This document shows positions 1 to 43,243 of a DNA stretch of 43,243 bases, one piece after another; positions within the stretch are counted from its first letter, which is position 1; every line of letters starts with the position of its first letter. The notes beneath the pieces were generated by a model, which was not told the DNA's origin, ran no database searches, and saw only the letters and a program-made list of their open reading frames with translations. A program made the position numbers and the translations under genes. Source of the stretch: Gonapodya sp. JEL0774 (lineage: Eukaryota); contig JADIIX010000162.1 of assembly GCA_027604505.1 (NCBI GenBank), positions 1 to 43,243 of the forward strand. Reading direction: 5' to 3'.

Positions 1-77
1 ACGAAGTTTCGCTGAGCGAAAGCGAAGCGGGGCTTCATTCTTTTGATTTTAAGAAGTGAAGGGGGTCATGCGAGCTG
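1..77 (+). repeat. Left terminal inverted repeat
   Basis: ACGAAGTTTCGCTGAGCGAAAGCGAAGCGGGGCTTC...GGGGGTCATGCGAGCTG pairs with 850-926. Confidence 0.9.
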
Positions 78-849
78 TCCCACCCGCCCAACCGCTCACT
101 CTGACACCGCTTGTTTCTCTTTCAGATCTTCTGAACGGCGGTAAGACGATAGCAAGCGCCAGGGTCTTCGTGCACTCTAAGCCCACGATCAATCCCAACC
201 TTGGCGCTGGTACCGTCTCGGCTTCTTCAAGCCGGGTGCATCGTCTCTCCAGAGTTGCTGAGAGCAACAGCGACGAGGATCTAAGCGATTCAAGTTTGTG
301 AGTATTTATACTCCCCTTGTTTTGCTACATAACCTGACCTTATGACTTCTCGGTTGGCAGTTATGTTGAGATTCCCGTACGGAAGGGTAGACAATGACTA
401 TATTTGTTAGCGTCTCGCTGTATCTACCTGTTTGGAATATACCTAGTCCTATGCACCCAATCTTTCATTCCGTGCTCATCCCTCACTCAGGCACTCTGCC
501 AGAGTTTTACCATTCGCTTTTAGGTTTGGGTAGGCTCTCCCGCCACCAGGCGGTGACATCAATTCGGCAAGTCATACTGTCTTGATGCACTTAGTTGTTG
601 TCCCTTGGTCAACTGCTTGCCATTTTGGCAACGCCTCTCTTTCGGAGCCTGCGGCTTGTGTCTCAGGGGCCCAGTCGGGATATATGGCTGAGTGGGGAGG
701 TCTCTATTTTTTTTTCACTGTGTACACCAGGCCGTGCACACAACCGCAATTTTGCCACACACTTTCTGTGTCACAAAATACAAACCATCGACTCACCCCT
801 CTTTGTGAGTTTTCCCCGACCTGAGTGGGGCCCGGCAACCTTTGCCAAG

Positions 850-926
850 CAGCTTGCATGACCCCCTTCACTTCTTAAAATCAAAAGAATGAAGCCCTGC
901 TTCGCTTTCGCTCAGCAAAACTTCGT
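850..926 (-). repeat. Right terminal inverted repeat
   Basis: CAGCTTGCATGACCCCCTTCACTTC...CTTCGCTTTCGCTCAGCAAAACTTCGT is the reverse complement of 1-77; all 3 differences are transitions at CpG. Confidence 0.9.
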
Positions 927-929
927 CTC

Positions 930-1410
930 TAAGTGGATAGGGCCCTATCGCATCACTGAGAAGGAGAGTGACAACATCTTCCGGCTCAGCCACATCAGCA
1001 CTGAGCACGTGAGTCGAATGTGCCGATACCAGCCATGGATCACGCAATACCTGCCTGATCCACAAAGGATGGCTGAGTTGGCCCAACCTGTTTCACCTGA
1101 GATCGCAGAGAGCGATATCACCCAAAAAGAGCTGGGACCAGATTTCCAGCCAACCTACGTTGTTGAGGCAATCCTTGGCAAGAAGGTAGAACCAGACACG
1201 CAGGGTGAACTTGTCAAGTACCTCATCACGTTTCCTGGGTACATGACCCCTGAGTGGCAGCCTGAAAGCCTCATCTCCGCAGATGAGCTCATTGACGCAT
1301 ACAAACGTAAGCACCCAGCACCCATTGGCAAGATCCTCACCCGCCGTGAGTGGAAGAAGGCATTTGAGAAGCGCCGCAAACTTTTGCAAGTGCAAGGCCT
1401 GCTGGAGTGA
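930..1410 (+). mobile_element. Ty3/Gypsy (chromovirus) pol 3' end: integrase GPY/F region plus chromodomain, interrupted
   Basis: KWIGPYRITEK (GPY/F motif), then YVVEAILGKK...VKYLITFPGYMTPEWQPESLISADELIDAY (chromodomain pattern). The first 14 codons of ORF 889-1410 come from the inverted repeat. Confidence 0.85.
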
Positions 1411-1483
1411 TTTTATCATGGTGATGGCCACATGTGCACTATTGTATATGTCGTTCCACTTTGCTGGAGTGAGACTCTCGCTT

Positions 1484-1499
1484 GAAGAAGAGGGGGGAG
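1484..1499 (+). promoter_or_regulatory. Polypurine tract of the LTR retrotransposon
   Basis: GAAGAAGAGGGGGGAG about 75 nt after the pol stop, immediately followed by TGTTG. Confidence 0.8.
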
Positions 1500-1822
1500 T
1501 GTTGTATGACGAGTGATACGTACATAGTGTAGACATATATTTGTATTACTGTCATGTGGTCAGCACCACTCAACCAGGGATAGTACATCTTGGACTCTCG
1601 GCCCCGATTCTCATTGGTTCCGACCCGTCCCATCACAGTCGCAAAAATACCACGACTCATGGCGACGCTATCTCATTACACGGCGTATGGTTAACTAAGT
1701 TGTTATAATACTTAAAGAGGTTTTCTCAGTTTTCCCTCTACCTACTATACTCATTGACGCAAAGTCTCTGAAGTACTTTCTCTCGAGTTATTTTTCTCCA
1801 TAAGAGTTCGACGTACACAACG
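1500..1822 (+). repeat. 3' LTR; start well supported, end uncertain (ACAAC near 1821 or ACAACA at 2153-2158)
   Basis: Starts TGTTGT right after the PPT, with a TATA-like TATAAT near 1705. No second LTR in the window to confirm the length. Confidence 0.5.
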
Positions 1823-2604
1823 TATGCCAGAGGTTTTTTTTTTATTTTTTTCCCTCTGCTATCGCAAATTTTGCGCCTGAGGTCGTCTGCTTCAGAAGAA
1901 ACGTGGGGGGTGTTGTGGTATTGACACCCTGCACATGACCACAGCCTACACATGAAAATAAGGCACAACTAGCACCACATAATAAGAACACTCTTCACAT
2001 CATCTCATACTCCAGGCCTATCACTAGGCCACCATCCCGTCATAGAGGGCTGAGACCGATACGTAGTGACAGCCCCACTACAAGCTGACCCCCCGTTGAA
2101 ATCCTCCACTCGGACCACCACCCAACCATCTTGCGATTCGAGCAATCCGCGAACAACAGGCTAAATTACGCCTAGAAAAATGTAATTCATTAGTACAAAC
2201 TACAAAGTAAAATATCTTCCTTATTTTTGGGAAAAATAGAACTCGCTCGCTGCTTGCAGCTTCGCTGTATCTGCAGGCAGTTTCTTTCTCCCGAGGGGCT
2301 GCAGTTAGTGGAATCCGACTGTAATTCATCCAACGTAAGCAACGTCAGCGACCCTGACACCTGTCTCGTCCCTCCTTGCCGCTGACTTCTCATGATCGAC
2401 AACCCTTGGTTCCTTCCCTCACCAACGGATCTTTCCTCTTGCAGGTCACTCTCGGCTCTCTATTTTTGTTCGTTATATTGTGCACGTGAACAAACTAAAC
2501 CCCCACGCCCTAGTCCCGTTCTTTCCTCCCCCCACATACATCAGCTTTTGACAATCTCATCTGTGACACTTCTGTCAATCTGCCTATCCATCAGCAAGTG
2601 AAAA

Positions 2605-5255
2605 TTACGCCGCTACTCCCCACTTAGCACCATCCTGTGCCAATTGCTGCGCTTGATTGTGCCGGCCAATCTTCACCTGTCGAGGAGAATACAGTCAGTT
2701 ACAAGTACTCTAAACCCATCCCACCACAGAAAGACATCAACCACCATCACGATAACCATCAACTTACAAATACGACCTTGGGCATCCCAGGTTCATTCTT
2801 CAGATTCCACAACTTTTCAAGCAGGTCCCGGTTCTTCACCGGGCTTTTATCTTTCGTATGCCAGCCGTTGGCCTTCCACTCCTGTATCCACTTGTCCAGA
2901 CACTGGCCCAACACATAAAATGGAAGGACCCAAAGGAGAGGTAGGTGGGAGTTTAACAGAAGAAGTATTGTAGATTGATTATCAGGATTGAATTGGGAAG
3001 ATTAACTTTTCAAAGCACTCACATTGATAGCGTAACTGTTGTTTGTGTGCACACGGAGCTCACTGACCCTTGTGCCAGCCATTTCCATGGCTCGGTAGAT
3101 GGCCTTGTAATTTGAATCCAACCTGCTGTGAGATTTTCCACAAAATCACACCAGAATCAGACATTACCTGAAGCGCTGCGCGGTTGTTTTTGTTGTTCGC
3201 CGATTCCGCTGCAGTAGTGACCAAGGGTTCCGACACGTTCCGGGGGTCCTCCTCACCCCACCATACGCCAACTCCAGCCAGGGCACCGGCTCCCCCGTTC
3301 CCAGAGCAGGATCCGTGAATCCACACATTCGCTGGCGCTGCTCGACTTGATGAAGATCCGCGCAGAGAGAGCCGACCCATGTCGACATGAAGCGTGGTGG
3401 CATCGACTGTAACGGACTCGACGTATGGAGGTGGCAGCGCTTGACTTGGGCCATCCGTGTCTACCGTCGAGCTCTGCCTTAAAATCCGACTTGAGCCTGG
3501 AGTCCGCGACGCGTCGAACGCATTTGTCAAAGAGCTTGTCTCCGATGATCCCAGACGCTTCTTCATATCTGCTTGCATCACGCTCACCCCCGCCGCTGAT
3601 GTCGGTTCTATCTCCTCGTGAGTGGGCTTTTCCTCGTCCTCTTTCTTAACGCCTGCCAACCGTTGGAGTTTTGGCAGAAAGGCTGCCTGAATTGACTCGG
3701 ATTCGGCGGGAAGTGACACGCGACTAATCATCATGTTCATCCCCAGAGCATCTGCAACCACAGAATTGGGTGGAGTTGAATCTCCAATCTCTGCTGCAGG
3801 GAGAGGTTGCTGTCCGCCAATCCGTTCCACAAATCTCTTGGAATGGCCGTCGAATCTGACATACACAGATATGTCGCATGATGGGTAATCGAGCACCTCT
3901 GGATCAGGTGCATCCACCTCGTAGATGAGGACAGTGGGGTTGTTGGGCTGATCGATCCGCCGAGCCAATACCGGTTCGTTCAACCCAAATTGGAGATGGC
4001 AGCTCGTCGGGCTAAGTTCTTCTACTCAAACACACGAGGCCTTATGACCAGAGCTTTACAGGATGTGATGGCATGCACTCACGAGGATAAGTGTGCAACA
4101 TGCACTTGACCTTGAGACGCGTTCCAAAACAGAGGTCCACGAGAGGACTACCGGGTTGGACCAACTCGCATGGGTTCTGTAGTGTGTCAAGTGTGTGGCG
4201 CTGTCTTTTGAGCTGACTCAAAATGTACCTACCTCATGCATGGATTTCACGTGTTGGTCAAACTCCCTCTTCCGCGGAAATAAATTCTGCCAACCATGGG
4301 TTTGGTTGAGAAAAACGGGCATTTAGGCGCCATCCTGGTTTTCTGAGTAAGACTCACCTCCTCGGAGCACTTGCTACACATCCAGTGGTGCGAGACTTCG
4401 CAGAAGCTTTTGGTTCCACTCGCATGATTGTTGTAGACATTATTGTCCCATTCGAACCCTGGCCGACTTGACAATTAGCGGGTACTAGGTTGCCGGAGAA
4501 CAGGGAAAGAGAAGCACGTACCGTACAGTTTCAGAAACTCCTTCTTCCACTCCTTCTTGTCATGAGCGACGTTTAGGTGCCCTCGGAGATGCGTTGCTAG
4601 ATCGCACATGGTTGAATTGGTAAGATTGGTGACGGAAAAACCGTCTTTGGGCTGGCAGGTTACACTTTTCCCGCAGAATTTGCAGATATTACTTGTATTC
4701 TGAGGCAGGCGCGATGTGGACCAGTCAAAAGCGAACTCGGAGATCACTTCCTCGATTGAGAACTCTACTTACGTGTGTCGCTGCCATGCCATCACTTTCC
4801 CCGATTATTCCAGCAGACGATAGTGAGTACCGCCATGGCCCTCCCACTGGAGCACCTGATTGCGAATTACCGGGATCCGTCAACAGGGTCACCGACCTAG
4901 GCGTGGCGGAATGGGGGCCAACCCCCTGCGAAGCTTCGTCTTGCAGCGTCCACGAAGAGTCGAGCGAGTTTGCAGGGCTGCTGCCACTGTCCTTGCTGCT
5001 GTCCTGGCCGGAGTTGGCCCAAGGGTCCAGGGGGATGAAAGCACTCAAAGCGTAAACATCTTGGTCTGCCGGCTGGCCGTAGCGCTCAGATTCTTCTCCT
5101 TGGTGAGACCAGTGGAAGTCACCCGGCATGTAGAAATCAGCAGCAAGAGAGGTGGGGGACGTGGCGTGTGGCTGGAAGAACTGGGGGTCGTGAAGGGTTC
5201 TCATGCCAGGGATGGGCAACCCCGCGCTGCTGCTGTTGCCACGGTGGGATTGCAT
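2605..5255 (-). CDS. C2H2 zinc-finger protein with a C-terminal catalytically degenerate RNase H1 domain (about 9 exons)
   Basis: Hand-spliced exons: 5255-4773, 4699-4522, ~4458-4358, 4286-4233, ~4177-4084, ~4021-3168, 3103-3023, 2902-2768, 2676-2605, all GT-AG and in frame. Zinc finger [27 protein letters not shown]. RNase H motifs [84 protein letters not shown]..|[17 protein letters not shown]. Confidence 0.8.
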
Positions 5256-5810
5256 GACTGCGTGCGGATGAGCGAGAGGCGATGTGGACCATTTCTTCAG
5301 GTGTGGCGGGCAGGCGGTGCTGTTAGCTAATCGCGGCTGAACGAATCAAGCGCTCAACCAAAAAGAACACGCAAATAAAATTGTGTTTATTTGATTTAAT
5401 TAGCTTCCTAAATACTTACTTATGATTTGGTACTCTGCTGCAGTCGTTAATAATAGTTGCTTTCCGTGTGCTGGTTGTGGACTCGGTCCTCGGATGCATT
5501 GATGTTCCGATTGAACAAATCAGTGGGCCAAAACAATCAACATTCAAACGGACCAACAAGCTTCATCCGCATCCCTTGTCCCTCCGGTTGTCCGCATCCA
5601 AAAAACTGTTCCCGCCATTCTCATCCGCATCAGATGTTCAGGTCAGAACTTGAACATGGCGTGGAAATCGGAACTTCCCCATCACTCACGTTGTGATCAC
5701 GGAGGGGGCGCCGCCCCGGGGGCCGGCGGCCGCGCCGCCCGCGGGGCGCGGGACAGGCTGGCGCGCTGCGGGACGGGGCGAGGCCGCCGACGGACGTCCG
5801 CGCGCAGCGG

Positions 5811-5820
5811 NNNNNNNNNN
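5811..5820. other. Assembly gap (10 N); further gaps at 29593-29602 and 30923-30932
   Basis: N runs, each adjacent to long G/C homopolymers and degraded sequence. Confidence 0.95.
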
Positions 5821-6810
5821 ACACAAAAAACTTTTCCCGCCATTCTAATCCGCAACATCTTTTATGGTCATAAATTTAAATTGGGGTTTTAATCGTTACT
5901 TCCCAATCACACACTTTTTTATCACGGTGGGCCCCCCCCCCCCCCCCCCCCCCGTTTCCTCACGATTGAGATATTCTATTTTCTTCTGCAAGCGACCTCC
6001 GATCTTCTCGCCGATTCGAAGCAAATCCACTAAATAACAACCACTCCATGCATCATGTCTGGGAGTAGAAGTCACGCTCGAAGGAATTTCGAAGCTGGAT
6101 AGTGCCGAGTCCAGAGTGTCATGTGGAGTCAAACCTCTTAACCGAAAATGGAAGCGGATTGGATGTGGTTTGGAGCGTGGGGTTTTACATATACCAAAGG
6201 CGCTCGCTCAAACTCGTTTACTTAGTTGGAATCCAGGTTACCTCTTTCAGTACTGACTTCATGGAACACCATACGGGTTGACACAAACTTCGCGACTCCC
6301 CCAAAGCTGCAAGTTGGTTGCTATTGGAAGCTAACTTTTACTTGGTAAAGGCCAGTCTTTCGAGGAACAGAATTCAATGTATCGTGTTCAACAAATGTCT
6401 GTCCATTGACGCAACGAAAGATTTTGTGGAACTCACTATCACTTTTCGAGACTGCAATTGCCGATTGTAAGAAGTGCAGTTTCCATGTCGCGGCTTGAAG
6501 TTCGGAAACGTTGTGCTCGTAATCTGACAACGAATTAATTTAATTGCAGAGTGTTTGCCCCTTCCAACAGGAACTTCCGAAGCGTTTCGCAATCCGTACT
6601 GCTTCCGGTTACACTGCTCACATATCCGCGGCAAACCGCCTTCTTCAAATCACGTCCCAGCGGCAATCCATATTTCCGTCGTTTATTCCACGGGTTGTCA
6701 GACGGTCTTTCGACCATTCTCTCGCTCTGTACAGTGAGATTGCTTCCCTCTAGAGCGATTTCGGCACTCTGTCTGATTCTGTGTTGTACGCATCTAGCGT
6801 CTGCTTATAA

Positions 6811-7896
6811 ATGTCGAAATGCAAGATCATGAGCAGATGCCGGTGTGTCGAAGCCCTCAACCAAATTTCCGTCGCAAGCGCCAACAAGGCCTTGGAGCAT
6901 TGTCTCGCTGATTCGAACGGGAAGAAAACCATCCCCTTTCAACGTATCTTTCAAGACTTTAAGGCGGCGATGGCAGCGGGCGACACAACAGAGAAGGGGT
7001 TCAAGGGGTCAGTGCGGCATTGACGTACAAGATGTGGAAGACCAATTTTCATCTGATGGTATTACGCTGATACGTGTTATGTTGTCCCAAGTATGTTCGA
7101 CCGGTTCGAGTCCATCGAATCTCTTACGGCGCTCTTGAATGGAGAGAAAACAATCTGTCGGCTGGATTCGAATTTCCAAAACATTACGGGACCTATTGCT
7201 GAACTGCTCGAGCTCGCCCTGAAAAGCACAGGTCTTTTCGTCAAGTATTACAATGAGGAAACGTTCAAGGAAAGCGCAGTCCAAAATGACGACTGTCTAA
7301 TGAAGTATACCGGCAAGGACGGCTCTATTGCGCTTCCCTTAAGTCTATGGAGCCTATTGAATACTCTCATCCGCATTGAAGCGTCCGCGGATAGTGGAAT
7401 CTGTGGAATTTCGGAGTTTTCGCCCAGGATGACCACGGAAGGCCAGACTATTTTGCGACGAGGACAGGAAGACCGGCAACAAACCCTGTGGAGCGACTCA
7501 AAATGCAGTGATCGCGCTACAACCATTCTTTTGTGCGCGTTAATCTGTCGTGGAATGCGAATCATCTGCAGCATCATTGTTGTCGCGTATGTTCACGGTC
7601 CTTCTTCACGAGCTCTGTGCCTCTTTCTGAGTTTCAAGCACATGTTTTCACTATAGAAACCCCCCTCGTCCGAGAGATTGGTCGAACATTACTGAAGAGG
7701 ACAAGCTCTACAGGACGCTGGTGTGGACGATGGCCACCAAGCCAAGCCCGGTGATGCTCGTACTCGTACACCACTCCCACTGCCAAATACACAAAAGGCT
7801 AGGATTGAAGAGATCATCAGCAAAATGGAGACGCTTGAGTTGCTGGAGGCGGTGGATTTGGTGCAGAAGAAGCTCAAGACTTTGAAGATTGATTGA
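6811..7896 (+). CDS. Hypothetical spliced protein, no recognised domain
   Basis: ORFs 6811-7023 and 7093-7656, plus a final exon ending RIEEIISKMETLELLEAVDLVQKKLKTLKID*, with plausible splice sites. Exon structure not fully resolved. Confidence 0.35.
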
Positions 7897-10527
7897 TCTC
7901 ATTAATTCGGGTGCGTTTTCTCATGCTCATCTTGATTGCTTTGCACCTTGGCCATCAAGCTAAATAATTGTTCATTTTTCCATTTCATGGATGCCACTTG
8001 AAATTGCTTTCTGCCTTTCAAGTGCGATCTCCCCTTCGTATAACTTGGATGGTTAACGACTTTCTCAGTGACCTTCTGTGGTTTTGGTAAAATCGGAGTG
8101 TGACATGTGCTCTATTAGAATCGTTTGTTGCCAATTATGCCTCAAATATATGTTGTGAATGTTTTCGAAATGGATGCGTTCGTTGGTCTCCTACGAAACT
8201 TTGTAGCTCGATTCGGCCCACAATAAGTATATCCGGCTACAAGTTAAATTTATAGAAACAGTAAAACGGCATATGCCAACCCATTCGACCCCTCACTTGC
8301 ATTCTCTCAAAGTTTACACACTGGGACAACGCGGAGATGACGCGCATGAAGCTTTACTTACATTGGACATAATTAATTTTGTGGGACTCCGGCTGATGAC
8401 AACGCCACCAGCTCACTCGCCCCCACATCCCCACCTCCGCATCCAGCCCCCAGCCCCAGCTCCCAGTCCCACGCAAGTCCTCCGGCACTCCCATCCCCAC
8501 TCACCTGCATCAAAACGTCCTCTCTACCTGGTGCGTCTAACGGGCCCTCAAGCTCGTTGAAATTGTGGCCCGGTGGCGCTCAGCTTGGGGACAGGGGCGG
8601 GGGTTGGGGTAGAGAGGCAGGTGAACACGAGCACAGGCGCGGCGGAGGTCAGATTAACACTTGGCACCTGTACAAAGCAAATCCAAAACGAGGGAATCGA
8701 CCCACCTCCCGTGCCTCAATCACTCCGTTCAAACATCCCCAACCACCACCCAACCACCACGCTCCACCAGGCCACGTTTACTGCTCCGTGTTTGTGTCCT
8801 TTTTTGCCCGTTTGCATCCGCGTCCCTGGCCCCCTCGGCTTGTTGCAACTCCCCCTCCACCTCAAAACCCCCCCCTCCCCCCCGCGACGCCGCCTCGAGC
8901 GATCATGGCGGGAGAGACCGTGGTGGAGCCGGCATGGATTGGAAGGGGGCGGGGGGGGTCGAGGTGGAGGGGCGGAAGGAGGGGGAAGGATAGGTGACAG
9001 GGTCGACGTGCACGCGCGTGGCAGGTGCGGGTTTGTTCGAGCGAGGGATGGGAACATCCCGGCCACGGCCACGGCGGCGGAGGCGTCTTCGTTTCAGTTT
9101 CGTTCGGAGACGGGGACTGTGAAGACAGTGACGGGGTCCCATGATGTTCCAGTGAACTCACGTGATTGGCCAGACTCGTGTGTGCCCTGCCTTGACCCCA
9201 TCCTTATCCTATCGGTCCCCGCTTTATTCGATTGATGAGTGGTTAGGTACGGTGGGCCGCATCCTCCTCATGTCCGACTTGGCGGCTCCTGCTAACGTTT
9301 TCACGGACGACTGCAAACACTTGAGTGTGACATTCTTATGAGCCAGGGACGCGGCCAGGGTACGGGAGCGGGTGGGAGAGGGCGAGTGGGCATCGACGGA
9401 GCGGGGGATGTGCGAGCGGCCTTGGAGGTGGACGTAGATGTGGGAGACCCCCCCTCGCGATGTTCACGTTCTTGCACTCTGCGGATTCGGCGGGAGTGAG
9501 CGGAGGTCGAGCCGCTGCTGAGGCGGGTGATTTCTGCTGGAATGTTGAGATGACGAAACATTCCCAACATCCCTAACCCCAAAAGCCATGTGCACTCTGC
9601 TCTTCGAGTGCTCCGTCTACTCAATCGCAGTCTTCCCACTGTGTGAACTGGGATGCTGTGCACACGTCACCGCGATACATCGTCACCACTCACCATCACA
9701 CGGACTCTGGCGTTCAACATTCCACTGATAATTCAGGTGGCGATGAATTGTTGTAATCTTGTCCGAAAATGTGAGCTCCGGTGGCATGATGCCAGAGTGG
9801 CCTGGGAGGATTGGTGATATGCATGACGATCGCATTGAACGATTTGGATGAGGTAGTTACATGAATCAGCGGGAGGCCAGCCGACAATGGTTCTCGGTGA
9901 GAAAACGGATGGATTCGATATGCCCGGTGAAATGAAAGACAGTTGATAATGTCATTATGATGCGTTCAAGGATCTGGTGATGCCTGCTGAACACAACTGC
10001 TGCGTGCCCCGCGTCTGCTACACGCACGTCCTCTCGCTACAATCCTAATTCGGATCCAGAAGCAACTCCAAATATCGAGATTTGCAATATGTTTCACCCA
10101 TACGTAATGACAGATTCAAGACGAAAACTTGGCTGGGGATGAGGTCACGTTCAGTGACATCAAAAATGGATCTCATAAGAGTCGAGGTGTGTTGCCCAAG
10201 TCGTGGGTCTCATTCGTGGGTGCTAGGTCCAGTGGTCCAACATCGCATTCCCCCATTTTCGAACATTCACAAAACGGTCGGGATTGTGTGATTCCATTAT
10301 GTTTGTGATCATGAACCTTTCAAGTTATACACCAAGCTAACTTCGAGAGATTCAGGCTCATCACATCGATGTAAAACTTTGTATACCAGAAGAATCAGTC
10401 AACAGGTATAGTACAAAAAGAGAACGAAACAGATCGTTCAAATCGGTTTTCATGCGTTTTTATGAGAAAACACAGTATATGCACCCATCAGTTCCACCAA
10501 CTACAAGTCCCACCTGCGAATCACAGA

Positions 10528-13500
10528 ATGCCGATGGAATCCGCCCCACGCGGCCACCGCAACGCGAATGAAACTCCGAGGTCCCTTTCCAAGCTGATTG
10601 AACTTCGCGGTCTCGTCCCCGCTCCCGCTCCCACGTCCCGTTCTCGCTCCGAATTGGCGACAACCCGGGACTTGATCTCTTCAATCCGCATTTCTTCGGT
10701 TTTGAAAGGTCACTCGGGCTGTGTCAATACACTCGCTTGGAGTAACTCGGGACTCTTACTGTGCGTATTTCTATCGCAGCGATGGCGGTGGCTGTGGGAT
10801 GAGGTGGAGTTCGAGGATGAACACAATCACAGCAGCATGAAATTTTCATATTTTCCCAAATGGACACAGCTTCTGATCTTCCCACTGGTGCATATAACCT
10901 GTTTTTGCGTGCTTCTCGGTGCGTGGGACGTCCCGGGTCCGCAGTTCTCGTTCCTATTGTTCGTAAACAAATTGGCGATCCCATCTCGCGCGTCTTATTT
11001 TTCTCCCCTCGTTGCCCGAGGGTGTTTGTTGCTCTGGTCGGGACAGACTCTCGCTCCACACTCACCATCACTCTACTCCATCCCAACACACATGCTTTCC
11101 AGCTCTTCTTCCGACGACCACCTCCTCAACATTTACCGTCCCTTCCATCCGTCACCTCTCGTCCTTTCTGCACCCTCTGGACATACCGCGAACGTCTTTT
11201 CGGCCAGGTTCCTCGGGGATGGCTGTGGTGGCGCGGACGAAGCAAAAGTTGTCAGTTGTGCAGCGGACGGGGCCGTTAGGTGAGCGATGGTAGTGGTTAC
11301 TTTTGTGGGCTGGGTGGTCTTCGGTGGGTAGGGAGTGGGTCAGGATCTGGGATGAGTCAGTTTTATGGCTCCACAACAGTTTGGGTTTTGTGTGTCTGGA
11401 GTGGGACTTGCAATCGAAGAGTGGAGAAACTTAGTGTGCCCGGCTCGCTTGCGGGACCGCGGTTGTGTTTCTCCCTTCAAAGACCAACATTTCATTTTCG
11501 TCATCGAGTACCCTCACTCAACGTGGCCTTCAACTCTTACACTTACCGATCACAAAGATACACCGACCTCACACACCACCCGCCCCTCTCGGGATTCTCT
11601 ACCGCCTCACCTCTCGTCCACGTGCGTATGTAGAGGCTTGGGCTGCACAACCGTTGGAGCGTTGGGGACTGTGAAGAGCGAACGACTCCACACGTTTCTA
11701 CCGTCAATCCTGCTTGCTGAGATCCCCCACTTCTTTTCTTTTCCCTTTTCCATCGAACCCTCATGTTCTACCCCACCACGAAATAAAGCCGCCCATAATT
11801 CCCGCATTCAACTGCCACACCGACATGGCGTTCCAGGTTCTTCCCGATCCTATTGCCCCCGCGGTATTTATGAGCTGCAGTGGTGTGTATCGGGGGTTGG
11901 GTTTGTTGGCAGGCGAAAAAATGCGGACTGAACCATCTTAGGAGGTGTCGGTCGCATTTTGATGTTTGTGTTTTGTGTTTTGGTCGCAGTAGCGTGTACT
12001 GCTAGATTGCTGGATCGGTCGCGTTCAGGATTCGCCCGTTGCGTGTCTTCCCTTACAATCAAAACTGCTCCACTTTCTCACCATGTTTTTGTTCCTGCCG
12101 CTCTTCACATTTGCGCCCTGCCTGGTGATGAACCTCGGAAGAGGACGGCACAGTGAACCAGTATGATATCAGGGTACGCACATCGTGTCAGTGCGATGGG
12201 TGAGTTCTGACATCGCCGGGGAAGGCTTTGTTCTTTCGCCACTCGTGGCAGGGATTGGCAGAGGGTTGCCCCTTACACGCACCGCTGTGATGCGTGGTGG
12301 TGCTGTTAAGTACGATTGCAGTGATCGTCTCACATTTCGGATCACCTCCGTCACCCCCCTCTGCACCGCTGCCCTAACAAACTCATTCAAACACCCGATC
12401 AAACTTTGCCTCTGCCCAACTTCCACACCCGGCTCCCTTCCAGCTGCACCCGCCACACCCTCATCGACATCAACGCCGGCGCGGGCCTCAATCGGTCCAA
12501 AACCGACAAGGCACGCAGCATCCTTAAGTCACGATCTGCACCGCCCCATTCTTCGCCCTCCGACGCTGACGCTGACGCAAACACCAACGCCGACGAACCC
12601 CCATCTCGCCGGCGGCCAATCCCATTCGTCCTTCGAAGCCTGTTCCTTCCCCGACGGGCCGTGGCACCCCTAACCAGCGTCACGGCGATCTCCATAAATC
12701 CCGTTCGCCCGTGGCTCTTGGTGGTCGCGGGGGGCGACGGCGGAGTGAGAGTTGTCGATAGGAGGAAGGTCGTTGTCGGGGGTTGGGTTGACGTAGGAGA
12801 GAGGGACGAGGGGAAGGGGAATGGAGTGGAGTATGTGTGGAGAAAAGAGGGCGTCGGAGGGGGCAGGAGCCGGCGGGGGAGACGGGGGCCGGGGACTGGT
12901 GATGGTGGTGTTGCAGAGGAGGAAGAGGAGGATCCGAGATTGATTCGGGCATCCATCACTTCTGCGCAGTGGACAGAGGACGGAAGAGAGATAGTGGTGA
13001 GCTATTCGAGAGGGAATGTGTGCTTGGTGCGGGTGCCTGAAGCCTTTGGGAGCTCTCAACGGGAGAGAGAGTTGACTAGGGCAGAGAGGGAGCACGAGCA
13101 CGAGGAGGAACGCAAATGTTTGAGTGATATCGGCGACAACAACCACACCGACAGCGACGGGGAGTCAGTCAACGCCATTATTGACCGACTGGTGTTCTCC
13201 TCGTCCCCGTCTTCGACCACCTCATCTCCGCACCGTGCGCTCTGGAATCGCACGGCCGCATCGTCTCGTCGACCTTCCCACCTTGTTGTACAACGGGAAC
13301 AGTGGCGTCGAGTGTATGGAAACGAGAACGTGGAGGTGGATTTTGAGGATAGGGATACAGTGGGGGTGTATGGCGGGCACAAAAATGAGAGAACAATGGT
13401 GTGTTTACGGGTTGCTATGGAGGAAGAGGAGGATGCTGGATGTTGGCAGTAGGATTGACAATTTCGTTGTGATTGTCGTTTTCTGTTCCCAGATCAAGGA

Positions 13501-14042
13501 AGCGATCATGTATGGTGACTACGTTATGTCAGGCGCGGACAATGGGAAGTTGTTCGTTTGGTGAGTAGTTCCAAAGTCGGAGGCAATTGTGCATCTCCGT
13601 TCTGCCTTAGTGCAACACTCTCGACAATGTACAAATCCTTTCTACCACACTGCCGTTGCTCTTCAAGGCATCGCTCCTCTTCCGCACCCCTTTTTACCTT
13701 CCCAGCCGACCGCCGAGTTCTCAACTGCGTCGTCCCACACCCAACTCTTCCCGTCATTGCCTTGTCCGGTATCGATAACACCATCAAGATCGCCGAACCC
13801 ATGGAGCGGGCGAGCGGGGAGGGTGAAGATGGAAGGTCGGATTCTGGATGGCAAGAAGATGGAGAAGACGAGGAGGACGATAGTGACGATGAAGGAGATT
13901 CCATAGCAATTCCTCCGGATTTGTTCCTGAGGATGCTTGGTAGGTGTTCCTTTGCTCCGTATTGCCTTTTGTGACTTTGACTTTGTTCCATCGCTTGGTT
14001 TGGCAAGCGGCACTGGCGGCGGGACGTGGGCAGTCGGAGTGA
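10528..14042 (+). CDS. WD40 DDB1-CUL4-associated factor, DCAF6/DCAF8/WDTC1 family
   Basis: Family motifs in order across exons: LKGHSGCVNTLAWS, SSSDDHLLNIY, SGHTANVFSARFL, KVVSCAADGAVR, FNCHTDMAFQV, AISINPVRPWLLVVAGGDGGVRVVDRR, ITSAQWTEDGREIVVSYS, YGGHKNERTM|IKEA..YVMSGADNGKLFVW, ADRRVLNCVVPHPTLPVIALSGIDNTIKI. Start codon approximate. Confidence 0.9.
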
Positions 14043-14732
14043 TAAAAGCTTCGAGAGCCTTGCCGGAGCGATTTGCATGATCGAGATTGTGGAAGGACTT
14101 TTGGAGTGAACGGAGGTGCTGTGCGAAATCGTTTTTGCATTACAGTTGGCATTGTATTTTGATATCGATTCGAAGACATTTTCATGATTGTGCACCTCCC
14201 GCCATCCACCCAAAAACGAACATCGACAAAGATCAAAGACCTTCTCTGTCACAGTCACCGAGTTTTCGCTCTCACCGATGCTTTCTCGCTCAGCTTCCTC
14301 ATCCAGAGCCGACTCGCCCACTCCATTCCCACCAACAACTCCTTATGTGTAGGGAAAGTGAATGATCCGTTACGGAAAACGCAGCGAACGGTAGAACCCA
14401 AGTCAAAGGGCACCTAAACTCCTTGAGGGTAGCACATGAGCAACCATTGGCGACCACTGGGTTCCCAAGTACAAACTGCAACGCACACTGTACGCCAACG
14501 ATTACTTGAATTTCGATTGGATGTGTCGGCGATGCGACATGGCATTCCGCTAGATTAGTTCTCAGTAGATATAGGGATGCATTATATTCTTGTTGGATCA
14601 CACGTTGATGGTTCTGGTCCCTCTGTATCACGATGAACCCACATGTTCGCAAAGAGAATAAGACCCCTCGGTGTTGAGGGGACAAGGACTGCATCGCTTC
14701 CTTGCTCCAGCTGCTGTGTTTCGGCTCGTTCG

Positions 14733-14798
14733 AGTTTTGGGTATCAAGAACTCGCTGCCTTCACTAGTTTGGGGTATCAAGAACTCGCTGCCTTCACT
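14733..14798. repeat. 33-bp tandem duplication (2 copies, 1 mismatch)
   Basis: AGTTT(T/G)GGGTATCAAGAACTCGCTGCCTTCACT twice. Confidence 0.9.
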
Positions 14799-17660
14799 AT
14801 CCAAAACACCCACGCCCATCTCTACCTCTAATGTGGAGAGAGTACCATGACGCCAGCATTTAGAGCACAGGTGATAGTGGTGAGATACAAACAGTCAATG
14901 TGTGCGGATACAACAGAGAGTCTGTTCAGTATTGTGAACCGCCTCTGTATACAAAATAACCGACAAAATGAAGCGCCCACTCAATGTTGAAGGGCAAGAC
15001 TAGCATAGTTCTGTAAAGAGATGCTTTGTTGTTCGGTTCTGGTTGGGGGGGGGGGGGGGGGGCTGAAAGATGTTGTGCCCCTCATCAGGACCGAACCAGA
15101 CGAACCCATGACTCTGACGGATCGGGGCAGGAAACTTTGCAATGGATGGATGCAATGTTGATCCCTACATTGACAAGGTGGTAAAACATTGCGCAGTGGT
15201 CCGGTACTCTCTGGATGCGTCCGCCGTGGTATTTTGGGAGTTGGCTTCGTCCGAATGAACATTCTTTCCACAGTTACATCCGAGATTGTTAGCTTGGACG
15301 AGGATGACGCCTGTTCCACCGTGTTGCATCTGAATTGCTCGTGTTCAGACCAGGTTCGTCTCACTGTTTTGCATCACCGTCTCGAGTACATATTGAACCT
15401 GTCATTCTAACCTTCAATTTTTTTGCTCCGTCGACCCCTTGATCGCCCCCGCCGATCGACCGTTTCTGCACGAAGATTCCAACTTCGCGCACACCTTATG
15501 CGGAAATGTCCGGAGGCCGGCTGGCCGGGGGGGCAGGACTTGCACGGATCAAGCAAACCGAGCAGGAAGCGTAATTGAATTGGGTGAGTACGGTGTCTGA
15601 TGCGCCTGCGTCGGCGTCTAATACGGACTCCGGAGCGGTGGACACCGAACACGAACTACGGAACCATCTTGAAAGTAAAAGTCAGGATGCCAGGATGCGG
15701 ATTCCAGTTTAGCGAGCAATTCACGTTGGGCGGCGTTTGAGCGGTCTTTGGTCTCAGTTTGTGACTACTATACCCGTTGTCCTCCTGCTTCAGGGTCGGC
15801 ATGGATCGCCCACCCCCTCACTTGCCCGTGCCTCGCTGCAAACCTCGCCCGCCGCTCCGCTTTGCTCTTGCACACCTCGTATACAGCAGCATCCTTGCTT
15901 TTTTCTCAGGCTCAAACCACGTGCAACTCCCCTACACCTTGCTGCTGGTACCTCTTCTGCTTCGTCGGTGCGACCCCTGTTGCCACTGACACCCCCGAAG
16001 CTCCGTTTCACGCACCCGAACTCTCGGCGTTTCCTTCATCCATCTCTCTCGTTCTATTACCGTCCACGCTCCGCTCTCATATCCGCCGCCGCACCACATC
16101 GCACTCCTCGATCTCTGCACTCTCACTACATCCCGCGCCGCATCTCACGTGAGTCACGTCCTCACCAAGGCGCACACAGACCGTCGCAACTCCCTGCATG
16201 CCGCCGCCAACGACTTGAATCGTCTCATGGTCATTTCCACCAACGCAACTGGGAGTACGGCCGCCGGCACCGCACATGGCCGTTAGAGGTCTGTGGAAGC
16301 CGCGAGTGAAGGTGAAAGTCAGGGGAATGGCGAGATGGACTTAGAGAAGGAGCTGAAGAGGGAGAGGTGCCTTCCCTGTGACTGTCCCCGCACACCTTCA
16401 AAGCCTCCATTGCCACCACCCCACATTCCTCCCCCTCACCCACCCGACACCGTCAAGGTCGCCACACGATATCCTCACACGTTTACGTTGACCCTGTTCG
16501 CCTCCGCACCGCCTTGCTCCACGGCTCCTCTGCCGCGTAGACCAACACCACTCCACCACTCCACCACCACACTACCCACCCACCCGCGCACCTACCACCG
16601 CCCACTCCAAGTCCCTCTCTCTCAGTCTACCGATCCCCCCCCACCCACTCCGGCCACCTCGTCCGCGTCGCCTCCAACCCCACGCTCACAGCGACCGAAC
16701 GGTCCCCTGTGGTGTCCTCCCGCGGCCACATATCCGGGGTACCGAGTCACTTCCTGCGTGAGGGGAATGAGAGCAGTGGAGGGGGCGGGTGGGGAGGTGC
16801 GGGGGAGGATAGAATGTGCGAGGCAATGGACGCACGGACACTCACTTCCTCGCCTTCATACCTGATAATGCGTTTGCTCATTTTTGTAGAGGGGAAATCG
16901 TTCCGGAACCGGTCAGTGCGTTGGTGTTGGTGCAATCATCAAGAGTAATTATTGAATTTGGTCAGGCCACCCTGTTTTTTGCACGATGTACCTCCTTTTT
17001 AAACCACATGGTATGGTGACGAAATCGTATGGGTCAAATTGCGCTTCAATGACCATCTTCGCCGCGCTTCATGTCAACAGACGATGTCTTCGGGCGCAAA
17101 ACGCATGGAACGAAGCAGTGGGCAAATGCGGAGGAAGAGCGAGAAGAAGAGCGTGGCTTCTTAGAGGATTGATTGTTTTATTCGTTGCTAATTGTTGTGC
17201 ATAGATAAGTGGTATCAGTAAACAAAATCAATCTTTAATTAATTTCTTTATCACCGTCCCAAGAGACGTGGCGCTAAGATTTCAAAAATAACTCAGCAAA
17301 GTTGGAGGTTGTGGGAGCCGCGTTGCTCGTTGCTACGGAATCCGGTGTTTCTGTTGGGCGTGGAATCTCCGGGTCAGGCGGCTGAAGGCTCCGCTCGGGC
17401 ACCTCGGGGACTCCAATCTCCGATTTCCCGAAGTCAAATATCGCAAGTTACCTGATTCTCCGCGAGTTGTTGAGACAAAGGAGAAGACTAGAATTTAATG
17501 AGATCAGTAATTTTATCTTTCGGTCGAATTTGTCGTTCAAAATGCCTATCGTTCCGAGGGTTTGTTTGGGGTCCCAAGAGGTCGCGAGAGGTCGCTTCTC
17601 CGACGTTTCCAAAACAGGTCACCATTCAAGAAAACGTGCAATCACCATCGAGCATCAATC

Positions 17661-20600
17661 ATGCGCGGCACATTGCTGAGGGCAATCCTGGGACTGCTCG
17701 CTCTCTCCATCCTCCAAGTCCAAGTTTTCGCGATTGGGCCAGGAGGGGGGGGTGGAGGTGGTGGAGGCGGAGGTGAGCTCGCGAGACCGGGATACCCGAA
17801 TCGGAAGTCGGATCCAGCATCATTGGCGCATTTCTTCGCTCAGGAATCGTAACGACGACATCCGCGACGTGAGTTCTTTGGCCTTGGCCTGTCATTATTA
17901 TCGCGCCCCCGCCCTGATACCCCACACCTTACCTGCCCCGCACTCCAATTCTTGGCAGCAAAACCTCGAGTACGACATCGCGAACTAGCAGTACGACTTC
18001 TAAAACAGCTACAACAACATCGACGACCACTCAGACGTAAGAGCTTTGTTTGGTAGAGTCAAACCTGTTTGATCGCATTCAACCACGACAATATCTGTTT
18101 GTCGAAATTTCAGGAAAACAACATCGTAAGTTACATATGATTTAAATACCAATTGTCAAACCACAGAAAAGTTTCTGACATAAGTTCACGTTAAGGCTAA
18201 CACAGAAGACAAGCTCAACCTCTACGTAAGTCGTGCCTGACCTGCAATCATCAGTCCCTTGAAAATCAAACAGCTTTTGCTTGGCTCAGCGGCACGCTGA
18301 CGACTACAGCTACAATCACGTAATTATTCTGAATTTGGGTGCGGGCTGGTTGGTGTTCTCACACTTTTTCGCATTGAACTACTGTCACAGCTCCACCCCC
18401 AGTACTTCCACCGAGAAAACCACGACCGAGACCACAACGTCGCAAACGCCCACCACCACCGAGACCCAGACAACGAGCACTGAATCAACCACCTCGGAAA
18501 CACCGACAACTACGGAGAGCACGACTTCCGAGACTCAAACCACGACTACGGAAAGCACCACTTCAGAGACACCAACGACCACCACAGAGAGTACAACCAG
18601 TGAAACGCAGACCACGACCACCGAGAGCACTACCTCGGAAACTCCCACGACCACCACAGAGAGCACAACCAGCGAGACGCAGACCACGACCACCGAGAGC
18701 ACCACCTCGGAAACACCCACGACCACAACCGAAACAACGACTTCCGAGACTCAGACCACCACCACAGAGACCACGACCTCGGAAACACCCACAACCACCA
18801 CAGAGAGCACAACCTCAGAAACACCAACCACGAGCGAAACTGAAACGTCCACCACCGAGACCACGGAGACAGTGTCTTCAACCACTTCAATGACCATTAC
18901 CGAGACCACCCAGACTCCTGAAACGACGAGTTCAGAAACTACTGCAACTATCACGCCCACGACCTCCTCTCAATCGTAAGTGCAGGTGCTCGCAGCATCT
19001 GAAATACGTCATCTGATCTTGGCTGATGCTCACAGAACCAGCTCATCCGCCACCAAGACGAAAACGTTGGTGTTAGATTGACGATTTGCACTCTGTTAGT
19101 TTCCTTCTCACGGATTTCTCCCTACAGCACCTCTCCCACTACCACCAAATCTGTTACGACCACATCTCAGACTAAAACGAAGACGTGAGATATCGTTCAC
19201 CGTTGTAGTTTCTTCCATTTTATTGCGTTCTTACGCCACGAGTACTCCAGCGCAACCTCCACCTCTACAACAAAAACAAAGTCGACGACCACCCTCACGT
19301 GAGAATAACTTTAATATGTGCGATCATACGTTCCTGCGGGTAATTGCTCTCATAATTCTCCAGCACCACTAAAAGCAAGACTTCGACTTCCACCTCGTGA
19401 GTTCTCAGGAAAGCAACATTATACTCTCTCTTCGGAGACAGTCAAACAAGCTTCGCTGGCTCCAACAATGCTATTGGTTTCAATTCCACAGGGCGACCAA
19501 AACGGCGACATCAACTTCCACGAAATCTGCGACATCAACTGCGACCAAATCTGCCACTAAAAGCTCCACCACGACGGGGACAACCACAAAGTCCGCTACT
19601 ACGACTGCAACACCAACGCAGTCTTCTACCACCTCATATACTGCGAGTACCAGCAGCACGTTGACTATCACAGTGTCTAGTACGACGTCGTTTACTGAAA
19701 CGTGAGCCTGTTTGAATTGAAATTCTCCTGTGTTAAAACACAGCGATAACACGATGCGATTTCCTAGAACCACAACCTTTGAAACCCCCACAACGACTTC
19801 AGAAACGCTAACCAGCTCAACTGAGACAACGACTGAAAGTACCACCTCGGAAACGCCCACAACCACCACAGAGAGCACGACTTCCGAGACCCCGACGACA
19901 ACCACCGAAACAACTACATCTGAGACTACGAGCACCGAATCAACAACTTCGGAAACACCAACTACCACTTCTGAAACACAGACTACGACCACTGAGAGTA
20001 CAACCTCGGAGACCCCTACGACCACCACAGACAGCACCACTTCTGAAACGACCTCCACTGAATCAACCACGTCGGAAACCACCGAAACTGCTTCCACCAC
20101 ATCGTCCATGACGATCACGGAGACCACTCAGACGACAGAAACTCAAACGTCGGAAACTGGAACGACTAGCTCGGAAACAGCCACAGCGTGAGGGTTTCAT
20201 CGTTTCGATTGACCTGTGCTTTCTTTACCGAGCTTGTTATGGCACCACAGTGAACTCACAACCACTTCTATTGTCACGATTCCATTCATCCCGGCACTCT
20301 CCACATCGTGAGTAAAGCACCAGAGTGTTCGATCGTTGTCTTCTCTGAACTCACGAAATTAATCGTTCATCAGTTCCACTACCAAGCCCGGCAAGACCTC
20401 TACCACATCCCGAACCAAAACTAGGACGACGACAAAACGAGCAACTACCACAAAACCGAAACCCACAACCACGACAGTGACCACGAAACCCGCAAAAATC
20501 ACCACGACTATAAAGCGGTCGTGTGACACGATCTACGCATCATACACTGCAGGTAGTGCCATAACAGCCACTGACCAGGCTGATTGGGAAGCTTGGTGAG

Positions 20601-21314
20601 TTCCACCGATCTTGGCAACCCTCCTGAGAGCTTGTCTAACAAGAGTAATTTCTTTCCATGATCCAGGTCGTGCAAAACATGTAGGTTGCAGTCTCCCCAT
20701 GCCGCATTGTCATGCACGTAAATGACTTCTTACAAACGCGATGAAGGGTTCCCCCAAGGGATTGGAAAGTCACGAACTTGCGACACAATATATGATGCGT
20801 TCACAAATGGTGTCGCTATGACTACCCAGGACTTCGCGGACTGGGAAGCTTGGTGAGTGACTGTTTTGGAGTCCGTGGAACCCTGCCAGTTCATTGACAC
20901 CATGTCATCCGTTGACTGTGATTGTTGATACAAATTACAGGATCTGCAAGACATGTGAGTTAGTCGTCCGAGTTGCTCTCATGTGCACCAGGGTTTCTTA
21001 TGGTTCTCTTTGTGCTACGTCTCGGTGCCATTGTAGGGTTCCCGAGCGGCATTGGCTACGTTCGGAGCTGTGACACCATATATCAAGCTTATAAGATCGG
21101 CAACAAGATCACCTCACAAGACATCTCAGATTGGACTGCCTGGTAAGTTGTTGTTCCATGATGTTGATTTGGGTGTGTTCGTGCTGACGTGTTGAATTTA
21201 TTCTACATCCAGGAACTGCAAAACCTGTGAGTAAGACTTACATCTGTGTTTTCTTTGTATGCACTCATCATTTCTGTTATTCAAACAGGGTTCCCGATGG
21301 GCATTGGCAACTAA
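17661..21314 (+). CDS. Secreted Thr/Ser-rich mucin-like protein A with three C-terminal 40-aa Cys/Trp repeats
   Basis: Signal peptide MRGTLLRAILGLLALSILQVQVFA and poly-Gly, an intron at 17773-17843, many small Thr-rich exons, two (ET[P/Q]TTTTE[S/T]TTS)n blocks, then three R[ST]CDTIY...DWxAWxCKTWFPxGIG units. Stop TAA at 21312-21314. Confidence 0.85.
18415..18850 (+). repeat. Coding minisatellite, 36-nt/12-aa unit ET[P/Q]TTTTE[S/T]TTS (gene A block 1)
   Basis: Visible in ORF 18281-18979; protein repeat near-perfect, codons synonymously diverged. Confidence 0.9.
19780..20090 (+). repeat. Coding minisatellite, ET-type repeat (gene A block 2)
   Basis: Visible in ORF 19730-20191. Confidence 0.85.
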
Positions 21315-21982
21315 AGAAATCCAACTTTCGTACAATACAAGGACGGGAGAGGTTAGGTTATATGTGAACACGGGAAACTATAATACTTAGAACCCTACAA
21401 GGTGTACAACAGTAGACATAGAAGAGTGTTGCACGCGTATTACGAGCAGTGTGGCGCACACACCTTAAAGTGCCAGCTTGCCCTCAAAGCCAACAGTATA
21501 GCCTTCAGTCACTCCGTAGTACATAGCGGTTTTGATGTCCTTATCAGAATGTTCGGTCGGTGCCTGTGGACTGACGCCACTCGCAGGATTTCCCGAAATG
21601 GAAAGGGCGCTCTTCCCGCCATATTATTTCGAATTTCATCTGTGAGAGAGAAGGCCGCCCAATTAAATTCGTTACCCATCAAATTCGTTAACTGGCAAAT
21701 GTGTTATCCCGGACATCAATCTTTTGTCTTGTGTACATAACATTATTTACATCCTTCTGTTGCTCATATTCCCTGCGACACAGAGACTTCTCACGGCTGC
21801 CCGCTTCGCTTTTAAAACCATATATATCATTATTCAAGCATATGTACTAGGCAGTATTGATCCTATTTGGGCAAGGCGGAGCCTCAGTGACCCTGAACTG
21901 TGTGGAGAACTTCGTTTCCATTTGCGCACACAAAATCCGCGGACATCAGTAGTTTCACCCCCCACGCTTCAAAAGAAGAAGC

Positions 21983-24661
21983 ATGAGGACCACGAGCGCT
22001 CTGATCGTAGGTCTGGCAGTGGCCTTTATGGCGGTGATCCACCCGTCGAAAGCTGCAGTGGGTTCCGGCACCCAGTGTGTTGTTGACGGGGATTGCTACA
22101 ACCACAACTGTGAGTATCATGTTGTGCACCACAGCAGCACCTGTTTCCATGATGAAATGCCTGTGAATTGAATACTGGTCTTGATGGGCCATTTTCGGTT
22201 GGAAGGTCACCTCTGACGTTTCGAAACCTTAATCCATTCAGGTGACCTGATTCCCAGCGATAACGTCGGAGTATGCTACTGCAGCTCTTCCGGGTCTTGG
22301 TCGTGGAATTACAGTGAGTTCTCTACCTCTTTTTCGCTCATGGATTGTTACAGATTCTTATCGTGTCTTCAACGCCACACAGACATGAGATGCAACTTCG
22401 GAAAAGTTCAATACCGTTCAAACTGCATGGGGACTGGCGGCAACTGGCTCGATGTCTATCCTTCGAGGGCCTGCCCGCAAACGACCACGTGAGTACAGGG
22501 ACCACAGTCGGTGATGTTTCAACGGATTTGGACAAGACCTTGTATTACTGCAGGACACGAACAACGACCAAGACGGCCACCACAACGTACGTTGTGTTTC
22601 CTTTCTCACACTTGGTAGCTGATTTCCTTTTCTGAGTTGGTTCTCCGTGTTCATTCTTTTCCCCCACTCTATAACGTTCCATTTGGAACTTCAGGAAAAC
22701 AACCTCTTCCACGAAATCGTGAGCTTTCTCTTTGAAATACTCCAGAAAAAACTTTGATTCATCTGAGTCGTGCAAATATAGAACTACTACTACTGTTTCG
22801 ACCACCAAAACTCTACCGTCCACAACTACCACAGCAGCACCCAGCACCACAACCAAATCCACAACGAGCGAGACCCCAACCACCACCACGGAGAGCACAA
22901 CTTCCGAAACCCAGACCACAACCACTGAAAGCACAACCTCAGAGACTCCCACTACTACGACAGAGACCACCACTTCTGAGACCCAGACCACGACTACGGA
23001 GAGCACAACTTCTGAGACACCGACCACAACCACGGAGACAACCACTTCTGAGACCCAAACCACCACTACCGAGAGCACGACCTCGGAAACGCCTACGACT
23101 ACGACAGAGACAACCACGAGCGAGACCCAGACCACGACCACCGAAAGCACGACCTCGGAAACACCTACGACTACGACAGAGACCACCACGAGCGAGACGC
23201 AGACCACGACCACCGAAAGCACAACATCGGAAACTCCCACCACGACCACAGAAAGCACAACATCGGAAACTCCCACCACGACCACAGAAAGCACAACGAG
23301 TGAGACTGAGACGACTACCACGGAGAGCACCACAACCGAGACAACCAGTACTGAATCCACCACCTCGGAAACCACTGAGACCCCTTCCACCACATCTTCC
23401 CTGACAATTACCGAGACGACAGGAACCGAAACAACCAGCTCAGAGACTTCCACCGCGTGAGCGACCTTTGCTGTTGTATTCAGCTCTATCTGTTTCTGAT
23501 TTAACCCGTTTATGCGAATTCAGAGAGCCAACGACCGCCCTCATAGTTTCCTCAGCTCTCTCTTCTTCGTGAGGCCGGCCGAGAGCGATTTATTCCTTTA
23601 CTATTGACCTTTTATACTCTCATCATTTCTTTAGTACGACTGCTAAGCCTGGCAAGACGTCCACTGCGACAAAGACGAAAACCTCCACCAAGACAAAAAC
23701 GGCCACAGCTACGAGGACCAAAACGGCAACCACTACAAAGCTGCCGAAGGTTACCACGACTGTGACCACCAAGCCGGCAAAGATCACCACGACTGTTACC
23801 ACCAAGCCGGCAAAGATCACCACGACTGCTACCACCAATCCAGCAAAGATTACAACCACCATCAAACGTACGTGCGACACGATTTATTCGACATTCCTTG
23901 CGGGTGGTGCCATTACAGCGACAGACCAGGCCGATTGGGAAGCTTGGTGAGTTTACGGAAACCGTAAACAATGTAACTTGCAAAGGTGATCCATCTCGGT
24001 TGATTTTTGCTCACATAGGTCTTGCAAAACATGTAAGTTGTTAATCCCAATTGAGTCTCCCTCCCACTAATAGCCGATGGTTTGCTATTCTCAGGGTACC
24101 CGGGTGGCATTGGAAAGCCACGCACATGTGACACCATCTACACTGCGTTCTTGAGTGGTGTCACCATGACCACTCAGGACTACTCAGACTGGGATGCATG
24201 GTGAGTTTGACAATAGGGAATGAGAACCCAGGCACATGCTAACTGTTAGATATCAATCCATTTCAACCCTTCCAGGAACTGCAAAACTTGTGAGTCCGCT
24301 GCCAACTTTGCATGCCCCCGTAATTTTTCGACTTCCTTCGTGGCTCTCTAACACCTTTGTGTATCAGGGTTCCCGCACGGCATCGGCTACGTTCGTAGCT
24401 GTGACACCATTTACAAGGCGTTCAAAGCGGGCACCGCGATGACTGCGCAAGACTCAGCAGATTGGGCGGCGTGGTGAGTGATAAGCAAATCTTCCTGCTG
24501 ATATGCTTCAATTGACCATTTATGTAATCGGTTCATTCGATAATTTGTTGATTCATACAGGAACTGTAAAACTTGTAAGTAAATTTGGCGATGGAGAAAG
24601 GGTTATCATCTCTTATTCTTTGCGTTTTTGTTCAGGGTTCCCCACCGGTATTGGCAAGTAA
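21983..24661 (+). CDS. Secreted Thr-rich mucin-like protein B with an 8-Cys N-terminal head and three C-terminal 40-aa Cys/Trp repeats
   Basis: Signal peptide MRTTSALIVGLAVAFMAVIHPSKA, a Cys-rich head over three exons, an ET-repeat exon (~22781-23456), TTKPAKITTT repeats, and three C-terminal units with the same intron positions as gene A. Stop TAA at 24659-24661. Confidence 0.85.
22860..23380 (+). repeat. Coding minisatellite, 12-aa ET-type repeat (gene B)
   Basis: Visible in ORF 22732-23460, with alternating ETP/ETQ units. Confidence 0.9.
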
Positions 24662-27159
24662 TGGACAGGCGAATTTTTAATTTTTGCGATGTACACGATG
24701 GGAGAGATTGGCGTTGCGATTCTCACTGAAGACGTTGGCGTTTTGATGGCATTCTCATCGTTTTGGATTATCGTACAGAACTTACAGCGTAAATTAGTTG
24801 CAGTAGAGCCATCTCACTGATGGCGTACAAACATCGTAACATTGGGCTAATGCCAGAATCAGACTGTTCGATCATTTTGCGGGTGAACGAAAAGACTGGG
24901 ACCTGAATCGAGACAGTGGTGTTGAAAAACCTCTTTTCCCGGTAGTCCATCGAATGTGCTATATCGAGCGTGAATCATCATTCGAATTGGATGTGACGGG
25001 GGAGAGAGATGCTGCAAGTAAGATGAGAGTGCATCGGGAACGCCAAACAAACCGTCTGAGAGCGATATTGTGTAGAATGTGCTTCATCGCCACCAGAATT
25101 ATTGAGCAAGCCCAAGTCACATCAATTTCAATGATATTTTTTCAACGCCATCACGATCGGTGCGTGTTCCGAAAGATTGTGTTACCGCATTCGCAGCCGC
25201 TGCACGCCGATTTTCATGAAAACAATGCGCCTCCCATGACTTCTCGTGGTCACTGTTAGACGATACGACCAGCAGGTCTTCTGGATTCGAAGTTACAGGC
25301 AATAAAGGCAACTTTCAAACAGCCAGAAGTCAAGTATTCCGCAAAGAAGTAAGGATTGTCGACGAAACCAGCTAGCGGAATTTCCATGATAGCACAGCTT
25401 CTCCTCTAAACGTCGAAAGACTCCATATCGCTTGGAAGACAATAGGTCTCAGAGTTAAGACATTCCCGTCAAAGACTCTGATTGTATGCAGGTATAACTG
25501 GGGTCACAAGGATTCCAAAATAGCAAATGTGCACGGTAGTATGGCAAGTTGGTGAGAAAACGTCACTGTAGGTTCTCTATCGTTGTTGTCGGGTTTGAGA
25601 CCACGAGGGCAAAGTTTTCATTTACGCACTCCCGAGTTTCGAGGCAGCCCAGAGATTTAGAAGATAGGAGCATCCGTGCGCACGGTATATCCAATCGAAC
25701 TCGAAATGCTTCTCGAATGGAGCGTCTTTCGATGTTCGATTCGAGTAATAGGTTCTCTTTTTCTGCGGACGAGCAAGAACATGCGGTACATCTGGTACCA
25801 ACTCGTTTCGGAATTTCTTTTTGACGTTGAGCGGTAGGGAATACAAAACTCAAGACGCTGATGGGATACCTTTGTTTGTTTGGGTTGTGCACCGAGATGG
25901 GAAGAAGGAGGGGGTGCCACACGCAAAAACGACAAACTTTCATTGGCTCAACGACGATCCGTTCGGAGCTTGTTTGGGTCGTATCCAAGCCGATGCCAAG
26001 ATTTTTTGAAGCCTGGATACTTCGAGAGGACAACCGCGGGACTCCCTAGCCGCCATAGACTTGATGGCAGTTAACATCATCCACAGCACCAGCACTCAGG
26101 GAACCGATGGGCACTCCAGATTGATAACGAGTCCGAGTTTGGAGTTCTTCCGAAGGTGCCCGGTTACCTCTCTCCTTCGAACGACTGCCAGTCACAAGAA
26201 GTGGGAACAATGTCAGACGATGTCCACAGTTCTGCACGAGCCTACCGAACGTCATCCCCAAAGAGTGCTGACGTGTTCTTCCTCTCTTTCGCCACACCTC
26301 GCGAGTCTTCTGCGTCGTCTCGCATCACGCGTGCAAGACCTCCAGAATGACCAAACTGTTCACAAAACTTCCCAAATCACTCTCAATGCTTGAAGCGAAT
26401 CCTTTGTAGTTCTCTATAGGCTGCGTGTCGGTTGGACTCTTTGCATAATCTTTTGCATGTGAATATTTCTCATGGAGCAGGAATCGCGAAGGAAAGCATT
26501 ACGGGATCGCATCCATCCCCGCCACATTCACTCCGCTGACATTCCAAGCTCTCGTTCACCAAGAGGGTGTAATTATGTCAGAGTTGATCAGTTGAGACTG
26601 AAGGGCCACTCACTCCTCATAGCATTTTGTCAACGAGAACAAGACTTCTGCATGAAATTCCAACGAATCTTTCCTCGTGGGCTAGTTTTGCTAGAGCGGT
26701 GCGATCATCTTTCGTGAATGAAGTGAATGAAAATGATTAATCTACTGTACCAATAATCTGGGCCAAAGTGGGGGTTTAGAGGAGCCTGTCAGTGTCTGAA
26801 CCATCATTCCAACACACCATAATGCGTGAGTTTCCCACGTCCCAGAGACACCGCGGGCGCGATTTTGCTTCGCTCGATTGATTCTAAGATGGATTCTCCG
26901 GTCGGGATATCTGATTCCTCACCGTCGCTCACCTTTGCTGGCTGCGGCGCACCTGTTCTCTTTCATCGCGAAACTCTCTGATCACTTTCGGAAACACATC
27001 CAATCGACAGACTATCACTGCTACCTCGTCTTTCTCGCTCTCGTCTCTTCTGTAAGTTTGATACGGTCTTGCGAGTGGGTTTTTGATGGCGTCTGGTCCT
27101 AACCCAAAATCTCCCCTTCACTCCATTCACTCTCACAATCCAAAATATACACTTCTTTC

Positions 27160-28683
27160 ATGCAAAAGTTCCTAAAACTTCAAATCCTACCCAACTCCTC
27201 CTACCATACTCTATCGCCACCGAGCGACCCCATCCCTTCTTACCCGCTGCTCCTCTCATCTCCGATTCTTCCGAACCCTCACAACCCCTCCCTACTCGAC
27301 GTCCATGTGGACCACCTTCTCTACGTCACTACTGTCAAAAATTGCCATGCCCCGCTTGTACTCGCAAGCGACCTCCTGTTGGTTCAGGCGCTCCGCTCAA
27401 GGAACTGCACTGTAGGGCCACAAGTTTCGGTACGAAGACACCACCGACGCGTTGTCCTACCACACTGTCCCCTCTCTCCGATACCCGGAAACGCCACTTA
27501 CGGCAGGGGTGTATGTGAGCCGAGGATAATTCGAGACCTGACGCAGCGGGCACATGCATCCCGCGGTGACGAGCTTAAGATATTCGAAGGCAAGTTTCGA
27601 AACTCAACGAAATTTTGTTGCATCTTGTCTCATTCTCGCTACTTGGTTTCTGTACCTTCCATTGCTTTCGATACAGTCTCCATCGTTGCTTTGGTGCTGT
27701 TCCTCATGATGGGATCTCTGTTGAATGGAGCGACGCCTCCTCAGCCTGACCACGATGACTTGACTGTGTCCTCGTCCAGCAATGTGACTTCGTCTTCACA
27801 TCCATCACGCACCGCCTCCGAGACGTCCATGGTATTAACAACCTCACTCTGTGAGGATGGTGACATGCGTGACGGTTCTTCGAGCTGCACAAGTGGACGG
27901 GTCCTTGTCACCTCTGATGTTTGGGCTGCACACAATGGCCTGTCCGGGCGCAGTTGGGACGAAGTGGTACGTGCAGAGGAGAGTGGAGCGGAAGACATGA
28001 ACTGGTTGATTGTTCCGCAGTTTGGGGAGAGAGAATCCGATGGGGATCGGGAGGAGGGGAGCGGAGCGACTGGGAAGGATCCCTGCGAAGTCGCAGTGCA
28101 AGTGGGTGGCGGAGAGGACGAGGTGACGAGAAGATTGAAGGGACAAGGAGACGAGGTTGAGGAAATTAGAAGGGAATTAACTATGAGCAAGGAGATGGAG
28201 GTGGAGTTGCGGGCAAGGGAGTTGGTGTTGGTGGCGGAGCTCCAAGCAGAGAGGCAAATCACAGCGCGGCTGCAGAGCGCCTGTGCGCATGTAGACGATA
28301 GACACTTGTGGATGCAGTCGGTCGTGCTGCTTCAGGAACTTTTTTGTGCACGATCGAATGAGCTCCGATGGCTCCAGCAGAGTAGTTCCGAGGCAGAAAC
28401 GCGGCACACCAAGGAAGTTTTCTGCCTGCGATTTCAGAGAGAGAATGCAAGGAAGGAGGTGATGGAGGAGAGGAGAAACCGCATTATAGTGGAGGAGGAG
28501 TTGGCCGCTGCTCGTGTGAAAGTGGAAGAGCTTGAGAAGCGCTTGGCGGGGAGGGACCATGAGCAGCAGTGTCGACTGACCAATCCAGTAGAGACGTTGG
28601 AGGTGGTGGATGTTGTGGAGTTGGTGGAGGATGTCGGAGTTAGAGGCGATGGGGACACCACAGTTGTGGCGGGTTCGTTTTGA
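27160..28683 (+). CDS. Hypothetical protein with a C-terminal coiled coil
   Basis: 507-codon ORF with a Pro/Ser-rich start and an E/R/L heptad-like C-terminal half. May contain an in-frame intron; no family recognised. Confidence 0.45.
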   Translation: MQKFLKLQILPNSSYHTLSPPSDPIPSYPLLLSSPILPNPHNPSLLDVHVDHLLYVTTVKNCHAPLVLASDLLLVQALRSRNCTVGPQVSVRRHHRRVVLPHCPLSPIPGNATYGRGVCEPRIIRDLTQRAHASRGDELKIFEGKFRNSTKFCCILSHSRYLVSVPSIAFDTVSIVALVLFLMMGSLLNGATPPQPDHDDLTVSSSSNVTSSSHPSRTASETSMVLTTSLCEDGDMRDGSSSCTSGRVLVTSDVWAAHNGLSGRSWDEVVRAEESGAEDMNWLIVPQFGERESDGDREEGSGATGKDPCEVAVQVGGGEDEVTRRLKGQGDEVEEIRRELTMSKEMEVELRARELVLVAELQAERQITARLQSACAHVDDRHLWMQSVVLLQELFCARSNELRWLQQSSSEAETRHTKEVFCLRFQRENARKEVMEERRNRIIVEEELAAARVKVEELEKRLAGRDHEQQCRLTNPVETLEVVDVVELVEDVGVRGDGDTTVVAGSF

Positions 28684-31600
28684 GCAGGCAGCGGAGGGCG
28701 CGCAGTGGGCAACGAGAGGAACTTCTGACGTTCTTGTCCATCGACTTTCTTTCATTCCTGCTTCTTTATTTCGGAGGGTATGGCTTCTTTGTTATTGTTT
28801 GCTTTGCCTTTACATTTAGTCTCCTAGGGGGTGGGCATCGGGGTTGTGGGTTTGGACAGAGGATTTGAGCTGTGTTCAGGGGATATGGGGCGAGAGGGCT
28901 GAGGTTTGATGAACGATCGTCGGCTCGGAGGGCGAGCGCGGACTGGACGATCGTTAAGCTCGGAGGGCGAGCGGGGGACCTTCCCTGCCAGATGCAGGAC
29001 GCTTGCACATTGGAACAAGGAGTGCCGATGATATCACTTGATCAGCACTCTGAATACCACCCGGCACACCACTACCAGAATTTCGTCGTACTCCGCAACT
29101 GCGCTGTGCTCTCTTTCCTGGCCGCGGGGAATTTCGTGTCGCCATCCATCCTCTCCCCCGCCCCGCCAACCCCTCCGTCCTCCTCCCACCTCACAACCTC
29201 AAGCAGGGAGTGATCTTCTTTGGCTTCGCATCTATCAAGCATGCACCGATATCACGGACTCGTCAACATCCTGCACCACGTGCCCCGTCAAACGTATTCC
29301 GCTCTCACACCTACTCCAACTCCGATCCCACACCACTCCCCGATGATCCCAATCCTACTCCCACTTCCACTCCGTTGACGATCTGATTCTGGCTCGCTCC
29401 ACACTTGATCTCGGTCGGCATCCCCACGCCATACATCTGGTCCCAGTTTCTGCAGAGCCGCCACAGCAATCGGCCAAGGACGCCATCTCGCTCCGCCGCC
29501 TCAGCGCCATCGGCACCTCAACTCTCAACCGAGAAATTTCCCTCAACAACCAGGCCTGCATCAGGGCGGGGGGGGGGGGGGGGGGGGGGGGGNNNNNNNN
29601 NNCCGCCGCCTCCGGGCCATGGGCACCACAACCCTCAACCGTTAAATTCCCCCCCCCCCCCCGGCCCCCCCCCCCCCCCCCCCCCCCCTCCTTCATCCTC
29701 CAACGTGTCCCTAACCTCATCCGCAACCACGCGCTCCGAATTGTCGGCTTCGACTTCTTCTGCCGATTCTCGTACTTTCCGCCCCCACCACCCACACACA
29801 CCGCCCCGCCCCCCCCCACATCCCAACAGAAACGCACCTCAACCGAAAATATCTATGCGCGCGAGCTCCATTTGATTCGACAACTGCGCCAGATACCTTG
29901 TCCTGTCACGCCTCGAACAGATAGTCAGGAAAGGCCTCATCAGACTCCTAGTGGGTCGACATCATTGATCTCGGAGTCACACGGCAATTGATTGCAGTCC
30001 AGTCGAATGGGCAAAGTTGTTGATTAAGCTCACATCACTCTCTGTACACCTTACCCGACGTTCCGTGTGCTTGTCAGGAACCCTCGCGGGTCCCGATTCC
30101 ATCATGCCCCAAAGGATGCTGCGTGCAGCGTCTCCTCTTTGGGATTGCGTGGATCGGCGGTGGGTTTTGAGTGAGAGAAAGGTATGAGTGCCGTGCCAAT
30201 AGGTTGGAAGTTGTTGATCCCGCTCACCGGACTCTCCGTCAATTATAACCGACCCATAGTGAAGACGACGCCTACATCGAATCCCCATCCTCATCCCGTG
30301 CCGAGAGACGGCTCTTTATCCACGACATGTAGTGGAGAGGTGCGATTCATTATGTTGACGGTGAGAATTACCGTGCTGTCATGGAGTCTCCGCGTGGTAT
30401 CTTAAACTCACCTTAGATGCGATTTGCGCGGCCTCACTTCAGTTGACAGAACTCCGAGCCGCAACTCCCCTCACGTTCACCGTCTATCGACGACTGCTCG
30501 CTTGTGAGAAGGTCGGTGGCATCCAGTTTGAGCTCCGCTACACACCCCATCCTGGGCGTGCATCCAGCACGTTTGGGATGGGCCCATGTGTGGTTTGTGC
30601 TCCTGCGAACCCTGGCCCGGGCGTACATCCAGTACGTTTAGGACAGGATAATGCGCGGACAAGACTGGCTGATCATTCGACCCGAGATACCGGAGAATGG
30701 GACATCACGTGACAATACGATACAGTACCGTGACGGCGGATTGGTGACGTAGTAGCCGGGACGGGAGGAAGAGCAGTTCGCTCCGTGTAGGGGGTCGGAT
30801 AGGAGGAGGAGGGTGTACTCCGTGATGGGTTTATGGAGGGATGCGTTGGAGTGATGTCGGGAGTGGGGAGAGGTTGGGGGGGGGGGGGGGGGGGGGTTTT
30901 AAACAGACAAAAAAATATATTAANNNNNNNNNNCCCCCCCCCCCCCCCCACCGCAAGGACTAAGTATATTATTAATCTGGACTAATCTGTTCACTTCAAG
31001 TGGGAGCTACACCGGGTTTTATGGTCTCTTGCATGTGTATAACAATGTTTTTGCTAAATTTATGATATTGGCAACGGTTGAGTGTTCTCCGCGTCGGAAG
31101 TGCCAGGAGGGAATGTAACCAAAAAATACATCACAATTCACAAACACGAAGATCGTCAAGTCGCACAGCTATGACCCTGACGATGGACGGCGACAAAGGG
31201 GAGATTCTAATAGGAGATTCCATGTATTACATAAAGCTGGTTTGGTATGTAGCAGTGCTCTCGTGAGTGTGCTATGGATGAGGGATGATCGGCGGGGGAG
31301 ACACCACTACGCTGTTCGTGGAAACCAGCACAGTAATTCTCTCCACCAAATGTAAATACGACGCTCGGTGTTCCTCGTTGGGCAAAACGTCGTTATCTGA
31401 CAGTTGTGAGTAGATAGCAGAAGAACATCAGAAACCCAGGAGGAAGAGCGGCAACCTGAAGGAGCCGGCGGTTGAACCTTCTCCGACATTCTCGCCAAGA
31501 ATGTTAATGGCAGGAGCAGCAAAATAACAACAGCAAATTCAGCAAAAATTTGCAAATCTCCACCACCGGCACCATAGCGTACTGGCCAGAGTTTGTCGCC

Positions 31601-31994
31601 CTTTCATCACTGCACGCTGCTCCGTCTGGTTATCTCACTCAGGTCTTTTCCTCGCCCGAAGTCGTAAAACTCAATTGCTATTGTGCACTCGGAAGGAAAA
31701 CACTAAAATGAGGATCATGTTTTTGTTTGGGGACACTTAAATATCGGTGTTTTGAACCTGCGCGATAAGATAGTTGGTGTGCCACACTTGGCATCAGCCG
31801 GTGCGGGGTCACAACTTTGAACAGAGATCCTTCTTCATCCATCCGTTCCAGTGCTGATCCGAGTATCGAAAGCCACGAAGCCGCCATTATTGTGTGAGAA
31901 CCGTGGGAGGATCCGCGTGATTCATTCCCAGCTTCCGAGTGTTCCATGGCATTTGACGCCAGTTTCCTGATCATTGATCCCTTCCACCAGCCCG

Positions 31995-33979
31995 ATGGCC
32001 GACGAAGCGGATATAAACCCATGCCCTGCTTCAATTGATGTGATGACATATGAGTACACACCTGCAGGTGAATTGGATTTTCTTGTCGGAAGTCCCTTCC
32101 GCTGAGTCCCTCAGGAAACCGCTTTCCAGATAATGCATTTCTGTTGGTCTGTGCCGCATTGGTCATGATTATGACTCCTGGTGAGTGTCCGCCGCCGAGC
32201 TCGACGTTGGTAACTCGCTTGCGCGGTCCTCAACCTTGCCCTTAACGTGGTCGATACTTCCAAAGGTCTTGGCTTCTACTACAGTGGAATGGCACGCTCC
32301 AAGAACGCCCTTACTCTTATAATGCTGTGTTTTATTTCCTATGCTGTTGTAACGGTCCAAGTGAGACTCTGGTTCAATTTTCAATGTTATGTAACGTCAT
32401 TAACTCCCGAGGACTCCTCATCAGTGGTTCCTTTTTGGATTCTCCCTCACATTTTCGGATACGGGAAGTTTTTTCTGGGGCGACTGTGCTCACTGCGTGT
32501 TCCGGAACGTCGGCCAGAATCTCTTGAAGAACGCACCAACAATTCCCATCATCACCTTCCAATTCTACCAGCTCATGTTTGCCATCATTACTCCAGCTCT
32601 TATTTTTGGATCTGCGGCTGAGCGTGTTCGGATCCTGCCGTCCGTGGTGTTTGTTTTTGTGTGGTCAACTGTTGTGTATTGTAGGTGTGACTTGCGTCGC
32701 GGTTTTGCGCATTACTTTTGACCCATTCATCTCCTTGTGCCAGCACCAATTGCATACTGGGCCTGGTCTGCGAACGGGTGGCTCAACATGATTGGTTACT
32801 TAGACTTTGCCGGTGGTACACCGGTTCACGCATCATCTGGTTTTGCTGGTTTGGCGCTGGCACTTGCTCTAGGGCGCAGAAAACACACCGAGGATTTCAA
32901 GGCCTCATCAATCGCAAACGTATTTCTTGGCACTGGTGAGTTCTTGACCATCTACTCGAAACCCGTTCTTCAAAACACCGATTGCCGATCATGGTGCTGC
33001 TCTCAACTCTCAGCCCTCCTCTGGTTTGGATGGTTTGGTTTCAACGGCGGATCTGAGCTCGCTTCCAATGCTCGTTCCGCCAATGCGATGACCGTCACCA
33101 ACATATCTGCGGCTTTCGGAGGCCTCGTGTGGATGCTCATGGATTACATCACTCTTCGGAAAATGTCCGGTCTTGGCTTCTGCTCTGGTGTAGTTGCCGG
33201 ACTAGTGGGTATCACCCCAGCCTCTGGATTTGTATCGCCTGCATCTGCGTTCGCGATCGGGGGTATCGTTTCGGCTGTCTGCAACACCATGGTGCGACTG
33301 AAGGCTTACTACATGTACGGTGAGTGGCCCAGACTCAGGACAGGAATGAGCAAAGTTCAATCAATCATATCAGTCGCATAATTTTTTGCTGCTCATTCAG
33401 ACGACACACTCGATTCCTTCAATGTCCATGGGATAGGAGGCGTGACTGGTGACATTCTCACAGGCGTGTTCGCCCAGAGGTCCATCAAAGCAATGAGTGG
33501 GTGACTTTTCTGTATTCTCTCCCGCTAACGCTTGGATCACAAATTTCCAACCTCCGTTCAGATTTGTACCCCAACATTGGTTCTGTGAACCAAGCGTGCC
33601 TGGATACCCTTCCTGCCCTCGGCTGGCTCGACGGCAACTGGATCCAAGTAGCAAAACAACTAGCTGGAGCGTCGGCAGGGGCTGCGTGGTCTTTTTTGGT
33701 GACGTATGCTATTGTGTCCATCATGCAAAAGGTGACAATTATAAGTTGTCAACTTCATTCTGCTCGAACTGCTCATTTTGTTGTGTCCCTTGTCAGATCC
33801 CGGGCCTGCAACTTCGGGTCAGTCAATGGACGGAAGTTCTCGGCTCCGACCAGGGAGAGATGGGCGAAATGTCGTACGATTATGTGGAATCTCTCAGCCA
33901 CGTTCCGGATCGGAGCAAATCACCACCTGGGTCCGCCGTTGTCCACAATGCTTCTATACACCGGCTACCGAGCAGATAG
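31995..33979 (+). CDS. amt: Ammonium transporter, Amt/Mep family
   Basis: Spliced MADEADINPCP..A|DNAFLLVCAALVMIMTP|GLGFYYSGMARSKNA, FQFYQLMFAIITPALIFGSAAERVR, LDFAGGTPVHASSG, LLWFGWFGFNGGS, AGLVGITPASGFV, DDTLDSFNVHGIGG. Both pore histidines are present. Confidence 0.96.
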
Positions 33980-34328
33980 GTCTTTTTCCTTTCGTTGGTT
34001 TGGCTGGACTCTACACAGAAAAGGTCTCTGCCCATTCAAGTCTCGTTGTGAGGAGTTTGGAGGAGGCAGTCATCGTCATGGGAATCTGCTTCTACATTCA
34101 TCATTATATAATTAGATTATTTCTACGTGTATAATTCTACATATGATATCATGGCATTTCTTATCTCGACCGTTAGTCAACTTGAAATGGACGCAGACAA
34201 ACCAATTATCTTCCATAACGCCACGTCCACTCAACTGAACCAGCAGTTCCGAAGCTCCCCGTCCACGGGCTTATCGGACCTGTGGTAATACCAGTATATA
34301 CCCTGGAGTCCGGGCCTGGGATCGTCCC

Positions 34329-35700
34329 ATGAACGGACTGAAAGGCTCTGAATCGTCATCACCCCAAGCGCGGATATGGGATCGTCAATTGATTGCAGCA
34401 ATTGAAGATGGAAATCTCGATTTGGTCAGAATAGCCCTGGCTCGTGGTGCTGACGTGAACTCCGCTACCAAAATTTTGACAGTTAGTATAAAACTGGAAA
34501 CGGGAGAGACCGAGACAGACTCGCGGCCTGCCGAATCGGCCCTCGCATTGGCGATTCTATCCGGAAGAACAGACATCCTGCATTGCCTGCTTGAAAATGG
34601 TGAGTTCAGTCAGGATTTGCGTGACCACTCACCGACATTCTATTCACGGTCTACACTGGTTCCGGTTCTTCGCGGATTCTTCCGTTGCGCTTATGATTCC
34701 TTGTCGGGACTTTTTAATGGCAAAACAAGGGGCGGACCCCCGAACGCCGATCGAATGGCCGATTCCGGAGATCTGGGAAAATTGGACTGGGGAAGGCGGC
34801 CTCTTGGACCGAGGTCGTTGGAGATTTGAAAACGCGTTGGAGCTCGCTCTCGCTGTTGGTCGACCAGAGCTGCGCTGCAACCTTCGCGGAGTGACTTTGA
34901 ATTTCGACAACCCGTCATCCCTTGACGAGGTTTCCGCGCGAGTGACTCGAGATCCAGATTCGAACGTTGCACAACTTCTTATCCGGTTTGGTTCTCCCGT
35001 CACTGCTCTCAGTCTTGAGGCTATACGTCAGCTCAGGGATGAGGGCCGGCGCGAATTCGCAGAGTTAATCTCGGCGGACATTTTCCTTGACGCGTTTTCT
35101 GAGCAATTGCGATCTAACGCACGATTGCAAGGCGTAATTGATGACCGCATCCGTGAGATAACGGAGCTCGAGCAATTGCTCCTTGATCGTGCTTCCCGGT
35201 TCGCAGAATTGGAGCGAGAGTTCCTTCGAGAGAAACAACGGAGCGCGTCACTCGCTGATGAGCTTGCTCGCAAGGATGCCGTGGTCGCGAGTGTGCGAGG
35301 AAGTGTACCACCGGACCGACTGGAAGTTGTTCCGAAGGTGCGGCAGCGCTGCTATGCCGTCCACTCGTTCACCGCGGTTCGACGAGATGAAGTCGCACTC
35401 ACAGTTGGTGACGAAATGCTTTGCATCTATGAGTTCAAAGACGGCTGGGTGGCGGTGAGTAAGCTTTTTGCGTGCGTGCTTCGTGAGGTTTGTGCGTAGC
35501 TCAAATTTGTTCTGGTCGTCAACATTCCCATGCACAACCTGGCACTTTCGCCGGCACACTAGGGTACCAATAAAACAACTGTACAAACTGGCTACGTACC
35601 GAAAATTTGTTTGTCAAGCAGCCTTCTTGACGGAGACCGAGTGCTGGGGTTGCCTGAGCGTTCTGATTCCCTCTTCTTCACATTTACTACGCACCACTAA
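34329..35700 (+). CDS. Ankyrin-repeat, coiled-coil and SH3 domain protein
   Basis: LIAAIEDGNLDLVRIALARGADVN and ESALALAILSGRTDILHCLLEN|GADP (ankyrin); IREITELEQLLLDRASRFAELEREF (coil); YAVHSFTAVRRDEVALTVGDEM..FKDGWVA|GTNKTTVQTGYVPKICL (SH3). Introns ~34600-34729 and ~35455-35562. Confidence 0.85.
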
Positions 35701-35912
35701 GGAAAAAAATATACCGAACGAGACGATTTCCTAAAAATCAGTACTTATTCTGAAACGCCTCTTACATAGTTAGATCAACAGTGTACTCCCACGTAAATAG
35801 GCAGCGCATCAGGTTATTCGCAAATTCAATCTAGATAAAACTCTTGAAGCATCTACAAAAGGCCGCCCAAGTCCGTGCACGACCAGCGAGCACACCCGCA
35901 CTACAGGTGGCT

Positions 35913-37595
35913 CTACACGAGAAGACCGGCAATGACGGCGCAAACCGCCGCCGCGCTTTCCCATCCGACAACACTTCCACTGAGGGCAGAGTTGGACTTG
36001 GCAGTTGCCGCAGAGTTAGAGCCACTTGCAGTCCCGGTAGAAGAAGAACCAGCAGTGGTGGTCTTCGAAACGGCCTTCGTCGTCACCACGCTGCCATTTC
36101 CGGTGTAGGTGCTGGTACCGGTGGGGAATGACTGCGCAGCGACAACGGGGATCGCAGGGGAGCTGAACTTGGGGACGTTTGGTGGGCAACCAGTAGTTGC
36201 TGCTGTGCAAACACCACCGAGCCGGCAAACGGAGTCGTGCCAAGCGCAACCATTCGTGTCCCAGGTTTTTTCCTCGGTCCACACGGCAAATCCAGCGGGC
36301 TTTTGACTGTCGGGAATACCCGCCATTTGGGTGTAAAACACGTCCGCAGGTACAAAAGCGTTCTCAATCTGCGGCTGGTTGGTTTGGGTACCGATAATCA
36401 TCTTCTTTGGGTTCAGCGAGCCAACGGAGCCAGCAGCCATGACAACCGAGAGTTGCGACTGGTAGATGGCAGCAAGGTTGACGGTGGAGTTCAAGTCGTG
36501 GGGTGGCATAGTGTACTTCAGGATTGGTTGCGTTAGCGAGTCGTTGTTGGAAACCCACTCCCACATGTTGTTCTTTGGGTAGTACCTAGGGTCAGAAGCG
36601 CGCACAACAAGTGTTCACGAGTGTGGGCGAATTGCGATAGAACAGGTCATTCCTCACATCCAAATCATGTACGTCAGGGAGTCGTAAGCAGCCTTGTCGG
36701 ACTCAATAAGATACATGTAGTTGTTGTACCACGGAGCCAGGGGACGGACGGGGAACTTCATTGGGGTGAAGGAGCCCGGGTCCTCAATATTCGGAGCACC
36801 GAAGAACGGAGGCTGGAGAGAGACGGTGAAGATTTTGTTGGGACCTATAGCTTGACGCAGAGCGATTTGGACAAGACCCATGAAGTCAAGGCCCTGATCG
36901 GCGGAATCCGAGGGATGAGGTTTCGAAGTGATGTAAAGAGGGACAAGAGCGAAAGCTCACATCTTTATCAGCCAGAGCTTCAACCTCTGCTCCGGCGGTT
37001 CCACCAGTGGTTTCGGTGTGCGCCTCCTCATTGTCAAAATCGACGGCGTCCAAGTTCCATTTGGTCATGAAGTCGGCAACTACCTGGCACCACTTGGTGA
37101 TGACACTCATGTCTTTGCCACCGGCAACGTAAAGGTTGAATAGAGTGGTAAAGACACGCGGGACCTGCACCAAACACAGAAGTGGATAAGTCGGGCCATG
37201 ATGAACGGACTTCGCATGGAAATACTCACTTTTGCTGTGACAGTGTCTCCGCCTCCAATGGATATTCCAACGCGTTTGCCCGCACTTTGCAACAGGGCGA
37301 TTCCATCTTTGCAGCCGTACCGGGCTGGGGGTATGTTGTCAGTTGCCAGCGACTCCGTGCATTGAGCAGGCAAGTCGATCGAGTACATGTTGTCGGCGGG
37401 GATGTAGGCAAACGAAATCAGGACAATGGTGTAGGCGGACTGTGCGACCGATTGGAACGAGGTGTTGGACCGCCAGAAGAGAACAGCCTCAGCGGTGGAG
37501 GTTGTTTGCGCTCTTGTTACTGCAGGAGAGCGGAGAACAAGGAGGCCGGCTGCCAAAAGGAGTGCTGAAAGGGCGGATATGCGCCGAGGTGCCAT
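35913..37595 (-). CDS. GH18 chitinase, secreted, probably GPI-anchored
   Basis: Signal peptide; GKRVGISIGG (SxGG); WNLDAVDFDNEE (intact DxxDxDxE at 37027-37050); small Cys cluster; S/T-rich stalk; hydrophobic end SNSALSGSVVGWESAAAVCAVIAGLLV. First intron 37229-37165. Confidence 0.9.
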
Positions 37596-38728
37596 GGTTC
37601 CTAAAGTGCGGTGTGGGTATTAACAGAATGGGGAACGCGCCAAAACCAGCCAATTGTTAAGTTTTTCGAATCACGTTGGCAAAGAATGAGGGGTTAAGTG
37701 AGGGAGGTGTGCACAACGGACGCACGGCCGATTCTTCTGCCCAGAATAACAGTCTCCAGTGATGTGGGGATCCGATACCTCAGCTCCCAACCGGAGTTCT
37801 CTCGAAATAGGCTCAATTTCCTAAAGATGCCAGTTTCTCAGCCCACGTTCTCCAAGCTTTTGTGGCCTTGCTTGGCAGACAAGCCTAGACTGTCTTTTTC
37901 AGTTCAGGAAAGTTGAGCAGAAACAAGCAGCTCCAATGTTCGCTGAGTGTCTCCATCGTTCGTTCGTCCTACGAGATCGTCCTGTCCCCCGATATGATTC
38001 TCCCACTCTTCGCCAAGTCAGGGCCACCAGCATGCCATCAAGTCCCCGATAGAAGCCACAGAAGCTCCCCGCCCAGTCTGCGCAGGCGCTGTGCATTTGC
38101 TCTTGTCTGCTTTTGTACTTACGATATCGTCGCTGCAGGACTTGAACGCAGGCAGGTGATCTTTCGTCGGACACAAAAACGGAAAGCACGACCTCATCCC
38201 CTCCCTCCCTTCGTGGCGCAGCCCCAACGGCGACCACCGCCCCCTTCGCAAAATTTCAGGTGAACACATAATGACCCAATGAGGGTAACACGTATCAAAA
38301 AGCATTGCGAATTTCAATGGGAGTAATTCTCGGTGTCCATTTCTCACTGTGTGCTGACGATGGTACGGCAGTTTATTGATGACTACTGTACCTTTTGTAT
38401 TGTCAAATTTATCAGCAATTCTCTTCCTCCAACTGCGTTCAGGTTGATCCAGAGGTTCGCTTTCGCCAAGAGTCTGACTCAGGGCAGTTGGGTAGATGCT
38501 GGCGAGGTGTAAGTCGGCCTCCCCGAGATCTTTGTTGACGGGTAGGTGACCTTCATTTCACGCAACACCAATGTAAAGCATTCAAGACACCGGCCATTCC
38601 TGCAATTTCGTTGAAGAGCGAGTGTTTTGATGTGTCCTTCTGGGGTTGCTCCGTGGCAGAACTCTGAGCAAAACTTTCAATGATGTCATTGCGTTTCTCA
38701 CTCAAGGAAATCCGCACATGCATGCTCA

Positions 38729-41700
38729 ATGGAAGACGAGTATAATACTGAAGAAATTGATTTTATTGATGTCATGACTGATTCCTGTGTACATGACTGT
38801 AAACCAAACTGTGCAATGCCGAAGGAACTCTCTGGTTCCTCGCCCAGCAGAGTCGTTGACCGTACCGGAAATGATGATTTTAAACGTGGCCTTGAGGATG
38901 CACTCGCTGCTGCCGAAGTTCTTGCCACCGGTCGGCATGTGACAGGAACCGAACAGGTTGACCAGGAGAATGTCCAAAGGACGCCAGAACAAGATGGCAG
39001 GCGCCAAAGACCTGCTACCCTCGAGCAGGCTCTTGAATGGCGGATTGATGGTCTGAAAAAACTGGGACTTGATTCGGTTGAGGGTGAAGACAAAAGCGAA
39101 GACACGGGGTCCCCATCACCAGGACTACCTCTGTCAGAAGCTCCAAATCTACTCGACAACTCAACCCTTTCGACATCAATAGACAGCTACGATTATGGTC
39201 CCGTGGATGCGTTTTGGATGTTTGCGCGAGCTTGTGGAGACGTTTTCGTAAGAGTCCATTCCACCCTGGAAAGAGTTCAGCAGCAAGGTGAGGTGTCCCA
39301 GGACTGCTGCGAACCACCTAAGATTTCGTTTCCAACGGCTCGGATCATTCGTTGGTTCTCCATGCGACCCTTTCACGTCCTCTTGCTGCCGATAGATCCT
39401 TCTCGTCCACACCTGCCACTTGTTTCCGTCTCTCACGTTGCTGCACTCTCTGAGTTCACAATAGCATGGGGTATCTTGCCTTATCTCCCTCCTGGCCTCT
39501 CCACACCGCTCACCAGCCGTGTTGCCGGAGGACTCCAGGCTGTGAGGAGCGCAGTCGAGTCGCTGTCATTTCCTACACCGTCGAGCTCCACGGTGCGTAG
39601 TGGCCAAGGACCCTCGTCTGTCCAAGCTAGCCTCTCTGCACTCTCTTCCGACCCCGCTGCCCGGCGTGCGGCTGCGACGCGCCTCAATCGCGCTCTCGAC
39701 CCTAAAGACCCGTACGGTATACACGGAACTTCTGTGGCGCTCTCACAACGTCAACGTGGTGCGCGTCTTCTACTTACGGCTGGGTTCCTCGCCCGGCCAG
39801 TGATTCAGGATGCCAAGCGCTTTTCTTCGAACACCCACACTCAAGGCGTCGACAAGGATGTGACAGGGAAGATTCAGTCCGCACCCGTACTTCAACGCAC
39901 TTTGCCAGCAGATGCCATTGAACTGGGCAGGATAGCGGCCGATCTGCTCCCCGACATCTGGGCGGCTCTTGCTTGGGTCGCTTTCGGCTCGTGGACAGGT
40001 CAAGATCAGAGTGAGCACGGAAATGATCAAGAGAGTGTGATGCAAGTGGCGAAGATGCGTAAAGATGCGGCATGTTTGTTGACGGAACTGTTTGAAAGGT
40101 TGGTTTGCCCGTCAATAGATATAGTGGACCACTTGGAGCAGCAAACACGACAAACGGGTGAAGTGATTTCGAACGCTTGCTTGTTTGAATTCTGAAACGT
40201 GAATTCCCCTTATAACGGACCGACGATGCAATGATTTGGCATCCAAAGTCTTCCCCCAGCCACATTACTACCCTCCCTCTCCCACTTACTCTCCACGCTC
40301 CCTACTCCTTTACCCACACAACTCACTGCAATCCGCGTTCACTTGTCCACAACTCTCTCTTTAGTCTCTCTCAGCCCTTATGGGCTCCAGTCGTGCTTGG
40401 AGTTCGCCGCCCGTGAAACTGCACCGAGCGCATCCGAGACTGCCCCCGACACATCGTCAATGGATCGTGCACTACGTTTGTTGCTCGGTCTGCCAGCCGC
40501 ACTAGGCCGGGCTGCGTCCTCTCGAGTTCCTCTCGTGGTACCACTACCGACTCTAACGCCGCTCTCTTTTCGACCCCTTCTGTCTTCCTACCTTGTACGC
40601 GCTCTGTTTGAGGCTGACTTCGCCTCTGTTTCTCAATCGATGTCTAATCCAGCGGCTGCCCGGTCTCGTGCTGTCCTGGGATGGTGTGCCGCTGGATGTG
40701 TCCGGGCAGGTTGGACTGAGGTTGCAGTCGAAGTGAGACGATCTTTAAATGCAGCATTAAATTTTCTCGTGGATTGGGACTTAAGAGCCGTGTATGTCGC
40801 AAATGAAACAGGAGCACCGCCTCCGGGGACGGTTCTGACAACCTCCCAACAACTCGCCCAGGCGTTGCACGTGCTTTCTGCTCTCTCGCTGCCGCTTCTG
40901 TTCCCGTCCCCTCTCGCCCCGAGAGATGATCCATTGTTGGCCTTGTTGGCACCGTACTCAAGTTCTGTGTATCGTGTTCTGGAAGCAGGAACAAGAACGA
41001 GATCGTATATGAAAGGTGAAGCAGAGGAGCTGCTACGAGTCTGGATACGCGCTACAGCAGGGCTCAGTGTGGGAAGCGAGAGAGAGGCGGCAGATGTAGA
41101 GGCTGCGGTCGGGTTGGTGGAGGGCGTGATGTGGGGCGTCATCGCACGACGGGAAGGTGGTGGTGGACGAGTGAACCTTACTGCAGCTTCTGATGGTGGT
41201 TTAGAGGTGATTGCGGTGGAGAGAAGCTATAGCATCGCTCCGGAGAATGAGGCGTTGTCGGCACCCTTGAATTTGCGTACGACTGACGACATGAAAGTCA
41301 GCCGCAACTCATCTGATGCGCCGCGCATTCTGTTTCGAGAATGTGTTGAATCAGAGAACAATGCGGACTCAATTCTTATAAGAGAAGCCGTTCAGGGCTC
41401 TGGATCGGAGCCAGGCTCAAAGGGTGTTTCTGCGCCCGTAAGCGACTTCTCCGTTCGACTTGACCCAGATTTATTTGACCAGATGTTGTCGGATTTTGCT
41501 TCCTGGGTTGAGAGGATGGATACAGTGGATTTCGAATCGAATGACACAAGTTCACCGCCAAGGACAAGATCGCGATCAGGGCGTAGCACAGAACATCAAG
41601 ACGAAGCGGAAGTGGCAACAATGGGGCTAAAGCAAACATTATTTGTCAGGGTCTTGTCAGATTGGGTCACAGAATCTGTTGCTGATGACGCCAGCGAGGG

Positions 41701-43093
41701 AAGTGACGAAGTTAATCCAGCTGCTAATAATCAAAGTGGTTCAACACCCGTGGGCACGAGGCTGCTCAACCTTTCGCTCGTTCTTGCGACCCTAATGCAG
41801 CGTTTTGAGTCTACTTTGTTCTTGCCAGTTCGGTCGACTTCGGGACTCTCTTCCTATCCTCCTGCACTGGATCTTGTCCGAGCCCTGCTTATCCGAACTG
41901 AAGCTACCAGCGCTGCGTCTGTTGATGTTTTGAGGATCGCAATGCAGGTTGCGGATGGCGCCCTCGTATCGTGGACTCAGGCGCTTGCGGCGAGTGTTAT
42001 GGAGGGGAGCAGGTTGGTTTGGAAGATGGAGGATGGGGTGAAGCTTGAGGGCCTCGCAGTGGTGCTCGGTGCGTTTGCTCGTCATGAAGACAAAGAGGTT
42101 GGACGGTTCTCGAAGAGAGCGGCGGAAATGGCGAGAAGTGTGGGTGAGATTGGGAAAGTTATGGCAGCAGTCCAAGATGGAGGAGCCGACTCTGTTCGTG
42201 AGATTGATTCCTCTGGAGATAATTCGGCGGTGGAAGCTCGTTATGCAATGGCAATGGCCGACGCTAGGTCACCGGTTGCACCATTCCGGGCCAAAGGCTT
42301 ATCAGCCCTGCGAAATCTTATCCTCGATGACGAACGTGCCGTCTCGACTTTTCTCGCTCAACGATTAAGTGATGTCATCGAGGTGATCCTGGATGCTCTG
42401 GGTGATCCAGACTCGTTCGCGTACCTCACCGCGGTTCGCACACTGTCCGCCTGCGCCGAAGCATACCCTCGAGAGGCGTTGACAACAATGGCTCGAGAGT
42501 TTGGGAACCCGACCGGTGATAAGGACCGTCGATTGCGAATTGGAGAATCCATGCTCCAATCGATGCAGAGAGCGGGAGAAACGGTGGCCAAAGTAGCGGA
42601 CGTACTTGCTCCAGCGATGCTGGCAGTACTGAATGCGCAACCCGGGGACGAAGACCTTGCATCATCAGCCCTGTCTCTCATGGGCGCGGTAGTCGAAGGG
42701 GGGTTAGTGTGGGCAGGTCCGCGCCTTGCGGAAGTTGTGACGGACGCCGCTTGTGGCGTCATTGAGGTGGAGAATGGAAAGTCGGTGAAGCTAACAAGAG
42801 GTGGTGTGTGGGTGTTGCTTTGCACGGTGAGAGGTGTGAGGAGGATGTTGGAGCGGAGGAGTACAGTCAAAGCAGGAGATTTTTTGGAAAGGACTACTGT
42901 CACGCGAATGAAGCGTTGTCTCGAGAATGTCAGAGACTGTTTTGTGCTAGCAACATTGAGTTATCGACGAGATACCCCTCTAGTGGACAACCTTCCAGAT
43001 CCAGATCAGGACTGGGATGTTGCGAAATCTCACGCACGTATCGCGCTTTCTGAACTTGCTGAGATTGTTTTGCAGAATAGCAGAAAATTTTGA
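38729..43093 (+). CDS. RTP1: RNA polymerase II assembly factor Rtp1 / TANGO6-like helical-repeat protein
   Basis: ORFs 38729-40195 and 40343-43093 join in frame through a phase-2 intron 40099-40248 (LFES|LPPATLLPSL). C-terminal ARSPVAPFRAKGLSALRNLI..LDALGDPDSFAYLTAVRTLS..RLRIGESMLQSMQRAGE resembles the Rtp1 C-terminal domain. True start uncertain. Confidence 0.8.
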
Positions 43094-43243
43094 ATCATGT
43101 GCATCATCAGCAGATTTGTCAATTATAATATTTGTTCAGATCGTCCATTCACACTGTCGCAAGCATTAGTGGGTTTCAAAGTTGACTGAAATCGAATTAT
43201 AATACGCACATTCTCGGCGACTTAAATATTGGAACATACGAAA

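What the first reader, a model, noticed from the sequence alone, without database searches (positions are those of the whole stretch)
2605..3330. RNase H1 domain with all four catalytic carboxylates replaced but fold and splicing intact
Seen: four exons rebuild a full RNase H1 domain with no stops or frameshifts, keeping Gx[24 protein letters not shown] and PVKNRDL. The DEDD positions (E. coli D10/E48/D70/D134; human D145/E186/D210/D274) read H (3317-3315), A (3176-3174), N (3043-3041) and Q (2649-2647), and the GH loop is shortened. Known: these residues bind the catalytic metals, and engineered D210N RNase H1 binds RNA:DNA hybrids without cutting. Inference: targeted loss of all four sites with the substrate-contacting Asn/Trp/basic motifs retained fits a selected pseudoenzyme, a natural hybrid or R-loop binder, better than random decay.
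Basis: partly seen in the sequence, partly recalled or inferred. Interest (0 to 1): 0.85.

Follow-up and report, generated by a model that had tools for sequence, protein, structure and literature searches.

The report
Conserved dead RNase H1 paralogue in Gonapodya
A gene of the water mould-like fungus Gonapodya encodes an RNase H1-type domain in which all four metal-binding acidic residues are replaced, as in its relative G. prolifera, so it is predicted to be a maintained non-cutting protein that likely still binds nucleic acid.

Summary
On the minus strand, 2605-4609 is the NCBI model HDU93_002302 of Gonapodya sp. JEL0774 (493 aa, 8 exons). Its last four exons encode a type-1 RNase H domain (Pfam E 5.5e-15; human RNase H1 E 1.4e-15). 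The predicted fold is confident and superposes on human RNase H1 (TM 0.82-0.87).

New here: G. prolifera JEL478 has an orthologue (KXS09423.1) with H/A/N/V at the same positions and the same 6-residue shortening of the His loop. The loss therefore predates their split.

Both proteins keep 22-23 of 26 other family-conserved positions. Their mutual identity rises from 19% in variable columns to 89% in conserved ones (trend p 2.6e-10). This indicates purifying selection on the fold and on family-conserved positions that, from recall, include the substrate-contacting residues, not decay.

The hybrid-binding domain is absent. A disordered linker carries a conserved LPPPY motif.

Binding of RNA:DNA hybrids is inferred, not shown. 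No transcripts, dN/dS or genome-wide search for an intact RNase H1 could be obtained. Degenerate RNase H1 domains turned up in other eukaryotes, so this is a new variant rather than a new kind. Interest is moderate.

The parts
2605..4609 (-). Annotated CDS of HDU93_002302 (P0001, 493 aa), 8 exons, stop codon at 2607-2605
   Evidence: Exact match of the rebuilt CDS to P0001; all 7 introns are GT..AG
2608..3338 (-). RNase H1-type domain, aa 342-493, spread over exons 5 (3' part), 6, 7 and 8
   Evidence: Pfam PF00075 E 5.5e-15. Human RNase H1 E 1.4e-15. AF2 block pLDDT 84-98 over aa 341-490. Foldseek TM 0.82-0.87 to 2qkk/2qk9
3315..3317 (-). H349 (CAC) at the column of the first catalytic Asp (human D145)
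   Evidence: Also H in P0002
3174..3176 (-). A396 (GCG) at the column of the catalytic Glu (human E186)
   Evidence: Also A in P0002
3041..3043 (-). N419 (AAC) at the column of the second catalytic Asp (human D210)
   Evidence: Also N in P0002
2647..2649 (-). Q480 (CAG) at the column of the last catalytic Asp (human D274)
   Evidence: V in P0002
2638..2667 (-). Shortened His loop, [10 protein letters not shown]. It is 6 residues shorter than the family profile and lacks the conserved G-N
   Evidence: P0002 has the same length here, so the deletion is shared
2861..2890 (-). [10 protein letters not shown], the basic-protrusion helix with the three family-conserved Trp (W430, W434, W439)
3104..3167 (-). 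Intron 5 (64 nt, GTAATG..TACAAG), phase 0, after aa 398
2903..3022 (-). Intron 6 (120 nt, GTGAGT..GGCCAG), phase 0, after aa 425. It has an in-frame TAA near its start, so retention would truncate the protein
2677..2767 (-). Intron 7 (91 nt, GTAAGT..CGACAG), phase 0, after aa 470
3339..3740 (-). Predicted disordered linker, aa 208-341. It is partly conserved with P0002: AESES (3707-3693), LPPPY (3437-3423), M..LSL (3380-3363)
   Evidence: Alignment A1. pLDDT is mostly <50. Coordinates
4083..4609 (-). Annotated exons 1-4, aa 1-112, with a C-x2-C...H-x4-H zinc-finger-like stretch (aa 55-80, 4384-4236). No family match
   Evidence: Whether they belong to the same transcript is untested
4610..5255 (-). 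Possible, inferred 5' extension: an ATG-started open exon 5255-4773 (161 codons), a 73-nt GT..AG intron 4772-4700, then in-frame sequence 4699-4610 that completes a second C-x2-C...H-x3-H stretch cut by the annotated start
   Evidence: Inference from the sequence only

Best explanation
The gene encodes an RNase H1-type domain whose four metal-binding carboxylates are all replaced (H349, A396, N419, Q480). Its Gonapodya prolifera orthologue shares this state, so the domain is predicted to be a catalytically dead pseudo-RNase H1 that is kept by selection and likely binds nucleic acid, most plausibly RNA:DNA hybrids, without cutting it.

Shown:
- homology, exon structure and residue identities;
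- a confidently predicted RNase H fold in both proteins;
- the shared ancestral loss, together with a shared 6-residue loop deletion;
- site-specific conservation that mirrors that of intact RNase H1.

Inferred:
- No RNase H activity. In type-1 RNases H the carboxylates hold the two catalytic metal ions, and a single D210N change inactivates the human enzyme.
- The retained family-conserved Asn and Trp positions and the basic protrusion still dock a duplex.

Speculative: the disordered N-terminal part, with a conserved LPPPY motif and zinc-finger-like stretches in JEL0774, gives the protein its partners or targeting in place of the missing hybrid-binding domain.

My odds: a real, conserved, catalytically dead RNase H1 paralogue, about 0.85. 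That its job is hybrid or R-loop binding, about 0.4.
For: Homology and fold:
- Pfam RNase_H 56.2 bits, E 5.5e-15.
- Human RNase H1 chains E 1.4e-15 over aa 346-488.
- AF2 domain pLDDT in 10-residue blocks of 84-98 for aa 341-490 in P0001 and 92-98 for aa 141-280 in P0002.
- Foldseek top 10 hits are all human RNase H1, with target-normalised TM 0.82-0.87 and rmsd 1.7-2.2 over 150-155 columns.

Catalytic columns:
- HANHQ in P0001 and HAN-V in P0002, against DEDHD in 159 of 203 domains.

Orthologue:
- P0002 = KXS09423.1 of G. prolifera JEL478.
- It is 45% identical overall and 52% in the domain.
- The two form a clade with support 99 and 98.

Constraint:
- 22/26 and 23/26 non-catalytic conserved columns are kept while 4/4 carboxylates are lost.
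- Mutual identity is 7/36, 13/31, 31/40 and 24/27 across rising conservation bins (trend p 2.6e-10).
- Tip branches are 0.42-0.89 against medians of 0.55-0.87.
- In a substitution-only neutral simulation, only 1.8-5.1% of 2000 runs stayed stop-free at 49-61% identity.

Other:
- Both domains stay basic, with net charge +4 and +9 against a median of +3 in 182 domains.
- Literature, passages read: a single active-site change inactivates human RNase H1, and its catalytic domain prefers hybrids 25-30-fold over dsRNA (PMC8266564).
- The basic protrusion forms a Trp-lined DNA channel (PMC4132731).
Against: - No binding or activity data exist.
- No transcript evidence could be obtained.
- No dN/dS could be computed, because the G. 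prolifera DNA could not be fetched.
- The hybrid-binding domain PF01693 is not detected in P0001 at E<=1 and is not among P0002's precomputed domains. The main affinity module of eukaryotic RNase H1 is therefore missing.
- In P0001 two further conserved columns next to the active site differ (T to K391, S to N420), and the G-N of the His loop is deleted.
- H476 of P0001 is not matched in P0002, which has T when the two are read without gaps.
- AF2 was fed an alignment of intact RNases H, so a good fold prediction is expected for any clear homologue.
- The family was found in only two species.
- Both gene models are computational predictions.
Confidence: 0.55

Rival explanations
1. A maintained pseudoenzyme whose role is not nucleic-acid binding. 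The dead RNase H fold would serve as a protein-interaction or scaffold module, for instance an adaptor recruited through the conserved LPPPY (PY-type) motif.
For: - LPPPY, AESES and M..LSL are conserved in an otherwise divergent, predicted disordered linker.
- No hybrid-binding domain was detected.
- There is precedent for an inactive RNase H-like domain with a structural or regulatory role in Prp8 (PMC5603734, passages).
- That PPxY motifs bind WW domains is recalled knowledge, not tested here.
Against: - The best-kept columns are N355, N375, N392, W430, W434, W439, V447 and N449, which, from recall, are the ones that face the substrate in intact enzymes.
- The domain stays basic.
- A pure scaffold would not need these features.
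Confidence: 0.25
2. A decaying duplicate or a gene-prediction artefact with no function.
For: - No transcript evidence was available. No run was listed.
- Both models are computational.
- The 5' end of the JEL0774 model is doubtful.
- The P0002 model starts where P0001 is at aa ~201.
- The family was seen in two species only.
Against: - The frame is intact across 4 exons with canonical splice sites.
- Independent annotation in a second species gives the same domain, the same three replacements and the same loop deletion.
- Identity is concentrated in family-conserved columns (p 2.6e-10).
- Stop-free survival is unlikely under neutrality, at 1.8-5.1%.
- Branch lengths are ordinary.
Confidence: 0.07
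3. Still a nuclease, using a non-canonical active site (His, Asn, Gln, or residues recruited from elsewhere).
For: - H349 and N419 are conserved in both species.
- PDB holds E. coli RNase HI D134H and D134N variants (1kvb, 1kvc). From recall only, these keep part of the activity.
Against: - Three of the four ligands, including the Asp/Glu/Asp core, are non-acidic in both species.
- The fourth position differs (Q against V), and H476 is not shared.
- No acidic residue lies within the local motifs [33 protein letters not shown] and [10 protein letters not shown] in the sequence.
Confidence: 0.04

Closest known systems
Eukaryotic RNase H1 catalytic domain (human RNASEH1, PDB 2qk9/2qkb/2qkk)
   Same: - Same fold and clear sequence homology (E 1.4e-15; TM 0.82-0.87; 30-33% identity).
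- Basic protrusion with its three Trp, and the conserved Asn and Gly positions, are retained.
   Different: - All four DEDD carboxylates are replaced.
- The His loop is 6 residues shorter.
- There is no N-terminal hybrid-binding domain (PF01693).
- A long disordered N-terminal region stands in its place.
Engineered catalytically dead RNase H1 (D210N, 'dRNH1'), used as an R-loop probe
   Same: An RNase H1 domain that cannot cut. In the human protein one such change leaves hybrid binding intact (PMC8266564, passages; PDB titles).
   Different: - The natural protein lacks four ligands, not one.
- dRNH1 keeps the hybrid-binding domain, and this protein does not.
- Binding by the Gonapodya protein is untested.
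Bacillus subtilis RNase HI homologue without RNase H activity
   Same: A natural type-1 RNase H homologue reported to lack activity (PMC9719913, passage citing Chon et al. 2004).
   Different: - It is bacterial, and its function is unknown.
- I did not compare sequences.
- The gene name YpdQ is recalled and was not found in the paper (0 occurrences).
Degenerate extra RNase H1 domains in multi-domain eukaryotic proteins seen here
   Same: RNase H1-type domains with lost carboxylates:
- Euglena gracilis EP00667_P001799: 4 domains, none intact.
- Ditylenchus destructor KAI1709599.1: 3 short domain matches, none with all four carboxylates.
- Terramyces sp. JEL0728 KAJ3274725.1 and Diutina catenulata CAN3369021.1: one degenerate copy in front of an intact one.
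   Different: - Those are tandem arrays.
- P0001 and P0002 are the only single-domain proteins among the non-canonical rows in which D, E and D are all replaced.
- They do not cluster with the other degenerate domains.
Prp8 RNase H-like domain
   Same: An RNase H fold kept without enzymatic activity for a nucleic-acid-related, non-catalytic role (PMC5603734, passages).
   Different: It is a distant superfamily member of retroelement origin, embedded in a giant spliceosomal protein. It is not a recent derivative of cellular RNase H1.

Membership tests
Type-1 RNase H (Pfam PF00075 RNase_H; homology) | Sequence match above the family's curated threshold | tested here: met
   56.2 bits against a cut-off of 25.8, E 5.5e-15, aa 346-461
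Type-1 RNase H (fold) | Five-stranded sheet with helices A-E, including the basic protrusion | tested here: met
   AF2 elements E344-353, E361-367, E376-379, H392-410, E413-418, H421-436, H450-461, E467-472, H477-492. TM 0.82-0.87 to human RNase H1. This is a prediction, not a solved structure
Type-1 RNase H (enzyme) | DEDD metal-binding carboxylates | tested here: not met
   H349/A396/N419/Q480. 159 of 203 aligned domains have D/E/D/H/D
Type-1 RNase H (enzyme) | Conserved His on the flexible loop before helix E | tested here: inconclusive
   H476 aligns to it in P0001, but the loop is 6 residues shorter and P0002 has no His there
Type-1 RNase H (enzyme) | [quoted passage not shown] | not testable with these tools
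   Needs a biochemical assay
Eukaryotic RNase H1 (full-length architecture) | N-terminal hybrid-binding domain (PF01693) joined by a linker to the catalytic domain | tested here: not met
   No PF01693 in P0001 at E<=1. P0002's precomputed domains list only PF00075. Intact relatives such as P0153 carry both
Pseudoenzyme (homologue of an enzyme lacking catalytic residues, kept by selection) | Catalytic residues lost while the fold is kept | tested here: met
Pseudoenzyme | Evidence of purifying selection after the loss | tested here: met
   Protein-level only: shared loss in two species, conservation gradient p 2.6e-10, ordinary branch lengths, open frame. Codon-level dN/dS was not possible
Non-cutting RNA:DNA hybrid binder (works like dRNH1) | Specific binding of RNA:DNA hybrids | not testable with these tools
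   Only indirect: N355, N392, W430, W434, W439 and N449 are retained, and the net charge is positive. The roles of the human equivalents (N151, N182, W221, W225, N240) are recalled from the 2007 human RNase H1 structure paper, which I did not read here

The most novel reading that the evidence does not exclude
Gonapodya carries a natural 'dRNH1': an RNase H1 paralogue that lost all four metal ligands and its hybrid-binding domain. It now acts as a non-destructive reader or protector of RNA:DNA hybrids. Its disordered arm, with a PY motif and zinc-finger-like stretches, brings in other factors. This would be the first natural R-loop reader derived directly from RNase H1.
Probability: 0.25. Interest if true: 0.75.

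Novelty: new variant of a known kind. Interest (0 to 1): 0.5.

Why it matters
Catalytically dead RNase H1 is the field's standard engineered tool for detecting R-loops. A version made and kept by evolution would show that cells can use the same trick. It could offer a compact hybrid-binding module that needs no hybrid-binding domain, and it would point to a regulatory layer that competes with or complements R-loop removal.

There is also a practical point for annotation. One RNase H1 phylogeny I read kept only sequences with the DEDD residues (10.1101/662080, passage). Under that kind of filter such paralogues, and the degenerate tandem domains seen here in Euglena, nematodes, yeasts and chytrids, go undescribed, while databases label them 'ribonuclease H'.

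Tried and rejected
- Whole-genome search for a second, intact RNase H1: no genome is held for this window. The question stays open.
- The closest intact relative found is P0154 (DEDHD, 58% identical to the P0002 domain). It is an unnamed record, and it did not group with the dead pair.
- Sequencing runs: none was listed for 2400-4700, so there is no RNA evidence either way.
- Word-indexed protein searches were insensitive. One search found only the protein itself. One search found P0001, P0002 and two weak hits. One search found 20 proteins.
- The exhaustive search gave 6985 hits at E<=0.001. I saw only the best 150.
- N-terminal region: no Pfam family for the upstream frames or for P0001 aa 1-340 at E<=1, apart from two sub-threshold chance-level matches. 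The best Atlas score was 0.87, below the 0.9 line. The zinc-finger reading is therefore a pattern seen by eye, not a family assignment.
- Other copies in the window: none by tblastn.
- Earlier findings of this scan: nothing.
- Retroelement origin of the domain was considered and rejected. The best matches are cellular RNase H1 with the basic protrusion, the gene has introns, and it has an orthologue.
- Literature searches for a described natural dead RNase H1 paralogue found none in fungi. For C. elegans I saw only the reference to Arudchandran et al. 2002, not its text.
- The G. prolifera genome paper (PMC4494064, term search only) had no occurrence of 'transcriptome' or 'RNA-Seq'.
A 3-D check for substitute acidic residues could not be made.
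Full report
WHAT IS THERE

The window is nuclear DNA of the zoosporic fungus Gonapodya sp. JEL0774 (Monoblepharidomycetes). No whole genome is held for it.

The finding lies in the 3' part of a minus-strand gene. Its deposited product is 'hypothetical protein HDU93_002302' (P0001, 493 aa). I rebuilt the CDS from the window as 8 exons: 4609-4522, 4458-4358, 4286-4233, 4176-4083, 4024-3168, 3103-3023, 2902-2768 and 2676-2605. It translates exactly to P0001, and all seven introns are GT..AG.

The three introns inside the domain are 64, 120 and 91 nt long. The 120-nt intron carries an in-frame TAA a few codons in. The domain therefore exists only in the spliced form.

CHECK OF THE OBSERVATION

The domain is a type-1 RNase H beyond reasonable doubt:
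- Pfam RNase_H scores 56.2 bits against a cut-off of 25.8 (E 5.5e-15).
- The best solved relatives are human RNase H1 chains (E 1.4e-15 over aa 346-488).

Three independent alignments place H349, A396, N419 and Q480 on the D/E/D/D columns:
- the HMMER alignment to human RNase H1;
- a 94-sequence MAFFT alignment in which D349, E396, D419 and D480 are listed as nearly invariant columns that P0001 does not share;
- a profile alignment of 203 domains.

The quoted motifs are present.

Two corrections are minor. The domain starts near 3338, and it is the C-terminal third of a larger protein.

FOLD

AlphaFold2 with a 94-row alignment gives 10-residue block pLDDT of 84-98 across aa 341-490, with the canonical order of strands and helices. 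Most of the first ~340 residues are below 50.

In Foldseek against the PDB, the ten best hits are all human RNase H1 catalytic-domain chains. Target-normalised TM is 0.82-0.87 and rmsd is 1.7-2.2 over 150-155 columns.

Caveat: the alignment was made of intact RNases H, so a good model is expected for any clear homologue.

THE KEY NEW EVIDENCE: AN ORTHOLOGUE WITH THE SAME DEAD SITE

An exhaustive HMMER search of 1.84 billion representatives found 6985 proteins at E<=0.001. Only 6 were at E<=1e-30. The best by far is P0002 (E 1e-45). This is KXS09423.1, 'ribonuclease H-like protein' of Gonapodya prolifera JEL478.

P0002 aligns with P0001 from aa ~201 to the end. Identity is 45% overall and 52% in the domain.

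- P0002 reads H, A, N and V at the four catalytic columns.
- Read without gaps against P0001, it has the same shortened loop.
- The two domains form a clade with support 99 (FastTree, 183 domains) and 98 (IQ-TREE quick, 44 domains).
- Their position among eukaryotic RNase H1 domains is unresolved.

The loss of the carboxylates and the loop deletion therefore predate the split of the two species.

IS IT MAINTAINED OR DECAYING?

I could not get the G. prolifera DNA, so no dN/dS. Four protein-level tests point to constraint.

(i) Thirty profile columns are >=85% conserved in the 159 domains with an intact DEDHD pattern.
- P0001 has changed 4 of 4 carboxylates but only 4 of the other 26 (Fisher p 0.0026).
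- P0002 has changed 4 of 4 and 3 of 26 (p 0.0013).

(ii) Since both proteins descend from one ancestor, every column was identical at their split. Today their identity by canonical conservation is:

| Conservation of the column in intact domains | Identical in P0001 and P0002 |
|---|---|
| <30% | 7/36 |
| 30-50% | 13/31 |
| 50-85% | 31/40 |
| >=85% | 24/27 |

The trend has p 2.6e-10. The sites that intact RNase H1 needs are the ones that were kept.

(iii) Tip branches are 0.42-0.89 changes per column, against medians of 0.55-0.87 in the same trees. The stem is 0.56-0.6, long but not extreme.

(iv) In a crude substitution-only simulation starting from the window's own codons, only 1.8-5.1% of 2000 runs remained stop-free at 49-61% identity.

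The three shared replacements (H, A, N) have themselves not changed.

WHAT ELSE THE PROTEIN HAS AND LACKS

- There is no hybrid-binding domain: PF01693 is absent at E<=1 in P0001 and absent from P0002's precomputed domains. Intact relatives such as P0153 have it.
- The region before the domain is predicted disordered in both proteins. It shares short islands: AESES, LPPPY and M..LSL (coordinates).
- Both domains stay basic, with net charge +4 and +9 against a median of +3 in 182 domains.
- In JEL0774 the annotated N-terminus (aa 1-112) has a C-x2-C...H-x4-H stretch. No family matches it.
- The annotated start cuts a second such stretch. An in-frame acceptor at 4700, a GTAAGT donor at 4772 and an ATG-started open exon 5255-4773 would add about 190 residues. 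This is inference only.
- An assembly gap lies at 5811-5820.

MECHANISM

Established knowledge: the carboxylates of type-1 RNases H hold the two catalytic metal ions. One change (D210N) inactivates the human enzyme without abolishing hybrid binding. The catalytic domain itself prefers hybrids 25-30-fold over dsRNA (PMC8266564, passages; titles of 2qk9, 2qkb and 2qkk). DNA-strand recognition uses a phosphate-binding pocket and a Trp-lined channel at the basic protrusion (PMC4132731 and PMC8387031, passages).

The Gonapodya proteins keep the three Trp of the protrusion and the conserved Asn and Gly positions. They have no acidic residue at any ligand position.

I therefore predict no RNase H activity (high confidence) and retained docking on a duplex, most plausibly RNA:DNA (moderate confidence, about 0.4).

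Points against a strong binder:
- the missing hybrid-binding domain;
- K391 for the conserved Thr and N420 for the conserved Ser in JEL0774;
- the deleted loop.

The exact roles of the human residues (N151, N182, Q183, R179/T181/N240, W221/W225) are recalled from the 2007 structure paper, which I did not read here.

RIVALS

- A non-nucleic-acid scaffold or adaptor role through the PY-type motif: 0.25.
- A decaying or mispredicted gene: 0.07.
- A nuclease with an unconventional site: 0.04.

COMPARISON WITH WHAT IS KNOWN

By homology this is a member of the type-1 RNase H family. By function it fails the defining DEDD test and the eukaryotic HBD architecture.

Natural inactive relatives are on record for a B. 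subtilis RNase HI homologue (PMC9719913, passage) and, at superfamily level, Prp8 (PMC5603734).

Most are extra copies in tandem multi-domain proteins:
- Euglena gracilis: 4 degenerate domains.
- Ditylenchus destructor: 3 short domain matches, none with all four carboxylates.
- Terramyces sp. and Diutina catenulata: one degenerate copy plus one intact copy.

P0001 and P0002 are the only single-domain proteins among the non-canonical rows with D, E and D all replaced.

Four literature searches found no description of a natural dead RNase H1 paralogue in fungi. One plant study states that it kept only sequences with DEDD (10.1101/662080), which shows how such proteins escape notice.

VERDICT

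The 'hybrid or R-loop binder' part remains a reasonable, untested inference.

It is a new variant of a known kind, restricted so far to two Gonapodya species and known only from predicted gene models. Interest is 0.5.

Noticed in passing
window 4610-5255 (-): The annotated start codon (4609) sits inside a C-x2-C...H-x3-H stretch. An in-frame GT..AG intron (4772-4700) and an ATG-started open exon (5255-4773, 161 codons, Ser/Pro/Gly-rich) would extend the protein by about 190 residues. The deposited model may be 5'-truncated.
   Followed up: partly
window 3423-3437 (-), aa 309-313: An LPPPY (PY-type) motif is conserved between the JEL0774 and G. prolifera proteins within an otherwise divergent, predicted disordered linker. 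AESES (3693-3707) and M..LSL (3363-3380) are conserved too.
   Followed up: partly
proteins P0008, P0089, P0009, P0014, P0004, P0010, P0016, P0027, P0074: Many eukaryotic proteins carry tandem RNase H1-type domains in which some or all copies have lost the catalytic carboxylates. Examples are Euglena gracilis (4 domains, none intact), Ditylenchus destructor (3 short domain matches, none with all four carboxylates), and Terramyces and Diutina (one degenerate copy plus one intact). I found no description of this recurring pattern in the papers searched.
   Followed up: partly
window 18451-18831, 19840-20079, 22860-23342, 23753-23850: Tandem repeats of 36/72/144 nt (and 33 nt), rich in ACC/GAG, lie inside long open frames. 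They would encode Thr/Glu/Ser-rich mucin-like repeats. They explain the strong GC and AT skew of 18-24 kb.
   Followed up: no
window 862-1410 (+): An open frame has a sub-threshold Chromo domain match (E 1.2e-4, 22.4 bits against a cut-off of 25.1) about 1.2 kb beyond the gene's 3' end. It could be a chromodomain protein or a retroelement remnant.
   Followed up: no
window 32722-33381 (+), 40235-43093 (+), 10375-11283 (+): Ordinary neighbours: an ammonium transporter exon (PF00909, E 1.8e-44), an RTP1_C1 protein (E 1.8e-22), and a weak WD40 match.
   Followed up: no
window 5811-5820, 29593-29602, 30924-30933: Three runs of 10 N (assembly gaps). The first lies about 550 bases upstream of the possible 5' exon of this gene.
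   Followed up: no
window 4025-4082 (-): Intron 4 of the deposited model ends in GAG (TTTGAG), a weak acceptor. The long exon 5 frame is open from 4025, so the exon 4/5 junction deserves transcript confirmation.
   Followed up: no

What the first reader, a model, noticed from the sequence alone, without database searches (positions are those of the whole stretch)
2605..5255. Zinc fingers fused to the dead RNase H in place of the usual hybrid-binding domain
Seen: splicing reveals a canonical C2H2 finger split by an intron (CSKC-x13-HVKSMH, ~4380-4236) and an upstream long-spacer CKFC...[10 protein letters not shown] motif (C2H2/BED-like), after a Ser/Pro-rich N-terminus. All connect in frame to the RNase H exon; the ORF track shows them only as fragments. 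Known: eukaryotic RNase H1 normally has an N-terminal hybrid-binding domain, not C2H2 fingers. Inference: a transcription-factor-like protein combining DNA or RNA recognition with hybrid sensing, possibly an R-loop reader or a decoy against retroelement intermediates. I do not recognise this architecture.
Basis: partly seen in the sequence, partly recalled or inferred. Interest (0 to 1): 0.8.

Follow-up and report, generated by a model that had tools for sequence, protein, structure and literature searches.

The report
Dead RNase H1 with Cys/His-rich N-terminus
A chytrid-like fungus (Gonapodya) carries an RNase H1-type gene in which all four catalytic acidic residues are replaced and the usual hybrid-binding domain is missing; it is predicted to be spliced to a long N-terminal part with two zinc-finger-like Cys/His motifs, and it likely binds nucleic acid without cutting it.

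Summary
The window is a Gonapodya sp. JEL0774 contig. On the minus strand, 5255..2605 can be spliced into a 683-aa protein. NCBI's own model (KAJ3336719.1, 493 aa) uses the same introns 2-4 and 6-8 but starts inside exon 2.

- **RNase H part: solid.** Pfam RNase_H scores E=5.5e-15 and human RNase H1 scores E=1.4e-15. The catalytic D/E/D/D are H/A/N/Q. The only orthologue, G. prolifera KXS09423.1, shares H/A/N. There is no hybrid-binding domain.
- **Fusion to the N-terminal exons: predicted, no RNA evidence.** A stop-free splice path exists in the real DNA and in 0 of 500 shuffles. The orthologue's annotated protein (287 aa) lacks this part, and nothing else resembles it.
- **"Canonical C2H2": not supported.** Spacings are C-x2-C-x14-H-x4-H and C-x2-C-x27-H-x3-H. 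No Pfam or PDB zinc-finger match appeared, and two AlphaFold runs were uninformative. The segment is clearly Cys/His-rich: 11 of the protein's 14 Cys lie in 164 aa.

Verdict: a real, genus-restricted pseudo-RNase H1 with a plausible but unproven zinc-binding N-terminus. It is moderately interesting and is a new variant of a known kind.

The parts
5420..5499 (-). Possible extra 5' exon ('exon 0'). ATG at 5499, GTAAGT donor at 5419, 100-nt intron 5419-5320 with a CTAAC branch site. It would add 48 aa in frame before Met 5255.
   Evidence: the longest ATG-started in-frame path is 209 codons. Prediction only; the codon-usage score is not distinctive.
4773..5255 (-). Exon 1, aa 1-161. Ser/Pro-rich, no Cys. 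Ends at a GTAAGT donor.
   Evidence: The in-frame link to exon 2 is non-random: 0 of 500 shuffles reach 161 codons or more. The model frame has the best codon-usage score of six frames. NCBI's model P0001 does not include it.
4522..4699 (-). Exon 2, aa 162-220. Holds motif 1, C167-x2-C170-x27-H198-x3-H202-x4-H207 (4684-4562). NCBI's model starts at Met192 inside this exon and so lacks the Cys pair.
   Evidence: Pfam gives only zf-C2H2_4 E=2.3 and zf-BED E=8. An alternative in-frame acceptor, with the exon starting at 4651, would delete the Cys pair.
4358..4458 (-). Exon 3, aa 221-254. Carries C240, H244, H245 and the Cys pair C248/C251 of motif 2.
   Evidence: P0001 uses the same junctions.
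4233..4286 (-). Exon 4, aa 255-272. Carries the His pair H266/H271 of motif 2 (C-x2-C-x14-H-x4-H across intron 3).
   Evidence: Same junctions in P0001. No zinc-finger profile hit.
4083..4176 (-). Exon 5, aa 273-303. Three more Cys (275, 288, 297) and H300.
   Evidence: Same donor in P0001. The intron-5 acceptor is a GAG/TAG tandem: NCBI starts exon 6 at 4024 and my model at 4021, a difference of one codon.
3168..4021 (-). Exon 6, aa 304-588. Contains a beta-rich unknown segment, a long low-complexity linker with a conserved LPPPY (3437-3423), and the first third of the RNase H domain. That third includes H539 (3317-3315, in place of the first Asp) and A586 (3176-3174, in place of Glu).
   Evidence: The 93 codons upstream of the first in-frame Met (3740) are stop-free, which happens in 368 of 20000 shuffles. 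They score best in the model frame.
3023..3103 (-). Exon 7, aa 589-615. N609 (3043-3041) stands in place of the second Asp. This is the same change as the D210N chain of human RNase H1 in PDB 2qk9.
   Evidence: The junctions are validated by an unbroken alignment to P0003.
2768..2902 (-). Exon 8, aa 616-660. Basic-protrusion region: W..W, GW and V.N are kept.
   Evidence: Pfam RNase_H E=1.2e-4 on this exon alone. Alignment to 2qk9_A.
2605..2676 (-). Exon 9, aa 661-683 plus the TAA stop. Q670 (2649-2647) stands in place of the last Asp. The loop before it is shortened.

Best explanation
This is a Gonapodya-specific paralogue of eukaryotic RNase H1 whose four catalytic carboxylates are all replaced (His, Ala, Asn, Gln) and which has no hybrid-binding domain. 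It is predicted to be one spliced gene whose N-terminal half carries a Cys/His-rich, likely zinc-binding segment, and it likely acts as a non-cleaving nucleic-acid binder, most plausibly of RNA:DNA hybrids.

**Shown**
- The domain identity and the four replacements.
- The first three replacements are shared with the sister species' orthologue.
- No HBD family is detected.
- The exon-intron structure is non-random and in frame.

**Predicted**
- Exons 1-5 and the RNase H exons lie on one mRNA.

**Inferred**
- The Cys/His motifs bind zinc.
- The dead domain still holds a hybrid through the retained DNA-channel and 2'-OH-contact positions.
- The N-terminal module, tethered by a roughly 200-aa flexible linker, takes the topological place of the HBD and would give affinity or site choice.
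For: **Identity of the domain**
- Pfam RNase_H scores E=5.5e-15 on P0001 and 9.7e-20 on P0003. Human RNase H1 catalytic domain 2qk9_A scores E=1.4e-15.
- Catalytic columns were read in 162 aligned RNase H domains from 150 proteins. 86 are D-E-D-H-D; P0001 is H-A-N-H-Q and P0003 is H-A-N-gap-V. Only these two share H-A-N. Of 116 domains with the first three columns present, 8 are not D-E-D.

**Signs of constraint**
- P0001 and P0003 are 57% identical over the domain (78 of 138 aligned) against 34% over the linker (42 of 123). This points to constraint on the dead domain.
- Positions aligned to human N151, N182, W221, W225 and N240 are kept. Their roles in hybrid contact are recalled from the human RNase H1-hybrid structure paper, not read here.

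**Architecture**
- No Cauli_VI match in any exon or in P0001/P0003. About 80 of 148 relatives have one.
- Splice-path tests: the real DNA has a path and 0 of 500 shuffles do. 0 of 500 shuffles give an upstream ORF of 161 codons or more.
- All 4 admissible paths use the same 5 donors.
- NCBI's model agrees for introns 2-4 and 6-8.
- Codon usage favours the model frame in exon 1, exon 2 and the part of exon 6 upstream of Met 3740.

**Cys/His content**
- 11 of 14 Cys and 10 of 24 His lie in aa 162-325. That is 12.8% Cys+His, against 2-4% elsewhere.

**Laboratory precedent**
- Catalytically inactive RNase H1 (D210N) serves as a hybrid probe (PMC8266564, search listing and start of abstract only).
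Against: - No RNA evidence: no RNA run was listed and no genome is held.
- The only orthologue as annotated is 287 aa. It starts at the equivalent of Met 3740 inside exon 6 and has no N-terminal module.
- P0001 residues 1-205 found only itself among proteins of 271-863 aa. Exon 6 residues 1-88 found no credible relative in a full HMMER scan of 1.84 billion representatives. The N-terminal half is therefore unconserved or unannotated elsewhere.
- The motifs match no zinc-finger profile and no PDB chain. Their spacings are non-classical.
- In this species the positions aligned to human R179 and T181 are Asn and Lys, next to a 6-residue insertion. Hybrid binding may be weakened. P0003 keeps Lys and Thr there.
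- Without an HBD, the catalytic domain alone is expected to bind hybrids weakly (recalled knowledge).
Confidence: 0.5

Rival explanations
1. Two genes merged by prediction. A small Cys/His-rich protein (exons 1-5) would end at the TAA at 4044-4042 if intron 5 is not removed. A separate RNase H-like protein would start at Met 3740, as in the annotated G. prolifera orthologue. The 'fusion' would then be an artefact of in-silico splicing.
For: - P0003 (287 aa) begins exactly at the equivalent of Met 3740, and the alignment starts at its residue 4.
- The N-terminal part has no relatives.
- Both my model and NCBI's are ab initio predictions.
- The ORF 4042..4233 shows that reading through intron 5 hits a stop after 14 codons.
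Against: - The 93 codons between the intron-5 acceptor and Met 3740 are stop-free (1.8% of shuffles). They score best of six frames for codon usage.
- Intron 5 has a GTGAGT donor and an in-frame acceptor. The whole path is absent from 500 shuffles.
- The JGI model of the sister species may itself be truncated at the first Met.
Confidence: 0.2
2. One gene, but the Cys/His motifs are not nucleic-acid-binding fingers. The N-terminus would be a fast-evolving, largely disordered lineage-specific extension. The dead RNase H fold would serve as a protein-binding scaffold, for instance recruited through the conserved LPPPY motif to a WW-domain ubiquitin ligase, rather than as a hybrid reader.
For: - No zinc-finger profile or PDB match.
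- The pattern is not rare in a Cys/His-rich segment: 8.7% and 20% of shuffles.
- LPPPY is conserved in both species in an otherwise 34%-identical linker.
- The phosphate-pocket positions are altered in this species.
Against: - The Cys/His clustering is strong: 11 of 14 Cys in 164 aa.
- The protein-language-model look-alikes of P0001 1-205 are mostly C2H2-type clusters, but at 0.84-0.86 this is only a lead.
- The DNA-channel Trp residues and 2'-OH-contact Asn residues are kept.
Confidence: 0.2
3. A decaying duplicate of RNase H1 with no function, still open by chance.
For: - All catalytic residues are lost.
- The family is restricted to one genus.
- The N-terminus is an orphan.
Against: - The same three replacements occur in two species, so the loss is old. 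Even so, the domain stays 57% identical while the linker has drifted to 34%.
- Nine exons remain open with consensus splice sites.
Confidence: 0.07

Closest known systems
Eukaryotic RNase H1 (for example human RNASEH1, PDB 2qk9; Pfam PF00075 with N-terminal PF01693 HBD)
   Same: - Same catalytic-domain family (E=1.4e-15).
- Same overall layout: a small N-terminal module, a long flexible linker and a C-terminal RNase H domain.
- The Trp/Asn positions of the DNA channel are kept.
   Different: - All four carboxylates are replaced (H/A/N/Q).
- There is no HBD.
- The His-loop is shortened.
- The N-terminal module is a Cys/His-rich segment with no known family.
G. prolifera JEL478 KXS09423.1 'ribonuclease H-like protein' (P0003)
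   Same: Orthologue. It has the same H/A/N replacements, the same conserved linker blocks including LPPPY, and 57% identity in the domain.
   Different: It is annotated at only 287 aa with no Cys/His-rich N-terminus. I could not read its genomic DNA to see whether that part exists upstream.
Laboratory catalytically dead RNase H1 (D210N) used as an RNA:DNA hybrid probe (PMC8266564, listing and start of abstract only)
   Same: The Asp-to-Asn change is at the same aligned position (N609; one search aligns to the D210N chain 2qk9_A). The concept is the same: a binder that does not cut.
   Different: The probes keep the HBD and the other three carboxylates. This natural protein has neither.
Engineered zinc finger-RNase HI fusion (Sulej et al. 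2012, PMC3526281, abstract read)
   Same: A zinc finger tethered by a linker to an RNase H domain, giving site choice on hybrids.
   Different: It is synthetic and catalytically active, and it uses a defined hybrid-binding C2H2 finger. Here the RNase H is dead and the fingers are unproven.
Multi-domain RNase H proteins with degenerate repeats (for example P0006, three RNase_H domains, two of them V-E-S-H-R and H-E-D-H-E)
   Same: These are other natural RNase H1-type domains that have lost catalytic residues.
   Different: In those proteins an intact domain sits in the same chain. Here the only domain is dead.

Membership tests
Type 1 RNase H (Pfam PF00075; eukaryotic RNase H1) | Significant profile or sequence match to the RNase H domain | tested here: met
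   PF00075 E=5.5e-15, above the curated cut-off (56.2 against 25.8 bits). Human RNase H1 E=1.4e-15.
Type 1 RNase H (Pfam PF00075; eukaryotic RNase H1) | Four metal-binding carboxylates (D, E, D, D) needed for catalysis | tested here: not met
   H539, A586, N609 and Q670 at those columns. It belongs to the fold family but is not predicted to be an enzyme.
Type 1 RNase H (Pfam PF00075; eukaryotic RNase H1) | N-terminal hybrid-binding domain (PF01693 Cauli_VI), typical of the eukaryotic enzyme | tested here: not met
   No match in any exon translation, P0001 or P0003 at E<=10. It is present in about 80 of 148 relatives.
Type 1 RNase H (Pfam PF00075; eukaryotic RNase H1) | Substrate-contact positions (human N151, R179, T181, N182, W221, W225, N240; roles recalled) | tested here: inconclusive
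   the N151, N182, W221, W225 and N240 equivalents are kept. The R179 and T181 equivalents are Asn and Lys, beside a 6-aa insertion.
Classical C2H2 zinc finger (Pfam PF00096 and kin) | C-x2-4-C-x12-H-x3-5-H spacing (established pattern) | tested here: not met
   No match to the x12 pattern. Motif 2 is x14 and motif 1 is x27.
Classical C2H2 zinc finger (Pfam PF00096 and kin) | Profile match | tested here: not met
   None on the spliced motif at E<=10. zf-C2H2_4 E=2.3 on exon 2 covers the Cys half only.
Classical C2H2 zinc finger (Pfam PF00096 and kin) | Beta-beta-alpha fold with the four ligands clustered | tested here: inconclusive
   AlphaFold2 single-sequence models have mean pLDDT 34 and 39 and are unusable.
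Classical C2H2 zinc finger (Pfam PF00096 and kin) | Zinc binding | not testable with these tools
   Needs metal analysis of the recombinant protein.
BED finger (Pfam PF02892) | Cx2C-xn-Hx3-5[H/C] pattern (recalled) plus a profile match | tested here: not met
   Motif 1 fits the loose pattern, but zf-BED scores E=8 and 7 bits against a 20.6-bit cut-off.

The most novel reading that the evidence does not exclude
A natural, genomically encoded R-loop reader. A catalytically dead RNase H1 domain still grips RNA:DNA hybrids. A zinc-finger module that replaced the hybrid-binding domain steers it to particular sequences. A conserved PY motif links it to ubiquitin signalling. It would be nature's version of the dRNH1 probe and of the engineered zinc finger-RNase H fusion.
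Probability: 0.12. Interest if true: 0.75.

Novelty: new variant of a known kind. Interest (0 to 1): 0.4.

Why it matters
Catalytically dead RNase H1 is a standard laboratory reagent for finding R-loops. A natural protein that made the same change, lost the other three carboxylates and was then kept for a long time would show that cells themselves use 'bind but do not cut' hybrid recognition. If the Cys/His module is a real finger on the same polypeptide, it would be a natural counterpart of engineered zinc finger-RNase H fusions. It would also give a handle on how hybrids are read in an early-diverging fungal lineage. As it stands the family is confined to one genus, the N-terminal half is an orphan and expression is unproven. 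The value is therefore that of a well-defined, testable candidate, not an established system.

Tried and rejected
- **RNA evidence:** no RNA holder was listed for 2400-5500, so splicing could not be checked with reads.
- **Own genome:** none is held, so no paralogue search outside the window was possible. tblastn of the model against the window found only the gene itself.
- **Earlier scan notes:** nothing by place, sequence or words.
- **Word-index search, exon 6, 'longer' proteins:** nothing.
- **Word-index search, P0001 whole:** only itself and P0003.
- **Word-index search, P0001 residues 1-205, 271-863 aa only:** only itself.
- **Metagenome contigs:** two scans, with P0001 and with the P0001+P0003 alignment, gave no confirmed relative.
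- **AlphaFold2, single sequence:** full P0001 had mean pLDDT 34.2 and P0001 1-126 had 39.2. Both are too poor to read a fold, and no fold search was attempted.
- **PDB sequence search, P0001 1-126:** only E>=1 noise, to staphylococcal G5 repeats.
- **A Pfam 'Eno-Rase_FAD_bd' hit** on P0001 12-35 (E=0.0044, below the cut-off) was judged spurious.
- **ESM-Atlas features:**
  - P0001 1-205 gave several C2H2-type clusters at 0.84-0.86. This is below the 0.9 level and was kept only as a lead.
  - Exon 2 alone gave no usable hit.
- **Alternative acceptor in intron 3** that would give a shorter Cys-His spacer: it gives x8, which is not canonical either (read).
- **Retroelement-derived RNase H:** rejected. 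The best matches are cellular RNase H1 proteins, and the domain shows the GxGVWWG..DPRN..NNRA signature of the fungal RNase H1 relatives.
- **Literature searches** found no paper describing this protein, a Gonapodya RNase H, or a natural zinc finger plus RNase H1 architecture. That holds only for the open-access library searched.
Full report
**What the window is**

A full HMMER scan with the translation of the long exon (window 3168-4019, minus strand) returned one 100%-identical protein, P0001, of 493 aa. The word-index search and the cluster look-up name it KAJ3336719.1, 'hypothetical protein HDU93_002302 [Gonapodya sp. JEL0774]', seen on one contig of 43,243 bases, the length of this window. 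The organism is therefore an early-diverging, chytrid-like fungus. No whole genome is held for it here.

**Gene model**

Reading the minus strand and joining exons by script gives nine exons:
- 5255-4773
- 4699-4522
- 4458-4358
- 4286-4233
- 4176-4083
- 4021-3168
- 3103-3023
- 2902-2768
- 2676-2605

Together they encode 683 aa. The eight introns are 56-120 nt long. Every donor is GTRNGT except intron 6, which is GTAATG. The acceptors are CAG, TAG or AAG.

P0001 uses the same introns 2-4 and 6-8. It differs in two places:
- It starts at Met192 inside exon 2, which drops exon 1 and the first Cys pair.
- It takes the acceptor three bases upstream in intron 5, a GAG/TAG tandem, which adds one residue.

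Introns 6-8 are confirmed by homology, because the alignment to the orthologue P0003 runs unbroken across all three junctions.

**Is the splice structure more than chance?**

I asked whether a stop-free path exists from the ATG at 5255 to the end of exon 6, using only GTRNGT donors, YAG acceptors and introns of 45-130 nt.
- It exists in the real DNA. It exists in 0 of 500 dinucleotide-preserving shuffles of the 751-nt stretch between exons 1 and 6, and not in that stretch's reverse complement.
- Four paths are admissible, and all four use the same five donors.
  - One alternative uses a later acceptor in intron 1 (exon 2 starting at 4651) and would delete the CKFC pair.
  - Another shifts exon 5.
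- An ATG-started path that reaches exon 2 in frame is 209 codons long in the real DNA. It is at least 161 codons in 0 of 500 shuffles, and the shuffle maximum is 133.
- The extra 48 codons come from a possible further 5' exon (ATG 5499 to 5420) with a 100-nt intron carrying a CTAAC branch site.
- A crude codon-usage score was trained on 2,568 codons from long ORFs elsewhere in the window. It ranks the model frame best of six in exon 1, exon 2, all three parts of exon 6 (including the part upstream of Met 3740), exon 7 and exon 9. It does not rank it best in the short exons 3, 4, 5 and 8.
- The 93 codons between the intron-5 acceptor and the first in-frame Met of exon 6 (3740) are stop-free in 368 of 20,000 shuffles.

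Taken together, one spliced gene is the best reading, but this rests on sequence statistics and two ab initio models. No RNA run was listed.

**The RNase H domain**

- Pfam RNase_H matches P0001 at E=5.5e-15 and P0003 at 9.7e-20.
- The best solved relative is the human RNase H1 catalytic domain (2qk9_A, E=1.4e-15, residues 346-488 of P0001).
- I built a profile from the hits and aligned 162 RNase H domains from 150 proteins. At the five catalytic columns, 86 domains read D-E-D-H-D. P0001 reads H-A-N-H-Q and P0003 reads H-A-N-gap-V, and no other domain shares H-A-N.
- Of 116 domains with the first three columns present, 8 are not D-E-D.
- In model numbering the replacements are H539, A586, N609 and Q670.
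- N609 aligns to the Asn of the D210N mutant chain in 2qk9.
- A hand alignment with eight active relatives shows the same picture, plus a shortened loop before the last motif in both Gonapodya proteins.

The loss predates the split of the two sequenced Gonapodya species. Since then the domain has stayed 57% identical (78 of 138 aligned) while the linker fell to 34% (42 of 123). This argues for continued constraint on a non-catalytic role.

**What the dead domain keeps**

The positions aligned to human N151, N182, W221, W225 and N240 are unchanged in the alignment. I recall from the human RNase H1-hybrid structure paper, which I did not read here, that these positions contact the hybrid. The positions aligned to R179 and T181 are Asn and Lys in this species, next to a six-residue insertion. 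P0003 has Lys and Thr there and no insertion. Hybrid binding is therefore plausible but not assured.

**No hybrid-binding domain, and no finger in relatives**

- No exon translation, P0001 or P0003 matches Cauli_VI (PF01693) even at E<=10.
- Of the 148 next-best proteins scanned against Pfam at E<=0.001, about 80 by my hand count carry Cauli_VI.
- 0 of those 148 carry any zinc-finger family.
- The named ones among the ten best are RNase H-like proteins of basidiomycetes and a nematode.

**The Cys/His motifs**

- Motif 2 is C248-x2-C251-x14-H266-x4-H271. The spacer is fourteen residues, not thirteen and not the classical twelve. It is split by intron 3.
- Motif 1 is C167-x2-C170-x27-H198-x3-H202, with a further His at 207.
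- Neither motif matches a zinc-finger profile:
  - There was nothing on spliced P0001 or on its first 126 residues at E<=10.
  - zf-C2H2_4 scored E=2.3 on the Cys half of motif 1.
  - zf-BED scored E=8.
- No PDB chain matches.
- Two single-sequence AlphaFold2 runs gave mean pLDDT of 34 and 39, so they say nothing.
- A language-model look-alike search of P0001 1-205 listed several C2H2-type clusters, but at 0.84-0.86, below the level at which the tool says a hit means anything.
- Shuffling shows that a loose C2H2 pattern appears in 1.6% of whole-protein shuffles but in 8.7% of shuffles of aa 162-325. The long-spacer pattern appears in 20% of shuffles of that segment.

The robust fact is the composition. 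11 of 14 Cys and 10 of 24 His fall in those 164 residues (12.8% Cys+His, against 2-4% elsewhere). Such clustering is typical of metal-binding modules. I rate zinc binding as somewhat more likely than not, and a nucleic-acid-binding C2H2/BED-like finger as possible but unproven.

**Conservation of the N-terminal half**

None was found.
- The only orthologue, G. prolifera KXS09423.1 (P0003, 287 aa), starts at the equivalent of Met 3740. It aligns from its fourth residue onward.
- Exon 6 residues 1-88 had no credible hit in the scan of 1.84 billion representatives. The one hit there, P0007, is a pentaxin-repeat protein.
- P0001 residues 1-205 found only itself among proteins of 271-863 aa.
- Two metagenome scans found nothing.

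I could not read the G. prolifera genome. I therefore cannot say whether its model is truncated or whether the N-terminal half is specific to JEL0774.

**Mechanism**

I commit to a non-cleaving binder. The dead RNase H1 domain would hold an RNA:DNA hybrid, or a related duplex, through its retained DNA-channel and 2'-OH-contact residues. The Cys/His module sits at the N-terminal end of a long flexible linker, where the HBD sits in ordinary RNase H1, and would add affinity or choice of site. The conserved linker blocks, including an LPPPY (a PPxY-type motif, known from textbook knowledge to bind WW domains), may connect the protein to other factors. Only the domain identity, the replacements, the lack of an HBD and the exon structure are shown. 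Everything else is inferred.

Laboratory parallels exist:
- Catalytically inactive RNase H1 as a hybrid probe (PMC8266564, listing and start of abstract only).
- An engineered zinc finger-RNase HI fusion (PMC3526281, abstract read).
- A plant survey of RNase H-like proteins describes RNH1 as HBD, disordered region and RNH domain, and mentions zinc fingers only in other clades (10.1101/572842, passages only).

**Rivals**

- **Mis-merged gene model.** A finger protein would end in retained intron 5, and an RNase H-like protein would start at Met 3740. I give this about 0.2.
- **One gene, but not fingers.** The motifs would not be nucleic-acid fingers and the dead fold would be a protein scaffold. 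About 0.2.
- **A decaying duplicate.** About 0.07.

**Novelty and score**

The gene is already in GenBank as a hypothetical protein, and its orthologue as 'ribonuclease H-like protein'. My literature searches found nothing on its dead state or its architecture. It is a new variant of a known kind: an RNase H1-family pseudoenzyme with an unfamiliar N-terminal half, confined so far to one genus. I score interest at 0.4. The dead, conserved RNase H1 is a clean and testable observation, but the headline claim (zinc fingers on the same polypeptide) is only predicted.

Noticed in passing
window 862-1410 (+): An open frame with a weak Chromo domain hit (E=1.2e-4, below cut-off) and an integrase C-terminal hit (E=0.0049). 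It looks like the tail of a chromodomain-bearing Ty3/gypsy-type integrase, a retroelement remnant about 1.2 kb downstream of the dead RNase H gene.
   Followed up: partly
window 5420-5499 (-), intron 5419-5320: A possible additional 5' coding exon. It starts at ATG 5499, has a GTAAGT donor and a CTAAC branch site, and would add 48 aa in frame. If it is used, the out-of-frame ATG at 5292 is no longer an upstream ATG.
   Followed up: partly
window 3423-3437 (-): An LPPPY motif (PPxY type) conserved between the JEL0774 protein and the G. prolifera orthologue, inside an otherwise poorly conserved linker. A second conserved block (S-x-x-AESES, then an acidic KEEE-P stretch) lies near Met 3740.
   Followed up: no
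window 4651-4700 and 4022-4027 (-): Two places where alternative in-frame acceptors exist. In intron 1, exon 2 could start at 4699 or at 4651; the latter removes the first Cys pair. In intron 5 there is a GAG/TAG tandem, and NCBI's model and mine differ there by one codon.
   Followed up: partly
window 18263-18979, 19721-20191, 22723-23460 (+): Long open frames made of Thr/Ser/Glu-rich tandem repeats (units such as TTTESTTSETPTTT), suggestive of mucin-like or cell-wall proteins in several copies.
   Followed up: no
window 5811-5820, 29593-29602, 30924-30933: Three runs of 10 N, which are scaffold gaps. The first lies only about 300 bp upstream of the candidate 5' exon, so the promoter region of the gene may be incomplete.
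   Followed up: no
P0006 (unnamed ENA record, 538 aa): A protein with three RNase H domains. The first is intact; the other two read V-E-S-H-R and H-E-D-H-E at the catalytic columns. This is another natural case of degenerate RNase H1-type domains.
   Followed up: no

What the first reader, a model, noticed from the sequence alone, without database searches (positions are those of the whole stretch)
20516..24661. Unrecognised 40-aa Cys/Trp module, six copies, capping two secreted mucins
Seen after splicing: RSCDTIYASYTAGSAITATDQADWEAWSCKTWFPQGIGKS, RTCDTIYDAFTNGVAMTTQDFADWEAWICKTWFPSGIGYV, RSCDTIYQAYKIGNKITSQDISDWTAWNCKTWFPMGIGN (gene A); RTCDTIYSTFLAGGAITATDQADWEAWSCKTWYPGGIGKP, RTCDTIYTAFLSGVTMTTQDYSDWDAWNCKTWFPHGIGYV, RSCDTIYKAFKAGTAMTAQDSADWAAWNCKTWFPTGIGK (gene B). 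Invariant: two Cys, three Trp, DTIY, DxxDW and GIG. Neither protein has a transmembrane or GPI tail. Inference: a small disulfide-bonded aromatic-rich domain acting as a glycan-binding or wall-anchoring module. It does not fit the Cys patterns of CBM1, CBM18, WSC or CFEM, nor LysM or Pir repeats, as I know them.
Basis: partly seen in the sequence, partly recalled or inferred. Interest (0 to 1): 0.8.

Follow-up and report, generated by a model that had tools for sequence, protein, structure and literature searches.

The report
Undescribed helical anchor module on chytrid mucins
Two neighbouring fungal genes encode threonine-rich secreted proteins that each end in three copies of a 37-residue Cys/Trp module matching no known protein family; the same module sits on many plant-wall-degrading enzymes of Gonapodya, so it is likely a new sugar-binding or surface-anchoring tag.

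Summary
Six modules of about 37 residues, on a 40-residue period, close two tandem Thr-rich genes (A 17661-21314, B 21983-24661). Each module is split by two introns that flank a 14-nt microexon. The splice model has no cDNA support. It rests on canonical splice sites at all six microexons, on introns that have diverged to the random level while exons stay conserved, and on the match between the spliced product and database proteins.

No Pfam family fits. The single DUF5419 hit is below its cut-off and appears in only 1 of 14 modules. No solved structure resembles the predicted fold, a small three-helix unit with pLDDT 81.

A profile search of 1.84 billion proteins found nine proteins, and a second search raised the total to 18. 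All come from Gonapodya or from two chytrids. Twelve of the 18 are carbohydrate-active enzymes (GH5, GH7, GH16, GH26, GH45, GH28, CE4, CE8) and one is an M60-like peptidase. Each carries 2-5 modules separated from its other domains by Pro- or Thr-rich linkers.

My reading is that this is an undescribed non-catalytic targeting module, most likely glycan-binding. I infer that it tethers enzymes and mucins to a cell-wall polysaccharide. The main rivals are a plant-substrate binding module and a dockerin-like module. Binding itself is untested.

The parts
17661..21314 (+). Gene A: signal-peptide-like N-terminus, Gly run, Thr-rich mucin body, three C-terminal modules. Modelled as 21 exons and 742 aa.
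   Evidence: The exons upstream of 20374 come from my own heuristic splice search and are approximate. The module exons were curated.
21983..24661 (+). Gene B: signal-peptide-like N-terminus, 8-Cys N-terminal domain, Thr-rich mucin body, three C-terminal modules. Modelled as 14 exons and 557 aa.
   Evidence: all 13 introns are GT..AG and the frame is open from ATG 21983 to TAA 24659-61.
20516..20766 (+). Gene A module 1 (exon part 20516-20595, microexon 20667-20680, exon part 20747-20766)
   Evidence: local HMM score 68.9
20773..21056 (+). Gene A module 2 (20773-20852, microexon 20941-20954, 21037-21056)
   Evidence: score 71.3
21063..21308 (+). Gene A module 3 (21063-21142, microexon 21213-21226, 21289-21308); stop codon at 21312-21314
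   Evidence: score 71.9
23867..24114 (+). Gene B module 1 (23867-23946, microexon 24019-24032, 24095-24114)
   Evidence: score 65.6
24121..24387 (+). Gene B module 2 (24121-24200, microexon 24276-24289, 24368-24387)
   Evidence: score 73.6
24394..24655 (+). Gene B module 3 (24394-24473, microexon 24561-24574, 24636-24655); stop codon at 24659-24661
   Evidence: score 75.2
22064..22488 (+). N-terminal 8-Cys domain of gene B, spread over three exons. No known family.
   Evidence: Its first six Cys align with the N-terminus of P0001 (28% identity over 64 aa, pairwise E 2e-5). Pfam finds nothing there in P0001.
18391..18975 (+). Gene A, first Thr/Ser/Glu/Pro repeat exon (36/72-nt tandem array at 18451-18831)
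19768..20187 (+). Gene A, second Thr-rich repeat exon (123-nt repeat at 19840-20079)
22782..23456 (+). Gene B, Thr-rich repeat exon (36/72/144-nt tandem array at 22860-23342)

Best explanation
The six repeats are copies of an undescribed, roughly 37-residue, predicted three-helix module that likely acts as a non-catalytic glycan-binding anchor.

Shown by the calls:
- The module is real coding sequence under purifying selection.
- It is restricted to Gonapodya and two chytrids.
- It matches no Pfam family and no solved structure.
- It occurs in 2-5 linker-separated copies per protein, at the N-terminus, internally or at the C-terminus, on cellulases, a mannanase, pectinases, GH16 and CE4 enzymes, an M60-like peptidase and Thr-rich mucins.

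Inferred:
- The two invariant Cys form one disulfide that staples helix 1 to helix 3.
- Some of the invariant aromatic residues (three Trp and two or three Tyr/Phe/His in 37 residues), together with three invariant Asp, form a ligand face.
- Tandem copies give avidity for a polymeric ligand.
- The ligand is a polysaccharide. I favour the fungus's own wall, so that secreted enzymes stay on the hypha in water.
- On gene B, the triple module replaces the GPI anchor of a classical fungal adhesin layout (N-terminal Cys domain, O-glycosylated stalk, C-terminal wall anchor).
For: Coding reality:
- All six microexons have AG..GT splice sites.
- Between genes A and B, exons are 243/319 (76%) identical and microexons 36/42 (86%). 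Introns are 266/513 (52%) identical, against 48 +/- 3% for shuffled introns.
- Of 119 module codons, 35 differ only synonymously and 30 non-synonymously.

Family:
- 9 proteins at E<=0.001 among 1,835,955,588, and 16 at E<=0.01 in the second search, giving 18 distinct proteins.
- All come from Gonapodya prolifera, Gonapodya sp. JEL0774, Cladochytrium tenue or Zopfochytrium polystomum.
- A local HMM finds 60 module instances in 20 proteins, 2-5 each.

Partners:
- GH7: P0006. GH5: P0010. GH45: P0013, P0017. GH26: P0011. GH16: P0004, P0014. CE4: P0003, P0005, P0016. CE8: P0002. CE8 plus GH28: P0018. That is 12 of 18 proteins.
- P0015 is an M60-like peptidase.
- P0004 also carries a CBM1, which suggests the module does something other than CBM1's job.
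- Pro- or Thr-rich linkers flank the modules (sequences).

Fold:
- Single-module model: pLDDT 81.4 with three helices.
- Tandem model: the same pattern repeated, pLDDT 79.2.

Protein ends: both window proteins lack a transmembrane segment or a hydrophobic C-terminal tail.
Against: - No binding has been measured, and no ligand can be named from sequence.
- The predicted fold is all-helical. Most carbohydrate-binding modules I recall are beta-rich, and helical appended modules include protein-binding dockerins.
- The alignments behind the models are shallow (14 and 10 rows), so the fold is provisional. I could not inspect coordinates, so surface exposure of the aromatic residues and closeness of the two Cys are unverified.
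- The partner enzymes act on different polymers, which fits a shared anchor but equally fits a dockerin.
- The splicing has no RNA support.
- The 38 seed modules of the local HMM were picked with a motif pattern, so their invariant columns are partly forced by that choice.
Confidence: 0.52

Rival explanations
1. Substrate-targeting module like CBM1. The module would bind a plant cell-wall polymer, most plausibly cellulose, and concentrate enzymes on the substrate. The mucins would then be substrate-coating or adhesive proteins.
For: The partner spectrum (GH5, GH7, GH45, GH26, pectinases, esterases) resembles that of CBM1 in other fungi (the CBM1 spectrum is recalled). Size, linker-separated arrangement and aromatic richness are also CBM1-like. 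A review describes Gonapodya prolifera as rich in cellulose-, hemicellulose- and pectin-active enzymes (PMC6690862, passages read).
Against: P0004 already has a CBM1 beside three modules. CE4 and GH16 enzymes commonly act on fungal walls (recalled). Non-catalytic mucins with an N-terminal Cys domain and a C-terminal triple module look more like wall-anchored adhesins. The helical fold prediction is unlike CBM1.
Confidence: 0.22
2. Dockerin-like module. The repeats would bind a protein partner, an unidentified cohesin-like scaffold, and assemble enzymes and mucins into a surface complex, as the tandem 40-residue dockerins of anaerobic gut fungi do.
For: The module comes in tandem copies of about 40 residues with Cys and aromatic residues, on many unrelated enzyme families and on non-catalytic proteins. 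It co-occurs with a true CBM1. The predicted fold is helical, as in bacterial dockerins (the dockerin fold is recalled).
Against: No Pfam CBM_10 (dockerin) match in 0 of 14 modules at E<=10. No candidate scaffold is known. The module has two Cys, against the four to six I recall for fungal dockerins.
Confidence: 0.15
3. A structural or processing element with no ligand, for example a protease-resistant cap, an oligomerisation unit or a secretion/folding aid. This could be linked to the K-R or K/R-R-Q motif that precedes first modules.
For: A dibasic motif directly precedes the first module in the window genes and in many homologues. No ligand has been shown.
Against: Position-independent, multi-copy, linker-flanked use on a dozen enzyme families is the signature of a targeting module. 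Aromatic and Asp residues are strongly conserved.
Confidence: 0.08
4. Not real: the spliced modules are an artefact of wishful splicing, or the two genes are pseudogenes.
For: No RNA evidence. No protein from these two loci appeared among the hits of the protein searches.
Against: The splice architecture is identical six times, and exons are conserved while introns are at the random level. The spliced product reproduces the contiguous motif seen in database proteins of a related species. Both reading frames are open from ATG to stop.
Confidence: 0.03

Closest known systems
CBM1 (fungal cellulose-binding domain, Pfam PF00734)
   Same: Small (under 40 residues), Cys-stabilised and aromatic-rich. 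Joined by Pro/Thr linkers to either end of cellulases, mannanases and esterases.
   Different: No sequence match (0 of 14 modules), although the same library finds a genuine CBM1 in P0004. The module has two Cys, against four recalled for CBM1. The predicted fold is helical rather than a beta wedge. It occurs in 2-5 tandem copies rather than one.
Fungal dockerin / CBM10 of Neocallimastigomycota (Pfam PF02013)
   Same: Modules of about 40 residues in tandem copies on many enzyme families and on non-catalytic proteins of a zoosporic fungus.
   Different: No Pfam match. Fewer Cys. No scaffold partner is known. The host lineages are Monoblepharomycota and Chytridiomycetes.
Bacterial SLH domains (triple helical wall anchors)
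   Same: By logic only: short helical modules, typically three in a row at one end of surface proteins and secreted glycanases, that tether them to a wall polysaccharide (recalled). The window genes carry exactly three.
   Different: No sequence or fold match. The organism is a eukaryote. The modules are shorter and carry a Cys pair.
Fungal adhesin layout (N-terminal binding domain, Ser/Thr-rich stalk, C-terminal GPI wall anchor)
   Same: Gene B has an N-terminal Cys-rich domain, a stalk of about 45% Thr, and a C-terminal element.
   Different: There is no hydrophobic GPI-signal tail. The triple module would replace it, which is an inference.

Membership tests
Pfam DUF5419 (PF17441) | Score at or above the curated cut-off of 31.8 bits, reproducibly across copies | tested here: not met
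   20.1 bits and E 7e-4 in 1 of 6 exon pieces, which is 1 of 14 modules. Absent from whole-protein scans of the 18 homologues (9 scanned at E<=0.1, 9 at E<=0.001).
CBM1 (PF00734) | Match to the family profile | tested here: not met
   0 of 14 modules at E<=10. Positive control: a CBM_1 is found at P0004 residues 88-117, outside the modules.
Fungal dockerin / CBM10 (PF02013) | Match to the family profile | tested here: not met
   0 of 14 modules at E<=10; 0 of 6 exon pieces.
Fungal dockerin / CBM10 (PF02013) | Fold like the solved dockerins | tested here: inconclusive
   Foldseek against the PDB gave 0 matches at E<=10. VIA-align against 48,161 chains gave a best Z of 3.7 and no chain at Z>=5. 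Short helical models score poorly, so an unlisted family is not excluded.
Fungal dockerin / CBM10 (PF02013) | Binds a scaffoldin/cohesin partner | not testable with these tools
   No candidate partner has been identified.
CBM18, WSC, CFEM, LysM, SLH (Pfam models) | Match to any of these profiles | tested here: not met
   The only families returned at E<=10 were DUF5419 (1 of 14) and FOLN (1 of 14, E 0.024).
Carbohydrate-binding module in the CAZy sense | Contiguous module within carbohydrate-active enzymes | tested here: met
   12 of 18 module proteins carry GH or CE catalytic domains.
Carbohydrate-binding module in the CAZy sense | Discrete fold | tested here: inconclusive
   AlphaFold pLDDT of 81.4 (single module) and 79.2 (tandem) with the same helices per copy, but from shallow alignments.
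Carbohydrate-binding module in the CAZy sense | Demonstrated carbohydrate binding | not testable with these tools
   Needs pull-downs, glycan arrays or calorimetry.
Existing CAZy CBM families not covered by Pfam | Sequence match to a family member | tested here: inconclusive
   No dbCAN or CAZy library was available. A profile search against all PDB chain sequences gave a best E of 1.4, which covers only families with solved structures.
Secreted mucin-like protein | Signal peptide plus a long Thr/Ser-rich, Cys-free body | tested here: met
   The only hydrophobic window is at the N-terminus. The middle region is 51% Thr plus 18% Ser with no Cys in gene A, and 45% Thr plus 13% Ser in gene B, whose eight Cys lie in the modelled N-terminal domain. 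Signal-peptide cleavage and O-glycosylation are inferred.

The most novel reading that the evidence does not exclude
The module founds a new class of binding module: a single-disulfide, all-helical unit that zoosporic fungi use to display a whole plant-wall-degrading enzyme set, plus mucins, on their own surface. That would be an independent, eukaryotic counterpart of SLH- or dockerin-based surface display. It would have stayed hidden partly because its 14-nt microexons defeat gene prediction.
Probability: 0.2. Interest if true: 0.85.

Novelty: new variant of a known kind. Interest (0 to 1): 0.64.

Why it matters
Appended binding modules decide where secreted enzymes act, and new families are rare. 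This one marks at least 12 carbohydrate-active enzymes across eight catalytic families in Gonapodya, an early-diverging fungal lineage used to argue that ancient aquatic fungi already digested plant-type walls (PMC4494064, abstract and passages).

A defined ligand would explain how an aquatic fungus keeps its enzymes from diffusing away. It would also add a small, disulfide-stapled tag for enzyme engineering.

The repeated 14-nt microexons are a concrete annotation hazard. In the public gene models, four modules break off after the D-W motif and four models are fused to neighbouring genes. The two window genes were not among the proteins returned.

Tried and rejected
- Own genome: none is held.
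- Sequencing runs: no RNA holder was listed and no run was listed, so splicing could not be checked with reads.
- Word-index protein search with a 44-aa window ORF: no candidate. A 35-aa query had been too short.
- Phage tblastn: best E of 9. PHROGs: two hits at E 0.06 and 0.08. Both rejected as chance.
- DUF5419: rejected, being below its cut-off and present in 1 of 14 modules. FOLN, 1 of 14 at E 0.024, is also chance.
- ESM Atlas: no usable feature hit for the exon piece or for P0006 residues 52-134. Structure rows were generic TPR/Sel1-type helices with TM <= 0.48.
- PDB by sequence: best E 1.4.
- Foldseek against the PDB: 0 matches for the single module. For the tandem model the best was E 6 with TM 0.24.
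- VIA-align wide: best Z 3.7, with 76 chains at Z>=2 and none at Z>=5. I saw no binding module or dockerin in the 50 rows shown.
- Metagenome contigs: 29 pattern matches, none confirmed by tblastn.
- Earlier findings of this scan: nothing by sequence, place or words.
- Literature: searches for Gonapodya with 'carbohydrate-binding module', with 'dockerin' and with 'pectin' plus 'CBM1', for Monoblepharidomycetes with wall, secreted and novel-domain terms, and for the genome paper gave no listed title or abstract on such a module. I read passages of only two papers. The matched passages of PMC6690862 do not mention it. PMC4494064 has 0 occurrences of 'CBM' or 'binding module' in its main text. 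Supplements were not read.
- Neighbouring genes: Pfam on 12 large window ORFs found no carbohydrate-active enzyme, so there is no enzyme cluster around the mucins.
Full report
**Observation**

Reading 20000-25200 and a motif scan of all six frames show six copies of a unit that begins R-[ST]-C-D-T-I-Y and runs to D-W-x-A-W. Three lie at 20516-21314 and three at 23867-24661, all on the + strand and nowhere else in the window.

Each copy runs into an in-frame TGA right after the second Trp, so the modules exist only after splicing.

The same architecture recurs six times:
- a first intron splits a Trp codon as TG|G;
- a 14-nt microexon follows (20667-80, 20941-54, 21213-26, 24019-32, 24276-89, 24561-74), preceded by AG and followed by GT[AG];
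- a second intron splits the next Trp codon as T|GG;
- a 106-nt exon then carries the end of one module and the start of the next.

The microexon pattern has no match on the - strand.

**Gene models**

Gene B was curated by hand. It has 14 exons, all 13 introns are GT..AG, and it is open from ATG 21983 to the stop at 24659-61, giving 557 aa.

Gene B consists of:
- a hydrophobic N-terminus;
- an 8-Cys domain;
- a body that is 45% Thr and 13% Ser;
- three modules.

Gene A runs from ATG 17661 to the stop at 21312-14, modelled as 21 exons and 742 aa. Its exons upstream of 20374 come from a heuristic of mine and are approximate.

Gene A consists of:
- a hydrophobic N-terminus;
- a Gly run;
- a Cys-free body that is 51% Thr and 18% Ser;
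- three modules.

Neither gene has a second hydrophobic segment or a hydrophobic C-terminal tail. The Thr-rich bodies are 36/72-nt tandem arrays.

**Is the splicing real?**

No RNA data could be obtained. Three lines of evidence stand in for it.
- Conservation between genes A and B. Exon parts are 243/319 (76%) identical and microexons 36/42 (86%). The twelve introns are 266/513 (52%) identical, against 48 +/- 3% for shuffled introns.
- Codon changes. Of 119 module codons, 54 are identical, 35 differ only synonymously and 30 differ non-synonymously.
- Match to database proteins. The spliced product restores, as one contiguous stretch, the motif D-W-x-x-W-x-C-x-T-W-[FY]-P-x-G-I-G seen in proteins of a related species.

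**Known families**

- Pfam on six exon pieces gave only DUF5419 for one piece, at 20.1 bits against a cut-off of 31.8.
- Across 14 modules (8 full modules from homologues plus 6 window pieces), DUF5419 and FOLN each hit 1 of 14 and nothing else hit at E<=10.
- Whole-protein scans of the 18 homologues leave the module regions uncovered.
- As a positive control, the same library does find a true CBM_1 in P0004, outside its modules.
- PHROGs, phage tblastn, PDB sequences and the ESM Atlas gave nothing credible.

**Relatives**

A 35-column profile of the window's own exon pieces (A1) was searched against 1,835,955,588 representative proteins. It found nine proteins at E<=0.001, the best at 7e-41.

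A second search used a profile of full modules (A2). It found 16 proteins at E<=0.01 among 7,991 scored candidates. Together the two searches give 18 distinct proteins.

By the sources' names, they come from Gonapodya prolifera JEL478, Gonapodya sp. JEL0774, Cladochytrium tenue and Zopfochytrium polystomum (taxonomy). A scan of metagenome contigs confirmed none.

A local HMM finds 60 module instances in 20 proteins, 2-5 per protein. Its 38 seeds were picked with a motif pattern, so the seed columns are partly forced by that choice.

The window itself matches the contig that encodes P0019 of Gonapodya sp. JEL0774. No returned protein maps to the two mucin loci at high identity. I therefore infer that the public annotation lacks or mangles them.

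**Domain partners**

Pfam scans give the following partners.

| Partner domain | Proteins |
|---|---|
| GH7 | P0006 |
| GH5 | P0010 |
| GH45 | P0013, P0017 |
| GH26 | P0011 |
| GH16 | P0004 (also carries a CBM1), P0014 |
| CE4 | P0003, P0005, P0016 |
| CE8 (six stretches) | P0002 |
| GH28 plus CE8 | P0018 |
| M60-like peptidase | P0015 |
| No family | P0007, P0008, P0009, P0012 |

So 12 of the 18 proteins carry a carbohydrate-active catalytic domain.

P0001 has the layout of gene B: an N-terminal Cys domain, a mucin body and four modules.

The modules sit at the N-terminus, internally or at the C-terminus, flanked by Pro- or Thr-rich linkers.

Several public models look damaged around the modules:
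- Four modules stop at profile positions 25-30, where the microexon lies in the window genes (P0001 no. 4, P0002 no. 3, P0003 no. 2, P0007 no. 2).
- Three models start inside a module (P0007, P0013, P0018).
- Four models are fused to unrelated neighbours: a histidine kinase, a WD40 protein, an amino-acid permease and a 2-hydroxyacid dehydrogenase.

Whether the homologues share the intron positions could not be tested, because no eukaryotic genomic DNA could be fetched.

**Fold**

- AlphaFold2 on A2 gave pLDDT 81.4 and pTM 0.57, with helices at residues 7-15, 22-30 and 33-36 of the 46-residue target.
- A tandem pair (A3) gave pLDDT 79.2 with the same pattern in each copy.
- Foldseek against the PDB gave 0 matches for the single module. 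For the tandem model the best was E 6 with TM 0.24.
- VIA-align against 48,161 chains gave a best Z of 3.7 (rmsd 4.6 A over 43 residues, or 3.6 A over 38), with none at Z>=5.

The fold is therefore a small helical unit with no informative relative. The alignments are shallow and I could not inspect coordinates.

**Mechanism**

The evidence shows a conserved, position-independent, multi-copy, linker-flanked module shared by many secreted enzymes and by non-catalytic mucins. That is the signature of a targeting module.

I infer the following:
- The two invariant Cys tie helix 1 to helix 3.
- Some of the invariant Trp, Tyr and Phe residues, together with three invariant Asp, form a ligand face.
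- Tandem copies give avidity for a polymeric ligand.

I commit to glycan binding at confidence 0.52. I favour the fungus's own wall as the ligand, for four reasons:
- CE4 and GH16 enzymes commonly work on fungal walls (recalled).
- P0004 already has a cellulose-binding CBM1.
- Retaining enzymes on the hypha makes sense for an aquatic fungus.
- Gene B has the N-domain, stalk and C-terminal-anchor layout of fungal adhesins but lacks a GPI-signal tail.

The rivals are a plant-substrate binder like CBM1 (0.22), a dockerin-like protein binder (0.15), a ligand-free structural or processing element (0.08) and an artefact (0.03).

**Novelty**

The five literature searches returned no title or abstract describing such a module. 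I read passages of only two papers, a review of zoosporic-fungal enzymes and the G. prolifera pectinase paper. I read no supplements and had no CAZy/dbCAN or InterPro library.

I rate it a new family within a known kind, the appended targeting modules of secreted enzymes.

Noticed in passing
window 22064-22488 (gene B exons 1-3): An N-terminal domain with eight Cys. Its first six Cys align with the N-terminus of P0001 from Gonapodya prolifera (28% identity over 64 aa, pairwise E 2e-5). Pfam finds nothing there, so it is a second unrecognised domain on the same protein.
   Followed up: partly
window 20510-20518 and 23861-23869; homologues P0002, P0003, P0005, P0006, P0010, P0011, P0015, P0016: The first module is preceded by a dibasic motif: I-K-R abutting the module in the window genes, and K/R-R-Q two to three residues upstream in most enzymes. 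This is a candidate Kex2-type processing site. In the CE4 proteins, cleavage there would remove an N-terminal region of about 170 residues.
   Followed up: no
window 18114-18125, plus 17844-17868, 18196-18225, 18290-18319, 19036-19065, 22554-22586, 22695-22718: The mucin bodies are also broken into very short Thr-rich exons of 12 to 33 nt. The gene A exons come from a heuristic model and need RNA support.
   Followed up: partly
database proteins P0001, P0003, P0014, P0017: Public gene models of module-bearing proteins are fused to unrelated neighbours: a histidine kinase, a WD40 protein, an amino-acid permease and a 2-hydroxyacid dehydrogenase. These are probably prediction errors near the module exons.
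   Followed up: partly
window 23753-23850: Three 93%-matching copies of a 33-nt unit, encoding an 11-residue Thr/Lys/Pro repeat, lie directly upstream of gene B module 1.
   Followed up: no
window 31995-35496: An ammonium-transporter gene corresponds to P0019 (Pfam ammonium transporter plus ankyrin, by the precomputed list). It is 100% identical over 102 aa, and its contig has the same length as the window.
   Followed up: yes
window 862-1407 and 3063-4025: An ORF with a sub-threshold chromodomain hit (E 1.2e-4, 22.4 bits against a cut-off of 25.1) and a nearby long minus-strand ORF with no Pfam match. Possibly a retroelement remnant.
   Followed up: no
window 5811-5820, 29593-29602, 30924-30933: Three 10-N assembly gaps. 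The one at 29593 lies inside a long poly-Gly/poly-Pro coding-like stretch.
   Followed up: no
window 40235-43093: A 952-codon open frame with an RTP1_C1 domain (E 1.8e-22), a factor for nuclear transport of RNA polymerase II. Unrelated to the finding.
   Followed up: no

What the first reader, a model, noticed from the sequence alone, without database searches (positions are those of the whole stretch)
20667..24574. A 14-nt microexon repeated six times carries the second cysteine of each module
Seen: AG/GT-flanked 14-nt exons at 20667-20680 (GTCGTGCAAAACAT), 20941-20954, 21213-21226, 24019-24032, 24276-24289 and 24561-24574. Each encodes (W)xCKT(W), with both flanking Trp codons split by introns (TG|G and T|GG). 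Since 14 is not a multiple of 3, skipping shifts the frame, so inclusion is obligatory or acts as a truncation switch. Intron positions are identical in all copies while intron sequences diverge, so the module was duplicated with its introns. Gene predictors would probably mis-model this, which could explain why the domain is unnoticed.
Basis: seen in the sequence. Interest (0 to 1): 0.7.

Follow-up and report, generated by a model that had tools for sequence, protein, structure and literature searches.

The report
Microexon-split module on chytrid enzymes
In an aquatic fungus, six 14-base stretches are likely ordinary, always-used tiny exons that complete a small unnamed protein module, and the same module sits in tandem on many secreted sugar-polymer-digesting enzymes of this fungus and its relatives, where it likely makes them stick to their food or to the cell surface.

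Summary
The six AG/GT-flanked 14-nt segments are at the stated coordinates. They are not six copies in one gene. They are three copies in each of two tandem Gonapodya genes, each modelled as signal peptide + Thr/Ser stalk + three 40-aa modules. Inclusion is strongly supported without RNA data. Spliced modules score 70-78 bits against a profile built only from other genes, versus 37-45 unspliced. Variation is synonymous in the modelled frame, while the introns are unrelated. Skipping truncates after 10-31 codons; no sign of a regulated switch. Such microexons are common in intron-rich fungi. The real find is the module: 54 copies in 19 proteins of Gonapodya and two chytrids, 13 of them carbohydrate-active enzymes (GH5, 7, 16, 26, 28, 45, CE4, pectinesterase) and one an M60-like peptidase. 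It has no Pfam, NCBIfam or PDB match and is predicted helical with two Cys. Best reading: a new carbohydrate-binding-type tether (about 0.5); rival: a dockerin analogue (about 0.2). Mis-modelling is partly borne out: 4 of 54 database copies break at this spot.

The parts
17661..21314 (+). Gene 1 (hand-built model, 21 exons, 742 aa): signal peptide, Gly run, Thr/Ser stalk (58% T+S overall), three modules at the C-terminus, no catalytic domain, no C-terminal hydrophobic anchor
   Evidence: 20 of 20 introns GT-AG (60-95 nt), one open frame; one weak donor (19066) and two AAG acceptors; not confirmed by RNA
21983..24661 (+). Gene 2 (hand-built model, 14 exons, 557 aa): signal peptide, N-terminal 8-Cys domain, Thr/Ser stalk, three modules at the C-terminus
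   Evidence: (exons 7-8 corrected), 74: 13 of 13 introns GT-AG (61-132 nt); starts 668 nt after the stop of gene 1
20667..20680 (+). 14-nt exon, gene 1 module 1 (S-C-K-T between split Trp codons)
20941..20954 (+). 14-nt exon, gene 1 module 2 (I-C-K-T)
21213..21226 (+). 14-nt exon, gene 1 module 3 (N-C-K-T)
24019..24032 (+). 14-nt exon, gene 2 module 1 (S-C-K-T)
24276..24289 (+). 14-nt exon, gene 2 module 2 (N-C-K-T)
24561..24574 (+). 14-nt exon, gene 2 module 3 (N-C-K-T)
20374..20595 (+). Gene 1 exon: end of stalk and first part (Cys1, both predicted helices) of module 1
20747..20852 (+). 106-nt exon: tail of module 1 + first part of module 2 (gene 1)
21037..21142 (+). 106-nt exon: tail of module 2 + first part of module 3 (gene 1)
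21289..21314 (+). Last coding exon of gene 1: tail of module 3 and stop
23635..23946 (+). Gene 2 exon: Lys/Thr-rich stalk end and first part of module 1
24095..24200 (+). 106-nt exon: tail of module 1 + first part of module 2 (gene 2)
24368..24473 (+). 106-nt exon: tail of module 2 + first part of module 3 (gene 2)
24636..24661 (+). Last coding exon of gene 2: tail of module 3 and stop
22055..22488 (+). N-terminal 8-Cys domain of gene 2 (three exons); weakly similar to the N-terminus of G. prolifera P0003
   Evidence: (28% over 64 aa including the signal peptide, pairwise E 3e-4); no Pfam match at cut-off
17959..20307 (+). Stalk exons of gene 1, all phase 2-2 and multiples of 3 (78, 12, 30, 30, 585, 30, 57, 48, 33, 210, 420, 57 nt); 36-nt internal repeat in the long exons
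22554..23568 (+). Stalk exons of gene 2, all phase 2-2 (33, 24, 675, 45 nt)

Best explanation
The six 14-nt segments are likely always-included microexons that supply the second cysteine of a small, unnamed 40-residue module, which likely works like a carbohydrate-binding module and would tether secreted proteins to an insoluble glycan surface. Shown in sequence: two tandem genes, each with three modules behind a long Thr/Ser stalk, and the same module in 1-5 copies on many secreted enzymes of Gonapodya and on two chytrid proteins. Inferred (about 0.9): the microexon is spliced constitutively by ordinary short-intron splicing; it is a passive product of two introns that landed 14 nt apart inside the module and were then copied with it (intragenic triplication, then copying to a second gene). 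Predicted: a two-helix unit closed by a Cys1-Cys2 disulfide, with conserved Trp/Tyr and Asp/Gln residues. Inferred (about 0.5): tandem copies bind a common surface polymer (substrate wall or own wall) by avidity, so that enzymes of an aquatic decomposer do not diffuse away; the two enzyme-less window proteins would be adhesin- or mucilage-like stalks anchored by the same module.
For: Splicing: (see observation check); 43 of 54 database copies have W-x-C-x-x-W at exactly the spliced spacing and 7 more keep the Cys with another aromatic or nearby change (two rows re-sorted by eye). All alternatives tested (skipping, retention of either or both introns, other acceptors within 175 nt) stop within 0-44 codons. 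Frame-shifting microexons are common in intron-rich fungi: 1,165 C. cinerea genes (9%) have one of <=15 nt, 835 with a stop on omission (PMC12230235, passages). Function: 13 of 19 carriers are carbohydrate-active enzymes of eight families, one is an M60-like peptidase. Copies sit N- or C-terminal of the catalytic domain, behind Thr- or Pro-rich linkers, with 0-153 residues between copies, so they are independent units. GH7 (P0016) and GH45 (P0004) carry it where fungal cellulases usually carry CBM1 (recalled knowledge). Among 45 aligned copies the second Cys and two Asp are invariant and three aromatic positions nearly so. AlphaFold2 with alignment: two helices, pLDDT 81, pTM 0.60.
Against: No RNA evidence and no binding data. 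The enzymes act on very different substrates (beta-glucan, cellulose, mannan, pectin, chitin-type acetyl groups, glycoprotein), which fits a protein scaffold as well as a shared glycan. P0007 has a CBM1 in addition to three modules, so it does not simply replace CBM1. Known CBMs are mostly beta-rich (recalled), whereas this unit is predicted helical. A second model of two modules without an alignment gave one continuous helix per module (pLDDT 72, pTM 0.47), so the hairpin is not reproduced. The disulfide and exposure of the aromatic residues could not be measured because no coordinates were returned. Whether the enzyme genes share the microexon could not be checked in DNA.
Confidence: 0.5

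Rival explanations
1. The microexons are constitutive, but the module is a dockerin analogue: it binds a protein scaffold and assembles diverse enzymes into a cellulosome-like complex on the surface of an aerobic aquatic fungus.
For: Tandem copies at either terminus of nine enzyme families, including a peptidase, match the described placement of fungal dockerins, including N-terminal copies on GH45 (PMC7015840, passages). High conservation regardless of the enzyme's substrate. Co-occurrence with a true CBM1 in P0007.
Against: No Pfam match for any of 9 copies and no PDB sequence match at E<0.5. No scaffold is known or was searched for. Only 17 carriers in two Gonapodya proteomes, against more than 227 dockerin proteins per anaerobic fungus. 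Six carriers (two window genes, P0003, P0017, P0018, P0019) have no secreted enzyme domain, which is odd for dockerins.
Confidence: 0.2
2. The module has a structural or self-associating role (cross-linking, metal or lipid binding) rather than recognising a glycan or scaffold.
For: Invariant Asp pair and Trp cluster. Enzyme-less stalk proteins and the Cladochytrium and Zopfochytrium proteins carry it, the latter with extra Cys. Resemblance in spirit to the Trp-rich disulfide loops of the BAD-1 adhesin (PMC3708853, abstract).
Against: Strong enrichment on carbohydrate-active enzymes (13 of 19). One Asp fits a helix-capping position (inference from the model).
Confidence: 0.2
3. The microexon is a regulated switch: skipping truncates the protein or removes modules in some life stages.
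For: Skipping does truncate. Skipping microexon + next exon removes exactly one module in frame. Alternative splicing was suggested for microexon-rich P450 genes of P. chrysosporium (PMC1184071, passages).
Against: Donors and acceptors are of the commonest types in these genes. The flanking introns share no conserved element and are of ordinary length (median 71.5 vs 66 nt). The out-of-frame tails are unrelated between copies.
Confidence: 0.07
4. The segments are chance matches or the two genes are pseudogenes.
For: No RNA evidence; no public model of either gene was found.
Against: 33 of 33 GT-AG introns give two open frames. Synonymous-only change in the C-K-T codons while introns and four-fold sites are near saturation.
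Confidence: 0.03

Closest known systems
Frame-shifting microexons (<=15 nt) of intron-rich fungi, e.g. Coprinopsis cinerea (PMC12230235) and Phanerochaete P450 genes (PMC1184071); domain-core microexons of plants such as the 9-nt AP2 exon (PMC8831610)
   Same: Tiny internal exon with canonical sites, inside a conserved domain, needed for the frame, prone to mis-annotation.
   Different: Here it is multiplied as part of a 120-nt two-exon cassette within a tandem domain repeat, in an early-diverging zoosporic fungus. Inclusion is inferred from conservation, not from reads.
Fungal non-catalytic dockerin (CBM10-like) of Neocallimastigomycota
   Same: About 40 aa, Cys and Trp containing (size and residues recalled), tandem copies at N- or C-terminus of many unrelated secreted enzymes (PMC7015840 passages).
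   Different: No sequence match; two Cys; predicted helical; far fewer carriers; no scaffoldin known; found in aerobic Monoblepharidomycetes and Chytridiomycetes.
Small fungal carbohydrate-binding modules (CBM1 and the like)
   Same: Small disulfide module with conserved aromatics, joined to GH7, GH45, GH5 and others by Thr/Pro-rich linkers.
   Different: No Pfam match; predicted helical; usually 2-5 copies; can co-occur with CBM1 (P0007); binding untested.
Blastomyces BAD-1 tandem repeat (WxxWxxW loop)
   Same: Secreted fungal tandem repeat with a two-Cys loop and clustered Trp (abstract).
   Different: BAD-1 has 17-residue loops and 41 repeats; here W-x-x-W-x-C-x-x-W, with 27 residues between the Cys, on enzymes. 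No sequence comparison was run.
Schistosoma micro-exon genes (MEGs)
   Same: Secreted proteins built from many short exons (search listing); the stalk exons here are short and frame-symmetric.
   Different: The 14-nt exons are asymmetric (phase 2 to 1) and cannot be skipped singly; introns are short; no evidence of isoform diversity.

Membership tests
Microexon (<=15 nt, internal, coding) | Length <=15 nt with canonical AG/GT flanks inside a gene | tested here: met
   6 of 6
Microexon (<=15 nt, internal, coding) | Needed for the open frame and under coding selection | tested here: met
Microexon (<=15 nt, internal, coding) | Present in spliced mRNA | not testable with these tools
   no reads could be laid on the region
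Regulated (switch-like) microexon | Condition-dependent skipping; conserved flanking intronic elements | tested here: inconclusive
   no conserved intronic element among 12 introns; skipping rate not measurable
Carbohydrate-binding module (general) | Discrete non-catalytic unit within carbohydrate-active enzymes | tested here: met
   13 of 19 carriers are such enzymes; variable linkers; folded model pLDDT 81
Carbohydrate-binding module (general) | Binds carbohydrate | not testable with these tools
   needs a binding assay
Known CBM families held in Pfam (e.g. CBM_1) | Profile match | tested here: not met
   0 families for 9 of 9 copies; in whole proteins CBM_1 hits a different stretch of P0007. 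CAZy/dbCAN profiles were not available.
Fungal dockerin (CBM10-like) | Tandem copies at either terminus of diverse secreted enzymes | tested here: met
   definition from PMC7015840 passages
Fungal dockerin (CBM10-like) | Sequence match to the dockerin profile or solved structures | tested here: not met
   (that Pfam holds this family as CBM_10 is recalled)
Fungal dockerin (CBM10-like) | Same fold | tested here: inconclusive
   best Z 3.3 (rmsd 4.0, 38 aligned), generic helical rows only
Fungal dockerin (CBM10-like) | Binds a scaffoldin encoded in the genome | not tested
   no genome held; no candidate partner
Schistosoma-type micro-exon gene | Short exons are frame-symmetric and singly skippable | tested here: not met
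   14-nt exons are phase 2 to 1; only the stalk exons are symmetric
BAD-1 / thrombospondin-like WxxWxxW repeat | WxxWxxW motif in a 17-residue disulfide loop | tested here: not met
   alignment of 45 copies shows W-x-x-W-x-C-x-x-W with the Cys 27 residues apart

The most novel reading that the evidence does not exclude
The module is an independently evolved, all-helical dockerin analogue: aerobic zoosporic fungi (Gonapodya and some chytrids) assemble their glycoside hydrolases, esterases and peptidases into a surface-bound, cellulosome-like complex, a third origin of such complexes after bacteria and anaerobic gut fungi, with the long stalk proteins of this window as structural spacers.
Probability: 0.18. 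Interest if true: 0.85.

Novelty: new member of a known kind. Interest (0 to 1): 0.5.

Why it matters
The microexon itself is ordinary for intron-rich fungi, though it is a clean case of a two-exon cassette being copied with its introns and of annotation failing at such a site. The module matters more. It is an unnamed appendage shared by nine enzyme families in early-diverging aquatic fungi, with no known sequence family. If it binds glycans it would be a new, probably helical CBM family and a usable tag. If it binds a scaffold it would mean enzyme complexes outside the anaerobic gut fungi. Either would address how aquatic fungi keep secreted enzymes from diffusing away, a problem raised in PMC6690862 (passages). 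A 40-residue peptide makes both readings easy to test.

Tried and rejected
RNA: no RNA holder was listed for 17500-24800; this is no evidence either way. No whole genome is held, so intron positions in the enzyme genes could not be read. DNA searches with the module alignment confirmed no relative in metagenome (243 candidate stretches), prokaryote-genome (3) or viral contigs (55). A splice-pattern scan of metagenomes gave 62 loci, 0 of 62 with the module. Family searches: Pfam gave only a sub-threshold DUF5419 hit for 1 of 9 exon pieces (20.1 bits vs cut-off 31.8) and nothing for 9 whole modules; NCBIfam nothing; PDB sequence nothing below E 0.06; ESM Atlas no usable named hit. Fold searches gave no clear match (Foldseek 0 at E<=0.001; VIA best Z 3.3), which shows neither a new fold nor a different one. 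The unaligned two-module model was poor. The module tree is mostly unresolved (2 of 40 inner branches starred, bootstrap not settled; 2 short rows left out) and was used only for the position-matched pairs. 'Gonapodya-specific' (my reading) was dropped when one search found Cladochytrium and Zopfochytrium carriers. The histidine-kinase, WD40, permease and dehydrogenase partners in P0003, P0008, P0010 and P0009 were treated as probable gene-model fusions (inference: cytosolic or membrane domains joined to secreted modules; P0003 also has out-of-frame stalk sequence). Literature: searches Gonapodya+dockerin, Gonapodya+carbohydrate-binding module (47), non-catalytic dockerin+Monoblepharid (64), Gonapodya/tandem repeat/secreted/novel domain (100) and microexon searches listed no paper describing this module; I judged most from listings only. 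Supplements were not read, and CAZy and subscription journals are not covered, so a prior mention cannot be excluded. Four look-ups of earlier scan findings were empty. No complex prediction was run, for want of a reasoned partner.
Full report
Observation. The six segments are at the stated coordinates, each 14 nt, with CAG or TAG before and a GTRAGT or GTAGGT donor after. Upstream of each lies a TG|GT donor (intron 70-88 nt) and downstream an AG|GG acceptor (61-82 nt), so both Trp codons around x-C-K-T are split. A pattern describing this layout matches exactly these six places on the + strand and none on the - strand (shuffles: mean 0.32, maximum 3 of 200; post hoc).

Gene anatomy. The copies belong to two tandem genes, not one. 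Gene 1 (17661-21314, 21 exons, 742 aa) and gene 2 (21983-24661, 14 exons, 557 aa) were modelled by hand; 33 of 33 introns are GT-AG and each model gives one open frame. Both have a hydrophobic N-terminus, no hydrophobic C-terminal anchor, a Thr/Ser stalk of alternating basic and acidic blocks, and three directly adjacent 40-aa modules at the C-terminus. Gene 2 also has an 8-Cys N-terminal domain. Small exons are normal here: the stalks contain 12-, 24-, 30- and 33-nt exons, all phase 2-2. A neighbouring gene encodes database protein P0014, labelled Gonapodya sp., on a contig of the window's length, so the window is from that genus and its contig is annotated.

Are the microexons used? No reads could be laid, so the evidence is comparative. 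(i) In the modelled frame Cys, Lys and Thr are invariant while their third positions vary; the other frames give mostly non-synonymous differences and one a stop. (ii) The flanking introns are no more alike than shuffles, and four-fold sites in the exons are near saturation. (iii) Against a profile built from nine modules of other genes, unspliced pieces score 37-45 bits and spliced modules 70-78. (iv) 43 of 54 database copies have W-x-C-x-x-W at the spacing the microexon gives, 7 are intact variants and 4 are broken (my pattern mis-sorted P0008_716, which is broken, and P0018_66, which is intact; a degenerate 11.5-bit copy in P0001 was left out). (v) Skipping stops after 10-31 codons and retention after 1-44. 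I put constitutive inclusion at about 0.9.

History. Position-matched modules of the two genes are the most alike (78, 76, 72% nt vs 55-68%). The tree joins the two first modules (100/96) and, more weakly and with one long-branch outside row, the two second modules (89/90); the third pair is unresolved. So the triplet arose first and was then copied. The introns lie inside the module, not at its borders, so classic exon shuffling does not explain its spread; but microexon + 106-nt exon form a 120-nt frame-symmetric cassette that can be duplicated or skipped as one module.

Switch or not. Splice sites are of the commonest types in these genes, intron lengths are ordinary (median 71.5 vs 66 nt), no intronic element is shared and the out-of-frame tails are unrelated. 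In C. cinerea about 9% of genes have an internal exon of <=15 nt, and omission creates a stop in 835 (PMC12230235, passages); plant microexons likewise sit in domain cores and are often missed (PMC8831610, passages). Frame dependence is therefore not evidence of regulation.

Mis-modelling. No model of either gene appeared in three searches, although one used words from the window's own exons (limits: 73-2000 aa, word index, cluster representatives). All four broken database copies break at or within three residues of the first split Trp. P0003 reads Cys in place of Trp-x and then leaves the module at the second Trp, as wrong acceptors after TG| and T| would give (inference). P0015 continues in sequence that is 45% Tyr/His/Asn/Asp with no Thr, the signature of Thr codons read out of frame (50% in the window's own shifted frame, 15% background). 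This suggests, indirectly, that other genes share these introns. But most copies are annotated intact, so the domain was available to be seen.

The module. Searches found 19 carriers: 9 in G. prolifera, 8 in Gonapodya sp., and one each in Cladochytrium tenue and Zopfochytrium polystomum (taxonomy). The HMMER search of 1.84 billion representatives gave 10 proteins at E<=0.001, all from these fungi. Partners: GH5, GH7, GH16 (2), GH26, GH45 (2), GH28 + pectinesterase, pectinesterase, polysaccharide deacetylase (4), an M60-like peptidase, one unassigned domain, and four without a secreted catalytic domain. Copies number 1-5, lie at either end, and are 0-153 residues apart. The core is [ST]-C-D-[TS]-I, then D-x-x-D-W-x-x-W-x-C-x-x-W. 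There is no Pfam, NCBIfam or PDB sequence match. AlphaFold2 gives two helices with a Cys at each end of the pair (pLDDT 81, pTM 0.60); the disulfide is inferred, a model without alignment did not reproduce the hairpin, and fold searches were uninformative.

Mechanism. The module's position, linkers and conserved aromatic and acidic residues are those of a non-catalytic targeting unit. I favour binding to a common insoluble glycan surface with avidity from tandem copies (about 0.5), useful to an aquatic saprotroph of decaying fruit (habitat: PMC6690862 passages; pectin use: PMC4494064 passages). A dockerin-like role (about 0.2) fits the substrate-independent spread and the placement described for fungal dockerins (PMC7015840 passages), but there is no sequence link, no known scaffold, and several carriers have no enzyme. 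A structural role takes about 0.2. None of these was tested directly.

Comparison and novelty. The microexon is a new example of a known kind. The module is not a member of any family I could test; it works, by architecture, like a CBM or dockerin. The paper searches listed under Tried and rejected showed no description of it. Papers seen: passages of PMC6690862, PMC12230235, PMC8831610, PMC1184071, PMC4494064, PMC12484212 (nothing used) and PMC7015840; abstract and outline of PMC3708853; listing only for 10.1101/2023.06.21.545858. Supplements were not read and could hold domain tables that bear on novelty.

Verdict. Observation confirmed; interpretation partly supported; interest 0.5, carried by the module rather than the microexon.

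Noticed in passing
window 17959-20307 and 22554-23568 (+): All stalk exons of both genes are phase 2-2 and multiples of three, many only 12-57 nt; the small ones mostly encode Lys-rich basic stretches and the long ones Glu-rich 12-residue repeats. These, not the 14-nt exons, are the natural candidates for in-frame skipping that would vary stalk length and charge.
   Followed up: partly
window 22055-22488 (+): Gene 2 has an N-terminal 8-Cys domain without a Pfam match; G. prolifera P0003 has a weakly similar one before a stalk and four modules, and may be its counterpart, apparently fused in the public model to a histidine kinase.
   Followed up: partly
P0001 residues 380-455: A degenerate module (14.3 bits vs best 6.8 of 300 shuffles) is followed by a second two-Cys, Trp-Trp stretch; this may link the module to a wider, more diverged family.
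   Followed up: partly
P0017, P0018: Cladochytrium and Zopfochytrium carriers have 3-4 modules with extra Cys and no catalytic domain.
   Followed up: no
P0008, P0012, P0020: Three module-bearing polysaccharide deacetylases have neighbouring accession numbers on contigs of the same length (181,586), probably a tandem cluster.
   Followed up: no
window 862-1410 (+), with inverted arms 1-77 / 850-926: Chromodomain and integrase C-terminal hints (both below Pfam cut-off), likely a chromovirus-type retrotransposon remnant; a 77-nt, 96% inverted repeat lies beside it.
   Followed up: no
window 32214-34100 (+): Ammonium transporter gene (Pfam PF00909, E 1.8e-44 for one exon).
   Followed up: no
window 35913-37600 (-): Secreted-looking gene with hydrophobic N- and C-termini and an L-D-A-V-D-F-D-N-E motif recalling GH18 chitinases (recalled; no Pfam hit for the separate exons).
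   Followed up: no
window 10375-14000 (+) and 38729-43090 (+): A WD40-repeat gene (weak Pfam hits) and the two-exon gene for P0014.
   Followed up: partly
window 5930-5962, 15033-15068, 29550-29703, 30859-30963: Long G/C homopolymers, some next to runs of N (30 N in the window), probably assembly-limiting stretches.
   Followed up: no
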